This document shows positions 1 to 17,248 of a stretch of 17,248 nt of DNA, piece by piece; within the stretch, counting starts at the first letter, position 1; each line of letters begins with the position of its first letter. Both the position numbers and the translations under genes were made by a program. The notes beneath the pieces were generated by a model, which ran no database searches, was not told the origin of the DNA, and worked only from the letters and a program-made list of their open reading frames with translations. The stretch lies in the IMG/VR virus record IMGVR_UViG_2645727991_000020; one strand, written 5' to 3'. The stretch comes from a virus (lineage: Duplodnaviria > Heunggongvirae > Uroviricota > Caudoviricetes).

Positions 1-633
1 GGCGCACCAATCCCGTGGCCATCAGATACCGTTCCGTCTGGTTATGCCCTGATGCAGGGGCAGACTTTTGACAAATCTGCTTACCCGAAACTTGCAGCCG
101 CTTATCCGTCAGGCGTGATCCCTGATATGCGTGGCTGGACGATTAAGGGCAAACCCGCCAGTGGTCGAGCCATATTGTCTCAGGAACAGGACGGCATTAA
201 ATCGCACACCCACAGCGCCAGCGCATCCAGTACGGATTTGGGGACGAAAACCACATCGTCGTTTGATTACGGCACTAAATCCACGAATAACACCGGGGCG
301 CATACCCATAGTGTTAGCGGTACGGCTGCTTCAGCCGGTGCACATACCCATTCGATGACATTTGTTTCAGGTGGTTCCAGTGGTGCTCCGGGAAGTGGAG
401 CATCTGATTATTCTAAATACAGTGTTAACACTTCTTCTGCAGGCGCTCATACGCACTCTGTATCGGGTACTGCTGCAAGCGCAGGTGCACACGCACATAC
501 TGTCGGTATTGGTGCTCATACGCACTCGGTTGCGATTGGCTCACATGGACACACCATCACCGTTAACGCTGCTGGTAACGCGGAAAACACCGTCAAAAAC
601 ATCGCATTTAACTATATTGTGAGGCTTGCATAA
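1..633 (+). CDS. stf: phage side tail fibre protein, C-terminal portion (5' end lies outside the window)
   Basis: Frame 1 is open from base 1 ([21 protein letters not shown]...) to TAA at 631-633, so the gene starts upstream of the window. Repeated GAHTHS / GAHAHT / GSHGHT His-box motifs match the HxH repeats of T4 gp37 / lambda Stf-type receptor-binding tips. Stop overlaps the tfa start (TAATG). Confidence 0.85.
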
Positions 634-1217
634 TGGCATTCAGAATGAGTGAACAACCACGGACCATAAAAATTTATAATCTGCTGGCCGGAACTAATGA
701 ATTTATTGGTGAAGGTGACGCATATATTCCGCCTCATACAGGTCTGCCAGCAAACAGTACCGATATTGCACCGCCAGATATTCCGGCAGGCTTCGTGGCT
801 GTTTTCAACAGTGATGAGGCATCGTGGCATCTCGTTGAAGATCATCGGGGAAAAACCGTCTATGACGTGGCTTCCGGCGACGCGTTATTTATTTCTGAAC
901 TCGGTCCGTTACCGGAAAATGTTACCTGGTTATCGCCGGAAGGGGAGTTTCAGAAGTGGAACGGCACAGCCTGGGTGAAGGATACGGAAGCAGAAAAACT
1001 GTTCCGGATCCGGGAGGCGGAAGAAACAAAAAACAGCCTGATGCAGGTAGCCAGTGAGCATATAGCGCCACTTCAGGATGCTGTAGATCTGGAGATCGCA
1101 ACGGAGGAAGAAACCTCATTGCTGGAAGCCTGGAAAAAATATCGGGTGTTGCTGAACCGTGTTAATACAACAACTGCACCGGATATTGAATGGCCAACAG
1201 TACCCATTATCGAATAG
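633..1217 (+). CDS. tfa: tail fibre assembly protein (lambda Tfa family), 194 aa
   Basis: Protein [51 protein letters not shown]... is near-identical over its length to the lambda/TfaQ-type Tfa sequence as I remember it. The 194-aa length and position immediately after stf with TAATG coupling fit. Confidence 0.9.
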
Positions 1218-1290
1218 TGCATTACGAACTGCAGGATATTATATGGGATAATATTCTGCAGTTTATTGGGGCTGTATTTTAAAAAGGTGT

Positions 1291-2622
1291 TTATTTTGAG
1301 TGAATTATCACCTTGTTTTTTCCGGTTCTTTTGGCTTGATATAACGCTTTATCGGCATTGACTAACATTTCAGATGGGCTGAGATTATTCTCTTTTGAAG
1401 TAAAGCAACCAATGCTGACAGTTATTTTCTCAGGTCCATGCGATAATAATTTTTCCGAGCATTGCTCTTCAATGTTTTTTCTGATTCGCTCTGCAATTGA
1501 TAGCAAGAGCTTTTGAGTATTACCTTTAATGATAATACCGAACTCCTCACCGCCTAAGCGCCCTAATACATCCTCTTTCCTGATGGATTTTTTTATTATT
1601 CTGGTAACCATTACTATGACTTGATCACCCATATGATGCCCCCATTTGTCATTGATGCTTTTGAAACTGTCAATATCTAACATTATTACTGAGAAATCAT
1701 GGTGTTTTGATATATTCTTCAATGAGTCAATAAAGTATCTTCTATTGTATGTATTCGTTAGTGGATCATGAATTGCCATATGATTAGCATGATTTAATTT
1801 CCTGAAAACATAATACATGAGTGTTGAAATGATATAAATCATTGATATCAATTCAAGAAATTTTGTCATGTACCATGCAGGATGGGATTTATCAATAAAA
1901 TACAATAAAATTAGATTATTGCATACTGACACTATACTAATAAGTATTATACACAACCATATTTTTGAGTAATTACGTATGCTGATGCATGAGCTGATAA
2001 GTAATACAAGCCAAAATACTGATATTATTTTGGTATACACGATATTCCACGTCGGCAAATGACGATTCAGCGAGTATTGTATAATATTAAGGCTATATTT
2101 TATATTGTCACTGCTTAGATTTTTTGCTACAAACGGAGTAATAAAAAGAATTAATATTGACAAAACAACAATTATTATGTTTCTTTTATCTTCTAAAACA
2201 CTTTTATTTTTAACATTGGTGGAATAAACAGCCAGAAAGATTATAGATATAAAGCTGAACTGACGGAATAGATAATATATTGCGATATCATTTGATTTCT
2301 GATAGATTGTAGATAAATCGTTACCTAACGGAGATAAAGAAATAATAGCCACTTCTAATAAATAATACGTGTTGCTCAAAAACGCGAATGAAAGAATTAA
2401 GAGATAACTTTGTCTCTGATTAGAAACATAGTAAAGCAATAGAAAAATAAAAATCATCAGGTTTATGAAAAAAAGCCCAATAATGAAAATACTATAACTT
2501 ATTTGTGTTGTTTGTGTTATGTATATTCCATTATTTTCATGCAGTAACAAAAATATAATAGAGATGCATGAAAATAAAAAGATGAAGATTTTTATTTTTA
2601 TAGGTACCTGGTTGATAATCAT
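1291..2622 (-). CDS. membrane-anchored GGDEF-domain diguanylate cyclase with a multi-pass N-terminal domain
   Basis: 443-aa ORF. The C-terminal ~170 aa carry the GGDEF signature (RLGGEEFGI) with an RxxD I-site (RKED) shortly upstream. The N-terminal ~270 aa are strongly hydrophobic, consistent with about 6-8 transmembrane helices. The gene is visibly far more AT-rich than its flanks (GC not computed), so a long open frame here is unlikely by chance. Possibly related to prophage-borne DGCs such as DgcX of enteroaggregative E. coli, but I cannot confirm that from memory. Confidence 0.85.
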   Translation of the reverse strand: MIINQVPIKIKIFIFLFSCISIIFLLLHENNGIYITQTTQISYSIFIIGLFFINLMIFIFLLLYYVSNQRQSYLLILSFAFLSNTYYLLEVAIISLSPLGNDLSTIYQKSNDIAIYYLFRQFSFISIIFLAVYSTNVKNKSVLEDKRNIIIVVLSILILFITPFVAKNLSSDNIKYSLNIIQYSLNRHLPTWNIVYTKIISVFWLVLLISSCISIRNYSKIWLCIILISIVSVCNNLILLYFIDKSHPAWYMTKFLELISMIYIISTLMYYVFRKLNHANHMAIHDPLTNTYNRRYFIDSLKNISKHHDFSVIMLDIDSFKSINDKWGHHMGDQVIVMVTRIIKKSIRKEDVLGRLGGEEFGIIIKGNTQKLLLSIAERIRKNIEEQCSEKLLSHGPEKITVSIGCFTSKENNLSPSEMLVNADKALYQAKRTGKNKVIIHSK

Positions 2623-2872
2623 GTACGCACCTGAGAATGATATATATATAATATGTATCGCTACAAATAACGATAATTTCTTACTGGTGATAGTATACTA
2701 TTATTCTGGTTAATCGCTGTCAAATTGATGATTTTGGTTAGTATTGCAATAGCGAAGAGTTTGATCCGGTAAGACTGGCTAGGCAAGGCTATACCAAAAA
2801 ATCAGTGTAGGTTCAGAAAACGATGCACCATACAATCATCAATAATTTCAAATTGTCCATTGTGCATAAATC

Positions 2873-2915
2873 ATAAAGAAAACCGCAGCACGTCGTATGC
2901 AAGAACGTGCTGCGG
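2873..2915 (-). terminator. putative rho-independent terminator (minus strand)
   Basis: Perfect 11-bp inverted repeat ccgcagcacgt / acgtgctgcgg (2883-2893 / 2905-2915) with an 11-nt loop. On the minus strand it is followed by TTTTCTTT (plus 2873-2880). Confidence 0.45.
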
Positions 2916-3156
2916 TTGGCTGGTGAACTTCCGATAGTGCGGGTGTTGAATGATTTCCAGCTGCTACCGATTTTACATATTTTTGCCTGAGAGGATTTGA
3001 ACCGCCTCCACAGACTCTACATCACAGATAACCACTGTCACGAGGACTGTTAGTGCTGTGAGTTCAACGGGGCGATGTACGCTACCTTTAATCAAGAGGG
3101 AGAGGTACGTTGCTAAGATGAGTTTATATTCATCAACTAAGTGCAGATCAGCGAAT

Positions 3157-3200
3157 AACTAAAACTTGGCTGTCTGTGACAGGAACATCGATTGACAGCC
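3157..3200 (-). terminator. possible terminator hairpin downstream of the 1,182-aa gene
   Basis: Inverted repeat ggctgtc (3168-3174) / gacagcc (3194-3200) about 30 bp past the stop codon, followed on the minus strand by a weak U-rich tract (AAGUUUUAGUU). Weaker than the 2883-2915 hairpin. Confidence 0.3.
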
Positions 3201-3226
3201 AGTTTCTCCACATTTAGGTGTTTAGA

Positions 3227-6200
3227 TTAATCATCCTCTCCAATATTTAGATTGCTGATAACCTGTGCAGCTTCGTGGTCATAGCCAACCGCTAAATCTC
3301 TTAAGGTAACGGCGAATCGCTGAAAACCAGCGTTTTCCACTTCTTCTGCTTTTGCCCGGAACTGGTCAGCTAGCTCTCTCTCAGGTTTTCCTGTTGGATC
3401 AACACAATAAACACCTCGTGAGTTGTAGGCTCCTGTCATGTAGCCCCTGCGCATACTCTCAGCATCTCGATCGTTGAGAGCAGCTGCGACCTCTCGGTTT
3501 ATCCACAAGCCATTCGGATCGGAGGGAGTATAAATCAAGACTTCACCAACTTTGCTGAGTGCAACGTCCAGGTGACCTGATGCCGTAGAACCCTCCTTAA
3601 CTTTCTGAAGCCATTCAGTAAAGCGTTCTCCGTTGAACGTCCCATTTGATTGGCTTCCTGGCGGTGTCTTCCAGTTGTACAAAAGAGTCCAGGCATTTTT
3701 TGCGATTGCTTTCAATTCATCTGTTGGTTCACTTGTCATATTGTCTTCTTTGTCAGAACGATAAATGAGTTGGATTACTTCGCAGAAAAATTCTGGATCA
3801 TTAGCCATTTTATTCTCAAGGAACTTAGGCACAGCATCTTGGTGACCATCGAGCAATGGAAGGTAAGCCCACTCGATCTGAAAAAGATTATCCGGATTCA
3901 CTTTGGGATCAGTCTGAAGAAATTGGATAAGGGTAGTTATGTTGTAACCATCCATGTTGGAGCTAGATTCGTTAGTTGAAGTGGCAGCAAGCAAAGCGCG
4001 GATACACTGTTCAGTATCGATTGGCTGCTTTGTCTGATGCATCCTGCACAGGCAATTGATTGCCGCAAGTGGTCTGCCATGATCAATCAGCTTATCGATG
4101 GCACTAGTAAGATCACCTTCACCCAGGTCAGGATTTGCATCGGTGCGAGCCCAATATTCGTTCTCGGAAGCTTGAGGATAATGAGAGACTCGGGTCCAGG
4201 TCTCCTTGTTAAAAGGCAGATAAGCAAAGAATTGGCCTAACTGTTCAGGAGTCCAGTCAGCTTTATCCAGATTGTCGAACCACTCCCAGCCTTTGAGATA
4301 GAAACGCTTCCAAATAAAAGCGCTTACCAATGCCTTATACTTATTTTCTTTTGTATTGAGGAAACGGGGCAAAAGAAGTTTTTCGAACACATCATCGTTG
4401 ATAGTGCCGAGTACACTTCCTATTTGATGGGGCGCAGAAACGTGATCTGCAAATCGAATAACGCCTTCTGCGCCATCTTGCCTAAGAATTTCTGATATTG
4501 CGGATTCGCGCCTTGATTCGAGTTTATTTCTCCGTTCTTCCCAATCGCCATTTTCTAAGTAAAGATCAAAATCTCGATTTGAAAAAAGGTGCTGATATAA
4601 GTTGAATGGATTGGTAGGTGCCAGTTGCTCGGCAACATTTTCGATTTTGGTCAGCAGATCATCAGGTAAAGCCCAATTAGCATTAGAGAATCGCCGATGT
4701 TTATTTGCGAATCGATGAAGATGATCCCAAATTACAACTCGCTGCTCTTCATTAAGACAATTAATTGTTTCCGAAGAGAGGTGCTTAAGAAGATGTTCGA
4801 AAGCAGGAGATGGAAGGCTATCAAAATTATCAATCAACAAGGTAAGGCGTTCGATATCTTCTCCAGCGTTTTTGACGGCAAGCTCAGCATAAAAAGATGT
4901 CTGCAACCAGTAATCCTGATTAGTCACTTTGCTTTCCCAATCATCTGGGATTATTCGGCGCCAAGAGGGCTTGTGTGACCCAGAAGAGGTTTGATGGTGA
5001 CCGGGTAGAAGCTGGACGAGTAAATTCCAGGCAATGTCAGGCCATTCCTGCAAGATGACGTTGACTGCAACTTTTCGTTTTTCTATAGATGCCAGCGTTT
5101 GCGGAAACCACGGTAATAATATAGTAGTAAGCGAGTTAGATGGTCGATTAGCCCACTTGCCCCCAGGATCGTGGCTGGCAAGTTCGGCCAGTACAACACA
5201 GACGCGTACTAGGTATTGCTCATCCCAGGCTAATTCTTCTAGAGCCCATAGCAGTCCTGTCAGATAATTACCACCAGTGATACCATTTACTTCTTGAGAA
5301 AAAAGCTCATCAAATACACAAGGAGTCTGACGCATTGCCTTCTCAACTGCATCAAGAAATTTTGCAGGAGCTGCTTCAGCCAAAGTTGGTAGCAAACCGT
5401 TTAGGCTACCCCATAAAACCCAGTTTGCATCAGTCAAAATTGTATGTATTGCGACGTTAACGGAAGTTTCAGCATTCCCCTGAGAGCAGTTAACGCAAAC
5501 CTCTGGCCGACTCCCGATTATGGCTAAACCCTCTGCTATACCTTGTCGCAGCGTGGATGAAAACTTCAGCACCTTACCATGAATACTAGCAGCGTAACGC
5601 TCTTCAGCAGGTAATTCGAAAGCAGGGTCTGGCTCTTTGAGTACGGAAATCGCGGAAGACTTAAACAATTCAAGATTCTGATCAAAAATGCGGGATCCAA
5701 GAAGACTCCATAGCTCCATTCGATTTGTTACTTTCCAAATGCCGTTTTTTAGGGACAAAGGACTGTCTGGGCTATGTAAAATCTCTCGAGCCTTCCTTAG
5801 CCATTCGTCATAGCTGATACCAAGCAATTGGGTTAGTACATTTCGGTCACACTCATTTTTATCATTCCATTGCCCAATCAACACTGCTAAGGCTAAATAA
5901 GAGGCATCTGGGTGGTGAGTCCAGTCGGTTTTGACTACCGGTTGTACTAACCTCAACTTCTCAGGTATTTCAGCAATAACCCTTTGTTTGAAAACATCTA
6001 AAAGATCTTCAGGTAGCTTACTTGAAATGATAGTGCCAGCATCTTTATTCCAAGTTTGTACGATATCAACTATCCGCGACCAAACCCACTGAGGATACTG
6101 TTGATGGAATTGCGCTATGTGGGAGTGCAGCAAAGAAAGGACGACGCCTGATTCATTACCCAGATCGTACCCTAGTAAATGGAAATGGTTCAAAAAGTCA

Positions 6201-6775
6201 TAAAGCTCATCGTTTGTTAAATCGTTCCCACTGTTTGCCATCTTCAGATGAAACTGGATGGTCTCCAGTTTCTCAGTACTTTTAGGCGGGCTGAACTTGG
6301 CTTTTTGAACGTTCCTCAAAAATTCATCGACTGTTTTTGTGTGTCTAGCCTGATTCAATAACCAGAGCACATTGTGTGTATCGGTCGAACTGAGCGGACC
6401 GGTGATCAGTGCAATAACATCCTTGTTCTTGGTAAACAAGTCAGGATTGTTGAAATCGTTCCAAGCAGCCTGTATAACTTCCCCAAGTATCGCATTACCT
6501 TGCGTAAATGAAATAGAATGCTTTATTTGTCCTAATAGCTTCCGTTTTTCATTTCTGTTGAAATCTTTAACAACGACGATCAAGTCGTCGGTATCAAAAC
6601 CATCAATCTTGCCCTGGAGATTTATCTCCACTATGGGCCAACAAGGAAGACAAGGTGCATTACCGCCTGTTAGCATTAGAGCAACAAAAGACGCTTGGAC
6701 ATGTGCTTCAAAATGAACACCGCCTCCGCCTGTAGAAAAAGGATTACTCAAATTTTTTTTATTTGTCATTAACAA
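3227..6775 (-). CDS. large hypothetical protein (~1,180 aa), function unknown; candidate phage-defence or effector cargo
   Basis: Uninterrupted 3.5-kb ORF. The track start at 6775 is TTG; the first ATG is at 6769 (MTNKKNLSNPF...). Stop TAA at 3227-3229. I found no Walker A GxxxxGK[ST] and no other catalytic signature I can name. The N-terminus has a Gly-rich loop (STGGGGVHFEAH), a CxxC (CLPC) and an acidic-hydrophobic strand (GFDTDDLIVVVKD); a second CxxC (CVNC) lies near residue 430; the remainder is Trp/Leu-rich and probably helical. Product is unassigned. Confidence 0.85.
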   Translation of the reverse strand: MLMTNKKNLSNPFSTGGGGVHFEAHVQASFVALMLTGGNAPCLPCWPIVEINLQGKIDGFDTDDLIVVVKDFNRNEKRKLLGQIKHSISFTQGNAILGEVIQAAWNDFNNPDLFTKNKDVIALITGPLSSTDTHNVLWLLNQARHTKTVDEFLRNVQKAKFSPPKSTEKLETIQFHLKMANSGNDLTNDELYDFLNHFHLLGYDLGNESGVVLSLLHSHIAQFHQQYPQWVWSRIVDIVQTWNKDAGTIISSKLPEDLLDVFKQRVIAEIPEKLRLVQPVVKTDWTHHPDASYLALAVLIGQWNDKNECDRNVLTQLLGISYDEWLRKAREILHSPDSPLSLKNGIWKVTNRMELWSLLGSRIFDQNLELFKSSAISVLKEPDPAFELPAEERYAASIHGKVLKFSSTLRQGIAEGLAIIGSRPEVCVNCSQGNAETSVNVAIHTILTDANWVLWGSLNGLLPTLAEAAPAKFLDAVEKAMRQTPCVFDELFSQEVNGITGGNYLTGLLWALEELAWDEQYLVRVCVVLAELASHDPGGKWANRPSNSLTTILLPWFPQTLASIEKRKVAVNVILQEWPDIAWNLLVQLLPGHHQTSSGSHKPSWRRIIPDDWESKVTNQDYWLQTSFYAELAVKNAGEDIERLTLLIDNFDSLPSPAFEHLLKHLSSETINCLNEEQRVVIWDHLHRFANKHRRFSNANWALPDDLLTKIENVAEQLAPTNPFNLYQHLFSNRDFDLYLENGDWEERRNKLESRRESAISEILRQDGAEGVIRFADHVSAPHQIGSVLGTINDDVFEKLLLPRFLNTKENKYKALVSAFIWKRFYLKGWEWFDNLDKADWTPEQLGQFFAYLPFNKETWTRVSHYPQASENEYWARTDANPDLGEGDLTSAIDKLIDHGRPLAAINCLCRMHQTKQPIDTEQCIRALLAATSTNESSSNMDGYNITTLIQFLQTDPKVNPDNLFQIEWAYLPLLDGHQDAVPKFLENKMANDPEFFCEVIQLIYRSDKEDNMTSEPTDELKAIAKNAWTLLYNWKTPPGSQSNGTFNGERFTEWLQKVKEGSTASGHLDVALSKVGEVLIYTPSDPNGLWINREVAAALNDRDAESMRRGYMTGAYNSRGVYCVDPTGKPERELADQFRAKAEEVENAGFQRFAVTLRDLAVGYDHEAAQVISNLNIGEDD

Positions 6776-6914
6776 TCACATCCACATTTTGATTACGAAT
6801 AGATGAAAAAGAAGAGCACTCATACTTCAGAACTTATTCCACCTATATCTTTTAAAGACACTGTTATGCCTAGCATTTACGTAGATTAGCTAGCTCTCGG
6901 GTAATGACTCCAAC

Positions 6915-7418
6915 TTACTGATAGTGTTTTATGTTCAGATAATGCCCGATGACCTTGTCATGCAACTCCACCGATTTTGAGAACGACAGTGACTTCCGTC
7001 CCAGCCTTGCCAGATGTTGTCTCAGATTCAGATTATGTCGCTCAATGCGCTGCGTATATCGCTTGCTGATAACGTGCAGCTTTCCCTTCAGGCGTGATTC
7101 ATACAGCGGCCAGCCATCCGTCATCCATACCACGACCTCAAAGGCCGACAGCAGGCTCAGAAGACGCTCCAGTGTGGCCAGAGTGCGTTCACCGAAGACG
7201 TGCGCCACAACCGTCCTCCGTATCCTGTCATACGCGTAAAACAGCCAGCGCTGACGTGATTTAGCACCGACGTAGCCCCACTGTTCGTCCATTTCAGCGC
7301 AGACAATCACATCACTGCCCGGTTGTATGCGCGAGGTTACCGACTGCGGCCTGAGTTTTTTAAGTGACGTAAAACCGTGTTGAGGCCAACGCCCATAATG
7401 CGTGCACTGGCGCGACAT
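6915..7418 (-). CDS. insB: IS1 transposase InsB (expressed natively as an InsAB' frameshift fusion)
   Basis: 167-aa product ...[58 protein letters not shown]... matches IS1 InsB with a few substitutions. It overlaps the 3' end of insA as expected for programmed -1 frameshifting. Confidence 0.9.
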
Positions 7419-7612
7419 CCGACGCCATTCATGGCCATATCAATGATTTTCTGGTGCGTACCGGGCTGAGAGGCGGTGTAAGTGAACTGTAGTTGCCATG
7501 TTTTACGGCAATGAGAGCAGAGATAGCGCTGATGTCCGGCAGTGCTTTTGCCGTTACGCACCACGCCTTCAGTAGCGGAGCAGGAAGGACATCTGATGGA
7601 AATGGAAGCCAC
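7337..7612 (-). CDS. insA: IS1 protein InsA (zinc-finger DNA-binding regulator)
   Basis: 91-aa product [68 protein letters not shown]... matches IS1 InsA. Confidence 0.9.
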
Positions 7613-7667
7613 GCAAGCACCTTAAAATCACCATCATACACTAAATCAGTAAGTTGGCAGCATTACC

Positions 7668-9283
7668 AAATCATCAATAACGAAAGCTGGTTATGTTCTC
7701 CGTTAAGCGTTATCGGTACTGGCAGAGACGATAAAGACCAGTATCTCATTCTTCGCTGGCTGTCGTTTGGTTCTGAAACGCCGACAACCGCTGCCATTCC
7801 ACTGGCTGATATTGGTGAACGTGAAGGATGGCGCACACTTAAAGCTGGTGGGGTAAATGTCACGACCAAAAGCAGCCTCAGAGCAATACTGGCAGACTGG
7901 CTACAACGCAGTGGCTCTCGTGAATTGTGGCGTGTTGCTCATGCCACTGGCTGGCAATGCGGAGCGTACATCATGCCTGATGGGGAAATCATCGGAACAC
8001 CTGAAAATCCTGTGCTGTTCAGCGGGAGAAGCTCAGCCGCAGCCGGATATACCGTCTCAGGGAGCGCGAAAAGCTGGCGTGATAACGTGGCGCGTCTGGC
8101 CTTTGGTAACTATTCAATGATGACCGGGATCGGCGCAGCACTGGCAGCGCCATTGATTGGGCTGGTGGGCGCTGACGGGTTCGGCATTCATTTCTATGAG
8201 CAGTCGAGCGCAGGTAAGACCACCACGGCAAACGTGGCGAGCAGCTTATACGGCAACCCTGATTTACTGCGGCTGACGTGGTACGGAACCGCGCTGGGGC
8301 TGGCAAATGAGGCCGCCGCCCACAATGACGGACTAATGCCGCTTGATGAAGTTGGTCAGGGCGCTGATCCTGTCAGCGTTTCACAGTCTGCCTATGCGTT
8401 ATTTAACGGTGTAGGGAAACTGCAAGGCGCTAAAGATGGTGGAAACCGGGATCTAAAACGCTGGCGTACAGTGGCAATCAGCACCGGAGAAATGGATTTA
8501 GAAACATTTATCGCTACTTCCGGGCGAAAAACCAAAGCCGGGCAACTGGTGCGACTGCTGAATATTCCGTTGAGTAAAGCAGTACGCTTTCACGATTACC
8601 AGAACGGAAAACAGCACGCAGACGCACTGAAAGACGCTTACCAGCATCACCACGGCGCAGCCGGGCGTGAGTGGATTAAATGGCTGGCAGACCACCAGCA
8701 ACAGGCTATTAAAACCGTTCGTGATTGCGAAAGCAGATGGAGAAACCTGATCCCATCCGATTATGGTGAGCAGGTTCACCGTGTAGCCGCGCGATTTGCC
8801 ATTCTGGAGGCCGCATTGCTGTTAGGCGAGGTTGTAACAGGCTGGGATGCTCAGACATGCCGTGATGCGATACAGCACAGCTATAACGCATGGTTGCGCG
8901 AGTTCGGCACAGGTAACAAAGAACATCAGCAGATTATTGAACAAACGGAGGCATTTCTTAATGCCTATGGGCTTAGCCGTTTTGCACCATTTCCATACAG
9001 CCCGGCAGATTTGCCCATCAAAGATTTAGCCGGATACCGTCAGCGTGGAGAACATGACGAAAGCCCAATGATTTTCTACACATTCCCGGCCACATTTGAA
9101 AAGGAGATCGCATGTGGTTTCAACGCAAAACAGTTTGCTGAAGTGTTGAAAAAAGCCGGGATGCTAACCCCACCAAACAGCGGTCGTGGATACCAAAGAA
9201 AATCACCACGTATTCAGGGACGACAAATAAACGTTTATGTACTCAATTACCAGCCAGGAGATTATAACTCATCTGAAGAATGA
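7668..9283 (+). CDS. P-loop NTPase replication protein of mobile-element type (tentatively DUF927 family), 5'-truncated by IS1; probable pseudogene
   Basis: The track ORF 7493..9283 begins inside IS1. Native sequence starts at the IS1 boundary (7668) with no in-frame ATG until 7973 (IMPDGEIIG), yet the intervening 100 codons read as genuine protein. Walker A-like YEQSSAGKTTT and Walker B-like GLMPLDEVGQ are present. The gene ends about 20 bp before iteron cluster A. Confidence 0.6.
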
Positions 9284-9301
9284 GCTTCTTCATGTGCGTA
9301 G

Positions 9302-9422
9302 AAAAGGTGTTGGTTCAGTTGGTTCAGTTGGTTCAATTTATAAAGGGTATTGTTTTATAAGGATTTTATTCTTTTTATTGAACCAACACTGAACCAACAA
9401 CACGGTATTTTGAACCAACACA
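9302..9422. repeat. iteron cluster A (origin-like)
   Basis: Three tandem 9-bp repeats ttggttcag / ttggttcag / ttggttcaa (about 9310-9336), an AT-rich spacer of roughly 40 bp, then three inverted copies tgaaccaaca (9379-9420). Confidence 0.7.
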
Positions 9423-9469
9423 ATGTGACTGAATTGATGCGCACAACACCTGGCTGGCATCAGAGAGTG

Positions 9470-9546
9470 TTTTACGAGACTTTCGTAAAATCCTGTGTAC
9501 AAGGGCGTGACGTTTTTGAAAGTGAGCACTACGAAATTTTCGTAGT
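9470..9546. promoter_or_regulatory. pair of TACGA-N5-TCGTA palindromes (candidate operator sites)
   Basis: ttttacgaGACTTtcgtaaaa (9470-9490) and actacgaaATTTtcgtagt (9528-9546) share identical half-sites TACGA / TCGTA with 5-bp spacers, centres about 57 bp apart. Confidence 0.4.
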
Positions 9547-9737
9547 TCAAAAAACAGCCTCTGAGAAGTTGTTATGCCTGTTCAGCAAACCATCCGCATA
9601 GCTGATCGCGAATCAAATTACCAATGGAGCCAGAAGCAAGGGCAGAACTGAAAAGCGCCTGCCGTGAAGAGTAATGCGACACCATAAATATAGTTTTTAG
9701 AGTCCATAAAAAACCTGTCAAAACCTGACACACAGAA

Positions 9738-9773
9738 CGACGCCACCAGCTACTGAGCGGTGGCATTTTTTTG
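9738..9773 (+). terminator. putative rho-independent terminator (plus strand)
   Basis: GC-rich stem gccacc (9742-9747) / ggtggc (9759-9764) followed by a run of seven T (9766-9772). It sits between the iteron/operator region and the downstream operon. Confidence 0.45.
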
Positions 9774-9867
9774 TGCTATTTGTTTCATATTCTGCAATTA
9801 CGATGATGAATATTGCGATTTGTGAAACTATAATAACTGTTGTTTTATACAGTTATAAGGGGGCGTT

Positions 9868-10029
9868 ATGGCTATTTCAGTAAAGCCGGTATTGATAAGT
9901 GAGAAGCAAATGGAAGCGATAAAGAAAATTCAGGAAGAGCAGCGTAAAAAATCAGGAATTGGAGTAGCGCCAACTCTGCATGAAATTGCACGAGGGTTAA
10001 TAGATAAGGCGCTGGCAGGCTGTATGTGA
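9868..10029 (+). CDS. small hypothetical protein (53 aa), possibly a ribbon-helix-helix-like DNA-binding protein
   Basis: Not in the supplied track (below its length cut-off). ATG at 9868 with a strong Shine-Dalgarno AAGGGGG 6 nt upstream; product MAISVKPVLISEKQMEAIKKIQEEQRKKSGIGVAPTLHEIARGLIDKALAGCM; TGA at 10027-10029. It sits 16 bp upstream of the four-gene operon. The RHH assignment is a guess from the strand-then-helix pattern. Confidence 0.45.
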   Translation: MAISVKPVLISEKQMEAIKKIQEEQRKKSGIGVAPTLHEIARGLIDKALAGCM

Positions 10030-10045
10030 AAATGGATGGCATCGC

Positions 10046-10507
10046 ATGGAACTAAAATTTATTGATAACCCTGTGCGATTACAGGCCTTTCTTAACGAGC
10101 CAGGCAATACCGAAAATATTGTTGAGCCGGGGCACACGTACTACATCAAGCCTGATGCGGTATATCTCGGCATCTACGAAGGATTAGTGCTGGCTGGCGT
10201 TCATGAAGTGCGTAACTTCTGGCATAGCGTTGTTGAATGCCATGCGGTGTACGACCCCGGATTCCGTGGTGAATATGCACTGCAAGGGCATCGATTATTC
10301 TGCAAATGGCTTCTCGAAAACTCACCATTCCTTAACAGCATCACTATGGTTCCTGACACCACGAAATATGGACGGGCAATTATCCGTTTGCTTGGCGCTA
10401 CCCGTGTTGGTCACCTTGATGATGCTTATATCAGATGTGGTAAACCCGTCGGCGTAACGCTTTATCAGTTAACTCGGCAACAATATAAGGAATTCAGCGA
10501 ATGTTAA
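10046..10507 (+). CDS. hypothetical protein (153 aa), first gene of a translationally coupled operon
   Basis: ATG at 10046; its stop (TAA 10505-10507) overlaps the next start (ATGTTAA). No motif recognised. Confidence 0.7.
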   Translation: MELKFIDNPVRLQAFLNEPGNTENIVEPGHTYYIKPDAVYLGIYEGLVLAGVHEVRNFWHSVVECHAVYDPGFRGEYALQGHRLFCKWLLENSPFLNSITMVPDTTKYGRAIIRLLGATRVGHLDDAYIRCGKPVGVTLYQLTRQQYKEFSEC

Positions 10508-11178
10508 TTACCCATATAGCTCATAAACATCTCAATCGTGCCGTATACGAAAAAGGCGGTGATGGTGGTGCCTCTAAAGCTCAGGCGAAGGCCCAGCAGC
10601 AGGCAATTGATTTGCAGCGCGAGCAGTGGAATACGGTGATGAATAATCTCAAGCCGTATGCAGAAGTCGGATTGCCTGCTTTACAACAACTGCAAGGACT
10701 GATGACTCTGGAAGGGCAGAATAAAGCCGCGAATGATTTCTTTGGTTCTGGTTTATATAAAACACAGGCAGATCAGGCCCGTTATCAGAACCTTGTCTCA
10801 GCAGAAGCTACCGGGGGGCTTGGCTCAACAGCTACCAGTAACCAGTTATCTTCCATTGCGCCCATGCTTTATAACAATTGGCTCAGTGGGCAAATGCAAA
10901 ATTATGGAAACCTGCTAAATGTCGGGATGAATGCGGCATCAGGGCAGGCAACAGCAGGGCAAAACTACGCCAATAATACCGGGCAACTCTTGCAGGGGCT
11001 TGGCGCTATTCGTGCAGGTCAGGCGCAGCAGCCATCCAGTCTTGCGCGTGGTATTGGTGGGGCGGCATCAGGCGCTTTAGCGGGTGCGCAACTTGGTTCC
11101 GTTGTTCCGGGTATAGGTAATGTCGCCGGGGCTATTGGTGGTGGGCTTATTGGTCTTGTTGGGGGGCTTGGATTCTAA
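10501..11178 (+). CDS. hypothetical protein (225 aa) with Gly-rich hydrophobic C-terminus; possible virion ejection/injection protein (P22 gp7-like by size and position)
   Basis: Start overlaps the upstream stop; C-terminus GIGGAASGALAGAQLGSVVPGIGNVAGAIGGGLIGLVGGLGF is membrane-active-like; Gln/Ala-rich low-complexity middle. The homology call is inference only. Confidence 0.7.
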   Translation: MLITHIAHKHLNRAVYEKGGDGGASKAQAKAQQQAIDLQREQWNTVMNNLKPYAEVGLPALQQLQGLMTLEGQNKAANDFFGSGLYKTQADQARYQNLVSAEATGGLGSTATSNQLSSIAPMLYNNWLSGQMQNYGNLLNVGMNAASGQATAGQNYANNTGQLLQGLGAIRAGQAQQPSSLARGIGGAASGALAGAQLGSVVPGIGNVAGAIGGGLIGLVGGLGF

Positions 11179-12599
11179 TGGCGACATGGCAACTTGGCGG
11201 GCTGCCTAGCATGGCACCGCAAAATGATAATGCTCCTCGTTCTTCCGTTCCTCAGCCTGTGCAGTATCAGCAGCACCCAAACGTAGGTTTAATGGCGCTA
11301 CAGGGGCTAAGAGGCGTTGCTGAGATTAATCAGCAGGCACGTCAACAACAGCGTAAAGCAGAGTTTCAGAAAGCATATGCCGGGGCTTTTGAGTCTGGAG
11401 ACAGAAACAAAATGCGCAGTCTTATTTCTGAGTATCCAGAAGAATTTGAAAGCGTTCAGAAAGGGATGGGCTTTATTGATGACGACCAGAGAAATTCTAT
11501 TGGTCATCTTGCGACTAGTGCTCAAATCGCATCTTCGCTCGGAACTGGGGCATTTGGAAAATTCATAGCAGATAACGAAGATGAAATGCGTCGCTTGGGA
11601 ATTTCTCCTGAGTCTGTTGCCGAAATGCATGTTAATGATCCACAGGGATTCCAGCGGCTTGCTGGTAGTATGGCACTGTTTTCTCTCGGTCATGAGAAGT
11701 ATTTCGATATCAAAGATCAAATGGAAGGTCGGGATATTGAGCGTGGCAAGTTGGCAGAGACAATCCGCAGCAATCAGGCTGGCGAAGCACTTCAGGCGAG
11801 AGGGCAGGATATTAGCCGAGCAAATGCGTTAACGTCAGCATATGCACCAACAGCAGCAATGCAGAATTACAATCAGTACGCTCAAATGTTAAAGGCGGAT
11901 CCAGAGGGGGCGGCGGCATTTGCGGCAGCGGCTGGAATTAATACAAACGCCAAAAAATTAATGAGTGTTAGAGAAAACGATGATGGCACTGTCACAAAAT
12001 ACTACACAGACGGAAGTGAAGAGCAGGGAAAACTAAACCAGCCAATATCTGGAGATGGGTTTCGTCCAATAGCTTTGCCAACAGCCCAAAAGATCATGGA
12101 AAAGTCGCCAGAAGGGGCTAAAAAAGCTGCTGGATTTGCATACAGGGTTAGGGATGCTCTTGATTCAATAGATACACTGAAAGACCAGCTTAGCCCACAG
12201 CGAGTGGCGATCATTAATAATGCTTTGGGTAATGGGACGCTGGCTAACTTAACGCTCAGCCCAACAGAGCAGCAATACGTTGTTAATGCTAATGACGCAA
12301 TAATGGCAATACTCCGTCAGGAAACAGGGGCAGCTATCGCACCTGCTGAAATGTCAAAATATTATCAAATGTATTTCCCTCAGCCTGGCGACTCCACAAA
12401 AACCATTGATACCAAGCGCCGGAAGATGGAAAACCAGTTCAATTCGCTGAAAGCTGCTTCTGGTCGAGCTTATGATGCTTTGCGGGTTATTTCAGCAGTT
12501 GACAGAGGAACTTCTTCTTCGTCGCAGACATTGCCGCAATCTGAGCAGGTATCACAGCCAGCAGCCAGCAGTAACTTTTCTTCACTATGGGGTGATTAA
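11178..12599 (+). CDS. hypothetical protein (473 aa); possible virion ejection protein (P22 gp20-like by size and position)
   Basis: TAATG overlap with the upstream gene; hydrophilic, Ala/Gln/Glu-rich. The size matches my recollection of gp20 at about 471 aa. Inference only. Confidence 0.7.
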   Translation: MATWQLGGLPSMAPQNDNAPRSSVPQPVQYQQHPNVGLMALQGLRGVAEINQQARQQQRKAEFQKAYAGAFESGDRNKMRSLISEYPEEFESVQKGMGFIDDDQRNSIGHLATSAQIASSLGTGAFGKFIADNEDEMRRLGISPESVAEMHVNDPQGFQRLAGSMALFSLGHEKYFDIKDQMEGRDIERGKLAETIRSNQAGEALQARGQDISRANALTSAYAPTAAMQNYNQYAQMLKADPEGAAAFAAAAGINTNAKKLMSVRENDDGTVTKYYTDGSEEQGKLNQPISGDGFRPIALPTAQKIMEKSPEGAKKAAGFAYRVRDALDSIDTLKDQLSPQRVAIINNALGNGTLANLTLSPTEQQYVVNANDAIMAILRQETGAAIAPAEMSKYYQMYFPQPGDSTKTIDTKRRKMENQFNSLKAASGRAYDALRVISAVDRGTSSSSQTLPQSEQVSQPAASSNFSSLWGD

Positions 12600-14704
12600 T
12601 GGCTAAAGCATGGAAAGATGTTATCGCCTCTCCACAGTATCAGGCGTTAGCACCAGAACAAAAAGCGCAGGCTCAGGAGCAATACTTCAATGAAGTCGTT
12701 GCCCCGCAAGCCGGAGAAAGTGTAGAGCAGGCTAAGCAGGCTTTTTATGCTGCCTATCCACTACCATCAACGAATGAAATAGACCGATCCCAATCAGCAA
12801 CTCAAAATATTCAACATACATCATCTGATAATTCTCTTGCGTCAGGGTATGCAAAGTTAGCTACTCAGCAAAGAGAGGGGCTTGAGCGTTCAGCAGAACA
12901 GGGAGCCAGTCTTGGGGCTGCGATGCGCGATGCTATAACAGGCGAAAGCCGAATGACTCCAGAGATGGAGAGACTGCAAAATGTCACCTCTGCCCCAGAA
13001 TTGAACTCACTAAGCATGGATGCCCTAAAGGCTGGATGGTCTCAACTTTTCGGCTCTGACGCGTCTCAGGAAAAGATTCTTCAGGGAATGGGGGCGACAT
13101 TAAGGCAGGATGAGAAGGGGAATACTATCGTTTCTCTGCCATCAGGTGATTATGCCCTGAACAAGCCGGGTTTATCACCGCAAGACCTGACTTCGTTTCT
13201 TGCTAATGCGTTGGCGTTTACACCAGTGGGCAGGGCTGGAACGGTGCTTGGTGCCATAGGAAAATCAGCAGCTACAGATTTAGCACTACAGGGAGCCACC
13301 AGCCTTGCTGGTGGAGAAGATATTGATCCGTTACAAACGGTAATTTCTGCTGGCATTGGTGGTATTGGTAAGGGGCTGGAAAATACAGCGAGTGCGGTTT
13401 CGAGGGCTGTTCGTGGTGATATGTCGCCTGAAGCAAAGGCTGCTGTCGACTTTGCATCGGAAAGAAATCTGCCGTTAATGACCAGTGACATGCTGAAAGA
13501 TAAAACCTTTATGCAGAGTCAGGCTCAGACATTAGGCGAAAGAGTTCCTTTTTTTGGAACCGGTAAGAATCGGCTGAATCAACAACAAGCACGAGAAAAT
13601 TTAGTCAGAACATTTAGCGATGGTCTGGGTGGCATTTCTGATAAACAGCTTTATGAATCTGCGACTAAAGGGCAACAAAAATTCATTGAGGCAGCAGGAA
13701 AGCGATATAACCGCATAATTGACGCTATGGGGGATACCCCTGTCGATCTCTCAAACACGGTAAAAGCTATCGACAATCAGATTGCCGTGTTAAGCCGCCC
13801 GGGCAAATCTCAGGATAGAGCCGCGGTAAAAGTCTTGCAGCAATTTAAAGACGATATCACCAGCGGACCAAATGACCTGCGTCTGGCGAGGGAAAACAGA
13901 ACCGATCTTCGAAAGCGATTTATGGCGTCATCTGACACTGTTGATAAAGATACGCTCCAGAAAGCCAGCGATATTATCTACAAGGCATATACGGCGGATA
14001 TGAAAAAAGCCGTAGCCAAAAATCTTGGAGCAGACGAAGCCATTAATATGGCAAGGGTTGATCGCTCATGGTCTAAATTCAATGATATGATGGGAAGAAC
14101 GCGCGTTCAAAAGGCAATAGCCAGCGGCAAGGCCACGCCTGAGGATGTAACAAAACTCGTTTTTAGCCAAAGCCCATCAGAACGTTCTCAGCTTTACAGG
14201 CTTCTGGATGACAATGGTAGGCAAAACGCACGAGCAGCCATAGTTCAGAATGCTGTAGATAAGGCGACTGATCCGTCTGGAAATATCAGTGTTGAGAAGT
14301 TTATTAATGCGTTACACCGGAACAGGAAGCAATCAGCAACTTTCTTTAAAGGCGTACATGGAAAGGAACTGGACGGCGTTATTAAATACCTCAACGATAC
14401 AAGACACGCGGCAAAAGCGAACGTTCAAAACTTAAATGGTCAGCAGCTTTATGGATTGTTAGTTGGTGGTGGCATCATAAACGCAGCAGTATTAGCGGGG
14501 ATGCTAAAAACGGCTGCGTTTGTTGTTCCTGCTGCTGGTGCCGTAGGCGGAGCAGCGAAGGCATACGAAAGCCCTGTTATACGAAATGCCTTGTTACGTC
14601 TGGCAAATACGCCAAAAGGTAGCACAGCATATGACAGAGCGATCAGTACGGTCACACAATCGCTCACCAGAGTCGCACAGGCATCACAAAAAGAAGCTCA
14701 ATAA
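12599..14704 (+). CDS. hypothetical protein (701 aa) with C-terminal hydrophobic segment; possible virion ejection protein (P22 gp16-like by position)
   Basis: TAATG overlap with the upstream gene; a hydrophobic stretch LYGLLVGGGIINAAVLAGMLKTAAFVVPAAGAVGGAA lies near the C-terminus; stop TAA at 14702-14704 is followed by a hairpin and T-run. Confidence 0.7.
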   Translation: MAKAWKDVIASPQYQALAPEQKAQAQEQYFNEVVAPQAGESVEQAKQAFYAAYPLPSTNEIDRSQSATQNIQHTSSDNSLASGYAKLATQQREGLERSAEQGASLGAAMRDAITGESRMTPEMERLQNVTSAPELNSLSMDALKAGWSQLFGSDASQEKILQGMGATLRQDEKGNTIVSLPSGDYALNKPGLSPQDLTSFLANALAFTPVGRAGTVLGAIGKSAATDLALQGATSLAGGEDIDPLQTVISAGIGGIGKGLENTASAVSRAVRGDMSPEAKAAVDFASERNLPLMTSDMLKDKTFMQSQAQTLGERVPFFGTGKNRLNQQQARENLVRTFSDGLGGISDKQLYESATKGQQKFIEAAGKRYNRIIDAMGDTPVDLSNTVKAIDNQIAVLSRPGKSQDRAAVKVLQQFKDDITSGPNDLRLARENRTDLRKRFMASSDTVDKDTLQKASDIIYKAYTADMKKAVAKNLGADEAINMARVDRSWSKFNDMMGRTRVQKAIASGKATPEDVTKLVFSQSPSERSQLYRLLDDNGRQNARAAIVQNAVDKATDPSGNISVEKFINALHRNRKQSATFFKGVHGKELDGVIKYLNDTRHAAKANVQNLNGQQLYGLLVGGGIINAAVLAGMLKTAAFVVPAAGAVGGAAKAYESPVIRNALLRLANTPKGSTAYDRAISTVTQSLTRVAQASQKEAQ

Positions 14705-14708
14705 CTGG

Positions 14709-14731
14709 TTAGCCATGGATGGCTAATTTTT
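14709..14731. terminator. putative terminator shared by the convergent operon and membrane-protein gene
   Basis: Palindrome ttagccat-gg-atggctaa (14709-14726) followed by TTTTT (14727-14731), directly after the stop of the 701-aa gene and overlapping the stop of the minus-strand gene. Confidence 0.4.
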
Positions 14732-15142
14732 GTTCTTTGCTCTCATCCATAGGTAAAGAAGGGAAAGAACAAGACAAAAAACAGAGAATAGATAACCTAC
14801 CTCATATGGTGCGCCAAAAAAATTAGCTATTGATACGGGCAAAAAAGCTGAGGCGATCAAAATTGAAAGGCAAAAAATAAGCCCAGTAATATAGTTTATT
14901 AAATTCTTAAATGAGAAACGTTTTGCTTGATTTACGGTCTTAACGAACGATCGCTTAACGACGGATAAAAGCAAATAGATGGCGACAGTTGCTAATGCCC
15001 CTTTCCACCAGTCTGGATATAGTTTTGCGACAATCAGACCAAGGAAAACCATGATGACAGCCTGAGCATTCACACCAACCCTCCCTTTAGCTTTGTTTAG
15101 AATGGCAATCATCATATATCCAAGACATGGCATTTGGTACAT
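14723..15142 (-). CDS. small integral membrane protein (about 115-139 aa); candidate superinfection-exclusion-type moron
   Basis: Three to four hydrophobic helices (VIMVFLGLIVAKL, ATVAIYLLLSVV, ITGLIFCLSILIASAFL, LFSVFCLVLSLLYLW). The likelier start is an in-frame GTG at 15073, preceded by AGGGAGG, rather than the track ATG at 15142. Convergent with the operon. Confidence 0.6.
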   Translation of the reverse strand: MYQMPCLGYMMIAILNKAKGRVGVNAQAVIMVFLGLIVAKLYPDWWKGALATVAIYLLLSVVKRSFVKTVNQAKRFSFKNLINYITGLIFCLSILIASAFLPVSIANFFGAPYEVGYLFSVFCLVLSLLYLWMRAKNKN

Positions 15143-16106
15143 AGCTTGGGTCGGGATTTCAAATCCGATCCCCGTTGATGGGGCCGTTACAGTACGCGCA
15201 TATCCGCTTTATGTGAAACAGGAAGATTTTTCTGATATCACTGCCACAGCAAAACACCAATTTCGAGACAAGTACGCGCGCGAGGGGTATCAGTTGCAAA
15301 AAATTTTGCAACTACGTCCGACCAGTATGCACACGATGGCGGAGGGATACCATAAAACTGTTCTCTACATGAGACAGAGTGGTGGTGATGTGTTGATTAT
15401 CGGCGTATATGCGCACAGGACGCGCTATGACGATGTTTTATGCGGGTACACCAATCACATGTATCTGGTGTGATAAATCGCGTTACATGACCTCTCATGT
15501 TGTACTGGTGGTTATCACGACGTTCTGAATCTGGCCTTTGCCTGGTATTTTGCGACAAGTACGCGCGCGTAGCATCGAAATAATCGGATGGCGTATGCTG
15601 CTGGTAATATGAAGACCGATAGCATTAACCGTAAGGAGAAAGACTTCTCGATAACGGCAAGGGGGCTGAATTGCGAGGCGAGATTAAGCAACTGTCTTGA
15701 ACGTAAAAATCATGGAGCAACATGATGGTACGATTCATTCCATTCTTCGTTCTTTCTGAGCATTGCGTTCAGGCTTAGTCAAAATTAGTGTTGCGAGCGG
15801 ACCTATTAGTAATTGTTGGTGCGATGCGTCTGTTATGGATTGTTATGGTTGTGGCAGGCCTGATTAATATCCAGTATGACCACCAGCTATGAGAGGCCAC
15901 CTCAGTGGTTCGCAGTTGCAGGTTTGCACTCAGGTTCGCAGGGTTTTGGCTACTTTCACGTGCGAACCTGCAGAATTGCAAAGGACAACTAAGTCCTCTG
16001 GCCAACTCCCGGTTTATGAGCGACACAGTCCGCCTGGCGCATCGTTTTCGTCGAGTGCGCCCATCAGCTTGTCCATGGACTATCCACCACTCGATATTAA
16101 AGCTAA

Positions 16107-16292
16107 TCATTGGTTGCCAGCCCGCGAATCAAGTTTGTTCTGGATCCAAGCTTCAACCTCCTCAAGCGACCATCTAGCTGATCTACCAATTTTAACTGGC
16201 TGTGGAAACGTGCCCGTCTTAACCCATGAGTAGATTGCCGTTTTCTTGAAGCCCGTTCTGAGCATGACTTCGCTTAATTTGATAAGGCGCAT
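16107..16292 (-). CDS. alpA: AlpA-family phage regulatory protein (MerR-like DNA-binding / excisionase-type)
   Basis: 61-aa product MRLIKLSEVMLRTGFKKTAIYSWVKTGTFPQPVKIGRSARWSLEEVEAWIQNKL has the AlpA helix-turn-helix signature. A strong SD (GAGGAG) lies upstream of the ATG at 16292. Confidence 0.85.
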   Translation of the reverse strand: MRLIKLSEVMLRTGFKKTAIYSWVKTGTFPQPVKIGRSARWSLEEVEAWIQNKLDSRAGNQ

Positions 16293-16341
16293 AGAGGCTC
16301 CTCTGCTTTAGATTAAGCATAGTGACAATCTGGCTTTGGGT

Positions 16342-16376
16342 GGTATCCAAAAGCGAGGTATCCATGTTGGTATCCA
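16342..16376. promoter_or_regulatory. three direct GGTATCCA repeats in the alpA upstream / divergent promoter region
   Basis: GGTATCCA at 16342-16349, 16357-16364 and 16369-16376 (spacing 15 and 12 bp), 50-85 bp upstream of the alpA start. A second direct pair TTCACGCA lies near 16455-16475. Confidence 0.35.
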
Positions 16377-16543
16377 CCAAAACGCTGTTTACCAAAAAGT
16401 TACCACCGGAACAGGACATTTTGAGCTGTAACTTAACACATAGCATATGGAGTTCACGCATAGACTTCACGCACAACGGCTCTGGCCAGTGAAGAATCAC
16501 CCTGGCTAGCAATATAATGCCGATCACCATCAGAGGGGAATCC

Positions 16544-16735
16544 ATGACACCACGAGAAATCGAGCTGCTGACCATTGCCAAGCTGGAGCATGGCGGCCAC
16601 CAGCTCAGCCCGGCAGAACTGCGGGAATTAAGGCGCCAGCTGGCAGAGGGCCCTGTAATAGCCAGGCGGTACCGCGAAATGATGACCAGCCCCGCATATC
16701 GCTGGAGCAAACCAGCGCCGCTCCGTGCGCGGTGA
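16544..16735 (+). CDS. small hypothetical protein (63 aa), divergent from alpA
   Basis: ATG at 16544 with SD AGAGGGG upstream and a TATAAT-like hexamer at 16513-16518; product MTPREIELLTIAKLEHGGHQLSPAELRELRRQLAEGPVIARRYREMMTSPAYRWSKPAPLRAR. The track start at 16517 is an in-frame upstream ATG without an SD. No family recognised. Confidence 0.45.
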   Translation: MTPREIELLTIAKLEHGGHQLSPAELRELRRQLAEGPVIARRYREMMTSPAYRWSKPAPLRAR

Positions 16736-16807
16736 GCAGCACCTAACCAGCACTAGACAAGCCCTGTGCTGGTGGATGTCCCTCATAATTAGCGGTTTTT
16801 AAACGGC

Positions 16808-16936
16808 GTGTTGGTTCACGGCCTCTTTTTGTTGGTTCAAAAATGGGGTGTGTTGGTTCACTTTTTGCGAATAATTCTTTTAAAAACAATACTCTTTACA
16901 AATTGAACCAACTGAACCAACTGAACCAACACCTTT
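16808..16936. repeat. iteron cluster B (origin-like), inverted relative to cluster A
   Basis: Three loosely spaced ttggttca copies (16811-16858), an AT-rich spacer, then three tandem 9-bp tgaaccaac repeats (about 16904-16930). The reverse complement of 16901-16938 is identical to 9302-9339 over about 38 bp, with further similarity beyond. Confidence 0.7.
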
Positions 16937-16966
16937 TTGCTTATCTATATAATCTGAGAGGCAGAA

Positions 16967-17248
16967 ATGATAAGGGACAGGAAAGCTGAAGAGCTGGAGT
17001 CAAAAGGGCTATACCGGAGAGCTGCCGCACGATGGATGGAAGTCATGCTGTTATGCACCGAGGACGATGATCGGGAATGGATAAAGCGCCGCCGTGAAAC
17101 GTGTCTGGAGAACGTGAAGCGCCCGCCCGTGAAGGTTGAGGAATTTGGCGACCTGCATAAAGCTGTTACCGAAACGCAACACCGCATGGGGATAGCGCAA
17201 CCGAACGGTAACGCCTTCCGGTTAAATGGCGGCAAGAGGCAAAGGTAG
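16967..17248 (+). CDS. probable PerC-family transcriptional regulator (93 aa)
   Basis: Product MIRDRKAEELESKGLYRRAAARWMEVM... fits the N-terminal pattern I associate with PerC/Pch regulators (AEELE.KG..RRAA.RW). SD GAGAGG and a TATAAT lie just upstream; the stop TAG is the last three bases of the window. Family call from memory only. Confidence 0.5.
   Translation: MIRDRKAEELESKGLYRRAAARWMEVMLLCTEDDDREWIKRRRETCLENVKRPPVKVEEFGDLHKAVTETQHRMGIAQPNGNAFRLNGGKRQR

Follow-up and report, generated by a model that had tools for sequence, protein, structure and literature searches.

The closest described system is the diguanylate cyclase DgcX of Escherichia coli. Richter et al. (2014) named O104:H4, EAEC 55989, ETEC E24377A and ETEC H10407 as carriers of dgcX, and described a protein whose A-site and I-site are both intact and whose N-terminal domain, some 270 aa long, has eight transmembrane helices resembling those of YcdT and YeaI (PMC4287979). 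In that work the gene invariably adjoins lambdoid prophage DNA, and its hitch-hiking by specialised transduction was proposed. It also showed the highest expression among the E. coli cyclase genes, with a strongly expressed lacZ fusion and use of both the RpoD and the RpoS RNA polymerase (PMC4287979). Another account in the literature places DgcX outside any mobile element. A 2023 study classed the protein as MASE4-GGDEF and found that its overexpression leads to csgD-independent cellulose production; this effect is lost in the GGEAF and GGAAF mutants (residues E359 and E360), while deletion of dgcX in strain Fec101 caused only a minor change in colony biofilm morphology (PMC10459773). For the O104:H4 strain of the 2011 outbreak, DgcX has been proposed as a contributing factor in its strong adherence and curli phenotype.

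Two proteins of K-12 share this architecture. DgcT (YcdT), encoded on the chromosome beside pgaABCD, has the MASE4 and GGDEF domains, an intact GGEEF motif and a sub-genomic GC content (0.386). It differs from DgcX in sequence (38% identity), in belonging to the core genome, in not being phage-borne and in its reportedly very weak expression (PMC4287979). CdgI (YeaI) has the same MASE4-GGDEF architecture and 39% identity to DgcX, but it has no GG[DE]EF A-site and is annotated as a c-di-GMP binding protein. As to the habitat of the gene, the moron concept goes back to comparisons of HK97 and HK022, with the lambda b region, lom and bor as points of reference.

We analysed a stretch of viral DNA of 17,248 nucleotides (IMGVR_UViG_2645727991_000020), hereafter the window. 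A preliminary description, made by reading the letters, had reported a membrane-bound GGDEF diguanylate cyclase carried as prophage cargo at 1291-2622. These coordinates are exact and correspond to an ORF of 443 aa on the minus strand. The features considered here are the following.

1 to 633, plus strand: 3' part of a side tail-fibre gene of lambdoid type, truncated at the window edge (Pfam Phage_fiber and Collar)
633 to 1217, plus strand: tail-fibre assembly gene, tfa (Caudo_TAP, PF02413, E-value 1.6e-43)
about 1218 to about 2878, no strand: AT-rich dgcX moron cassette of 1.66 kb, GC 0.306 (alignment with VTB97432v and E24377A)
1229 to 1262, no strand: hairpin with a 17-bp stem, in the gap where the tail-fibre assembly gene and dgcX converge (folding)
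1291 to 2622, minus strand: dgcX, 443-aa MASE4-GGDEF diguanylate cyclase (ORF with an ATG start; Pfam domains)
1312 to 1776, minus strand: region coding for the GGDEF domain, aa 283-437 (Pfam match, alignment with PleD, structure superposition)
1540 to 1554, minus strand: codons of the A-site GGEEF, aa 357-361 (motif scan)
1570 to 1581, minus strand: codons of the I-site RKED, aa 348-351 (motif scan; aligned to PleD R359-D362)
1801 to 2505, minus strand: region coding for the MASE4 membrane domain, aa 40-274 (Pfam match, AlphaFold model)
2628 to 2632, minus strand: Shine-Dalgarno-like AGGTG, 5-6 nt ahead of the dgcX ATG (direct reading of the sequence)
2695 to 2723, minus strand: sigma-70-like promoter candidate, TTGACA, 17 nt, TAGTAT (10 of 12 consensus matches; a prediction only)
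2879 to 2984, no strand: conserved phage-backbone element (genome counts, phage alignments)
3227 to 6769, minus strand: orphan gene of 1,180 aa, a separate cargo (distribution; no database match)
6900 to 7667, minus strand: IS1, 768 bp (Pfam DDE_Tnp_IS1)

Over all 443 residues, the encoded protein shares 98.4% identity with DgcX from the O104:H4 strain 2009EL-2071; the seven substitutions are conservative and none of them falls at a catalytic position. Identity reaches 99.3% with DgcX of E24377A, again over all 443 residues, and 99.8% with the copy of strain 2018-11-3CC. Judged by its sequence, the ORF is dgcX, a gene already known, and its detection here is a rediscovery: the preliminary description agrees nearly point for point with that of Richter et al. 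2014 (PMC4287979). The known DgcX (O104:H4, 55989, E24377A) is the same in length (443 aa), in its MASE4-GGDEF architecture, in its GGEEF and RxxD motifs and in its position beside tfa in a lambdoid prophage. The right-hand neighbour differs, being attR and ybhB in the known copies whereas the window copy has a rare 1,180-aa cargo gene and IS1.

The domain content was established with profile searches. The Pfam model MASE4 (PF17158) matches with an E-value of 6e-36 (124 bits for a cut-off of 28.4) over 234 of its 239 positions, and GGDEF (PF00990) with an E-value of 3e-44 (151 bits for a cut-off of 23.8), in agreement with the NCBIfam model TIGR00254 (162 bits for a cut-off of 37.4). The polytopic N-terminus of about 270 aa, noticed earlier and left there as either MASE-type or novel, thus corresponds to MASE4 (aa 40-274) and not to a novel domain. 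In the AlphaFold model (mean pLDDT of 76, built on 12 family members), eight transmembrane helices lie within residues 8-284, the last of which continues as an extended linker to the GGDEF domain. The GGDEF part superposes at about 2.1 Å on the solved GGDEF domains of DosC and SadC, and the search for a solved structural counterpart of the MASE4 part gave none that was convincing.

Both motifs of the GGDEF domain are intact, as had been claimed: GGEEF occupies residues 357-361, and RKED, the RxxD I-site, residues 348-351, five residues N-terminal to it. In the phmmer alignment with PleD, the positions D316, N324, D333, E359, E360 and K431 of DgcX correspond to D327, N335, D344, E370, E371 and K442 of PleD, and R446 is conservatively replaced by K435. 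With this one exchange, the metal, guanine and phosphate contact positions of PleD are kept. The closer alignment therefore leaves the catalytic site intact, and supports the prediction of an active-type GGDEF cyclase. A protein of this architecture might also be a degenerate, inactive receptor of c-di-GMP, as CdgI, 39% identical to DgcX, would suggest, and the intact I-site makes c-di-GMP binding by DgcX likely. However, the GGEEF motif and the contact positions are kept in DgcX while CdgI is devoid of GG[DE]EF, and A-site mutants lose the cellulose phenotype (PMC10459773). We therefore regard an inactive receptor as extremely improbable.

The preliminary description had estimated by eye that the gene is far more AT-rich than its surroundings, and the GC content computed along the window bears this out. 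The GC of dgcX is 0.298 (GC3 of 0.315), against 0.514 for the tail-fibre gene, 0.482 for the tail-fibre assembly gene and 0.438 for the 1,180-aa gene. Ten other non-overlapping segments of 1,332 nt have a mean GC of 0.465 (sd 0.030), which gives dgcX a z-score of -5.6, and the stretch of minimum GC of the entire 17 kb falls within the gene. The resulting island measures 1.66 kb at about 30% GC, compared with about 47% for the remainder of the window. For a gene of 30% GC, silencing by H-NS would be expected. This expectation fits awkwardly with the high expression published for dgcX.

The borders of the island coincide with those of a cassette. On the left, its edge is the tfa stop codon, and the gap between the end of tfa and the stop codon of dgcX is 73 nt. 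On the right, the alignment with E24377A and with VTB97432v, in which an identical backbone is found with the cassette missing, sets the edge directly before the conserved backbone hairpin. The tail-fibre gene that is cut by the window edge runs on to 1,115 aa at the related loci (L013-L019).

Using megablast, we found dgcX in 771 of 5,426 complete E. coli genomes (14%, about one in seven), mostly with at least 99% identity; this count includes three plasmid-borne copies. With probes spanning the junctions, 766 of these 771 carriers were found to have the one between the tail-fibre assembly gene and the cassette, and 691 the one between the cassette and the hairpin, genomes at 80-95% nucleotide identity being counted in these totals. 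In the 766 genomes, the left border of the cassette lies 0-3 nt past the tfa stop codon; the other five carriers are without this junction. The gene gave no match in the plasmids of PLSDB, and neither dgcX nor any other MASE4-GGDEF gene was present in the 50,697 deposited phage genomes searched at the DNA and protein levels.

The position of dgcX relative to the attachment site could be read in two other genomes. In E24377A, the gene has a degraded lambdoid prophage on one side and ybhB-bioA on the other, which places it in the lambda attB region, and the order is tfa, dgcX, the hairpin, a sib/tI-like hairpin, the lambda P arm, the exact core GCTTTTTTATACTAA, attB' and ybhB. The P-arm stretch is 89% identical to the attP region of lambda, arm-type Int sites included. 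In O104:H4 2009EL-2071, two exact att cores lie 44.6 kb apart around a nearly complete lambdoid prophage (int, xis ... J, lom, stf, tfa, dgcX) located between ybhC and ybhB. In both genomes, the att core separates dgcX from ybhB, and the phage P arm and sib are on the dgcX side. In the free phage HK97, the order is tfa, hairpin, sib, att core (attP) and int, with no insert. Since dgcX is on the phage side of attR and the corresponding gap is empty in HK97, the gene is a moron in the position of the lambda b region, and is physically part of the prophage. No lambda att core was found within the window, so the location inside attR rests on these other genomes.

In the prophages at lambda attB, dgcX is thus a moron inside an att-bounded prophage and not flanking chromosomal DNA, which gives precision to its earlier description as prophage cargo. 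This refines the views of the literature, in which the gene is either a hitch-hiker of specialised transduction or outside any mobile element. The first of these views, that dgcX is chromosomal DNA beside prophages and is spread by specialised transduction, has in its favour the published interpretation itself and the occurrence of the gene at several chromosomal sites, each time beside lambdoid DNA. In transducing structures of the lambda-bio type, captured DNA lies on the opposite side of the att site. A capture of this kind would thus sit across the att site from where dgcX is, whereas in E24377A and O104:H4 the gene is on the phage side of attR and the hairpin, sib/tI and the P arm intervene before the core. 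The precise left border in 766 of 771 genomes also speaks against it, as does the failure to find a copy free of phage DNA among the loci examined, so that the objection of a chromosomal orthologue, foreseen in the preliminary description, is not borne out. For the present-day arrangement, specialised transduction of a chromosomal neighbour is already contradicted and we consider it quite improbable, although an original capture from a chromosome may have taken place in the past.

Like the morons of other lambdoid phages, dgcX is an extra unit of deviant composition, set between elements that adjoin each other in a related phage (tfa and attP of HK97). A candidate promoter region, a hairpin and, according to the literature, expression from the prophage may add to the likeness. 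The gene differs from those morons in its product, a second-messenger synthase and not a surface or exclusion protein, and in being carried by none of the deposited isolated phages. Because no deposited phage genome carries dgcX, its packaging by a viable phage is not supported. The carrier prophages inspected are damaged and contain pseudogenes: the large terminase gene is frameshifted in that of O104:H4 2009EL-2071, and that of E24377A is only a remnant with an IS66 insertion.

Two hairpins frame the gene. The one at 1229-1262 has a folding energy of -24.8 kcal/mol on the plus strand (z-score of -5.7) and is followed by UUUAUU; it is likely a terminator, judging from its fold and tail. The other, at 2883-2915 within the backbone element, has a 14-bp stem and a folding energy of -25 to -30 kcal/mol, and lies just upstream of the dgcX promoter region. 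On the minus strand it is followed by UUUUCUUUAU. The backbone hairpin element occurs in about 3,300 genomes, and also in HK97, HK106 and phi80, between tfa and attP, and in the Rac prophage of K-12. The hairpin is phage backbone and not cassette, its U-rich tail being supplied by the cassette edge. It resembles a terminator that would stop leftward transcription before the promoter region of dgcX, in keeping with the earlier suggestion that it insulates the promoter from read-through. A terminator scanner run over 1100-3300 returned none, both hairpins being outside its loop or tail rules. No Rfam RNA element was found in or around dgcX, and the number of promoter-like sites in the region of the gene is not above chance.

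To the right of the backbone element, the 1,180-aa protein (given as 1,182 aa in the preliminary description) has no match in Pfam, NCBIfam, PADLOC or PDB. An N-terminal nuclease of the PD-(D/E)xK or DUF4297-like type was considered and rejected: it has no Pfam support at E <= 10, and the AlphaFold model is unconfident in this part. The neighbour belongs to a large, unannotated and highly conserved family, with members in the defence islands and mobile islands of different phyla. We judge this family more interesting than dgcX itself.

In the window, the two genes are neighbours with a common orientation, and a draft genome (L016) has them in the same tandem. This arrangement could be taken for a two-gene unit, for example with an effector controlled by c-di-GMP. 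Their distributions contradict such a unit: dgcX is present in 771 complete E. coli genomes, but only 7 have the 1,180-aa gene. The best seven matches of the latter, presumably in those same genomes, show no cyclase at the site, and in VTB97432v, which was inspected in full, the 1,180-aa gene directly follows the tail-fibre assembly gene and dgcX is missing. Five other taxa have the 1,180-aa gene with no cyclase as a neighbour. Moreover, the terminator-like hairpin and the dgcX promoter region lie between the two genes, and their GC contents are dissimilar (0.298 vs. 0.438). A functional pair is therefore highly implausible. Each of the two genes occupies the one cargo slot independently of the other, and the earlier impression that they had been acquired separately holds.

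The insertion point of IS1, beyond the 1,180-aa gene, is shared with two other loci (L016 and L002), from which the right-hand flank differs. The island to the right of IS1 encodes P22-type ejection proteins and a TOPRIM/DUF927 protein, and in other genomes it is located elsewhere. A shared insertion point with a right flank that sits elsewhere indicates an IS1-mediated rearrangement, which has linked the end of the prophage, through IS1, with an unrelated island. Any single complete E. coli genome covers at most 76% of the left 6.9 kb, and at most about 58% of the whole window.

Finally, we looked at more distant relatives. Full-length relatives of DgcX were found only in Escherichia and Citrobacter, and five diverged ones (82-52% identity) are also at the right ends of lambdoid prophages. 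The contexts itemised here are those of the 82, 67, 53 and 52% relatives; an 85% allele is outside the context set. The 82% allele belongs to a prophage located elsewhere in the chromosome, where it comes immediately after the tail-fibre assembly gene. The 53% homologue, from E. albertii, is one gene past the tail-fibre assembly gene. The 52% homologue is part of an insert of 2.4 kb that lies at the Rac attR (ttcC), on its prophage side, and is flanked by a 195-bp direct duplication. The 67% homologue (P0010, locus L007) lies between ybcH and a 3' integrase remnant with argU, i.e. at a DLP12-type att site. Its locus has 73% nucleotide identity to positions 1221-2634 of the window, a match that takes in the gene and its 3' tail as far as the left edge of the cassette, spans the stretch of the 1229-1262 hairpin and excludes the promoter region. 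Both homologue genes measured (67% and 52%) have about 30% GC.

With its gene order nfrB, nfrA, ybcH, the homologue and folD, the L007 locus was considered as an ancestral chromosomal copy, and rejected on account of the integrase remnant and the tRNA-Arg gene argU directly downstream. The same abutment argues against chromosomal DNA hitch-hiking beside prophages.

The DgcX subfamily (99-52% identity) may be a phage-only MASE4 lineage, which would occupy the slot between tail fibre and attP at a number of att sites, among them lambda attB, argU and the Rac site in ttcA, and would be selected for a benefit to the prophage. We put this forward tentatively, as a possibility that is on balance rather unlikely. 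Whether the cyclase mainly serves the prophage is a related matter. It might act as a shield against superinfection, through matrix and lower motility, or might change c-di-GMP-dependent phage receptors. Every copy of the DgcX subfamily examined is phage cargo, in a slot that also houses other accessory genes. Infection by phage N4 is known from the literature to need c-di-GMP via DgcJ, and therefore cyclase levels can alter phage susceptibility. On the other hand, no PADLOC model matches DgcX and its published phenotypes concern only the biofilm matrix, so that we consider a main role in the service of the prophage unlikely.

The reading that we retain is that dgcX is a horizontally acquired inner-membrane cyclase, carried as a prophage moron and adding to the c-di-GMP output of its host, to which we assign a probability of about 0.9. 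The MASE4 domain, with its eight helices, would sense a putative membrane or periplasmic cue, and the long helix links it to the cytoplasmic GGDEF domain. GGDEF domains would dimerise and condense two GTP into c-di-GMP, with the RxxD I-site probably mediating feedback inhibition by the product. The gene would move as a self-contained AT-rich cassette of 1.66 kb, with its predicted promoter region and its 3' hairpin. This cassette sits antisense between tfa, the last tail gene, and the hairpin-sib-attP backbone, in what corresponds to the non-essential b region of lambda. Lysogeny would then add a cyclase, strongly expressed according to the literature, to the c-di-GMP network of the host. The added activity may push the cell towards matrix production, with cellulose in some strains and CsgD and curli in others. 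Of this account, our own results cover the architecture of the protein, its catalytic residues and identity, the borders of the cassette, its place inside attR and its distribution. The high expression and the GGEEF-dependent phenotypes come from the literature, and we infer the position of the promoter, the role of both hairpins as terminators and any benefit to the phage.

Spotting dgcX in a genome is a useful annotation and not a discovery. The increments made here are modest: carriage by 14% of the genomes, a defined moron slot, and diverged relatives in the same habitat. If the phage-only lineage were true, dgcX would not be a one-off uptake of a host biofilm gene, and the benefit could be, for example, retention of lysogens in the biofilm or protection against superinfection via c-di-GMP-driven surface changes. 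Taken together, the increments listed above make it a reasonable question whether temperate phages use c-di-GMP for their own benefit.

The following features accompany the diguanylate cyclase gene dgcX in the window:

976-1174, + strand: match to the Rfam family IS009 (RF02111), 225 bits
2879-2984: conserved element, about 100 nt long, that contains a hairpin
3227-6769, - strand: gene of the 1,180-aa neighbour
6900-7667: IS1, joining the prophage end to an island
7668-17248: island to the right of IS1

The IS009 match lies wholly within the coding sequence of the tail-fibre assembly gene, and this Rfam family looks like one built on a conserved segment of that gene rather than an independent RNA gene. 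The junction between the tail-fibre assembly gene and dgcX is missing in five of the carrier genomes in the ecoli_genomes collection. In the same collection, 3 of the 776 places where dgcX was found are on records classed as plasmids; a search of PLSDB gave no match to dgcX.

The island to the right of IS1 carries genes for a TOPRIM/DUF927 protein, for a PerC-like regulator and for homologues of gp7, gp20 and gp16, the ejection proteins of P22. Where it occurs in other genomes, this island occupies an unrelated locus, for example at 4.2 Mb in strain 042, and the arrangement of the window (prophage end, IS1, island) was absent from every complete E. coli genome in the collection. Either IS1 mediated a rearrangement here, or the window comes from a lineage that has not yet been sampled.

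In prophages and loci that carry dgcX or its relatives, the following regions are of concern:

L021 (O104:H4 prophage carrying dgcX), 29831-30913: porin gene annotated ompC
L007 (locus of the homologue with 67% identity), 1571-9335: region of the DgcX-like cyclase
L010 (Rac-type locus), 7028-9629: region of the insert with the DgcX homologue of 52% identity
L031 (E. albertii prophage), 6533-7336: gene whose product has a metallo-beta-lactamase fold and matches the Pfam family Anti-Pycsar Apyc1 only faintly

The ompC-annotated porin gene, flanked by the Q antiterminator on one side and by the lysis genes on the other, is a second moron within the O104:H4 prophage. In L007, nfrB, nfrA and ybcH are directly followed by the DgcX-like cyclase gene, all on one strand, and nfrB carries an MshEN domain, which binds c-di-GMP. 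It has been reported that c-di-GMP produced by DgcJ is needed for infection by phage N4. The adjacency observed in L007 is probably a mere consequence of the argU att site. In the Rac-type locus, the homologue lies in an insert of 2.4 kb. Around this insert, 195 bp of the Rac right-end sequence, extending 15 nt into ttcC (attR), are present as a direct duplication; such a structure suggests a tandem integration followed by a deletion. In the E. albertii prophage, the gene with the metallo-beta-lactamase fold has the tail-fibre assembly gene on one side and the DgcX-like gene on the other; it could encode an anti-defence cyclic-nucleotide phosphodiesterase beside a cyclic-dinucleotide synthase.

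The 1,180-aa neighbour is a member of a large orphan family. No match was found in Pfam, NCBIfam or PADLOC, nor any sequence match in the PDB, and its sole family match is phrog_18693, a family of unknown function. Its relatives form 6665 clusters at 50% identity. The closest 120 share 68-100% identity with it, differ little in length (about 1,180 aa) and come from E. coli, Pectobacterium, Vibrio, Acidithiobacillus, Chlorobium and one Planctomycetes metagenome-assembled genome. The C-terminal part (about 890 aa) is predicted to fold as a HEAT-like alpha-solenoid, and in many relatives the N-terminal part (about 280 aa) is substituted by other N-termini. Genes of this family stand alone in defence or mobile islands, their neighbours being, depending on the island, type I-F CRISPR-Cas, GmrSD with SIR2, type I R-M, CcdAB with ArdC and a reverse transcriptase, or integrases. 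The gene is a candidate single-gene defence element or selfish element.

The hairpin-containing element also occurs in:

L022 (phage HK97), about 2501-2600
L029 (K-12 Rac), 6728-6769

It was detected in about 3300 of the 5426 E. coli genomes, and in many lambdoid prophages it marks the right end, with tail-fibre genes on one side and attP or attR on the other. The cargo directly to its left or right varies (dgcX, the 1,180-aa gene or a serine acetyltransferase gene). As such varied cargo is inserted immediately beside it, the hairpin element may serve as a border between modules or as a hot spot for recombination.

Follow-up and report, generated by a model that had tools for sequence, protein, structure and literature searches.

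A prophage-borne candidate defense protein combining a predicted Cap4-type nuclease head with a helical sensor-like body

Behind the tail fiber and tfa genes of a prophage, the DNA stretch analyzed here (IMG/VR record IMGVR_UViG_2645727991_000020; 17,248 nucleotides, referred to as the window) carries one very long gene, which raises the question of what its protein does there. The minus-strand open reading frame (ORF) at positions 3227 to 6775 is uninterrupted, as originally predicted, and counts 1,182 codons from a TTG in the ORF list. However, the predicted length of 1,182 aa is probably not exact: translation likely starts at the ATG at 6769, since this start agrees with the RefSeq call (WP_000182525.1) and with the ~1,180-aa length of nearly all homologues. 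The resulting coding sequence (3227..6769, minus strand; stop at 3227-3229, start ATG at 6767-6769), to which the RefSeq coordinates map, encodes 1,180 aa. The protein is Trp/Leu-rich (Trp, 3.1%; Leu, 11.5%), and regular expression searches found no Walker A, GGDEF, or GxGK motif and no transmembrane-like stretch in it, in agreement with what had been stated about its composition and the first two motifs.

The genomic position of the gene points to phage cargo. It lies after the tail fiber and tfa genes, here and in every Escherichia coli carrier examined, and the proposed equivalence of this slot to the lambda b-region proved to be literal, as the flanking DNA is lambda b-region sequence. An element of ~135 bp (2880..3015) matches positions 24162-24290 of lambda (J02459) and 212 phage records, and forms the direct repeat that brackets the module in carriers lacking IS1. 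The ~4-kb module itself (2873..6899) is common to all E. coli carriers, with 99.6 to 99.8% identity. The upstream region assigned to the gene at 6776-6899 is present but truncated: a leftover of 130 bp (6770..6899, minus strand), with no match to the sigma-70 promoter consensus in a strict scan, is cut by an IS1 copy (6900..7667) that abuts the module and links it to an unrelated P22-like remnant. In other carriers, IS1 is either located 189 bp farther from the module or absent, and the IS1-free upstream region measures about 0.7 to 1 kb. Expression in this window is uncertain, given the loss of most native upstream sequence to IS1. Downstream, the predicted hairpins were recovered on the gene's own strand. 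The first (3167..3201, minus strand) has an 8-bp stem, begins ~26 nt past the stop codon, and precedes a T-rich stretch. The second is a strong terminator-like hairpin followed by UUUUCUUUAU (2862..2918, minus strand), with a 14-bp stem at 2880-2918 (-24 kcal/mol; z = -5.1). A consensus terminator scan limited to 8-nt loops did not pick up the latter, probably because its loop exceeds that limit.

The N-terminal 285 aa (5915..6769, minus strand) are predicted to fold as a Cap4-type PD-(D/E)xK DNA endonuclease with an added helical subdomain, in which the E...DD...QxK site is intact and conserved. In structure comparisons, the core of this head (aa ~14-143; 6341-6730, minus strand) displays the alpha-beta-beta-beta-alpha-beta fold of restriction endonucleases and is closest to Cap4, Avs3, and LmuA, which, together with HamA, are its nearest solved relatives. 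This agrees with the small nuclease-like head that had been proposed. The catalytic signature is also in place, with a helix 1 glutamate, acidic residues in beta2, and (D/E/Q)xK in beta3, at positions that fit the predicted strands. Across homologues with 34 to 51% identity, G17, E21, D61, D62, Q81, and K83 show complete or almost complete conservation; in the homologue alignment, E21, D61, and D62 are invariant, and Q81 and K83 are at least 90% conserved. Membership in the Cap4-type (DUF4297-like) nucleases is assigned by fold only, because no curated sequence model matches: the head matched no nuclease family in Pfam or NCBIfam at an E value of ≤1, and its profile matched no PDB sequence. 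The GGGG loop, the CLPC motif, and the acidic strand GFDTDDLIVVVKD highlighted earlier are all found in the N-terminal region. Of these, the CxxC motif was dismissed as a conserved feature and as a metal site, since C43 varies among homologues and a zinc site is unlikely.

A flexible linker (aa ~262-288; 5906..5986, minus strand) connects the head to the rest of the protein and is the site of head exchange or gene split in the family. Its pLDDT values are low at aa 270-285, and few other parts of the protein vary as much in sequence. Alternative heads meet the body at query residue ~253-292, and versions split over two ORFs break a little further in, at residue ~319. The remaining ~890 aa (aa 289-1180; 3230..5905, minus strand) are predicted to form one continuous, all-alpha, HEAT/ARM-like solenoid without an NTPase, a putative sensor scaffold that corresponds to the ~1,000 aa of helical repeat suspected from the sequence. 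The structural model contains no alpha/beta domain in this part, no P-loop was matched by Pfam, and no nucleic acid- or nucleotide-binding domain was detectable. Conservation in the body is highest at aa 441-600 (4970..5449, minus strand), peaking at aa 521-560 with the pattern DPGGxWxNRPxNSL..LLPWxPQT, and E511, S546, W554, and T558 are invariant. A second conserved block is located near the C terminus (aa 1041-1160; 3290..3649, minus strand; pLDDT, 85 to 94), with the pattern ESGHL..DPxGLWI..NSRGV.VDPxGxPE. In between, aa 601-960 (3890..4969, minus strand) form the most variable part of the body, with high entropy (2.3 to 2.6 bits) and lower pLDDT at aa 730-980, and may constitute a candidate recognition surface.

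The original description of the protein as an orphan had to be abandoned, as its family is very large, comprising 6,665 clusters at 50% identity and ranging from Enterobacteria to CPR bacteria. Hosts of homologues include Chlorobium, Planctomycetes, Phycisphaerae, a CPR Kaiserbacteria MAG, and Vibrio, and the body retains ~70% identity across phyla with almost no indels. Within E. coli, only 8 of 5,426 genomes carry the gene, and no nucleotide-level match to it was found in deposited phage genomes. On the same body, the family exchanges the head for classical defense effector domains, including SIR2, TIR, HEPN-like, and nucleosidase (PNP) heads. By contrast with the orphan label, the term undescribed was justified. 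The protein is covered by no PADLOC defense, Pfam, or NCBIfam model and has no match in a PDB sequence search, and its sole match in PHROGs, phrog_18693, is of unknown function. No published paper or defense database model could be linked to the family. The protein appears neither in the modularity-network paper nor in the text and supplements of DefensePredictor, and its accession gave zero matches in the literature searched, where keyword searching was uninformative.

A locus search with the single protein yielded only five genome loci and five viral loci. A profile-based homologue search did not widen diversity. About 12 independent loci were compared, a small sample without background control, and most are prophage, island, or defense-adjacent. 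Homologues were seen on prophages and on P4-like and CP4-like islands, beside toxin-antitoxin and antirestriction genes, and the Vibrio homologue adjoins a Dsr1 gene. This 1,269-aa SIR2 neighbor was considered as a paralogue and rejected, as it is Dsr1 itself and unrelated by BLASTP and hhalign. Some homologues occupy other settings, such as a polysaccharide cluster or spots between housekeeping genes. No conserved neighbor or partner gene, cognate immunity or antitoxin gene, or secretion system linkage was found in the loci compared. Small downstream ORFs at two loci were discarded as partner genes; they are mutually unrelated, and no ORF occupies that place in the window.

Taken together, the protein is probably a prophage-carried, single-protein immune sensor-effector, most plausibly acting by abortive infection, and thus a candidate defense system. 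The initial proposal of a single-gene defense candidate with a nuclease head and a helical sensor-like body, carried as non-essential cargo, is thereby supported computationally by the fold, the solenoid, the b-region slot, and the head swaps. In the resting state, the solenoid would keep the nuclease head inactive. Once a phage infects, the solenoid would bind a trigger that comes from the phage and is most likely a protein, after which a conformational change or oligomerization may unite nuclease heads, as in Avs3/Avs7, Cap4, and LmuA. The active nuclease would then degrade DNA and halt phage replication. The prophage would express the gene as cargo that benefits the lysogen, and in sister proteins the same sensor body may fire SIR2, TIR, HEPN-like, nucleosidase, or other effector heads. 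No oligomerization or NTP switch could be identified in the protein, so that the coupling of sensor to nuclease is one we purely infer. Several points count against this reading: neither defense database models nor papers offer a link to the family, Pfam nuclease models fail to match the head at an E value of ≤1, some homologues lie in a polysaccharide cluster or amid housekeeping genes, and a receptor meant to track fast-evolving phage proteins would not normally be so conserved and so poor in indels as this body.

The same conservation (~70% identity across phyla, almost no indels) would imply a conserved target rather than a variable phage protein under a broader, more tentative reading. 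Here, the ~890-aa solenoid could define a large, pan-bacterial superfamily of NTPase-independent pattern recognition receptors of Avs-like scope, a universal sensor chassis which would monitor a deeply conserved infection feature or guard a host factor without a nucleotide switch and act through at least 10 unrelated effector types (nuclease, SIR2, TIR, HEPN-like, PNP, FRG, Schlafen, DUF4062, GT4, and metallophosphatase).

A defense protein whose solenoid senses a cue other than a phage protein, such as DNA ends or damage, a nucleotide signal, or a guarded host factor, is rather unlikely. Body conservation suits a conserved ligand better than fast-evolving phage proteins, HEAT solenoids can bind nucleic acids, and two nuclease systems of related structure, Hachiman and Lamassu, are sensors of DNA state. 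However, no nucleic acid- or nucleotide-binding domain is detectable, and Avs and Dsr1, the known single-chain effector-plus-repeat-sensor proteins, bind phage proteins. Carriage on prophages and on P4-like and CP4-like islands beside toxin-antitoxin and antirestriction genes would also fit an inter-element competition or addiction module that mainly excludes rival plasmids, satellites, or prophages or stabilizes its own element, instead of protecting against lytic phage. We regard this as improbable, given the lack of an adjacent conserved immunity or antitoxin gene and a head repertoire that fits anti-phage effectors. A nuclease scaffold without immune function that serves housekeeping or the phage life cycle, for instance in repair, recombination, or DNA processing, is very doubtful: repair machinery does contain PD-(D/E)xK nucleases and HEAT scaffolds, and some homologues lie between housekeeping genes, but the gene is rare in E. 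coli, lacks nucleotide-level matches in deposited phage genomes, is not part of the phage modules for structure and replication, and swaps to SIR2, TIR, and PNP heads that would be senseless for repair. Finally, pathogenic E. coli carry T3SS effectors downstream of tail fiber genes, and the slot identity is confirmed here, yet the originally suggested secreted virulence effector, or a polymorphic toxin delivered to other cells, is extremely unlikely in view of homologues in Chlorobium, Planctomycetes, Phycisphaerae, and a CPR Kaiserbacteria MAG, an N-terminal enzymatic domain, and the absence of a signal or transmembrane segment, an adjacent immunity gene, and secretion system linkage.

If the immune sensor-effector reading is correct, a family of 6,665 clusters joins the catalogue of bacterial immune receptors, and annotation pipelines could name thousands of "hypothetical proteins." The STAND ATPase is thought to drive activation of Avs and NLR proteins; an effector-plus-repeat-sensor protein could then function without it. 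The head-swap series offers a natural experiment on the coupling of one sensor scaffold to many effectors, and the E. coli copy, prophage cargo bracketed by lambda b-region repeats, provides a tractable entry point.

Among known proteins, the phage protein family phrog_18693 is strongly homologous to aa 282-1168, in the body (E = 6e-119), but its N-terminal ~350-aa region differs from the head here, and it has no functional annotation. Avs3 and Avs7 belong to the antiviral STAND NTPases and carry a Cap4 nuclease at the N terminus. As in Avs proteins, an exchangeable N-terminal effector and a C-terminal repeat sensor are combined in one chain. In contrast to Avs3/Avs7, the protein lacks the STAND NTPase module, with neither a Walker A motif in the sequence nor an alpha/beta domain in the modeled body, its repeats form a HEAT/ARM-like solenoid instead of TPRs, and it shares no sequence similarity with Avs. 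The only link is one marginal PADLOC match of a sister protein to PD-Lambda-4_A (Avs8/PD-lambda-4). Identity with this system was rejected, as Avs8 is a STAND NTPase and none is present here, and the match was taken as repeat similarity. In the defense-associated sirtuins Dsr1 and DSR2, one protein carries both a SIR2 head and a large helical sensor. They resemble the protein in being NTPase-free and in joining an N-terminal effector to a helical body of ~900 aa within a single chain, and the SIR2-headed sisters of the present family, at ~1,250 aa, equal them in overall size. However, the head here is a predicted nuclease and not an NADase, homology between the bodies is undetectable (BLASTP; hhalign against a Dsr1, probability of 0.4%), and the PADLOC Dsr models match neither the 1,180-aa protein nor its SIR2 sister. 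CBASS Cap4, Lamassu LmuA, and Hachiman HamA are Cap4/DUF4297-type effector nucleases, like the head. They need partners (SAVED and CD-NTase, LmuB/C, and the HamB helicase, respectively), whereas the protein here has no conserved neighbor and brings its own ~890-aa body. Neither the model nor the structure of Upx matches the 1,180-aa protein; still, Upx (Gao et al. 2020), of similar length at 1,212 aa (PDB 9wuf), and GAPS1 are single-gene PD-(D/E)xK defense proteins, as is proposed here.

The uninterrupted minus-strand ORF predicted at 3227-6775 is present in the window sequence. Its earliest in-frame ATG lies at 6769, yielding a product of 1,180 amino acids (aa), in agreement with the RefSeq call (WP_000182525.1, "hypothetical protein") and the near-constant homologue length. 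As expected, the protein lacks Walker A and GGDEF motifs and is rich in Trp (3.1%) and Leu (11.5%); it contains no transmembrane-like segment. The hairpins proposed downstream were located 3' of the stop codon on the gene's own (minus) strand, at 3167-3201 and 2880-2918, the latter having a 14-bp stem (-24 kcal/mol, z = -5.1) and a U-rich tail. An upstream region of its own also exists, but merely 130 bp of it is left, cut off by IS1 beginning at 6900, and a strict scan of these 130 bp revealed no consensus sigma-70 promoter. The IS1 insertion may compromise native expression of the gene in this window.

Searches of Pfam, NCBIfam, PADLOC, and PDB sequences with the large protein returned no match, and PHROGs covers only aa 282-1168 (phrog_18693, function unknown). 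The orphan status assigned by the original prediction nevertheless has to be abandoned. A word-indexed search retrieved over 1,900 relatives; the 120 best are ~1,180 aa long, share 68 to 100% identity, and come from Enterobacterales, Vibrio, Microbulbifer, Chlorobium, Planctomycetes, and Acidithiobacillus. An exhaustive search of 50%-identity representatives matched 6,665 clusters (3,111 with E <= 1e-30), and a Phycisphaerae MAG holds a further member. A full-length homologue (46% identity) also occurs at 515-4045 of a 4.4-kb contig from a Candidatus Kaiserbacteria MAG (CPR); a large defence-like gene is unusual in a reduced CPR genome. The family is uniform: members from different phyla are ~70% identical, the length is constant at 1,176 to 1,183 aa, and the fraction of gaps is close to zero throughout the alignment. 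Such uniformity is unusual for a putative immune receptor and suggests very recent wide horizontal spread and/or tight structural constraint. All public names of family members read "hypothetical protein." No description of the family was found in PADLOC-DB 2.0, Pfam, NCBIfam, or PHROG annotations, in the DefensePredictor text and supplements, in a modularity-based discovery paper, or in the open-access literature searched.

An AlphaFold2 model based on 40 sequences at 34 to 51% identity is confident over the full length (pLDDT, 83.2) and for the head modelled alone (pLDDT, 90.2; pTM, 0.86). It agrees with the nuclease-like N-terminal head and long helical body that had been anticipated: aa 16-143 are predicted to form an alpha-beta-beta-beta-alpha-beta-alpha PD-(D/E)xK core, and aa 289-1180 a single all-alpha solenoid, joined by a linker of low model confidence (aa ~270-285). 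The predicted catalytic residues are E21 on helix 1, the pair D61/D62 where strand 2 begins, and Q81-x-K83 on strand 3, each of these five being invariant or at least 90% conserved. In the CLPC (CxxC) motif, previously singled out, C43 is not conserved. The body's only matches are HEAT/ARM proteins of a generic sort, for example CAND1, karyopherins, CRM1, and designed repeats, and the modelled protein contains no alpha/beta NTPase domain. Conservation peaks in the nuclease core, aa 441-600, and aa 1081-1160; aa 601-960 form the most variable stretch within the body, and indels are nearly absent from the family alignment.

Among the 150 top-ranking representatives, about one-third retain the body but have a different N-terminus or lack one. 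Alternative heads with Pfam matches are PNP_UDP_1, SIR2_2, GT4-conflict, FRG, Schlafen/AlbA_2, DUF4062, TIR_2, and Metallophos; another gives a weak DUF4145 match, with an RNxxxH motif visible by eye. Across the sister proteins scanned, PADLOC recognises only heads (pAgo-type SIR2, bSEFIR, PN-superfamily effector, and PDC-S15) and never the body. The commonest alternative head (~360 aa; representatives P0206, P0220, P0228, and similar) carries the motif ...QPGxDG...SxWEIGTG...KAT..FVFVTPR..., is matched by neither Pfam nor PADLOC, and appears to be the head of phage-encoded phrog_18693 (profile positions 1-353). Some 10 representative clusters are body-only, all with the same starting residue (~319). 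Upstream of body-only proteins of ~860 aa lies an overlapping ORF of 321 aa, 50% identical to the window protein's head. At locus L026, this Cap4-type head ORF (5046-6011) overlaps the 863-aa body ORF (6001-8592) by 11 bp, an arrangement repeated at L027 to L029. The split form could be a true two-gene version or reflect recurrent frameshifts. The adjacent head and body-only ORFs thus mark head and body as separable units. An exchangeable effector upon a constant scaffold is the hallmark of prokaryotic immune sensors.

Homologues are found beside a ParE/RHH toxin-antitoxin neighbour (Pectobacterium), CcdAB, ArdC, and RVT_1 (Dickeya), and SymE, Fic, and HsdR (Alloalcanivorax), in a P4-like AlpA/DUF927 element (Microbulbifer), and in a CP4-like island next to a type I restriction-modification (R-M) system with an embedded AAA ATPase (Kosakonia). 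A SIR2-headed sister overlaps hsdS inside a type I R-M operon and adjoins a DUF4238 gene. The Aeromonas homologue sits in the lysogeny module of a P2-like prophage, directly downstream of and co-directional with a CI/S24 repressor gene and just before the integrase. The Vibrio homologue directly adjoins Dsr1, a defence-associated sirtuin with a SIR2 head, with GmrSD_N/AAA_15 genes also present. In Vibrio parahaemolyticus (locus L005; 5970-9779 and 10001-13552), it lies 220 bp downstream of Dsr1, co-directional, so that two unrelated single-protein effector-plus-helical-body systems are in tandem. When 131 neighbouring ORFs were scanned with PADLOC as a batch, type I and type IV restriction enzymes were recovered, as were ATPases of the AriA/PtuA/Old type. 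Homologues in a polysaccharide cluster and at sites flanked by housekeeping genes depart from these mobile or defence settings, and no conserved partner gene was found across the loci examined.

In every E. coli carrier examined, the large gene follows J-lom-stf-tfa as the last gene of a lambdoid prophage's right end, on the opposite strand, within a module (2873-6899, ~4 kb) shared at 99.6 to 99.8% identity. It is rare, being found in 8 of 5,426 complete genomes of E. coli, and none of the deposited phage genomes matches it at the nucleotide level. A ~135-bp element with a strong hairpin and conserved tail (2880-3015) has a second copy in carriers without IS1, ~700 bp upstream of the gene; there its direct repeats, 88 to 89% identical, bracket the module (L012, 6656-6790 and 11246-11385; a further copy lies at L023, 3056-3187). 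The element corresponds to the b-region of lambda (J02459, 24162-24290) and is shared by 212 phage records, those of Stx phages among them, so that the proposed b-region moron slot is literally correct. The module resembles an exchangeable cassette flanked by repeats, and the element may serve in cassette exchange as a recombination site and act as a terminator in both directions.

The window itself is a mosaic. The C-terminus of a tail fibre (52-633) and tfa (633-1217) are followed by a low-GC diguanylate cyclase gene of MASE4-GGDEF type on the minus strand (1291-2622) and by the large gene; beyond IS1 come a DUF927/TOPRIM primase gene truncated at its 5' end and genes for P22-type ejection proteins. 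The cyclase gene (GC, ~28 to 31%), inserted between tfa and the module, may correspond to the prophage-associated DgcX of EAEC/O104:H4. It occurs in 787 of the 5,426 genomes and is cargo independent of the large gene. IS1 (6900-7667) links the module to the truncated primase gene (junction region, 6900-9283), whose listed ORF begins within IS1. Since IS1 in other E. coli carriers is 189 bp further from the large gene or absent, the window's junction, which no complete E. coli genome contains, is a separate rearrangement. The P22-like block at 10046-14704 (DUF2824, gp7, gp20-type injectosome translocase, and a 701-aa ORF) belongs to a different element, widespread in E. coli at 99% identity.

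The analysis shows an intact Cap4-type nuclease head by predicted fold, an NTPase-free solenoid, head exchange, a mostly mobile or defence-adjacent setting at the loci examined, and a solitary gene; we consider it probable that the large protein is an immune or conflict protein. A reasonably likely mechanism, by analogy, is that the solenoid would act as a receptor keeping the nuclease head inactive; a phage-derived trigger would bind it and cause oligomerisation or a conformational change, and the nuclease thus assembled would degrade DNA and abort infection. In the main rival reading the protein still acts in defence, but its trigger would be the state of DNA, a nucleotide signal, or a host factor that it guards; the unusual conservation of the body speaks for this rival, yet we regard it as improbable. 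Competition or addiction, housekeeping, and secreted-effector roles are less likely.

The mechanism with a phage-derived trigger is proposed because of the analogy with Avs3 and Avs7 and with NTPase-free Dsr-type proteins. Dsr-type proteins couple sensor to effector without an NTPase. Avs3 and Avs7, antiviral STAND NTPases, keep their Cap4 heads sequestered while in the apo state, and trigger-induced tetramerisation activates them (10.64898/2026.01.04.697583). The large protein would thus join the known single-chain sensor-effector immune proteins, with a putative sensor scaffold that is very widespread and was previously unannotated.

Follow-up and report, generated by a model that had tools for sequence, protein, structure and literature searches.

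A probable IS1-associated deletion scar within a tandem of two mobile elements at thrW in Escherichia coli

Introduction

The window analysed here, a 17,248-nucleotide stretch of DNA filed as a Caudoviricetes virus (IMG/VR record IMGVR_UViG_2645727991_000020), contains a single IS1 that separates the upstream region of a large prophage gene from the interior of a replication gene, and raises the question of how one insertion sequence came to hold together two flanks that share no target-site duplication. Insertion sequence copies that lack such a duplication have been ascribed to adjacent deletions or to recombination between copies (PMC11708052). Here, we compare the window with related genomes and conclude that it very probably bears the mark of an IS1-associated deletion within a tandem of two mobile elements, which we call prophage A and island B, at the thrW tRNA gene.

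Results

The IS1 and its two junctions

The element between the two flanks has the following parts:

6900..7667, minus strand (transposase genes): complete IS1 of 768 bp, recognised by its length, inverted repeats, insA, A6C motif and InsAB' frame
6900-6922: IRR, facing the cargo gene
7645-7667: IRL, facing the primase remnant
7337..7612, minus strand: insA, 91 aa, intact, with a GTG start at 7612
7355-7361: A6C motif for -1 frameshifting, from which the insB' frame runs on to 6915
6891..6899: left junction 9-mer tagctctcg, identical in L008, L010, L012 and L014-L022
7668..7676: right junction 9-mer aaatcatca, equivalent to positions 9001-9009 of L002, at codon 381 within the primase-helicase gene, identical in L018-L022

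The terminal inverted repeats, GGTAATGCTGCCAACTTACTGAT and GGTAATGACTCCAACTTACTGAT, match at 20 of 23 positions, and the fused InsAB' reading frame of 232 aa is open from end to end and matches the Pfam family DDE_Tnp_IS1 (PF03400, E=1e-74). With 99.6% identity to annotated IS1 copies, and with the same CDS labelled by RefSeq in relatives as 'IS1 family transposase, programmed frameshift', the window IS1 is apparently intact and functional. Our sequence check agreed with the initial annotation that the IS1 ends are intact at 6900 and 7667 and that the flanking 9-mers differ. No direct repeat of 5 bp or more occurs in the 30 bp next to the IS1 on each side, and an 8-9 bp duplication, which marks a simple insertion and is not a feature of the element as such, had therefore not been overlooked through miscounting. 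Beyond 6899, relatives continue with TAAGCAATGG..., a stretch that is missing from the window.

Both junctions are identical base for base in five independent assemblies, one of them a metagenome; across ~17 kb, these assemblies differ by 6-14 SNPs. The left junction is also seen at six additional contig ends. Since five independent assemblies have both junctions in common, the structure is real and inherited within a lineage, and is not the artefact of one assembly. Neither junction turned up when 5,426 complete E. coli genomes were searched with 70-base queries that spanned them, and exact-junction scans of a species-representative genome collection and the JGI metagenome collection gave no match; linkage across the IS1 is known from draft assemblies, with neither junction in any closed genome examined.

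The right arm is the remainder of an integrative island

To the right of the IS1, the window contains:

7668..17248, plus strand: the right-hand part of integrative island B that has survived, with 99.95% identity to the CFSAN061761 thrW island
7668..9283, plus strand: primase-helicase remnant, residues 382-918 of 918, identical in amino acids to the intact CFSAN061761 copy
8204-8224: Walker A/P-loop motif SSAGKTT in the primase-helicase remnant
9308..9420: iteron cluster 1, origin-like, in which (T/A)GTTGGTTCA repeats, three of them direct and three inverted, surround an AT-rich spacer
16809..16931: iteron cluster 2, also origin-like, which repeats cluster 1 in inverted form

Homology to the CFSAN061761 island begins exactly at 7668, inside a 918-aa gene that is annotated elsewhere as 'TOPRIM and DUF927 domain-containing protein' and is intact in hundreds of E. 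coli genomes. The first 1141 nt of this gene are gone from the window, which bears out the earlier reading of the right flank as the interior of a P-loop replication gene without its native start; in IS1-free relatives the gene starts 1141 nt further upstream. The family of the 918-aa protein is defined by a Zn-ribbon, a Toprim domain and DUF927 (phrog_1139). The intact relative has its Zn-ribbon at residues 34-69 and its Toprim domain at 221-318, both of which are lost from the window copy, while the remnant matches DUF927 (PF06048, E=9e-47) over profile positions 22-282 of 284, the N-terminal edge of the domain having lost ~16 residues. A second truncation, suspected from the 'DUF927' annotation in UTAK-8, was ruled out, as the UTAK-8 gene is full length. 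Iteron cluster 1 lies directly downstream of the primase stop codon, and the (T/A)GTTGGTTCA repeats amount to 17 matches where 1.3 would be expected.

According to annotation in relatives, the left-hand genes of the intact island encode an integrase, an AlpA-type regulator, an antirepressor, ash and an Icd-like protein, all of which are absent from the window; downstream of the primase-helicase gene the intact island has P22-type ejection genes and then attR. On the source contig, island B reaches its native attR ~1.7 kb past the window end, where attR TCCTATTATCGCACCA is followed by the flank TTAAAATCAAAGAG..., the same as in the intact island. Literature searches returned nothing that describes this island family or tandems at thrW.

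The left arm is the late end of a lambdoid prophage

To the left of the IS1, the window contains:

1..2984: lambdoid prophage late end, with the 3' part of a tail fibre gene and a tail-fibre assembly gene
1291-2622, minus strand: MASE4-GGDEF diguanylate cyclase gene, within the lambdoid late end
2873..6899: cargo module, which 8 complete E. coli genomes also have, at 99.5-99.9% identity, as the right end of prophages in the thrW region
3227..6769, minus strand: 1180-aa prophage cargo gene, with a RefSeq-style ATG start at 6769

The start codon of the cargo gene lies 130 bp from the IS1 end. The initial annotation had placed a 1,182-aa gene at this position; the location was correct, and the length reflects a mechanical TTG start where the ATG at 6769 gives 1180 aa. 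Sequence searches of Pfam, NCBIfam, PADLOC and PDB gave no match for the cargo protein, its sole match being phrog_18693, of unknown function, and a scan of an IS-free relative revealed no recognisable native promoter for the gene. A stretch near 2985-3010 that resembles a tRNA proved not to be one, and the sole Rfam match was an unrelated one, to IS009. The contig starts 6.9 kb to the left of the IS1 and the left end of prophage A is off it, so that its position at thrW in the source strain is inferred from relatives.

The two arms were neighbours in a tandem at thrW

The thrW tRNA gene is evidently the attachment site shared by prophage A and island B: when present alone, prophage A terminates in a 46-bp thrW fragment, after which comes the chromosomal flank that also borders island B. 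Using a synthetic query composed of the end of A, the att site and the start of B, and requiring a full-length match, we found intact A-B tandems in the order and orientation of the window in 148 complete genomes. In strain 6409, for example, J, lom, stf, tfa, cargo, att and int are followed further on by intact primase and ejection genes, again ordered and oriented as in the window. The retention of the native attR and flank, together with the intact tandems in relatives, indicates that the window is a deletion derivative of such a tandem. We found no genome with the exact ancestor, an A-B tandem carrying this cargo module, and in none of the 8 complete genomes that have the cargo gene does island B lie beside it.

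The comparison with IS1-free related genomes that had been proposed as a check recovered intact tandems of the ancestral type and the missing 5' portion of the replication gene. The view that IS1 had fused two unrelated mobile elements stands as far as the fusion is concerned, but the elements did not come together from afar, being tandem neighbours at thrW. Likewise, of the deletion, inversion or recombination between IS1 copies previously considered, a deletion agrees with our results, and inversion is excluded because neither arm has changed its ancestral orientation with respect to the other or to the chromosomal flank. In relatives, the two flanks do not adjoin, yet they are collinear and co-oriented, and the missing interval is present in undeleted genomes, as is expected of an adjacent deletion. 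We estimate the deletion at 8-11 kb, of which 7.6-8.4 kb belonged to island B and included the integrase, the regulators and the Zn-ribbon and Toprim parts of the primase (codons 1-380); the end of prophage A and the hybrid att site were also lost. The tandem ancestry, the deletion, its endpoints and lost content, and its inheritance in the lineage are documented.

These losses bear on the proposal that inactivation of the replication initiator immobilises the second element. Island B does appear to be disabled, but damage to the primase would be only part of the cause, and immobilisation is expected to follow mainly from the loss of the integrase, of attL or the hybrid att site, and of the regulators.

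Sister lineages carry a series of deletions from a nearby IS1

Sister lineages have an IS1 that lies 189 bp further out than the window IS1 and is oriented like it. This copy, referred to here as the +189 IS1, has one fixed left junction in 6 genomes and four different right junctions, located at an AraC-family gene, an IS remnant, ykgJ and fdeC, none of which has a target-site duplication. Such a one-sided series of nested endpoints is what IS1 adjacent deletions are expected to produce, and is their classic signature. Nested endpoints are known for the +189 copy, while the position of the window IS1 has a single known endpoint.

Discussion

We propose that the ancestor would have carried prophage A, ending in the tail-fibre genes, the GGDEF gene and the 1180-aa cargo gene, then the 46-bp thrW fragment as a hybrid att site, and then island B with its integrase, AlpA-type regulator, antirepressor, ash, 918-aa primase-helicase, ejection genes and attR. 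Most likely, the IRL end of an IS1 located 130 bp upstream of the cargo gene attacked a target in the primase gene 8-11 kb away. Such an attack would be an intramolecular replicative transposition, or adjacent deletion, in which the intervening DNA leaves as a circle, one IS1 is kept, and two unrelated flanks remain with no target duplication. As a consequence, island B would have become a fixed passenger of prophage A. That a transposase rather than homologous recombination was responsible, and which of the two junctions is older, are points we infer from the sequence.

Homologous recombination could also account for the deletion. In this scenario, IS1 would have inserted twice independently by simple transposition, upstream of the cargo gene and in the primase gene, with the copies in direct orientation, and RecA-dependent recombination between them would then have deleted the interval and left a hybrid IS1. 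We consider this possible but unlikely. The product would be identical, with one IS1, mismatched flanks and arms in ancestral orientation, so that sequence alone does not separate it from intramolecular transposition; inter-IS recombination is a recognised cause of target-site duplication loss (PMC11708052), and E. coli genomes often carry many IS1 copies, with a median of 11 places per genome. Nevertheless, this route costs three events against two, and for the +189 IS1 it would need a separate second insertion for each of the four endpoints. Moreover, the two-copy state predicts the junctions IS1-IRL + TAGCTCTCGTAAGCAATGG and GTGGAGAAATCATCA + IS1-IRR, and neither predicted simple insertion, flanked by a duplication of any length from 6 to 12 bp, was present at either site in 5,426 complete genomes or two large contig collections. 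As no simple-insertion intermediate was found, the order of events was not observed.

The window IS1 and the +189 IS1 have the same orientation and differ at 3 of 768 bases, within the 0.1-0.5% divergence of the flanking DNA, and the +189 copy is demonstrably prone to deletions. The two could therefore be one and the same copy, with two successive deletions, one extending rightwards into the primase gene and the other reaching 189 bp leftwards, towards the cargo gene. However, every documented +189 deletion is on the IRL side and none has been seen on the IRR side, and the event count is no lower than that of an independent insertion plus one deletion, which makes a common copy improbable.

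The mosaic structure of the left arm might suggest that it was moved beside island B from elsewhere, for instance from the bio/ybhB att site, by recombination between IS1 copies such as a large inversion or a translocation and with no local deletion, since the greatest similarity of window positions 1-2984 (99.2%) is to the end of a prophage that other strains carry at ybhB-bio and the prophage's own location lies beyond the contig. We regard this as very unlikely. The segment that touches the IS1 (2873-6899) is found in the thrW-pao region, in the same orientation, in all 8 complete genomes that carry the cargo module, and thrW lambdoid prophages with J-lom-stf-tfa in tandem with island B are common. 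Exchange of a late-end module through the shared 2873-2984 would explain the mosaic more simply than translocation.

We also considered whether the junction created a functional gene, that is, an expressed helicase-only protein made of an IS1 leader and residues 382-918, with a selected role such as interference with related islands. Two further features are relevant:

7493..9283, plus strand: mechanical fusion ORF, 596 aa from a TTG, running antisense through insA into the remnant
7654..7681, plus strand: weak candidate hybrid promoter, with -35 TTGGCA in IRL, a 16-nt spacer and -10 AATAAC in the flank

The frame is indeed open from 7493 inside the IS1 into the truncated gene, as first noted. 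However, only one of the three outward frames is open at the IRL end, so this openness is a 1-in-3 coincidence and unremarkable. Gene callers start the ORF at ATG 7532, giving 583 aa; this variant was matched in an exact-protein look-up and a 590-aa variant was not. The remnant is undamaged, its Walker A motif and C-terminal part are intact, and the two iteron clusters are retained as potential binding sites. In addition, formation of hybrid promoters by IS1 is known (Prentki et al. 1986, as cited in PMC9330008). Against a selected gene, the known insA promoter in IRL, which points inward, was all that the strict promoter scan at the IS1 detected, with no consensus promoter reading outward. 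The candidate -10, AATAAC, lacks the invariant final T and failed the stricter scan, and a transcript from it would begin downstream of the IS1-internal start codons, close upstream of whose ATGs we saw by eye no Shine-Dalgarno-like sequence. The next in-frame starts after the IS1 are TTG 7925 and ATG 7973, the latter leaving 436 aa, and the DUF927 domain is clipped in the remnant. That the remnant shows no decay tells us nothing, since the arm as a whole has 99.95% identity to intact islands. A selected fusion gene is accordingly highly doubtful. Also highly improbable is the idea that the helicase-only remnant, expressed from an IS1/flank hybrid promoter, may bind the two retained iteron clusters, or those of related islands that arrive, and block replication dominant-negatively; if true, IS1 would have created an immunity factor against sibling satellites, which could explain the undamaged remnant in this lineage.

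Finally, the join is almost certainly not the work of an assembler bridging separate IS1 copies through the repeat, as might be feared with a draft source and with 9 related short-read contigs that end at or within the window IS1, because assemblers normally break at unresolved repeats and would not be expected to converge on one wrong pairing in five assemblies, and because some E. coli carry a single IS1 (places_in_record = 1), through which a short-read contig passes unambiguously.

A deletion mediated by IS1 has well-known precedents. The classical deletions of the gal region are reportedly IS1-mediated adjacent deletions (Reif and Saedler, 1975). The window resembles such deletions in that the IS1 is retained intact, the deletion starts exactly at the IS end and there is no target-site duplication, and the +189 copy resembles them in its nested endpoints from one fixed junction. 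Unlike deletions selected in the laboratory, the event in the window would have taken place in nature and is reconstructed from natural isolates. At the same locus, K-12 carries CP4-6, a cryptic prophage at thrW with several IS elements, including IS1. Compared by locus, the two are alike in lying between proA-thrW and pao/ykgJ/ecp, in prophage DNA riddled with IS elements and truncated genes; unlike CP4-6, the window has a lambdoid late end with the GGDEF gene and the 1180-aa cargo gene, plus an island with primase and ejection genes.

Island B also bears some parallels with phage P4, whose alpha protein is a large primase-helicase acting with iteron sites at ori and crr, and whose satellite relatives share a core of integrase, alpA, alpha primase, psu, delta, sid and epsilon. 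The intact 918-aa protein is like alpha in combining an N-terminal Zn-binding/Toprim primase with a C-terminal P-loop helicase, and island B is like P4 in its two separated clusters of short iterons in cis and, in intact relatives, in the placement of the primase gene in an integrase/AlpA/ash/Icd-type island. Although these relatives are annotated with an integrase, an AlpA-type HTH protein, ash, an Icd-like protein and a primase, we do not file island B as a P4-like satellite. Its helicase part is a DUF927 domain with only a weak Cch1-like match, and its iteron sequence differs from that of P4. The window remnant, moreover, differs from alpha in having no primase half.

Prophage decay driven by IS1, as seen here, is of an ordinary, well-understood, textbook kind in E. 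coli, and this scar opens no new question. Its value is as a clean and fully reconstructed natural example of an IS1 deletion scar. It also cautions that a draft-genome gene call, such as a 583-aa 'DUF927 protein' starting inside an IS1, can be the annotation artefact of a scar. The one-sided nested deletions beside the cargo gene in sister lineages form a natural data set that is useful for studying how IS1 makes deletions, and the window illustrates how a tandem at the thrW attachment site and a single IS1 would turn two independent mobile elements into one fixed chimera.

Results

The window, in which the right end of a lambdoid prophage (A, left arm) meets part of an integrative island (B, right arm) across an IS1, very probably derives by deletion from an A-B tandem at the tRNA gene thrW, given that island B keeps its native attR, that A and B share thrW, and that intact tandems exist.

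Features of the window, in window coordinates
1-2984: tail fibre, tfa and MASE4-GGDEF diguanylate cyclase genes
2873-6899: cargo gene module, with the 1180-aa cargo gene
6891-6899: left flanking 9-mer, tagctctcg
6900-7667: complete IS1, transposase genes on the minus strand; 768 bp, terminal inverted repeats matching at 20/23
7355-7361: A6C frameshift motif, 232-aa InsAB' frame open
7612, minus: GTG start of insA, 91 aa
7668-7676: right flanking 9-mer, aaatcatca
7668-9283, plus: remnant of the island B primase-helicase gene
8204-8224: Walker A motif, kept in the remnant
9308-9420: origin-like iteron cluster 1, three direct and three inverted (T/A)GTTGGTTCA iterons flanking an AT-rich spacer
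16809-16931: origin-like iteron cluster 2, of the same composition

On the source contig (JHSU01000015.1 of assembly GCA_001266125.1, of which the window is positions 2-17249, and whose end falls within a tail-fibre gene), island B terminates in attR (TCCTATTATCGCACCA), next to which come TTAAAATCAAAGAG... and the LysR'/pao flank. The intact island has the identical end and flank, so the remnant lies in its native place and orientation. Lone prophage A ends in a 46-bp thrW 3' fragment and then the same flank; both elements use thrW. A synthetic tandem query (A right end, 46-bp fragment, B left end) found full-length matches in 148 complete genomes, and strain 6409 carries J-lom-stf-tfa-cargo-att-int...intact primase-ejection genes in the order and orientation of the window. 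The lost DNA comprises 0.2-3.5 kb of A past 6899, as judged from relatives, the hybrid att site, and 7.6-8.4 kb of island B. The initial annotation had offered deletion, inversion or IS1 recombination; deletion stands, and inversion is ruled out by the ancestral relative orientation of both arms.

Five independent assemblies (L018-L022), one of them metagenomic, agree base for base at both IS1 junctions, and six more contigs share the left junction and then end inside IS1. Together with the 6-14 substitutions over 16-17 kb that separate the five long contigs from the window, these shared junctions show a structure inherited within a modestly diversified lineage. Neither junction occurs in any of 5,426 complete E. 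coli genomes.

The descriptive parts of the initial annotation all held. The IS1 whose ends it reported as intact is complete, including insA and the InsAB' frame, matches Pfam DDE_Tnp_IS1 (E=1e-74), and shares 99.6% identity with IS1 copies annotated in other E. coli. The reported lack of a target-site duplication is no counting error, since no direct repeat of at least 5 bp lies within 30 bp on either side. The open frame said to run from IS1 into the truncated gene exists as a mechanical ORF at 7493-9283. Of the three frames leading outward from this IS1 end, only one is open, for 175 nt, and the other two run into stops 15 and 23 nt away from it, so the in-frame junction is a one-in-three chance. 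A strict promoter scan found solely the inward insA promoter in IRL, and a relaxed scan gave TTGGCA-16-AATAAC (7654-7681), a candidate without the invariant final T, whose transcript would begin past the ATGs internal to IS1. The in-frame starts that follow are TTG 7925 and ATG 7973, the latter leaving 436 aa. Published work documents IS1 as forming hybrid promoters, not as carrying a complete outward promoter (PMC9330008). The 583-aa 'DUF927' gene call of draft assemblies is best regarded as an annotation by-product.

Homology to island B, which is present in 580 of 5,426 genomes, begins exactly at 7668, and 7668-17248 is 99.95% identical to it. In CFSAN061761 (L002) the intact island directly follows proA-thrW and reads integrase, HTH/AlpA, antirepressor, ash, small ORFs, a 918-aa 'TOPRIM and DUF927' protein, P22-type ejection genes, PerC and a pRiA4b-ORF3 gene. 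The 918-aa protein matches phrog_1139 ('DNA primase') and contains Zn_Ribbon_Prim (residues 34-69), Toprim_3 (221-318) and DUF927 (365-643). The window retains residues 382-918, identical in amino acids, with the first base of codon 381 now supplied by IS1; neither primase domain is left, and DUF927 has lost its first ~16 residues. The Zn-ribbon and Toprim domains were looked for and are absent, and for this reason the remnant is not classed as a functional primase-helicase. Nor is island B classed as a P4-like satellite, its left half being deleted in the window.

The (T/A)GTTGGTTCA motif has 17 matches against 1.3 expected. The two clusters, mutually inverted around the 7.5-kb ejection-gene block in an arrangement similar to P4 ori/crr, are both still present despite the truncated initiator, the first starting 25 bp past the primase stop codon. 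The ejection/injectosome genes themselves (DUF2824, gp7, Inj_translocase/gp20-like, gp16-like; 10046-14704, L002 11379-16037) adjoin the integrase/AlpA/antirepressor/ash/primase module; neither capsid nor tail genes were seen in island B, and no description of the island was found in the literature searched. After the gp16-like gene, segment 14705-15100 varies among island copies, UTAK-8 having a different small gene there. Relative to the window, one gap is present in each of the five sibling assemblies.

In the left arm, positions 1-2984 share 99.2% identity with the right-hand end of a lambdoid prophage that other strains carry at the bio/ybhB att site, and are connected to the thrW-type cargo module through a common ~110-bp segment (2873-2984); this join is ordinary lambdoid mosaicism. 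Within the tail-fibre assembly gene, 976-1174 (+) gives a full-length match to Rfam IS009 at 225 bits. Among 5,426 complete genomes only 8 carry the cargo module; in each it sits in the thrW-pao region, at a prophage's right end and oriented as in the window, and all eight run on past the equivalent of 6899 with TAAGCAATGG... Searches of Pfam, NCBIfam, PADLOC and PDB gave nothing for the cargo protein (3227-6769, minus), which matches only phrog_18693, of unknown function; the GC content of its gene, 40-49%, is below the about 51% of the E. coli chromosome. In the IS-free relative SC418 (L006), ~135-bp direct repeats, 88% identical, bracket the module (7483-7618 and 12073-12212), which suggests that it may itself be an insert into the prophage end; the window keeps one copy (2880-3015), the second being deleted.

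The IS1 stops 130 bp short of the cargo gene ATG, on the upstream side, and no consensus promoter for this gene was found in the window or the IS-free relative. Three independent IS insertions in different lineages fall within 190 bp upstream of this gene (6770-6899; relatives L004, 10556, and L001, 8690 / L003, 10690): IS1 at +0 (window), ISSen4 at +54 (A28) and IS1 at +189 (six genomes). At ~38% GC this stretch is AT-rich, and the clustering could stem from a target hotspot or from selection on expression of the gene.

Discussion

An IS copy without a target-site duplication at a deletion junction points to IS-mediated adjacent deletion or to recombination between two IS copies (PMC11708052). 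If the window arose by deletion, we lean towards the former: intramolecular replicative transposition by IS1 would produce an adjacent deletion and leave a single IS1 at the junction without a duplication. Our main reason is the nested, one-sided series that sister lineages show at the same locus, a pattern that adjacent deletion predicts. There the +189 IS1, 189 bp farther from the cargo gene, has the orientation of the window IS1, one invariant left junction in six genomes, right junctions that vary (AraC-family gene, IS remnant, ykgJ, fdeC), and no duplications at these junctions. Recombination between two IS1 copies would require a separate second insertion for each of those endpoints, and we consider it unlikely; it keeps a minor share of the probability because no IS1 intermediate flanked by a duplication was found at either site in searches that included 5,426 complete E. 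coli genomes. The window IS1, which differs from the +189 IS1 at 3 of 768 bases, is either an insertion in its own right or the +189 copy once a further deletion, towards the left, had taken place.

The proposal that the replication initiator was inactivated is borne out, with a stronger effect than envisaged: besides the primase catalytic domains, the deletion removed the integrase, left att site and regulators of island B. The island retains attR, the ejection-gene block and the two iteron clusters, but can neither excise nor start its own replication. That a putative helicase-only remnant is expressed and acts on the kept iterons, or on incoming sibling islands, seems highly improbable. The window IS1 is a further instance of the well-known IS1 deletion scar and of IS-driven prophage decay at thrW.

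Follow-up and report, generated by a model that had tools for sequence, protein, structure and literature searches.

A stretch of 17,248 nt (the window, i.e., the whole DNA that was analyzed) carries two arrays of short repeats that mirror each other at a distance of 7.4 kb, which raises the question of whether they represent two origins, one origin in two parts, or the traces of a rearrangement. A previous sequence-only reading described them as inverted iteron modules, with A placed after a truncated initiator gene and B before a perC gene, and proposed either a pair comparable with ori and crr of satellite phage P4 or the footprints of an inversion or insertion. In our analysis, the probable interpretation (a probability of roughly 0.7) is that A and B each constitute one half of a single replication origin, split by cargo genes, of an EcCIMP1-like PICI. 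The features of the locus are listed in Table 1.

Exact matches to TTGGTTCA occurred 13 times in the window versus an expected 0.85 ± 0.84, and in 0/200 shuffles of the window did the number exceed 4. All but one of the matches (12/13) were confined to module A (9309–9419) and module B (16811–16930). A G preceded the word at 12/12 module sites; thus, the 9-bp iteron unit is GTTGGTTCA. The plus-strand sites of TTGGTTCA in module A are located at 9310, 9319, and 9328, with 9-bp spacing, and the minus-strand sites at 9379, 9390, and 9411; in module B, the plus-strand sites at 16811, 16832, and 16853 have 21-bp spacing and the minus-strand sites at 16904, 16913, and 16922 have 9-bp spacing. The modules are mutual reverse complements. 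Their arms (9302–9366 and 16873–16937) are 91% complementary over 65 nt, including an exact run of 38 nt, and the divergence is found on the loose-iteron sides. Both spacers rank among the least stable DNA of the window, and that of module A is the least stable 40-bp stretch of the island (z = 2.9). Module A begins 26 nt past the TGA (9281–9283) of the initiator gene, and module B ends 36 nt short of the perC ATG at 16967. The earlier description of the modules was accurate in its coordinates, six iterons per module, spacers of roughly 40 bp, and ~38-bp identical core.

Table 1. Features of the origin region and its surroundings in the window.
Feature	Position	Strand	Description and basis
IS1 element	6900–7667	-	23-nt terminal inverted repeats at 6900–6922 and 7645–7667; protein matches Pfam DDE_Tnp_IS1
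3' remnant of the initiator (Pri-Rep) gene	7668–9283	+	codons ~382–918 of 918; DUF927 helicase and C-terminal domain; Pfam DUF927 match
Putative iteron-reading segment	9128–9280	+	last 51 codons, aa 868–918
Candidate specificity triplet R891-K892-S893	9197–9205	+	covariation with iteron word
Module A, putative initiator-proximal origin half	9302–9422	+	sequence and match counts
Module A tight block	9309–9335		GTTGGTTCA x3
Module A spacer	9336–9378		43 bp, 84% AT (window 55%)
Module A loose inverted iterons	9379–9387, 9390–9398, 9411–9419		
Centre motif CCTGGCTGGCA	9449–9459	+	final conserved element of half A; split lies just after
Cargo between the putative origin halves	9460–16807	+	small ORFs, ejection proteins, hypothetical genes, alpA_1; Pfam and PHROG matches
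P22-type gp14 (DUF2824), gp7, gp20, and gp16-like ejection proteins	10046–14704		Pfam/PHROG
alpA_1	16107–16292	-	
Module B, putative distal origin half, mirror image of A	16808–16937	-	sequence and match counts
Module B loose iterons	16811–16818, 16832–16839, 16853–16860		
Module B spacer	16861–16903		43 bp, 79% AT (window 55%)
Module B inverted tight block	16904–16930		
TATAAT, candidate perC promoter element	16948–16953	+	perfect match, 17 nt beyond the B tight block; read from sequence
perC-family gene	16967–17248	+	downstream of module B; Pfam PerC, E = 3.7e-30

Judging from sequence, the window holds an IS1-truncated copy of an EcCIMP1-like island. Its homology to the intact islands begins at 7668, and what lies to the left in those islands (integrase, alpA, antA/B, ash, and the initial ~381 codons of the initiator) has been cut off by the IS1 element; a search for a 9-bp target duplication of this element (6900–7667) revealed none. 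The placement of module A after a truncated initiator gene and of module B before perC was correct, with the refinement that it is IS1 that cuts the gene and that the true remnant spans 7668–9283. The zinc ribbon and the TOPRIM primase are absent from the remnant. A PICI is defined by int and alpA, helper induction, excision, and transfer; because the primase, integrase, and alpA are missing, the window copy is a relic. Its iteron sites are intact but predicted to be usable only with an initiator supplied in trans by a related island. For the window itself the significance is modest, since the island in it is already known and this copy has decayed.

EcCIMP1 excises, circularises, and is transduced by the P22-like phage Kapi1 (PMC11773190); its origin and iterons were not described in that paper (Pick, Stadel and Raivio, 2025; PMC11773190). 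The window shares with it the gene order, a near-identical sequence, and a split 6+6 iteron layout in matching positions. Unlike the intact EcCIMP1, the window copy has lost int, alpA, and the primase domain through the IS1 element. The intact islands in 042, CFSAN061761, and EcCIMP1/MP1 all have the 6+6 layout of the window, with the repeats in intergenic DNA and not inside a coding sequence; thus, the two-site state was not produced by the truncation of the window copy. The module A spacing [9, 9, 51, 11, 21] is kept across genera, and the module B spacing [21, 21, 51, 9, 9] is identical in 042, MP1, G749, and Cedecea. In module B, 48/48 iteron bases were conserved versus 42–44/71 of the other bases. 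Comparisons between genera showed 48/48 and 32/32 identical iteron bases at exact spacing, whereas the other bases differed by 27–51% (about 40%).

If the 7.4-kb segment had been inverted or otherwise rearranged, with the repeats as footprints or substrates, the 65-nt, 91% inverted repeat that flanks it would be accounted for. However, a synthetic flipped junction, sought at ≥80% coverage in 5,426 complete E. coli genomes, was present in 0/5,426, and the native junction in 363. No invertase family was identified when the ORFs within and next to the segment were scanned with Pfam and PHROG, and on these two grounds an invertible DNA segment was rejected. In addition, the word in these iteron arrays varies along with the initiator, and 38 loci hold both halves adjacent and uninverted relative to each other. 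We regard this explanation, one of those put forward from sequence alone, as extremely improbable.

The state of the origin was surveyed in 80 relatives. An iteron array lies just 3' of the initiator gene in nearly all of them, and the tight block starts 22–47 nt past the stop codon in 60 of the 61 loci that have one there. Together with the covariation of the iteron word and the initiator C-terminus, this placement favors the origin-like nature ascribed to the modules. In 38 loci, both tight blocks were found within 480 bp, i.e., as an undivided origin of ~300 bp, some of them in the exact A-then-B orientation; perC comes directly after the compact origin of Enterobacter adelaidei, the only compact locus in which the next gene was checked. 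The halves are separated by cargo genes in E. coli and in loci of at least seven other species, with gaps of 0.45–8.9 kb and varying breakpoints and cargo. In 14 loci, a single module was found within about 10 kb, and the second half may be dispensable in them or located farther away. The existence of compact and split loci, together with the absence of a flipped junction from 5,426 genomes, points to A and B as one bipartite origin opened by insertion, not inversion. Cargo does lie between the halves, as one of the initial alternatives proposed, but the repeats were not duplicated by that event, since A and B pre-exist undivided in the 38 loci. Parsimony is the basis for reading the change as an insertion into a compact origin and not as the loss of DNA from a split one.

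The single-module relatives, which have one module in the available flank, would also suit an island that fires from two places 7.4 kb apart, with A and B as independent complete origins. Each module alone fits the published definition of a SaPI/PICI origin (PMC9371898, PMC6092414), and both spacers (43 bp, 79–84% AT) should be easily melted. The pairing of A-type and B-type modules at a nearly fixed distance, in 38 loci with about 10 words, nevertheless argues for one unit. Moreover, some B-half spacers in the L006-type and L012-type compact origins are GC-rich (34–36% AT in the L006 type); thus, B is not always a melting module, a point that also weighs against the preferred reading, and stand-alone melting is not expected there. 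Two independent origins are accordingly considered unlikely.

Even less probable, in our estimation, is that A alone is the origin and B is mainly regulatory, as a promoter operator (of perC here), as an array for copy-number titration or handcuffing like P1 incA, or as both. The TATAAT at 16948–16953 is a candidate perC promoter element that a bound initiator would overlap; this -10-like sequence has no -35 match and lies at a short conserved distance from the B tight block, and most of the loci inspected have a similar 'ttat.tata' past their B-type tight block. The consensus scan found no full sigma-70 site, which speaks against a regulatory role. B has been kept with perC in decayed islands, and the G749 island has a complete TTGGTTCA B half before perC, its initiator being a different protein with its own iterons; thus, B can be retained where no cognate initiator is encoded in cis, which also weighs against the preferred reading. 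However, perC follows A in Pantoea L032 and related loci, and B is located 9 kb away, ahead of another gene. An AT-rich spacer of the same length as in A and a mirror design would also be unneeded in an operator or titration array. P1 incA, an auxiliary iteron array of an iteron plasmid that acts by titration/handcuffing, is similarly a second array of initiator sites away from the initiator gene that could pair with the first. B differs from it in having its own AT-rich spacer, in mirroring A, and in belonging to a conserved compact unit with A; an incA-like array without an unwinding element was rejected, as the B spacer is AT-rich and identical in length to that of A. The closest two-site precedent, P4 crr, is needed for P4 replication.

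For the preferred bipartite origin, the following mechanism can be proposed. The full-length 918-aa initiator of 042, CFSAN061761, and MP1 contains Zn_Ribbon_Prim, Toprim_3, and DUF927 domains. Its primase is homologous to that of P4 alpha (E = 2e-41, aa 7–361; 33% identity to alpha residues 5–339), and residues 402–813 match PDB 8tch, 'Pathogenicity island protein' (E = 1e-11), and, more weakly, 5dgk. The protein combines a P4-alpha-type zinc-ribbon/TOPRIM primase with a DUF927 self-loading helicase of the SaPI-Rep type. By analogy with SaPI Rep, the initiator assembled on the tight triple iteron and the loose inverted triple of a half would melt the 43-bp AT-rich stretch between them and load itself. 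In most relatives, the halves stand back to back, within the ~300 bp that separate the initiator gene from its downstream neighbour. In the EcCIMP1 lineage, ~7.35 kb of cargo with P22-type ejection proteins and alpA_1 lies between them, which gives a two-site layout like that of P4 crr and ori. The halves probably still act jointly through initiator-mediated contacts or serve as two initiation sites. The B tight block would occupy the -35 position of the downstream promoter and may couple transcription to initiator occupancy.

In SaPI Rep, the iterons are read by a C-terminal winged helix, and the ori lies 3' of rep, with 6–12 iterons around an AT-rich centre (PMC9371898). Among the lineages studied here, at least 10 iteron words were found, and both halves of a locus always share one word. 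Of all columns in the 918-aa alignment, 891 and 893 alone distinguish the 25 proteins with TTGGTTCA iterons from the 8 with TTGTCTCA iterons, and the triplets at 891–893 differ with other iteron words too. We infer that the last ~50 residues of the initiator read GTTGGTTCA via a motif around R891-K892-S893. The AlphaFold model of this C-terminus has a pLDDT of 47 and displays only a helix-helix-hairpin pattern, and a profile search with the segment matched no PDB structure. The family comprises 10,089 cluster representatives at E ≤ 0.001; likely DNA-reading residues would thus be located for a very large group of initiators, and they predict between which satellites an initiator could replicate a foreign origin, also that of a truncated relic such as the window copy.

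Gram-negative PICI origins share the SaPI organization, and the EcCICFT073 ori is functional, the one case among them in which initiator-dependent autonomous replication has been demonstrated (PMC6092414). As in SaPI/PICI origins (Ubeda et al.; Fillol-Salom et al., 2018, PMC6092414; Qiao et al., 2022, PMC9371898), opposed sets of short iterons (3 + 3) surround an AT-rich stretch of 43 bp in both modules, and module A lies immediately 3' of pri-rep, 26 nt past the stop. The initiator is likewise a self-loading helicase related to SaPI Rep, as the 8tch and Pfam DUF927 matches indicate, and the iteron specificity, set in SaPIs by the C-terminal domain, would be set here in the same way. The EcCICFT073 ori is of the same style, in that tandem CTGTCTACC iterons of 9 bp are followed by an AT-rich stretch of about 40 bp and then by inverted sets, although its Pri-Rep is unrelated in sequence to the initiator family of the window. 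Unlike those origins, the one proposed here is bipartite, with mirror-image modules 7.4 kb apart in the EcCIMP1 lineage.

P4 also has two cis sites with a shared octamer-type iteron several kb apart, crr directly 3' of alpha and ori 4.7 kb away beside an AlpA-family gene, with tight blocks on opposite strands. Two same-iteron sites at a distance of kilobases, one of them 3' of a primase-helicase gene, are present in the island as well, and crr resembles the proximal site in its 9-bp tandem and inverted iterons. However, crr consists of two 120-bp direct repeats, whereas the proximal site here is a single module; the iteron word is TGTTCACC in P4 and GTTGGTTCA in the island; and the island is a PICI with a P22-like helper and without the sid, psu, and delta genes. 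The helicase and the DNA-binding C-terminus of alpha are not homologous to those of the initiator, the helicase being of SaPI-Rep type and the C-termini showing no similarity (hhalign probability 0.1%). An alpha-type initiator in all three parts was thus rejected. The suggested analogy with ori/crr holds for the two-site architecture and the primase but fails for the helicase and the DNA-binding part. Until now, satellite origins have been known as one compact iteron block after the initiator gene, with the two separated sites of P4 as the exception; the loci described here suggest a widespread enterobacterial satellite family with a mirror-image bipartite origin, either compact or parted by cargo. 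The series from compact to split provides natural material for asking if half-origins cooperate at a distance, and by what means.

A more far-reaching idea is that the origin centre is a privileged cargo slot and that the half-origins keep cooperating across kilobases; we put it forward tentatively and consider it rather doubtful. The centre has been opened repeatedly, with at least four kinds of breakpoint and across at least two families of initiator (DUF927 and DUF5906). The centre motif (9449–9459 in the window), in the form CTGGCT[GA]G, was detected in 26/77 loci, in 21 of those at +149 to +171 past the stop, versus 5.6% of background windows, and homology with the G749 island, whose initiator is a different protein, starts at 9463. 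Helper-matched virion entry proteins, namely P22-type ejection proteins, gpV spikes, and SLT proteins, occur in the slot. If this proposal were true, the compact-to-split series would represent the evolutionary route to the P4 ori/crr arrangement, genes located in the slot might be amplified early or additionally once the island is induced, and iteron specificity, as well as the cross-talk or incompatibility of co-resident satellites, would follow a simple, engineerable code in the RKS-type triplet.

EcCIMP1 carries the same cargo genes as the window, and other genera fill the slot with other cargo. The module of helper-type ejection or spike proteins sits inside the putative origin, which bears on the exploitation of P22-like and other helpers. 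In the window, the cargo also holds two minus-strand hypothetical genes and about 1 kb that is unannotated in RefSeq. Further differences from EcCIMP1 include a different allele of the gp16-like gene and the spacing of the loose iterons of module A, which is 11/21 in the window copy versus 21/21 in EcCIMP1.

Modules A (9302-9422) and B (16808-16937) are probably the two halves of one predicted replication origin. The word TTGGTTCA occurs 13 times in the 17,248 bases of the window, against 0.85 expected and at most four in shuffled sequences, and 12 of these copies are grouped in the two modules; allowing one mismatch added background matches only. Since a G precedes every copy, the iteron unit is GTTGGTTCA. 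Module B is the mirror image of module A, and the sides carrying the tight iterons form a 65-nt inverted repeat with 91% complementarity and an exact core of 38 nt. Upstream of module A lies the 3' part of a TOPRIM and DUF927 gene, whose stop codon precedes the module by 26 nt; module B ends 36 nt ahead of the perC start codon. The sequence-only reading, which had described two such modules as mutual reverse complements sharing a core of about 38 bp, one beside a replication gene and the other upstream of perC, was confirmed in the number and spacing of the iterons, in the spacers, and in both locations. The spacer of module A is the least stable 40-bp stretch of the island (z = 2.9), and that of module B falls within the top 2% of the window for instability. 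Neither module contains or adjoins a convincing DnaA, IHF, or Dam site, and Rfam and tRNA scans revealed no RNA genes inside the feature.

Features of the window and of the recombinant island of strain G749 (locus L089)
Feature	Position	Strand	Remarks
Tail fibre and tail-fibre assembly genes	52-1217		
Rfam IS009 match	976-1174		
MASE4-GGDEF diguanylate cyclase gene	1291-2622	-	AT-rich
1182-aa protein, phrog_18693	3227-6775	-	No Pfam match
IS1	6900-7667		Terminal inverted repeats; encodes IS1 transposase
Module A, tight iterons	9310, 9319, 9328		Three copies, 9-bp spacing
Module A, spacer			43 bp, 84% AT
Module A, inverted iterons	9379, 9390, 9411		Three copies
Module B, loose iterons	16811, 16832, 16853		Three copies, 21-bp spacing
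Module B, spacer			43 bp, 79% AT
Module B, inverted iterons	16904, 16913, 16922		Three copies, 9-bp spacing
G749 recombinant island	L089 6305-10000 and 19001-19119		

For comparison, 80 loci of relatives with 92-52% identity were fetched with 10-kb flanks, one genome per species. A repeated 8-mer array was present 3' of the stop codon in almost all of them, and in 60 of the 61 loci with a recognisable tight block at this place, the block started 22-47 nt past the stop. The iteron word varied by lineage and included GTTGGTTCA, GTTGTCTCA, GTCGGTTCA, ACGGGTTAC, GTGGGTTA, GTTGTCCC, TTATCCCA, TTGTACCA, GTCGGGTA, and AGTGTGTC. The geometry of the modules is conserved: the spacings 9, 9, 51, 11, 21 in A and 21, 21, 51, 9, 9 in B are base-exact across genera, and most spacers in the family measure 43-45 bp and contain about 80% AT. 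Module B of the window and that of Cedecea are identical at 48/48 iteron bases and at 44/71 other bases; between genera, the A halves are identical at 32/32 iteron bases and at 22-33/45 others. This pattern indicates that the iterons are under selection. The loose spacing of module A (9379-9418) is polymorphic, being 11/21 in the window, 042, Cedecea, and others, and 21/21 in EcCIMP1, where a 'caacacggtattttgaacc' unit is repeated.

The loci were sorted by where their tight blocks lie, a tight block being at least two iterons spaced 9 bp apart. Erwinia piriflorinigrans, Enterobacter adelaidei, and many more carry the whole array as one block of about 300 bp 3' of the initiator gene. It begins with three tight iterons, an AT-rich spacer, and three inverted loose iterons, followed by a centre with CCTGGCTGG, more loose iterons, a spacer, three inverted tight iterons, and 'cac..ttt.cttat.tata'; in E. 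adelaidei, perC follows directly. Such compact origins, with opposed tight blocks at most 480 bp apart, were found in 38 loci across about 11 iteron words, the second tight block usually starting at +245 to +350 and most often at +252 to +261. Nine loci, including two E. coli islands, are split, with Lonsdalea as a probable tenth, and 14 loci had one module only within the available flank. The gaps of the split loci measure 0.45, 1.0, 2.1, 4.7, 6.7, 7.1, 7.4, and 8.9 kb. Their breakpoints vary, lying after CCTGGCTGGCA in E. coli and past one further degenerate iteron in Rosenbergiella; the loose iterons are arranged differently in Serratia, and perC is on the A side in Pantoea. All A halves have the end of the helicase gene as their outer flank, and the inspected B halves have a similar -10-like one. 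The compact and split forms are evidently related, and the simplest reading of their sequences is that a compact origin is ancestral and was opened at its centre several times.

It had also been proposed that the modules are footprints of an inversion or insertion. Insertion agrees with the position of the cargo between the halves and with the 38 compact loci. Inversion of the segment is not supported: a synthetic sequence representing the junction expected after such an event at the arms reached at least 80% coverage in 0 of 5,426 genomes, whereas the native A junction was covered in 363. The best flipped-junction matches had 57% coverage, the same as native A alone gives, and Pfam and PHROG scans of ORFs in or beside the segment detected no invertase family.

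The centre motif (C)CTGGCTGG lies between the origin halves at 9449-9459 in the window and at 8811-8822 in L089. It was found in 26/77 loci versus 5.6% of background windows, in 21 loci at about +149 to +171 past the initiator stop, and also in the origin of an unrelated DUF5906 initiator. The motif may serve in priming or bind a host factor.

The upstream replication gene is truncated, as had been noted: IS1 took the place of everything left of initiator codon ~381, and the DNA beyond it is unrelated to the island. No 9-bp target duplication was found on checking 6891-7676; thus, the junction reflects a deletion or IS1-mediated recombination and no simple insertion. In 122 complete E. coli genomes, the stretch from module A to module B, intervening genes included, recurs in near-identical form (99-99.9%). 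The intact island of about 20 kb carries, in this order, int, alpA, the antA/B antirepressor, ash, small genes, the gene of the 918-aa TOPRIM/DUF927 protein, module A, P22-type gp14/gp7/gp20/gp16-like genes, alpA_1 on the opposite strand, module B, and perC. Two integration sites occur, thrW and the interval between yicC and dinD, and the integrase differs between them. The window island belongs to the family of EcCIMP1, which is 19,963 bp long and for which excision, circularisation, and transduction by the P22-like phage Kapi1 have been described, with iterons and an origin unmentioned (PMC11773190). The layout of six plus six iterons is common to EcCIMP1 and the 042 island; therefore, two sites are the normal state in these islands and no product of truncation. 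In the wider comparison with related elements that had been suggested, the compact block of about 300 bp is the simplest ancestral state. The window holds a decayed copy of the island without int, alpA, and the primase part of the initiator, and its sites can therefore respond only to an initiator supplied in trans.

Residues 7-361 of the initiator, spanning the zinc ribbon and the TOPRIM primase, match residues 5-339 of the P4 alpha protein (33% identity, E = 2e-41). Residues 402-813 match the solved structure 8tch, 'Pathogenicity island protein' (E = 1e-11), and more weakly 5dgk, 'Active helicase'; by these comparisons, the protein beyond its primase part is not alpha-like. Sliding-window identity along the initiator did not localise a specificity region, which was localised by column-wise class separation: in the 918-aa alignment, just two columns split 25 TTGGTTCA proteins from 8 TTGTCTCA proteins, the latter including both close (83-88% identity) and distant (52-62%) relatives. 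The two classes differ in having R versus G or N at residue 891 and S versus V or T at residue 893. Among further triplets at 891-893, AFT pairs with GTTGTACCA, VLT with G(T/G)GGTTTCA, KK(T/N) with GTCGGGT(C)A, and RK(S/T), in a different context, with GTCGGTTCA. The iteron word is thus evidently linked to the C-terminus of the initiator, and from this pairing we infer that the last ~50 residues read the iterons, a segment still encoded by the truncated gene (9128-9280). An AlphaFold model of the last 179 residues, based on a shallow alignment, had a pLDDT of 47 and was left out of the fold search. Searching with a profile of 34 C-terminal domains yielded neither a solved structure nor any likeness to the alpha C-terminus, and a single-sequence search with the C-terminus gave noise only. 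No iteron cluster is present in the genome of the helper Kapi1, which is thus apparently not a target of the initiator.

By analogy with work on SaPI Rep and PICIs, the C-terminal domain of the initiator would bind the iterons independently of host DnaA, and the initiator would melt the AT-rich spacer and load itself as a helicase, with its own TOPRIM domain providing priming. SaPI Rep is a self-loading helicase whose C-terminal winged-helix domain reads iterons immediately 3' of rep, where 6-12 iterons surround an AT-rich centre (PMC9371898). Origins of Gram-negative PICIs have been described likewise, and pri-rep-ori of EcCICFT073 is functional (PMC6092414). The EcCICFT073 origin, about 230 bp overall, combines tandem CTGTCTACC iterons of 9 bp with an AT-rich stretch of about 40 bp and inverted iteron sets. 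The PICI and SaPI origins match A and B in module design and position, although Pri-Rep of EcCICFT073 is unrelated in sequence to this initiator. The proposed likeness to the ori/crr pair of P4, two sites reported to cooperate, holds in part: the two-site layout is architecturally alike and the primase is homologous to that of alpha, but the helicase and DNA-binding parts are not of the P4 type. Like the P4 pair, the separated halves may cooperate, or they may fire independently. In the literature searched, the mirror-image bipartite origin, its recurrent splitting around helper-type virion entry genes, and the putative specificity code at residues 891-893 appear to be undescribed.

E. coli strain G749 has the same island arms and cargo with a 783-aa DUF5906 initiator. 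Its own origin, with the word CTGTACCA, comprises a tight pair, an AT-rich spacer, inverted and loose copies, and a 'ttctggctgg' centre, after which two small genes (~1 kb) precede loose copies and an inverted tight pair. A bipartite origin that can be split is thus not confined to DUF927 initiators. The G749 island is homologous to the window from 9463 onwards, directly past the centre motif, and an orphan but complete TTGGTTCA B half, identical to module B of the window at 48/48 iteron bases and 42/71 other bases, still precedes perC. This orphan may be a relic of module exchange or, alternatively, may point to a role of B tied to the downstream promoter, which keeps alive the less likely alternative that B is mainly an initiator-binding operator or copy-control array. 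A promoter-like TATAAT at 16948-16953 lies 17 nt from the tight block of B and has no -35 element. Scanning for consensus promoters gave no sigma-70 site in the vicinity of A or B, so that the candidate promoter is based only on the conserved -10-like hexamer. Genomes matching just the 64-nt arm were rejected as new contexts; they carry decayed islands that retain module B.

The cargo differs among the split origins. In E. coli, it includes P22-type ejection proteins (10046-14704 of the window), homologues of gp14/gp7/gp20/gp16 in the order of Kapi1_055-058. The gap encodes a baseplate hub and an Apex-motif gpV-like spike in Serratia (L031 12739-14946), an SLT protein and a member of the P4 Beta family in Cedecea (L047 12372-16770), and an SLT protein and Fic in Rosenbergiella (L015 13299-18115). 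This variation of virion entry proteins by lineage suggests that each satellite brings ejection or spike proteins of its own, fitted to the helper type.

Further repeats were observed near the modules. The 16-nt GACAAGTACGCGCGCG occurs twice (15268-15283 and 15554-15569) in about 1 kb without RefSeq annotation (~15143-16107), a third time directly 3' of perC in intact islands, and beside B in Serratia fonticola; positions outside the window include L002 21630-21645, L054 13451-13466, and L089 17102-17117. It could be a protein-binding or packaging site. A tandem GTAAGACAG, absent upstream of B in the E. coli islands, lies directly upstream of B in Cedecea (L047 ~18401-18425), Rosenbergiella (L015 ~18760-18785), and Pantoea (L032 ~20555-20580) and may be the binding site of another protein.

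Database searches revealed only a mosaic of prophage remnants in the left 7.7 kb of the window, and no complete E. coli genome holds 80% of positions 1-6775 in one place. In Yersinia pekkanenii (L025), three TTGGTTCA arrays at relative positions -4555, +27, and +1208 lie within at most 6 kb on one contig, which may reflect tandem or nested islands.

Follow-up and report, generated by a model that had tools for sequence, protein, structure and literature searches.

A P22-like ejection-gene cassette in a phage-inducible chromosomal island of the EcCIMP1 type: probable satellite-supplied ejection proteins for helper particles

The stretch of DNA analyzed here (the window, 17,248 nucleotides in all) encodes four successive ORFs of 153, 225, 473 and 701 amino acids, which the ORF list places at 10046-14704, all on the plus strand. 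The junctions read, in order, GAATGTTAATT, TAATG and TAATG, and every start overlaps the stop of the gene before, just as the initial annotation had described.

10046..10507, plus strand: gp14-like protein (DUF2824), 153 aa; Pfam 1.5e-61, PHROG 651 1e-66
10501..11178, plus strand: gp7-like ejection protein, 225 aa; Pfam P22_gp7 1.9e-72
11178..12599, plus strand: gp20-like ejection protein, 473 aa; Pfam Inj_translocase 3.9e-58, PHROG 917 2.5e-112
12599..14704, plus strand: gp16-like ejection protein, 701 aa; PHROG 770 'DNA transfer protein' 2.5e-163

The Pfam matches to DUF2824, P22_gp7 and Inj_translocase are all above the gathering cut-offs, and because of these and the PHROG matches we regard the four ORFs as real genes rather than chance reading frames. 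The gp7-like protein closes with a Gly-rich hydrophobic tail, ending ...GIGGAASGALAGAQLGSVVPGIGNVAGAIGGGLIGLVGGLGF, which is not called transmembrane by Kyte-Doolittle analysis (19-residue window, threshold 1.6), and the gp16-like protein contains a single hydrophobic segment at residues 617-635; both features had been pointed out initially.

The likeness to P22 genes 14, 7, 20 and 16, proposed in the initial annotation from gene sizes and order, is borne out by Pfam, PHROG and BLASTP, and the values given there agree with the P22 record, which lists gene 14 (151 aa, its product named 'head morphogenesis'), 7 (229 aa), 20 (471 aa) and 16 (609 aa), then sieA on the opposite strand. BLASTP against the P22 proteins gave 23% identity for gp14 (2e-8), 56% for gp7 with an alignment beginning at the mature N-terminus (5e-54), 38% for gp20 across the N-terminal half only (6e-45), and 30% for gp16 across 478 residues (5e-53). 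The best phage match of the gp20-like protein lies in the APSE phages (53% identity), and the gp16-like protein is 66% identical to that of phage N7 and 90% identical to gp16 of a complete P22-like prophage, L086. As judged from these alignments, each gene of the cassette is a homologue of its P22 counterpart, and the order 14-7-20-16 is kept. It has in common with the P22 (Lederbergvirus) late-operon segment 14-7-20-16-sieA the gene order, the single strand, the gene sizes, the close packing and tight coupling, and a membrane-protein gene that converges on gene 16. Unlike in P22, no needle (26), gp10, gp4, coat or portal genes come before the cassette, a satellite promoter lies upstream of a small gene, orf53, and the sequences are distant (23-56% identity).

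The cassette is embedded in the following signals and genes.

9302..9423, no strand: origin-type iteron cluster; GTTGGTTCA repeats in opposed orientation with an AT-rich core between; families D3, I1-I6
9749..9772, plus strand: intrinsic-terminator-like hairpin with T-run, between the primase/origin region and the cassette operon
9795..9866, plus strand: conserved putative promoter region of the cargo operon, from an alignment of 32 upstream regions
9868..10029, plus strand: orf53, small conserved first gene of the operon, with homologues in related islands
14707..14736, plus strand: terminator-like hairpin directly 3' of the gp16 stop codon
14723..15142, minus strand: orf139, four predicted transmembrane segments, converging on gp16
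16107..16292, minus strand: alpA_1, second AlpA/excisionase-like gene of the island; Pfam Phage_AlpA 1.9e-13
16808..16937, no strand: second iteron cluster, inverted copy of the first (65 nt, 91% complementarity), just upstream of the PerC-like gene
16967..17248, plus strand: PerC/ANR-like regulator gene; Pfam PerC 3.7e-30, NCBIfam ANR_neg_reg 1.6e-7

The cassette is thus flanked by iterons and an AlpA-family gene, as had been noted, and its operon runs from a terminator and the conserved promoter through orf53 and the four genes to a second terminator. In the promoter region, a -10 TATAAT at 9829-9834 without a good -35 is accompanied by two TTTCAT..TGCAA-type repeats and by a LexA-box-like CTGT-N8-ACAG palindrome at 9837-9852, the only CTGT-N8-ACAG in the window. 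When 9284-10046 was compared by blastn with P22, the P22-like phage Kapi1 and prophage L086, there was no match, and so no sign of a helper late promoter or a qut site before the cassette. Homologues of orf53 come after the primase in 31 related islands, whichever cargo follows; the protein has no Pfam, NCBIfam or PADLOC match, and the guess, from a sequence pattern, that it is a ribbon-helix-helix regulator gained no support from these databases. A role of alpA_1 in the excision of Kapi1 has been described (PMC11773190), and the PerC/ANR-like ORF lies at the right edge of the window, its listed end being the last base, 17248.

The left side of the island is damaged in the window.

6900..7667, minus strand: IS1, 768 bp, truncating the satellite; Pfam DDE_Tnp_IS1 1.3e-74; terminal inverted repeats read from the sequence
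7668..9283, plus strand: C-terminal remnant of a TOPRIM/DUF927 primase-helicase; Pfam DUF927 9.3e-47, PHROG 1139 DNA primase 2.8e-139

The 9-mers on either side of IS1 differ (TAGCTCTCG and AAATCATCA), so its boundary appears to be a rearrangement or deletion junction and not a simple insertion. Similarity to intact islands begins exactly at 7668, next to IS1. The primase remnant comprises about residues 381-918 (538 residues) and is 99.9% identical to an intact island, L001, from 18369, where the full gene encodes 918 aa; being truncated, it is presumably non-functional here. The integrase and the AlpA master regulator, found at the left end of the intact islands L001, L005, L006 and L087, are missing from the window; what was lost at the junction comprises int, the master alpA, AntA/B, Ash and primase residues 1-380. 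As a result of these losses, which the IS1 event caused, the window's copy is a dead, stranded satellite whose mobilization is impossible. Past the IS1 junction, 52-1217 contains a tail-fibre fragment and a gene for tail-fibre assembly, which belong to another element; the earlier observation that no head, portal or tail genes lie nearby accordingly holds for the island and not for the window beyond IS1.

Intact islands show what the element looked like. The island L001, about 20 kb long, encodes an integrase, AlpA, AntA/B, Ash, the TOPRIM/DUF927 primase, the cassette and PerC, whereas genes for head, portal and tail are lacking; in intact islands the slot of the cassette is fixed, after the primase, the origin iterons and orf53, and behind the same promoter. 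The closest described relative is EcCIMP1, the phage-inducible chromosomal island (PICI) of Escherichia coli MP1 (Pick, Stadel & Raivio, ISME J 2025; PMC11773190), which in experiments depended on the P22-like helper Kapi1 for its excision and transduction (PMC11773190). By blastn, the window is 98.9% identical to MP1 EcCIMP1 over 7668-11338 and 15148-17248, the layout is the same (att region, primase, origin, orf53, alpA_1 and PerC-like gene are shared), and gp14 and gp7 are 98% and 99.6% identical, respectively. By this comparison, the cassette belongs to an EcCIMP1-type PICI, a satellite of P22-like phages, and the co-option by a satellite-like element that had been suggested as one explanation is supported both by this identity and by the intact islands of about 20 kb. 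The element itself is already known. Besides the losses at IS1, the two islands differ by one block.

11339..15147, no strand: block replacing its counterpart in EcCIMP1 of strain MP1 (most of gp20, gp16 and the downstream gene), from blastn against the MP1 locus

Within it, gp20 is represented by different alleles (473 aa in the window, 439 aa in EcCIMP1), gp16 has 701 aa and no SLT domain in the window as against 906 aa with an SLT domain in EcCIMP1, and the four-TM orf139 takes the place of a 232-aa ORF.

The initial annotation had also considered that the genes are what is left of a P22-like prophage, decaying beside satellite genes and without present function. The window might give that impression, since its surroundings are degraded (IS1 at 6900-7667, the truncated primase, tail-fibre debris at 52-1217), and an IS element interrupts the region in 3 of the best 20 E. 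coli matches. However, a survey of flanking genes in the carriers, as had been proposed, found that intact islands always hold the cassette in the same slot with the same promoter and orf53, and that needle, portal or coat genes stand beside no satellite copy. The late-operon context (a tail-needle gene before, and coat, portal and tailspike genes nearby) is absent from the window and the intact islands, and neither tblastn nor the annotations revealed P22 portal, coat, terminase, gp10 or gp26 in any satellite locus. The four ORFs are intact, and dN/dS is 0.07-0.3, between genera too (0.155-0.32 among E. coli satellite copies; 0.066-0.083, at dS~1, between those of E. coli MS1657 and Leclercia): the satellite-borne cassettes are under purifying selection. 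On synteny and selection we reject the decaying prophage, which is extremely improbable; the window's copy is a remnant only in the sense of a satellite truncated by IS1.

Of 5426 complete E. coli genomes, 181 cover the cassette to at least 80%; it occurs in satellites at two att sites (thrW and yicC-dinD), and is also found in Leclercia and Pectobacterium. The window as a whole is matched at a single site over at most 58% of its length by any complete E. coli genome in the collection. Some satellites (L005 and L085) have gp20 and gp16 alone, so that neither gp14 nor gp7 is indispensable in such elements. Satellite cassettes also exchange alleles with P22-like prophages, since gp16 is so close to that of L086, a true prophage that serves as the comparison case for the cassette in a phage context, and since the block 11339-15147 is swapped relative to EcCIMP1.

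What the genes do for the satellite was addressed by the authors of EcCIMP1, who labelled them 'DNA transfer/DUF2824 hypothetical proteins' and proposed a packaging role (PMC11773190); the full 14-7-20-16 set, recognized in the present analysis, was not recognized there. A module that redirects helper packaging to the satellite would suit the position of the cassette, which is the site of packaging genes in other Gram-negative PICIs (PMC11773190). Against this, the P22 homologues are essential for DNA delivery only, and neither assembly nor packaging requires them (PMC4992974), and Pfam and PHROG gave no terminase or capsid-redirection homology. Furthermore, every E. coli member examined contains, elsewhere in the island, a copy of 107 nt of the P22 pac region; this candidate pac mimic could account for packaging and suggests a further link to P22-type helpers. 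We consider a packaging role for the cassette very unlikely.

Our preferred reading, which we hold to be rather probable, is that an EcCIMP1-type PICI has in this cassette its ejection-protein module, which loads the satellite's own ejection proteins into helper particles. On helper induction, the satellite would transcribe orf53-gp14-gp7-gp20-gp16 from its activator-dependent, possibly LexA-gated promoter, and the products of the four cassette genes would be co-assembled into helper procapsids; at the next infection they would build the trans-envelope DNA channel, so that the satellite would set the entry specificity of the particles carrying it. The likeliest pay-off, and here we conjecture, would be access to cells in which a resident P22-like prophage shuts out helper-type ejection proteins; alternatively, it might be entry into strains where these work poorly. 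In P22, scaffolding protein helps the ejection proteins (E-proteins) into procapsids, which they enter by their N-terminal parts, and procapsid binding has been mapped to N-terminal gp7 residues 21-154 and gp20 residues 1-314 (PMC8402733). Compared with the helper Kapi1, gp14 of the window is 84% identical (Kapi1_055), gp7 57% over residues 1-206, and gp20 34% over the N-terminal ~200 residues only, and gp16 has no detectable similarity. This concentration of similarity in N-terminal parts fits the loading of satellite proteins, if weakly, as it is a general mosaic pattern among P22-like phages. Several points speak against such loading: E-proteins enter procapsids ahead of the DNA, which would place them in helper and satellite particles alike and leave the satellite no private benefit; some satellites do without gp14 and gp7; and transduction of EcCIMP1 by Kapi1 is very low (~4.8e3 per ml), with a Kapi1-like prophage in only 2 of 21 EcCIMP1 strains (PMC11773190).

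The same proteins could instead act against the helper, as poison or decoy subunits in procapsids or by displacing DNA in headful capsids, which would make helper progeny less infectious and leave the small satellite genome unaffected. The region downstream of pri in PICIs, in which the cassette lies, is a recognized accessory and immunity hotspot that holds Tai tail-assembly inhibitors (PMC11364771), and both Tai systems and the cassette concern helper virion proteins; in addition, gp20 and gp16 of the satellite are very unlike those of the helper. Tai proteins, however, are small inhibitors and not homologues of virion proteins, and have no sequence relationship to the cassette, whose proteins are full length; the 90% identity of gp16 to that of an apparently complete prophage suggests an ordinary function. 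Kapi1 titres after induction are not lowered by EcCIMP1, which also has no effect on the infection of non-lysogens by this phage (PMC11773190). Among the four cassette proteins, the PADLOC scan covered the gp16-like one; it gave no match for this protein, orf139 or orf53, its one match being a weak MAD1-type HTH on alpA_1. Interference of this kind therefore seems unlikely to us.

An exclusion system, also raised in the initial annotation, would act in the resident state, with cassette proteins or the four-TM orf139 in the envelope blocking DNA entry by P22-like phages. EcCIMP1 does add to immunity against Kapi1 superinfection and contains no known defence system (PMC11773190), and orf139, with four predicted transmembrane segments like SieA, sits exactly at the position, and in the orientation, of sieA in P22, a spot that holds different membrane or secreted proteins in other satellites and prophages. 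Yet the published effect was seen only in Kapi1 lysogens and not in non-lysogens (PMC11773190), and it is not assignable to orf139, which EcCIMP1 replaces by the 232-aa gene. Similarity of orf139 to P22 SieA was not found (BLASTP, E 0.95), nor was a homologue among 50,697 phage records or a protein-family match in Pfam, PHROG, PADLOC or NCBIfam. The promoter of the cassette, lacking a -35 and placed after a terminator, argues against constitutive expression, and exclusion could be true of orf139 while leaving the four E-genes unexplained; we judge this explanation improbable.

Loading of satellite-encoded ejection proteins would set the EcCIMP1 type apart from other satellites. Capsid-forming PICIs (cf-PICIs) are alike in that they code part of the virion themselves, namely capsid, portal, terminase and connectors, and rely on the helper for tails alone; the window's type of element encodes none of these, only proteins that leave the capsid to build a DNA channel. 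Operon I of the staphylococcal islands (SaPIs) is reportedly a LexA-controlled packaging operon. It resembles the cassette in being a separate satellite operon that serves to exploit the helper and has an SOS-box-like site at the promoter, whereas its cargo consists of small terminase and capsid-size genes, and LexA control in the window is suggested by the motif only.

In related islands of other Enterobacterales the slot after orf53, behind the same promoter, has a different content, with a tape-measure, internal-virion or baseplate-hub gene on its own; six loci that share the primase family belong to the capsid-forming PICI type. An ORF of ~108 aa before the satellite tape-measure genes was considered as a tail-assembly chaperone and rejected, having no similarity to the genes that precede the tape-measure gene of Erwinia phage Midgardsormr38. 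We tentatively propose, as a possibility with somewhat less than even chances, that a large Enterobacterales PICI lineage sharing the TOPRIM/DUF927 primase, orf53 and the cargo promoter carries, in each member, genome-delivery proteins of the helper's type and little other virion material; this cargo may be P22-type ejection proteins, internal-virion or SLT proteins of other podoviruses, siphovirus tape-measure proteins at full length, or a baseplate hub. A search of the literature for satellites with ejection, injection, internal virion or tape-measure proteins gave nothing relevant beyond EcCIMP1. Tail genes are forbidden components in SatelliteFinder, so that such elements would be filtered from surveys.

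The authors of EcCIMP1 left the role of these genes open, with neither the packaging nor the superinfection phenotype explained. Added here are the exact identity of the genes, selection on them in satellites and their swaps with phage alleles, a candidate pac mimic, and comparative evidence for delivery proteins of other phages in the same slot. Known satellites exploit their helpers through packaging redirection, capsid resizing or capsids of their own. A satellite that supplies ejection machinery would represent a different form of hijacking, acting at entry into the next cell and not at assembly in the current one. If the wider proposal is true, such satellites would replace the envelope-opening part of the particle without remodelling capsids, and the step replaced would be the target of prophage superinfection-exclusion proteins, which may give access to helper lysogens or new hosts.

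The cassette encodes homologs of the P22 proteins gp14, gp7, gp20, and gp16. It lies between two terminator-like hairpins, and a minus-strand gene, orf139, converges on its last member:

9749-9772, terminator-like hairpin after the primase/origin region
10046-10507 (+), gp14-like gene; 153-aa ORF, Pfam DUF2824 (1.5e-61)
10501-11178 (+), gp7-like gene; 225-aa ORF, Pfam P22_gp7 (1.9e-72)
11178-12599 (+), gp20-like gene; 473-aa ORF, Pfam Inj_translocase (3.9e-58)
12599-14704 (+), gp16-like gene; 701-aa ORF, PHROG 770 "DNA transfer protein" (2.5e-163)
14707-14736, terminator-like hairpin after gp16
14723-15142 (-), orf139, converging on gp16 at the position of sieA in P22

On the Pfam and PHROG matches, we regard the four cassette ORFs as real genes rather than chance ORFs. 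The initial annotation had described them as translationally coupled, and the stop/start overlaps ATGTTAA, TAATG, and TAATG can be read at the three junctions; the Gly-rich hydrophobic C-terminal tail of the gp7-like protein and a hydrophobic segment in the gp16-like protein (a single one, residues 617-635) were likewise seen. The gene order and sizes given for P22 agree with its record, which lists genes 14 (151 aa), 7 (229 aa), 20 (471 aa), and 16 (609 aa), followed by sieA on the opposite strand. BLASTP against P22 bears out the proposed gp14-gp7-gp20-gp16-like reading for all four proteins: gp14 at 23% identity (2e-8, most of the protein aligned), gp7 at 56% (5e-54, aligned from the N-terminus that OpdA cleavage exposes in the mature protein), gp20 at 38% (6e-45, N-terminal half only), and gp16 at 30% (5e-53, over 478 residues). 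The nearest sequenced phages are still distant, namely coliphage N7 for gp16 (66% identity) and the APSE phages for gp20 (53%), and at the nucleotide level 86-96% identity to P22-like coliphages is confined to short patches.

The window is Escherichia coli DNA, and at least 80% of the cassette is covered in 181 of 5426 complete E. coli genomes. An uninterrupted copy in XJW9B263 (L001) places it inside an island of ~20 kb, in the order integrase, DUF6387, AlpA-type HTH, AntA/B, DUF4222, Ash, small ORFs, TOPRIM/DUF927 primase, orf53, gp14, gp7, gp20, gp16, a minus-strand membrane protein, a second AlpA-like gene, and PerC. This is the layout of EcCIMP1, a PICI of E. coli MP1 described in 2025 (19,963 bp, at tRNA-Thr between proA and yagU), which excises, circularizes, and is transduced only when the temperate phage vB_EcoP_Kapi1 is present (PMC11773190); Kapi1 belongs to the P22-like genus Lederbergvirus. 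Genes for head, portal, tail, and lysis functions are all absent from the XJW9B263 island. The earlier observation that structural genes are missing near the cassette holds, with the qualification that the window has tail-fiber genes at 52-1217, beyond the IS1 junction, which belong to unrelated prophage debris. Co-option by a satellite-like element, one of two origins originally envisaged, is supported by these intact copies, which have the EcCIMP1 layout and no virion structural genes besides the cassette. Two iteron clusters (9302-9423 and 16808-16937), inverted to each other with 91% complementarity over 65 nt, enclose 7.4 kb reaching from orf53 to the second AlpA-like gene, the second cluster directly preceding the PerC-like gene; this pairing recurs in L001, ISHS7 (L005), MS1657 (L006), CS5L (L085), and MP1.

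The window itself is a truncated member of this published satellite family, with swapped gp20 and gp16 alleles. Its satellite remnant meets the prophage debris at an insertion sequence:

6900-7667, IS1, flanked by unlike 9-mers (TAGCTCTCG / AAATCATCA)

The difference between these 9-mers indicates a rearrangement or deletion junction rather than a simple insertion. Similarity to intact islands begins at 7668, and the integrase, the master alpA, AntA/B, Ash, and primase residues 1-380 are missing; from this gene content, the copy is predicted to be unable to excise or replicate. Compared with EcCIMP1 (L087), identity is 98.9% over 7668-11338 and 15148-17248, whereas 11339-15147 has no nucleotide similarity. 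This block comprises most of gp20 (starting ~160 nt into the gene), the whole of gp16, and the downstream gene, and aligns as a clean allelic replacement. EcCIMP1 encodes a gp20 of 439 aa (473 aa in the window), a gp16 of 906 aa with a lytic transglycosylase domain that the 701-aa window protein lacks, and a downstream 232-aa ORF in place of orf139. Elsewhere in the window, a low-GC (28-31%) MASE4-GGDEF diguanylate cyclase gene (1291-2622, minus strand) stands beside the tail-fiber and tail-fiber-assembly genes, and a 1182-aa ORF (3227-6775, minus strand) matches PHROG 18693 (unknown function) and nothing in Pfam, NCBIfam, or PADLOC.

The cassette is maintained in satellites. EcCIMP1-like islands at a second attachment site, yicC-dinD, also carry cassette genes: MS1657 has the four-gene set with EcCIMP1-type alleles, and ISHS7 (13821-17392) and CS5L (7618-11159) have gp20 and gp16 directly after orf53, without gp14 or gp7. 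The CS5L gp16 is 98% identical to that of the window, but its gp20 only 44%. Beyond E. coli, among 77 species-representative loci encoding primase relatives, a Leclercia adecarboxylata island (L037) has the complete cassette, and Pectobacterium sp. B1J-3 (L038, 15130-19407) has one ORF of 1425 aa at the cargo position, which appears to be a fused ejection protein from its matches to the gp20-type phrog_2534 (residues 373-518) and the gp16-type phrog_770 (residues 783-1422). Values of dN/dS are 0.155-0.32 among E. coli satellite copies, and 0.066 (gp20) and 0.083 (gp16) between E. coli and Leclercia satellites at dS~1. The other origin first considered, a prophage remnant, is contradicted by this purifying selection and by the synteny of the islands. 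A complete P22-like prophage (L086; portal, coat, gp4, gp10, needle, 14, 7, 20, 16, and tailspike) carries the window gp16 allele as well, 90% identical in amino-acid sequence, indicating that satellites and phages exchange cassette alleles.

An alignment of the 130 nt upstream of orf53 homologs from 32 islands revealed a promoter architecture that is kept regardless of cargo (window 9795-9866): two TTTCAT..TGCAA-type repeats standing in for a -35 element, then TATAAT (9829-9834), then CTGTAT. The LexA-box-like palindrome CTGT-N8-ACAG at 9837-9852 is the sole such site in the 17-kb window; several relatives have the full palindrome and others a half-site only. We infer from these elements that the cargo promoter would be activator-dependent and SOS-gated.

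What the cassette does for the satellite was considered in relation to Kapi1. The EcCIMP1 authors colored these genes as "DNA transfer", noted DUF2824 and "DNA transfer protein" likeness for EcCIMP1_017-019, and suggested that they may act in packaging (PMC11773190). Such a role is unlikely, given that the P22 homologs serve DNA delivery, for which they are essential, and are dispensable for assembly (PMC4992974). We consider it moderately probable that satellite-encoded ejection proteins are instead loaded into helper particles. Upon helper induction, the island would express orf53-gp14-gp7-gp20-gp16, the cassette products would be co-assembled into helper procapsids, and in the recipient cell they would go on to build the channel for the DNA, so that the satellite itself would specify the entry machinery of the particles carrying it. 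The likeliest advantage would be access to cells closed to ejection proteins of the helper's type, because the best satellite recipients are helper lysogens, precisely the cells expressing exclusion functions.

Against Kapi1, the window proteins match at 84% for gp14 (EcCIMP1, 83%), 57% for gp7 (residues 1-206; EcCIMP1, 57%), and 34% for gp20 (N-terminal ~200 residues only; EcCIMP1, 26%), with gp16 not detectable (EcCIMP1, 24%). In P22, N-terminal parts of gp7 (residues 21-154) and gp20 (1-314) suffice for procapsid incorporation (PMC8402733), suggesting that the satellite proteins are helper-like in the parts that govern loading and diverge in those that make up the channel. This pattern fits loading into helper particles but is weak evidence for it, as it is also the general mosaic of these genes. 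It counts against this model that loading precedes DNA packaging, so helper particles would receive the proteins as well, that Kapi1-mediated transduction is very low, and that only 2 of 21 EcCIMP1 strains have a Kapi1-like prophage (PMC11773190). Interference with the helper, through poison subunits or capsid crowding, is possible, although EcCIMP1 does not lower Kapi1 titers (PMC11773190) and the cassette proteins look fully functional. Exclusion exerted from the resident state may hold for orf139: it stands where sieA does in P22 and its product has four predicted TM segments, but it has no similarity to SieA. The published immunity phenotype is that of an island with a different gene in this place. 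No orf139 homologs were detectable in phage records or family libraries, and unrelated membrane or secreted proteins occupy the spot in CS5L (204 aa, four TM), the L086 prophage (109 aa, three TM), and ISHS7 (132 aa, its N-terminus hydrophobic and resembling a signal peptide).

All E. coli EcCIMP1-like islands examined share a stretch of ~107 nt, within or beside the ash gene and antisense to it, with 86-93% identity to P22 nt 4-110, which lie in the small-terminase gene and begin exactly at the annotated pac site:

L001 (XJW9B263), 14346-14452
L005 (ISHS7), 7862-7968
L006 (MS1657), 8289-8395
L085 (CS5L), 1908-2009
L087 (MP1), 25954-26060
L008 (locus with a primase relative), 7119-7220

The region is deleted from the window, and the EcCIMP1 paper does not mention it (PMC11773190). 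We regard the stretch as a candidate pac mimic. It is absent from Kapi1, whose terminase is of a different type from that of P22, and this mismatch may explain the poor transduction by Kapi1.

In related islands of other species that share the primase and orf53, the slot directly after orf53 is occupied by different virion genes, all belonging to a single functional class, as seen in a census of 58 loci whose primase is close and whose downstream DNA is long enough.

Cargo of the slot after orf53 (number of loci)
Lone full-length tape-measure protein: 12
SLT-domain/internal-virion protein sets of other podoviruses: 9
SLT "lytic tail protein": 4
Baseplate hub: 3
P22-type cassette: 3
cf-PICI-like: 6
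Unclassified: 21

Examples of non-P22 cargo are found at L026 14293-18042, L011 9654-12983, L019 17927-22256, L044 14755-21648, L009 14295-16082, and L024 15377-16417. The Chimaeribacter tape-measure protein (L026) aligns end to end with its counterpart in Erwinia phage Midgardsormr38 at 59% identity; around its gene lie an integrase, regulators, and the primase, and no further tail genes. The 849-aa protein of Leclercia EMC7 matches podovirus virion structural or internal virion proteins. A conserved ORF of ~108 aa and unknown function precedes the slot tape-measure genes. SatelliteFinder treats tail profiles as forbidden components. Our literature search, whose coverage was incomplete, turned up no account of satellites with tape-measure or ejection-protein genes, and this absence is not proof. 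If the pattern of delivery genes across the slot holds, it would represent a new hijacking strategy.

Follow-up and report, generated by a model that had tools for sequence, protein, structure and literature searches.

A narrowly distributed family of small membrane proteins in the sieA position beside gene 16 of P22-like prophages and genomic islands

An uncharacterised, narrowly distributed family of small membrane proteins occupies the sieA position next to gene 16 in P22-like prophages and in related islands. The member described here is encoded in a 17,248-nucleotide stretch of the Caudoviricetes record IMGVR_UViG_2645727991_000020, which as a whole is called the window below, and its gene is convergent with that of a gene-16-type ejection protein (Table 1). 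By position and topology the candidate is an analogue of the exclusion protein SieA that stands outside the SieA family, and the same two properties make an exclusion activity plausible.

Table 1. Candidate gene, its parts and its neighbours in the window
Feature	Coordinates	Strand	Remarks
CDS, 116-aa membrane protein	14723..15073	(-)	GTG start, TAG stop
Shine-Dalgarno GGAGG	15080..15084	(-)	6 nt before GTG; read from the sequence; kept in all aligned loci
Upstream in-frame extension	15074..15142	(-)	ATG 15142 and ATG 15112; source of the 139- and 129-aa readings
Island backbone on the 5' side of the slot gene (probable promoter region)	15074..15660	(-)	Conserved in L007 and L020
Most conserved motif LGLIVAKLYPDWW, aa 11-23	15005..15043	(-)	End of TM1 and predicted periplasmic turn
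K/R-rich loop, about aa 40-51, reaching aa 56	14921..14956	(-)	Predicted cytoplasmic, positive-inside rule
TM3, aa 62-83	14825..14890	(-)	Hydropathy 2.47; AlphaFold helix 55-85
TM4, aa 92-110	14744..14800	(-)	Hydropathy 2.1; AlphaFold helix 90-115
Gene-16 (late operon) terminator	14707..14738	(+)	Hairpin GGTTAGCCA-TGGA-TGGCTAATT and T-tract; terminator scan
Gene-16-type ejection protein, 701 aa	12599..14704	(+)	Convergent neighbour; phrog_770, 2.5e-163
gp14 (DUF2824), gp7 and gp20 homologues	10046..12599	(+)	Same operon, upstream; Pfam PF11039, PF25688, PF16928

The preliminary description of this locus had proposed a small polytopic membrane protein of 115-139 amino acids with a good Shine-Dalgarno sequence before an internal GTG, and both points hold: the enclosing open reading frame (14723..15142, minus strand) has 139 codons, and translation from the GTG at 15073-15071 yields 116 amino acids. 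The annotated start is inconsistent (109, 116 or 129 aa), with RefSeq/PGAP giving a 'hypothetical protein' of 129 aa that begins at ATG 15112 (WP_000560496.1). When the gene was aligned together with its upstream DNA, the Shine-Dalgarno sequence and the start codon (GTG or ATG) coincided in 7 of 7 loci from different genomic contexts, the upstream DNA being otherwise unrelated. In-frame stops lie a few codons upstream of the start in L008, L013 and L015, and nearly all of the distant homologues (n=8, 98-131 aa) begin at profile position 1, which is the GTG of the candidate. The 139-aa and 129-aa starts were rejected on these grounds, and the protein is therefore taken to be 116 aa long. The in-frame extension before the GTG is found only in the island backbone, other contexts carrying stops there, and probably represents a noncoding 5' UTR. 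It is common to unrelated genes in the same slot (P0021 and P0020 types), which diverge from the GTG onward; such divergence beginning at the start codon suggests a cassette-swap junction.

The island-backbone region upstream of the gene is 96.8% identical in L007 and 86.6% identical in L020, both of which carry other slot genes. A scan of this region revealed no convincing or strong sigma-70 consensus, inspection by hand gave weak candidates only, and Rfam and tRNA scans returned no RNA feature near the candidate gene. About 570 nt upstream of the gene is conserved among the island variants, and the same Shine-Dalgarno sequence and GTG (window 15071-15090) are used by unrelated genes in the same position of the sister islands L007 and L019/L020. 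One type of gene found there is a divergent family member (P0020/P0022), and the product of the other (P0021, phrog_2651) is secreted, measures about 115 aa and has its signal-peptide site at ANA|E. The upstream region also holds a 126-codon open reading frame on the plus strand (15093-15473), which only the window keeps intact: L007 and L018 carry frameshifts in it, and L020 has lost 53 nt by deletion. Neither Pfam nor PHROGs gave a match to this reading frame, which is probably a decaying gene.

The candidate is a real, conserved gene under purifying selection. Pairwise Nei-Gojobori dN/dS values between the window copy and the E. coli prophage, Yersinia and Edwardsiella copies range from 0.13 to 0.47, and in more distant pairs of the family the proteins retain 36-38% identity at saturated synonymous sites. 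Constraint is strongest in the first 22 codons (pN 0-0.2 vs pS 0.2-0.9), in keeping with the nearly invariant motif described below. The GC content of the gene is 38.6%, compared with 45-49% in the flanks. A chance or decaying reading frame devoid of function might be suspected from the lack of a database family and from the inconsistent start annotation, but these dN/dS values, the recognisable protein at saturated dS, the conservation of the Shine-Dalgarno sequence and start across genera, and the span of the E. coli matches, 227 of 229 of which cover >=80% of the gene, make this explanation extremely improbable.

Four hydrophobic segments were found by Kyte-Doolittle analysis (aa 1-19, 26-44, 65-83 and 92-110), and an AlphaFold2 model (pLDDT 73.7, pTM 0.41) contains helices at aa 3-18, 22-50, 55-85 and 90-115, so that the topology check proposed in the preliminary description returned four transmembrane helices with both approaches. 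The loop of aa 40-56 contains six K/R and zero D/E residues, the C-terminal tail is RAKNKN, and the two short loops, PDWWKG and NFFGAPYEVG, carry one acidic residue each; by the positive-inside rule, both termini (N-in/C-in) and the central loop are predicted to be cytoplasmic. Columns of the motif LGLIVAKLYPDWW are invariant or nearly so in alignments A2 and A5, and the nearly invariant motif of the family may be written as LGLIVAKLYP(D)WW.

The window gp16 shares 97.6% identity with its homologue in an E. coli P22-like prophage. Its gene is followed by a terminator-like hairpin (14707-14728, plus strand) and then by TTTGTTCTTT, and the TAG stop of the candidate (14723-14725) falls inside the 3' arm of this hairpin, an overlap correctly noted in the preliminary description. 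The codons for the C-terminal KNKN of the candidate are the complement of the terminator T-tract, and this tail is therefore under dual constraint. This hairpin has a GCCA-NGGA-TGGC core and is found again at most gene-16 3' ends in the comparison, that of the divergent gene 16 of P22 among them, and its outer pair covaries (A:T, G:C, T:A, G.T); among the same 3' ends it was not evident in L022, HS1 and N7.

The family member and a gene-16 homologue are convergent in 10 of 10 context types examined, their stop codons lying 17-21 nt apart. Five of the contexts are P22-like prophages or remnants, one being a remnant: the family member lies beside gene 16 in the E. coli P22-like prophages at the bio and tor loci (L008-L011), in the P22-like prophage L022 and in the K1-type prophage remnant L017, and in the Yersinia prophage L005 the order is gp16, family member, a 108-aa gene and tailspike. 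Islands and short contigs comprise the window-type island (L001, L018), the Edwardsiella island L006, and L007, L013, L015 and L023. In L005, L008-L011 and L022 the gene is located between gene 16 and the tailspike gene (gene 9 homologue). The partner gene-16 proteins fall into at least two sequence types that are mutually unalignable by BLAST. In P22, sieA (BK000583, 13336..13830, minus strand) is likewise convergent to gene 16 with stops 22 nt apart, and in HS1 the distance is 21 nt, which bears out the earlier statement that P22-like phages carry an exclusion gene just after their ejection-protein genes.

Genes 16 and 9 flank the known 'ant moron', a region in rapid genetic flux; its genes do not share one function, and most are functionally uncharacterised (PMC2629481). 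The candidate is non-morphogenetic, is positioned after gene 16 and varies among relatives, as is typical of morons, and it has its own Shine-Dalgarno sequence and start, lies on the strand opposite to the late operon and is low in GC, from which we infer independent expression as a moron gene. In L022 four co-directional Arc/Mnt-family genes precede a homologue at a distance of 42 nt; since Mnt is a repressor that maintains lysogeny (PMC2629481), expression of the family member in the lysogen is likely. Other genes of the moron region, mostly the first after gene 16, are largely envelope-targeted, with transmembrane anchors (CUS-3 hkcB, N7 ORF14), lipoprotein signals (phage L orf62, the 139-aa gene of L008) or signal peptides (the L020 gene, the 108-aa gene of L005). 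Among the neighbours of defence type are Abi (L006, L020) and, in L017, a YafO toxin. The ant moron of the E. coli P22-like prophages L008-L011 also holds a Peptidase_S9/DUF805/ClpP-like cluster (7764-9945), and in the K1 remnant L017 a ClpP-like gene follows mnt together with the YafO toxin (7217-8125); both sets of genes are possible further defence cargo.

SieA blocks DNA injection by P22-like phages and is an inner-membrane protein with 3-4 transmembrane helices; escape mutations fall within the C-terminal parts of gp16 and gp20, and the three SieA sequence types share the motif FxRYPxEAxxFNK near the cytoplasmic C-terminus (PMC10883804). SieA of types A, B and C (PF26849, phrog_7745) resembles the candidate in being the first gene after gene 16, convergent and with stops about 20 nt apart. 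Both are small polytopic membrane proteins with 3-4 helices, those of the candidate being predicted, and both are limited to P22-like elements of Enterobacterales, although the candidate is found also on capsid-less islands. The candidate is shorter (116 aa vs 164-212 aa) and has no counterpart of the long hydrophilic loop of SieA, and its conserved motif is N-terminal and predicted to be periplasmic, whereas that of SieA is C-terminal and cytoplasmic. Homology with SieA was rejected on BLASTP E-values of 0.84 (P22 SieA) and 6.8 (HS1 SieA), compared with 9e-23 between the two SieA proteins, which align easily. Comparison of the family profile with a profile of 20 SieA sequences in hhalign gave a probability of 0.28%; the candidate has no phrog_7745 match at E<=0.1, whereas P22 SieA matches this family at 9e-109, and PF26849 is found on nearly all SieA homologues and on none of the candidate's. 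FxRYPxEAxxFNK is absent from the candidate, whose C-terminus reads LLYLWMRAKNKN. The position and the occurrence of the family in P22-like prophages thus support the likeness to P22-like exclusion genes that had been put forward, but the family is not homologous to SieA.

The same slot is taken by HK620/CUS-3 hkcB, N7 ORF14, phage L orf62 and the phrog_2651 protein, which, like the candidate, are small uncharacterised proteins targeted to the envelope and swapped between similar elements. They are unrelated to the candidate in sequence and have a single transmembrane anchor, a lipoprotein signal or a signal peptide, whereas four transmembrane helices are predicted for the candidate. Lambda RexB (144 aa, four transmembrane helices) is a prophage-encoded membrane protein of similar size and helix number, and a prophage-expressed exclusion component, but it differs in genomic position, and the candidate has no adjacent RexA-like partner; this relationship was rejected (hhalign probability 0.46%, no adjacent partner gene). 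A possible link to the BI-1/YccA family (PF01027) arose from the IMG label 'FtsH-binding integral membrane protein' on the P0020 cluster and from a sub-threshold Pfam match. It was rejected as well, since 2 of 14 members match, the best with 23.8 bits against a cut-off of 34.1, hhalign against E. coli YccA gave 0.16%, and that family has seven transmembrane helices vs four predicted for the candidate. GtrA-type four-helix flippases and other small four-helix families produced no Pfam or NCBIfam match at threshold.

The family is very small and, as judged from the sequences retrieved, confined to Enterobacterales: a profile search among 1.84 billion representative proteins yielded 13 representative clusters at 50% identity, and there are 22 clusters at 90% identity. 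The hosts are E. coli, E. albertii, Salmonella, Yersinia enterocolitica, Edwardsiella tarda, Serratia fonticola and Pluralibacter gergoviae, and all named members are called 'hypothetical protein', except for the IMG label on the divergent P0020 cluster. Of 5426 complete E. coli genomes, 229 (4%) carry a family member, always on the chromosome, and the carriers include the pathotype strains 042, 83972, O111:H8 and K1 isolates; HS1-type sieA occurs in 21 of the same genomes and is thus about 10 times rarer. A prophage or an island was found at every family locus examined. The alternative raised in the preliminary description, a conserved host membrane protein, is countered by this low frequency together with the invariable prophage or island location. 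E. coli EC17CM7 (NZ_CP190027.1) has HS1-type sieA at 1.56 Mb and a member of the candidate family at 3.78 Mb, and because both are present at separate loci, the two are not mutually exclusive in a cell. Neither tblastn nor megablast detected a candidate homologue in 50,697 deposited phage genomes, so no cultured phage ties the candidate to a phenotype; CUS-3 was considered as a cultured carrier and rejected, hkcB and other genes filling that position. Pfam, NCBIfam, PHROGs and PADLOC contained no match above threshold, a profile search of PDB sequences returned 0 matches at E<=10, viral predicted structures included no fold match, and a literature search found no paper mentioning WP_000560496.

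The window element is not a P22-like phage. It is an island of the primase/AlpA/PerC kind, about 20 kb in size and truncated here by IS1 (window 7493-17248), that holds only the ejection-protein genes of P22 (gp14/7/20/16; elsewhere just gp20/gp16). Intact copies, which are near-identical, are located in E. coli 6409 (thrW, next to pao) and E. coli 042 (near dinD/yicG), and contain no portal, coat/capsid or tail genes and no tailspike after gene 16. The gene order is integrase, AntA/B, Ash, TOPRIM/DUF927 primase, gp14/7/20/16, candidate, AlpA-type HTH and PerC. In the window IS1 (6915-7418, transposase gene) abuts a truncated TOPRIM/DUF927 primase (7493-9283), of which 596 of about 918 aa remain; this genome lacks the left half of the island, and the DNA to the left of IS1 is unrelated. 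Related islands were seen in L001, L018, L006, L020 and L015. Judging from its gene content, the island looks like a satellite of P22-like phages with ejection proteins of its own; no paper describing satellites with ejection proteins was found in the literature.

We tentatively favour, at somewhat below an even chance, the reading that the candidate is an inner-membrane blocker of P22-like phage DNA delivery unrelated to SieA, which position and topology suggest. In this mechanism the resident prophage or island would produce the protein independently of the late operon, presumably in the lysogen; it would insert into the inner membrane with four transmembrane helices and both termini in the cytoplasm, and would interfere with the conduit formed by the ejection proteins gp20 and gp16, so that the DNA of an incoming P22-like phage is not delivered. 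Against it stand the failure of sequence, profile and fold comparisons to connect the candidate with SieA or another known exclusion protein, its smaller size, the missing hydrophilic loop and FxRYPxEAxxFNK motif, the lack of a strong promoter in the scan and the absence of the family from the deposited phage genomes. The predicted periplasmic place of its own conserved motif, at the end of TM1 and the first turn, is a further difference from SieA that may matter. The non-identical and mostly unknown functions of ant-moron genes (PMC2629481), the Abi, YafO and ClpP-like genes nearby and the missing homology with SieA would also suit a membrane protein for lysogenic conversion or defence with a target other than DNA entry, for instance an Abi-type effector or a modulator of the envelope or ion homeostasis that benefits the host. 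Such a generic moron role, however, leaves the fixed position beside very divergent gene-16 types unexplained, and neither a partner sensor gene nor a PADLOC match was found, so that we consider it doubtful. A more elaborate form of the blocker reading, in which the family is a fourth, non-homologous class of injection blocker whose periplasm-facing TM1-turn motif LGLIVAKLYPDWW contacts the incoming gp20/gp16 conduit directly, and which travels with gene 16 as an 'ejection protein plus exclusion' module, also on capsid-less primase/AlpA islands, is unlikely. On this reading, such islands may be satellites of P22-like phages, equipped with ejection proteins of their own and able to shut out competitors.

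The constant neighbourhood of gene 16, even on islands that keep only gp20/gp16, and the pairing of the divergent member P0020/P0022 with a divergent gene-16 type might also indicate a functional partner of gp16, either conferring immunity to membrane damage by the element's own E-proteins or acting as a co-evolving cognate factor. The candidate is, however, convergent to the late operon and thus not co-transcribed with it, and P22-like phages assemble and inject without it. Moreover, the linkage of the candidate to gene 16 is strong but not absolute: the gp16 gene of L020 (92.7% identical protein) is followed by an unrelated secreted protein with the same Shine-Dalgarno sequence and GTG, and that of phage N7 (68% identical) by yet another gene, which argues against an obligate partner and makes this explanation quite improbable. 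Small size, four transmembrane helices and weak holin-family Pfam matches of two family members (E 0.063) could hint at a holin-like, lysis or toxic membrane protein; but those matches are far below threshold, no endolysin gene is adjacent, the lysis cassette of the complete prophage HS1 lies elsewhere, and the candidate belongs to the prophage-expressed moron region, so that a lysis role is very improbable.

No blocker of the P22 ejection-protein conduit other than SieA has been characterised. An unrelated membrane protein in the sieA position offers a second, independent handle on the question of how SieA can recognise gp16 and gp20 proteins that diverge so widely (PMC10883804). If the candidate excludes P22-like phages, it bears on the prediction of phage host range and on phage therapy of E. 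coli; otherwise, its tight linkage to gene 16 is still to be explained.

In the part of the window to the left of the island, a 1182-aa open reading frame with a TTG start (3227-6775, minus strand), to which Pfam gave no match, lies between the gene of a MASE4-GGDEF diguanylate cyclase (1291-2622) and IS1. DNA from an unrelated prophage, with the C-terminus of a tail fibre and a gene for tail-fibre assembly (Caudo_TAP), occupies 52-1217 of the window, and an Rfam IS009 match (976-1174) falls within the tail-fibre assembly gene.

Follow-up and report, generated by a model that had tools for sequence, protein, structure and literature searches.

A PerC-family gene and a second origin-like iteron module in the remnant of an EcCIMP1-type island

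What is a gene for a PerC-like regulator doing directly beside a repeat cluster that resembles a replication origin, and could the one be controlled by the other? The question is raised by the last few hundred nucleotides of a Caudoviricetes sequence of 17,248 nucleotides (IMG/VR record IMGVR_UViG_2645727991_000020), the whole of which is called the window here. A first-pass annotation, made from the sequence alone, had proposed a PerC homologue at this end of the window, and had suggested that a mobile element might thereby activate the LEE type III secretion regulon of its host, with expression possibly linked to the replication state of the element. We consider it highly probable that the locus as a whole is best explained as a PerC-family gene that belongs to a phage-inducible chromosomal island (PICI) of the EcCIMP1 type, encodes a putative protein-protein regulator and lies beside a second copy of the island origin, the island itself being an IS1-truncated remnant. 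This explanation draws on the protein family, the identity with EcCIMP1_025, the homology of the two modules, the gene order in related islands and the covariation of iterons with primase, all of which were observed in the present analysis.

The PerC-family protein and its effect on LEE

The gene lies at the very end of the window, the TAG stop of its 93-codon reading frame being the final codon:

16967..17248, plus strand: gene for a small regulator of the PerC family (ANR-like), 93 aa, Pfam PF06069

Judged by sequence, its product is a member of the PerC family. It matches the PF06069 (PerC) profile with 104.5 bits (E 3.7e-30; profile positions 1-85 of 90), the gathering cut-off being 22.6 bits, and can be aligned over its full length with EPEC PerC and EHEC PchA, the founders of the family, N-terminal motif and conserved Cys included. 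Identity amounts to 37% over 75 aa with PerC of EPEC E2348/69 plasmid pMAR2 (L003; E 7e-21), 36% over 89 aa with PchA of prophage Sp4 of O157 Sakai (L005; E 3e-18), and 54% over 76 aa with PchE of Sakai Sp7/OI-51 (L026). The motif A..LE.KG.YRRAA.RW is invariant across the window protein, PerC and PchA, and the invariant residues of this alignment are A7, L10, E11, G14, R17, R18, A19, R22, W23, R36, C46 and R85. The proposed homology, which was to be given up if alignment to PerC and the Pch proteins showed no significant similarity, is borne out by the Pfam score together with the full-length alignments.

The N-terminal half of PerC-family proteins (about 50 residues) also appears, from profile matches, to be homologous to the ANR (AraC-negative-regulator) family. 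The NCBIfam model NF033650 (ANR_neg_reg) matches residues 5-50 of the window protein with 31.1 bits (E 1.6e-7), against a cut-off of 32; a Klebsiella homologue that is 78% identical to the window protein (P0018) scores 32.5 bits, and EPEC PerC and PchA score 18.2 and 13.6 bits, respectively. The subfamily of the window protein would therefore be the most ANR-like of those tested, and its formal ANR membership is borderline. The ANR proteins Aar of EAEC and Rnr of C. rodentium/EPEC are alike in that LEE repression and binding to H-NS/Ler fit the phenotype of EcCIMP1_025 described below. On the other hand, the window protein is longer than the 54-position model and carries an extra PerC-type C-terminal helix, and all PerC-family members tested give weaker ANR matches, which points to a superfamily relation rather than membership.

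An AlphaFold2 model built with 26 homologues (mean pLDDT 80, about 90 over residues 1-50) predicts a helical bundle with helices at 5-13, 16-29, 33-50 and 61-74. A Foldseek search of this model against the PDB returned nothing significant, the best matches being MIT/TPR-like three-helix bundles at E of about 0.9 or worse, and a profile search of PDB sequences with the window protein gave no meaningful match. As modelled, it would be a small all-helical protein with no sign of a recognisable DNA-binding fold.

The gene is already known and has been studied as EcCIMP1_025. The helper phage Kapi1 mobilises EcCIMP1, a PICI of the commensal E. coli strain MP1 (Pick, Stadel & Raivio, ISME J 2025; PMC11773190). 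The translation of the window gene is identical to those of the genes in MP1 and in EHEC O111:H- 11128, all being WP_000617443.1 (RefSeq name 'PerC family transcriptional regulator'), which at the MP1 locus (L025) is the only PerC-family gene within the published EcCIMP1 coordinates. The window and MP1 share 98.9% DNA identity over 7668-11338 and 15148-17248, and many E. coli chromosomes, that of strain 11128 among them, match 16300-17248 with 100% DNA identity.

One reading of the gene is that it encodes a LEE1 (ler) activator of the PerC/PchABC type, through which the island would raise type III secretion in LEE-positive hosts. It accords with the clear PerC-family membership, with the motif A..LE.KG.YRRAA.RW that PerC and PchA have in common, and with the presence of the identical gene in EHEC O111:H- 11128, a LEE-positive strain. 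However, when EcCIMP1_025 was expressed in Citrobacter rodentium together with a LEE1-lux fusion, the fusion was silenced in a dose-dependent manner, whereas the same assay showed activation by EPEC perC (PMC11773190). The silencing was obtained by plasmid over-expression in a heterologous host, and its authors suggested that EcCIMP1_025 behaves like an ANR-family repressor (PMC11773190). The window protein is, moreover, only 36-37% identical to the activators but 54% identical to PchE, reportedly a curli repressor that does not activate LEE; PchD likewise gave no activation of LEE1/ler (PMC6265319). According to Porter (2005), as cited in PMC11773190, LEE1 fusions did not respond to the PerC homologues that PICIs encode in EDL933 and CFT073. 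The same gene order also recurs in Pantoea, Erwinia and Lonsdalea, as described below. To our knowledge, plant-associated genera such as these are not LEE carriers, which argues that the native role of the PerC-like protein is not the control of LEE.

The activator reading is thus largely refuted, and we hold it to be very improbable. The experiment that the first-pass annotation had proposed, activation of a ler promoter fusion, had its counterpart in the literature already, with the opposite sign. The broader suggestion that a mobile element here influences virulence regulation survives in part, in that LEE is affected by the identical protein, and fails in its direction, which is silencing and not activation. 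An annotation-style inference is corrected in this way, as the PerC-family label alone does not imply a LEE activator. The question is then less one of virulence cargo than of the use that satellites make of PerC/ANR-like proteins, where counter-silencing or re-silencing of the island or of the helper phage through H-NS are candidate roles.

PerC (BfpW, EPEC pEAF) and PchA/B/C resemble the window protein in Pfam family, length class and N-terminal motif, and are thought to act by relieving or altering H-NS silencing (PMC4764244). They differ from it in being plasmid- or lambdoid-prophage-borne with no adjoining origin, in their low identity (36-37% for PerC and PchA), and in activating LEE1, which an identical copy of the window protein silenced. 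Pch relieves H-NS/StpA/Hha silencing at LEE1 via H-NS exclusion (PMC4764244), H-NS is bound by Aar (PMC5570504), and Rnr binds both H-NS and Ler, with LEE being repressed (PMC10148876). By analogy with these proteins, the window protein is most likely a protein-protein modulator of nucleoid and virulence regulators, which is our best mechanistic guess. We infer that it would contact regulators of the kind reported for PerC, Pch and ANR proteins (H-NS/StpA, Ler and AraC-type activators) and that such contacts would alter the occupancy of AT-rich promoters by these regulators, the published outcome for EcCIMP1_025 being LEE1 silencing.

The island remnant and its two iteron modules

The location in a mobile element, as initially proposed, was confirmed, the element being an EcCIMP1-like PICI. 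Apart from the iteron modules, its recognisable parts upstream of perC are as follows:

about 6898..7667, minus strand: IS1 copy that interrupts the primase gene and takes the place of the island half from integrase to Ash (Pfam IS1 transposase; terminal inverted repeats)
7668..9283, plus strand: 3' part of the TOPRIM/DUF927 primase-helicase gene (Pfam DUF927; homology to the intact element from 7668)
10046..14704, plus strand: cargo, comprising DUF2824 and P22 gp7-, gp20- and gp16-like DNA-ejection protein genes (Pfam, PHROGs)
16107..16292, minus strand: alpA_1, the second AlpA/excisionase-family gene of EcCIMP1-type islands (PF05930, E 1.9e-13; PHROG excisionase families)
16544..16735, plus strand: ORF63, unannotated, 63 aa (tblastn/blastn matches in L001, L002 and L007-L013)

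The full-length primase has 918 aa (L002). The window retains it from codon ~381, about 380 N-terminal residues having been lost together with the Zn-ribbon and Toprim domains, and where the integrase-to-Ash part of the island would be, there are unrelated prophage, GGDEF and hypothetical genes. The full set that marks a complete island (integrase, canonical alpA, AntA/Ash, full primase and att repeats) is absent from the window; complete EcCIMP1-type islands are L002 and L025. The survivors are perC, alpA_1 and both iteron modules. The island in the window is a non-autonomous remnant and, since the primase is truncated, nothing in the window can replicate autonomously. Among complete E. coli genomes, none matches 80% or more of the window.

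EcCIMP1 itself has the identical PerC protein and the same neighbours, namely alpA_1, the second module, and the primase with the first module. In contrast to EcCIMP1, the window is without integrase, canonical alpA, antirepressor, Ash and the primase N-terminus, and its gp20/gp16 and membrane-protein cargo is not the same; the cargo at 10046-14704 is present in EcCIMP1 with a variant middle part. The two origin copies of the EcCIMP1 type are separated by ~7.4 kb, which hold a small RHH-like gene, DUF2824, the gp7/gp20/gp16-like genes, a variable gene, alpA_1 and ORF63. The alpA_1 gene is divergent from ORF63 and perC; it is dispensable for the island cycle and can replace the xis of the helper phage (PMC11773190). 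ORF63 has no match in Pfam, NCBIfam or PHROG. The idea that it is a remnant of the primase C-terminus was rejected, since in complete elements perC is followed by a 61-aa gene of which ORF63 is a paralogue (62% identity). Scanned with Rfam over its whole length, the window gave only IS009 at 976-1174, and nothing near perC.

The exact 9-mer TGAACCAAC occurs 13 times in the window, where 0.09 copies are expected from dinucleotide-preserving shuffles, none of which reached 13. All but one of these copies (12 of 13) fall within two modules, 9309-9419 and 16810-16930:

9309..9419, no strand assigned: first module, made up of three contiguous GTTGGTTCA, a 43-bp spacer (84% A+T) and three TGAACCAAC spaced by 11 and 21 bp; canonical PICI origin position
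16810..16860, minus strand: spaced arm of the perC-proximal module, three GTTGGTTCA at 16810, 16831 and 16852 with 21-bp spacing, GTTGGTTCA being the reverse complement of TGAACCAAC
16861..16903, no strand assigned: spacer of the perC-proximal module, 43 bp, 79% A+T, a putative melting region that aligns with the first-module spacer
16904..16930, plus strand: contiguous arm of the perC-proximal module, three TGAACCAAC with 9-bp spacing; in L012 and L013 the same triple stands immediately before ssb or perC

The origin of Gram-negative PICIs has been described as two iteron sets flanking an AT-rich region, immediately 3' of the pri-rep gene (Fillol-Salom et al. 2018; PMC6092414). Iterons around an AT-rich region are found in both modules of the window. 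The position 3' of pri-rep is that of the first module, which begins 26 bp past the primase stop codon, and not of the perC-proximal one, which has ORF63 and perC as its neighbours and is 7.5 kb distant from the primase gene. When reverse-complemented, the perC-proximal module can be aligned from end to end with the first module, and likewise with the origins of related islands belonging to five other genera; in this alignment the iterons are invariant and the spacers variable, and a 10-nt insertion between two iterons is the sole structural difference. The first module is orthologous to the module intervening between primase and perC in L013-L015, L018 and L019, and both modules are kept in the mobilisable EcCIMP1 of MP1 and in the complete island of strain XJW9B263. 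By alignment, the perC-proximal module amounts to a second copy of the island origin, complete and inverted, and it could be a recombination scar. The origin-like module that had been postulated beside perC is therefore present in full, with three iterons, a 43-bp AT-rich spacer and three inverted iterons, homologous to the first.

In phage P4, ori and crr are two separated clusters of one iteron, and the window likewise has two separated clusters of the same iteron. The likeness to Gram-negative PICI origins lies in the two iteron sets around an AT-rich region and in the first module directly 3' of the primase-helicase gene. The window differs from both systems in that its second module repeats the entire origin in inverted orientation, 7.4 kb away and beyond the genes for phage ejection proteins.

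Gene order in related satellites and the reading of the iterons

A scan with one genome per species yielded 19 loci encoding relatives. The order primase, iterons, (ssb), perC is found in L006-L015, L018, L019 and L021, as well as in OI-51 of Sakai. In Enterobacter adelaidei, Lonsdalea, Pantoea, Chimaeribacter and Erwinia, a Zn-ribbon/Toprim/DUF927 primase of 918-937 aa is followed by a TGAACCAAC module and perC; Shimwellia, Kluyvera, two Enterobacter species and Atlantibacter have primase, origin region, ssb and perC in this order. The iterons of the type TGAGACAACA were examined in three islands (L006 of Shimwellia, L008 and L010 of Enterobacter), whose origins have the layout of the TGAACCAAC origins with a different iteron. 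O157 Sakai OI-51 shows the order primase, iterons TGCGGGTTA/TAACCCGCA, an 83-aa gene, ssb and pchE, and in L012, L013 and OI-51 an inverted second iteron set directly follows the first. By this synteny, perC is an early and conserved member of the post-origin operon of this satellite lineage, and its position in the window would follow the conserved order primase, origin, (ssb), perC, which makes it the probable first or second gene of that operon.

The closest named Pch protein, PchE (ECs1588, Sakai Sp7/OI-51 = EcCIEDL933), is also PICI-encoded, lies downstream of the primase, and has an iteron origin upstream that is laid out as a doubled inverted set. It differs in its TAACCCGCA iterons, in the 83-aa gene and ssb between origin and pchE, and in its island, which is of the capsid-forming type with head and terminase genes.

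Given this neighbourhood, the PerC-like protein might be supposed to assist replication as an accessory factor, by recognising the iterons or the AT-rich spacer. The gene is next to the origin in many lineages, Pch has been reported at many chromosomal sites (PMC4764244), and H-NS, which Pch displaces at LEE1, binds AT-rich DNA. However, PerC identity does not track iteron type. PerC homologues that are 79-94% identical accompany TGAGACAACA iterons, whereas those of the TGAACCAAC islands are only 49-56% identical in L014, L015, L018 and L019, and up to ~80% in L012 and L013. Furthermore, ssb or other genes may intervene between origin and perC, PerC homologues occur on plasmids and lambdoid phages that have no such modules, and the model of the protein gives no indication of a DNA-binding fold. 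Binding of the iterons by PerC was rejected on the first of these grounds, and we regard a role as accessory factor as scarcely credible.

The primase behaves otherwise. For the greater part of their length, the primases of E. coli, L012 and L013 are nearer to the TGAGACAACA group than to the Pantoea/Erwinia group, and this pattern of relationship changes in the last ~45 alignment columns. There, the primases of all TGAACCAAC islands read ...QRKSPRI(Q/N)xRQxNVYV..., and those of the TGAGACAACA islands ...QGRVRE(G/D)GRQIRVYV.... Iteron type covaries with this C-terminal motif across 10 islands, the motif of the window being QRKSPRIQGRQINVYV, and OI-51 combines a third iteron type with a third primase version, ...KKKALGKIGGKQHVFYV.... 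The alpha protein of P4 carries a C-terminal origin-binding domain and, by analogy, the covariation supports the primase C-terminus as the reader of the iterons. As the covariation is with the primase motif and not with PerC, it also argues against PerC as the origin-binding factor. The iterons beside perC are accordingly predicted, in our proposal, to be binding sites of the primase-helicase and not of PerC. The doubled origin and the iteron-tracking primase motif offer simple handles on replication specificity in these islands.

The perC upstream region and the role of the second module

The last contiguous TGAACCAAC copy ends at 16930, so that the 93-aa reading frame does follow the iteron cluster closely, as had been described, with 36 bp between that copy and the ATG. 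Within this interval lies:

16948..16960, plus strand: TATAAT at 16948-16953, then the Shine-Dalgarno sequence GAGAGG at 16955-16960 (read from the sequence)

The 'good SD and -10' of the first-pass annotation holds to the extent that both GAGAGG, 6 nt from the ATG, and TATAAT are present. The two are, however, separated by just 1 nt, and a transcript from that -10 would begin inside or after the Shine-Dalgarno sequence. The TATAAT has no -35 hexamer, the -35 position being occupied by the last iteron, 17 bp upstream of it, and a scan of 16050-17248 for sigma-70 promoters and terminators found no full promoter and no terminator. With the promoter scan empty, the 'good -10' cannot be called a promoter.

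A comparable arrangement recurs in related islands. Contiguous iterons, 10-17 nt, CTATATA(TA)TAA(T), TGAG(A/G)nGGCA and ATG form a unit that precedes ssb in L012 and perC in L013, and the same unit of iterons, TATA-rich box and Shine-Dalgarno sequence precedes ECs1586 in O157 Sakai OI-51, where the iterons are unrelated. By comparison of these islands, the layout of iterons, TATA-rich box, Shine-Dalgarno sequence and first gene is thus a conserved unit, and its conservation suggests function. With primase on the iterons, the post-origin operon might be either repressed or activated; just as possibly, the TATA-rich box is part of the origin and perC is transcribed by read-through from the promoter region of ORF63. 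Because the last iteron sits at the would-be -35 position, the suggested link between perC expression and replication state is plausible. That primase binds the iterons, and that perC transcription might respond to such binding, are both inferences of ours.

These considerations bear on whether the perC-proximal module is a relic or a working cis element, that is, a replication site or a perC operator. In the first version, it would be a second site like the crr of P4, needed for replication or limiting it by handcuffing or primase titration; in the second, it would be an operator, with primase at the -35 position controlling perC. In both versions the global regulator would be linked to induction of the island. 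The six iterons and the 43-bp spacer are all intact, and both modules are retained in the mobilisable EcCIMP1 of MP1. Lonsdalea (L014) likewise has two inverted modules, 5.9 kb apart; in L012, L013 and OI-51 the inverted second iteron set has contiguous copies at its end and directly precedes a conserved TATA-rich box and the first post-origin gene; and the last iteron of the window stands at exactly 17 bp from TATAAT. Against this, the loci of Pantoea, Erwinia and Chimaeribacter have a single module within 6 kb, three of the six iterons are degenerate in the second Lonsdalea copy, and the orientation of perC relative to the module varies between lineages. Little can be read from the conservation of the E. 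coli copies, whose near identity comes from recent spread. On balance, we find a working module possible but doubtful.

Its strongest form, drawn by analogy, is that the second module acts as a functional primase-helicase site, like the crr of P4 or the copy-control iterons of P1/F, and couples perC to induction, which we think rather unlikely. If it were true, an ANR-like global regulator directed at H-NS would be turned on or off by induction of the helper phage and replication of the island, and the virulence and silencing programmes of the host would be coupled to the life cycle of the satellite. As a corollary, the origins of Gram-negative PICIs would generally be doubled, inverted and splittable by cargo.

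In the EcCIMP1 paper, the terms 'iteron' and 'origin of replication' are absent (0 occurrences each; PMC11773190). Modest new points are also the primase C-terminal motif that covaries with the iterons, the conserved layout of iterons, TATA-rich box and first gene, and the unannotated paralogue of 63 aa. That the origin is doubled and inverted, with cargo between its copies, and that it adjoins the upstream region of perC, are in our view minor undescribed details of modest weight.

Truncated replication gene and variable cargo

6898-7667, IS1 insertion, cutting the TOPRIM/DUF927 primase-helicase gene
10046-14704, P22 gene 14 family (DUF2824) and homologues of ejection protein gp7, gp20 and gp16 (Pfam, PHROGs)
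14723-15142, minus strand, gene for a 139-aa membrane protein

The IS1 insertion has shortened the TOPRIM/DUF927 primase-helicase gene (7668-9283) by about 380 codons, and the island in the window is without its integrase-to-Ash half; the element is therefore a non-autonomous remnant. Because 11339-15147, which takes in the middle part of the cargo, differs from its counterpart in EcCIMP1 of Escherichia coli MP1, it is a variable cargo slot lying between the two iteron modules. The DUF2824, gp7-, gp20- and gp16-like genes are listed as "DNA transfer" candidates for packaging in the EcCIMP1 paper (PMC11773190).

The region around alpA_1 and ORF63

16544-16735, plus strand, 63-aa ORF (ORF63) with a good SD, lacking RefSeq annotation
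16341-16376 and 16447-16472, extra short repeats in the divergent alpA_1/ORF63 intergenic region

ORF63 had no family match in Pfam, NCBIfam or PHROGs, and a 61-aa gene located after the PerC-family gene perC in complete islands (WP_000188903.1) is its paralogue, with 62% identity. In strain XJW9B263, which carries a complete island, RefSeq annotates an antisense ORF (WP_000234451.1) directly upstream of ORF63, spanning the intergenic region that separates it from the AlpA/excisionase-family gene alpA_1. The repeats of this region include three copies of TGGTATCCA (or AGGTATCCA), together with the direct repeat GAGTTCACGC/GACTTCACGC, and they may serve as operators for AlpA_1 or another regulator. 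Between the membrane-protein gene and alpA_1, about 1 kb (15143-16106) contains short overlapping ORFs only; none of the matched RefSeq genomes has a gene annotated there, and Rfam gave no match.

Iterons and primases of related islands

The OI-51/Sp7 island of O157 Sakai (NC_002695) shares, at 1600700-1601120, the doubled, inverted iteron layout of the window, with a different iteron 9-mer, TGCGGGTTA/TAACCCGCA. At the end of this layout, contiguous iterons lead into a CTATATATATAAAT box and then an SD, which precedes the first post-origin gene; ssb and pchE come next. In sister islands of Shimwellia (L006) and Enterobacter (L008, L010), the iteron is TGAGACAACA (about 5160-5470), and the primase C-terminal motif QRKSPRI..RQxNVYV is replaced by QGRVRE.GRQIRVYV, making this motif a candidate specificity determinant.

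Sequence to the left of IS1

1291-2622, minus strand, MASE4-GGDEF diguanylate cyclase gene
3227-6775, minus strand, 1182-aa ORF

Both lie in the stretch that runs from the prophage tail-fibre genes to the IS1 copy, and the latter has no Pfam match. The tail-fibre assembly gene (633-1217) contains a match to Rfam IS009 (225 bits; 976-1174, plus strand), and a single isolated exact copy of TGAACCAAC occurs at 3723, inside the 1182-aa ORF.
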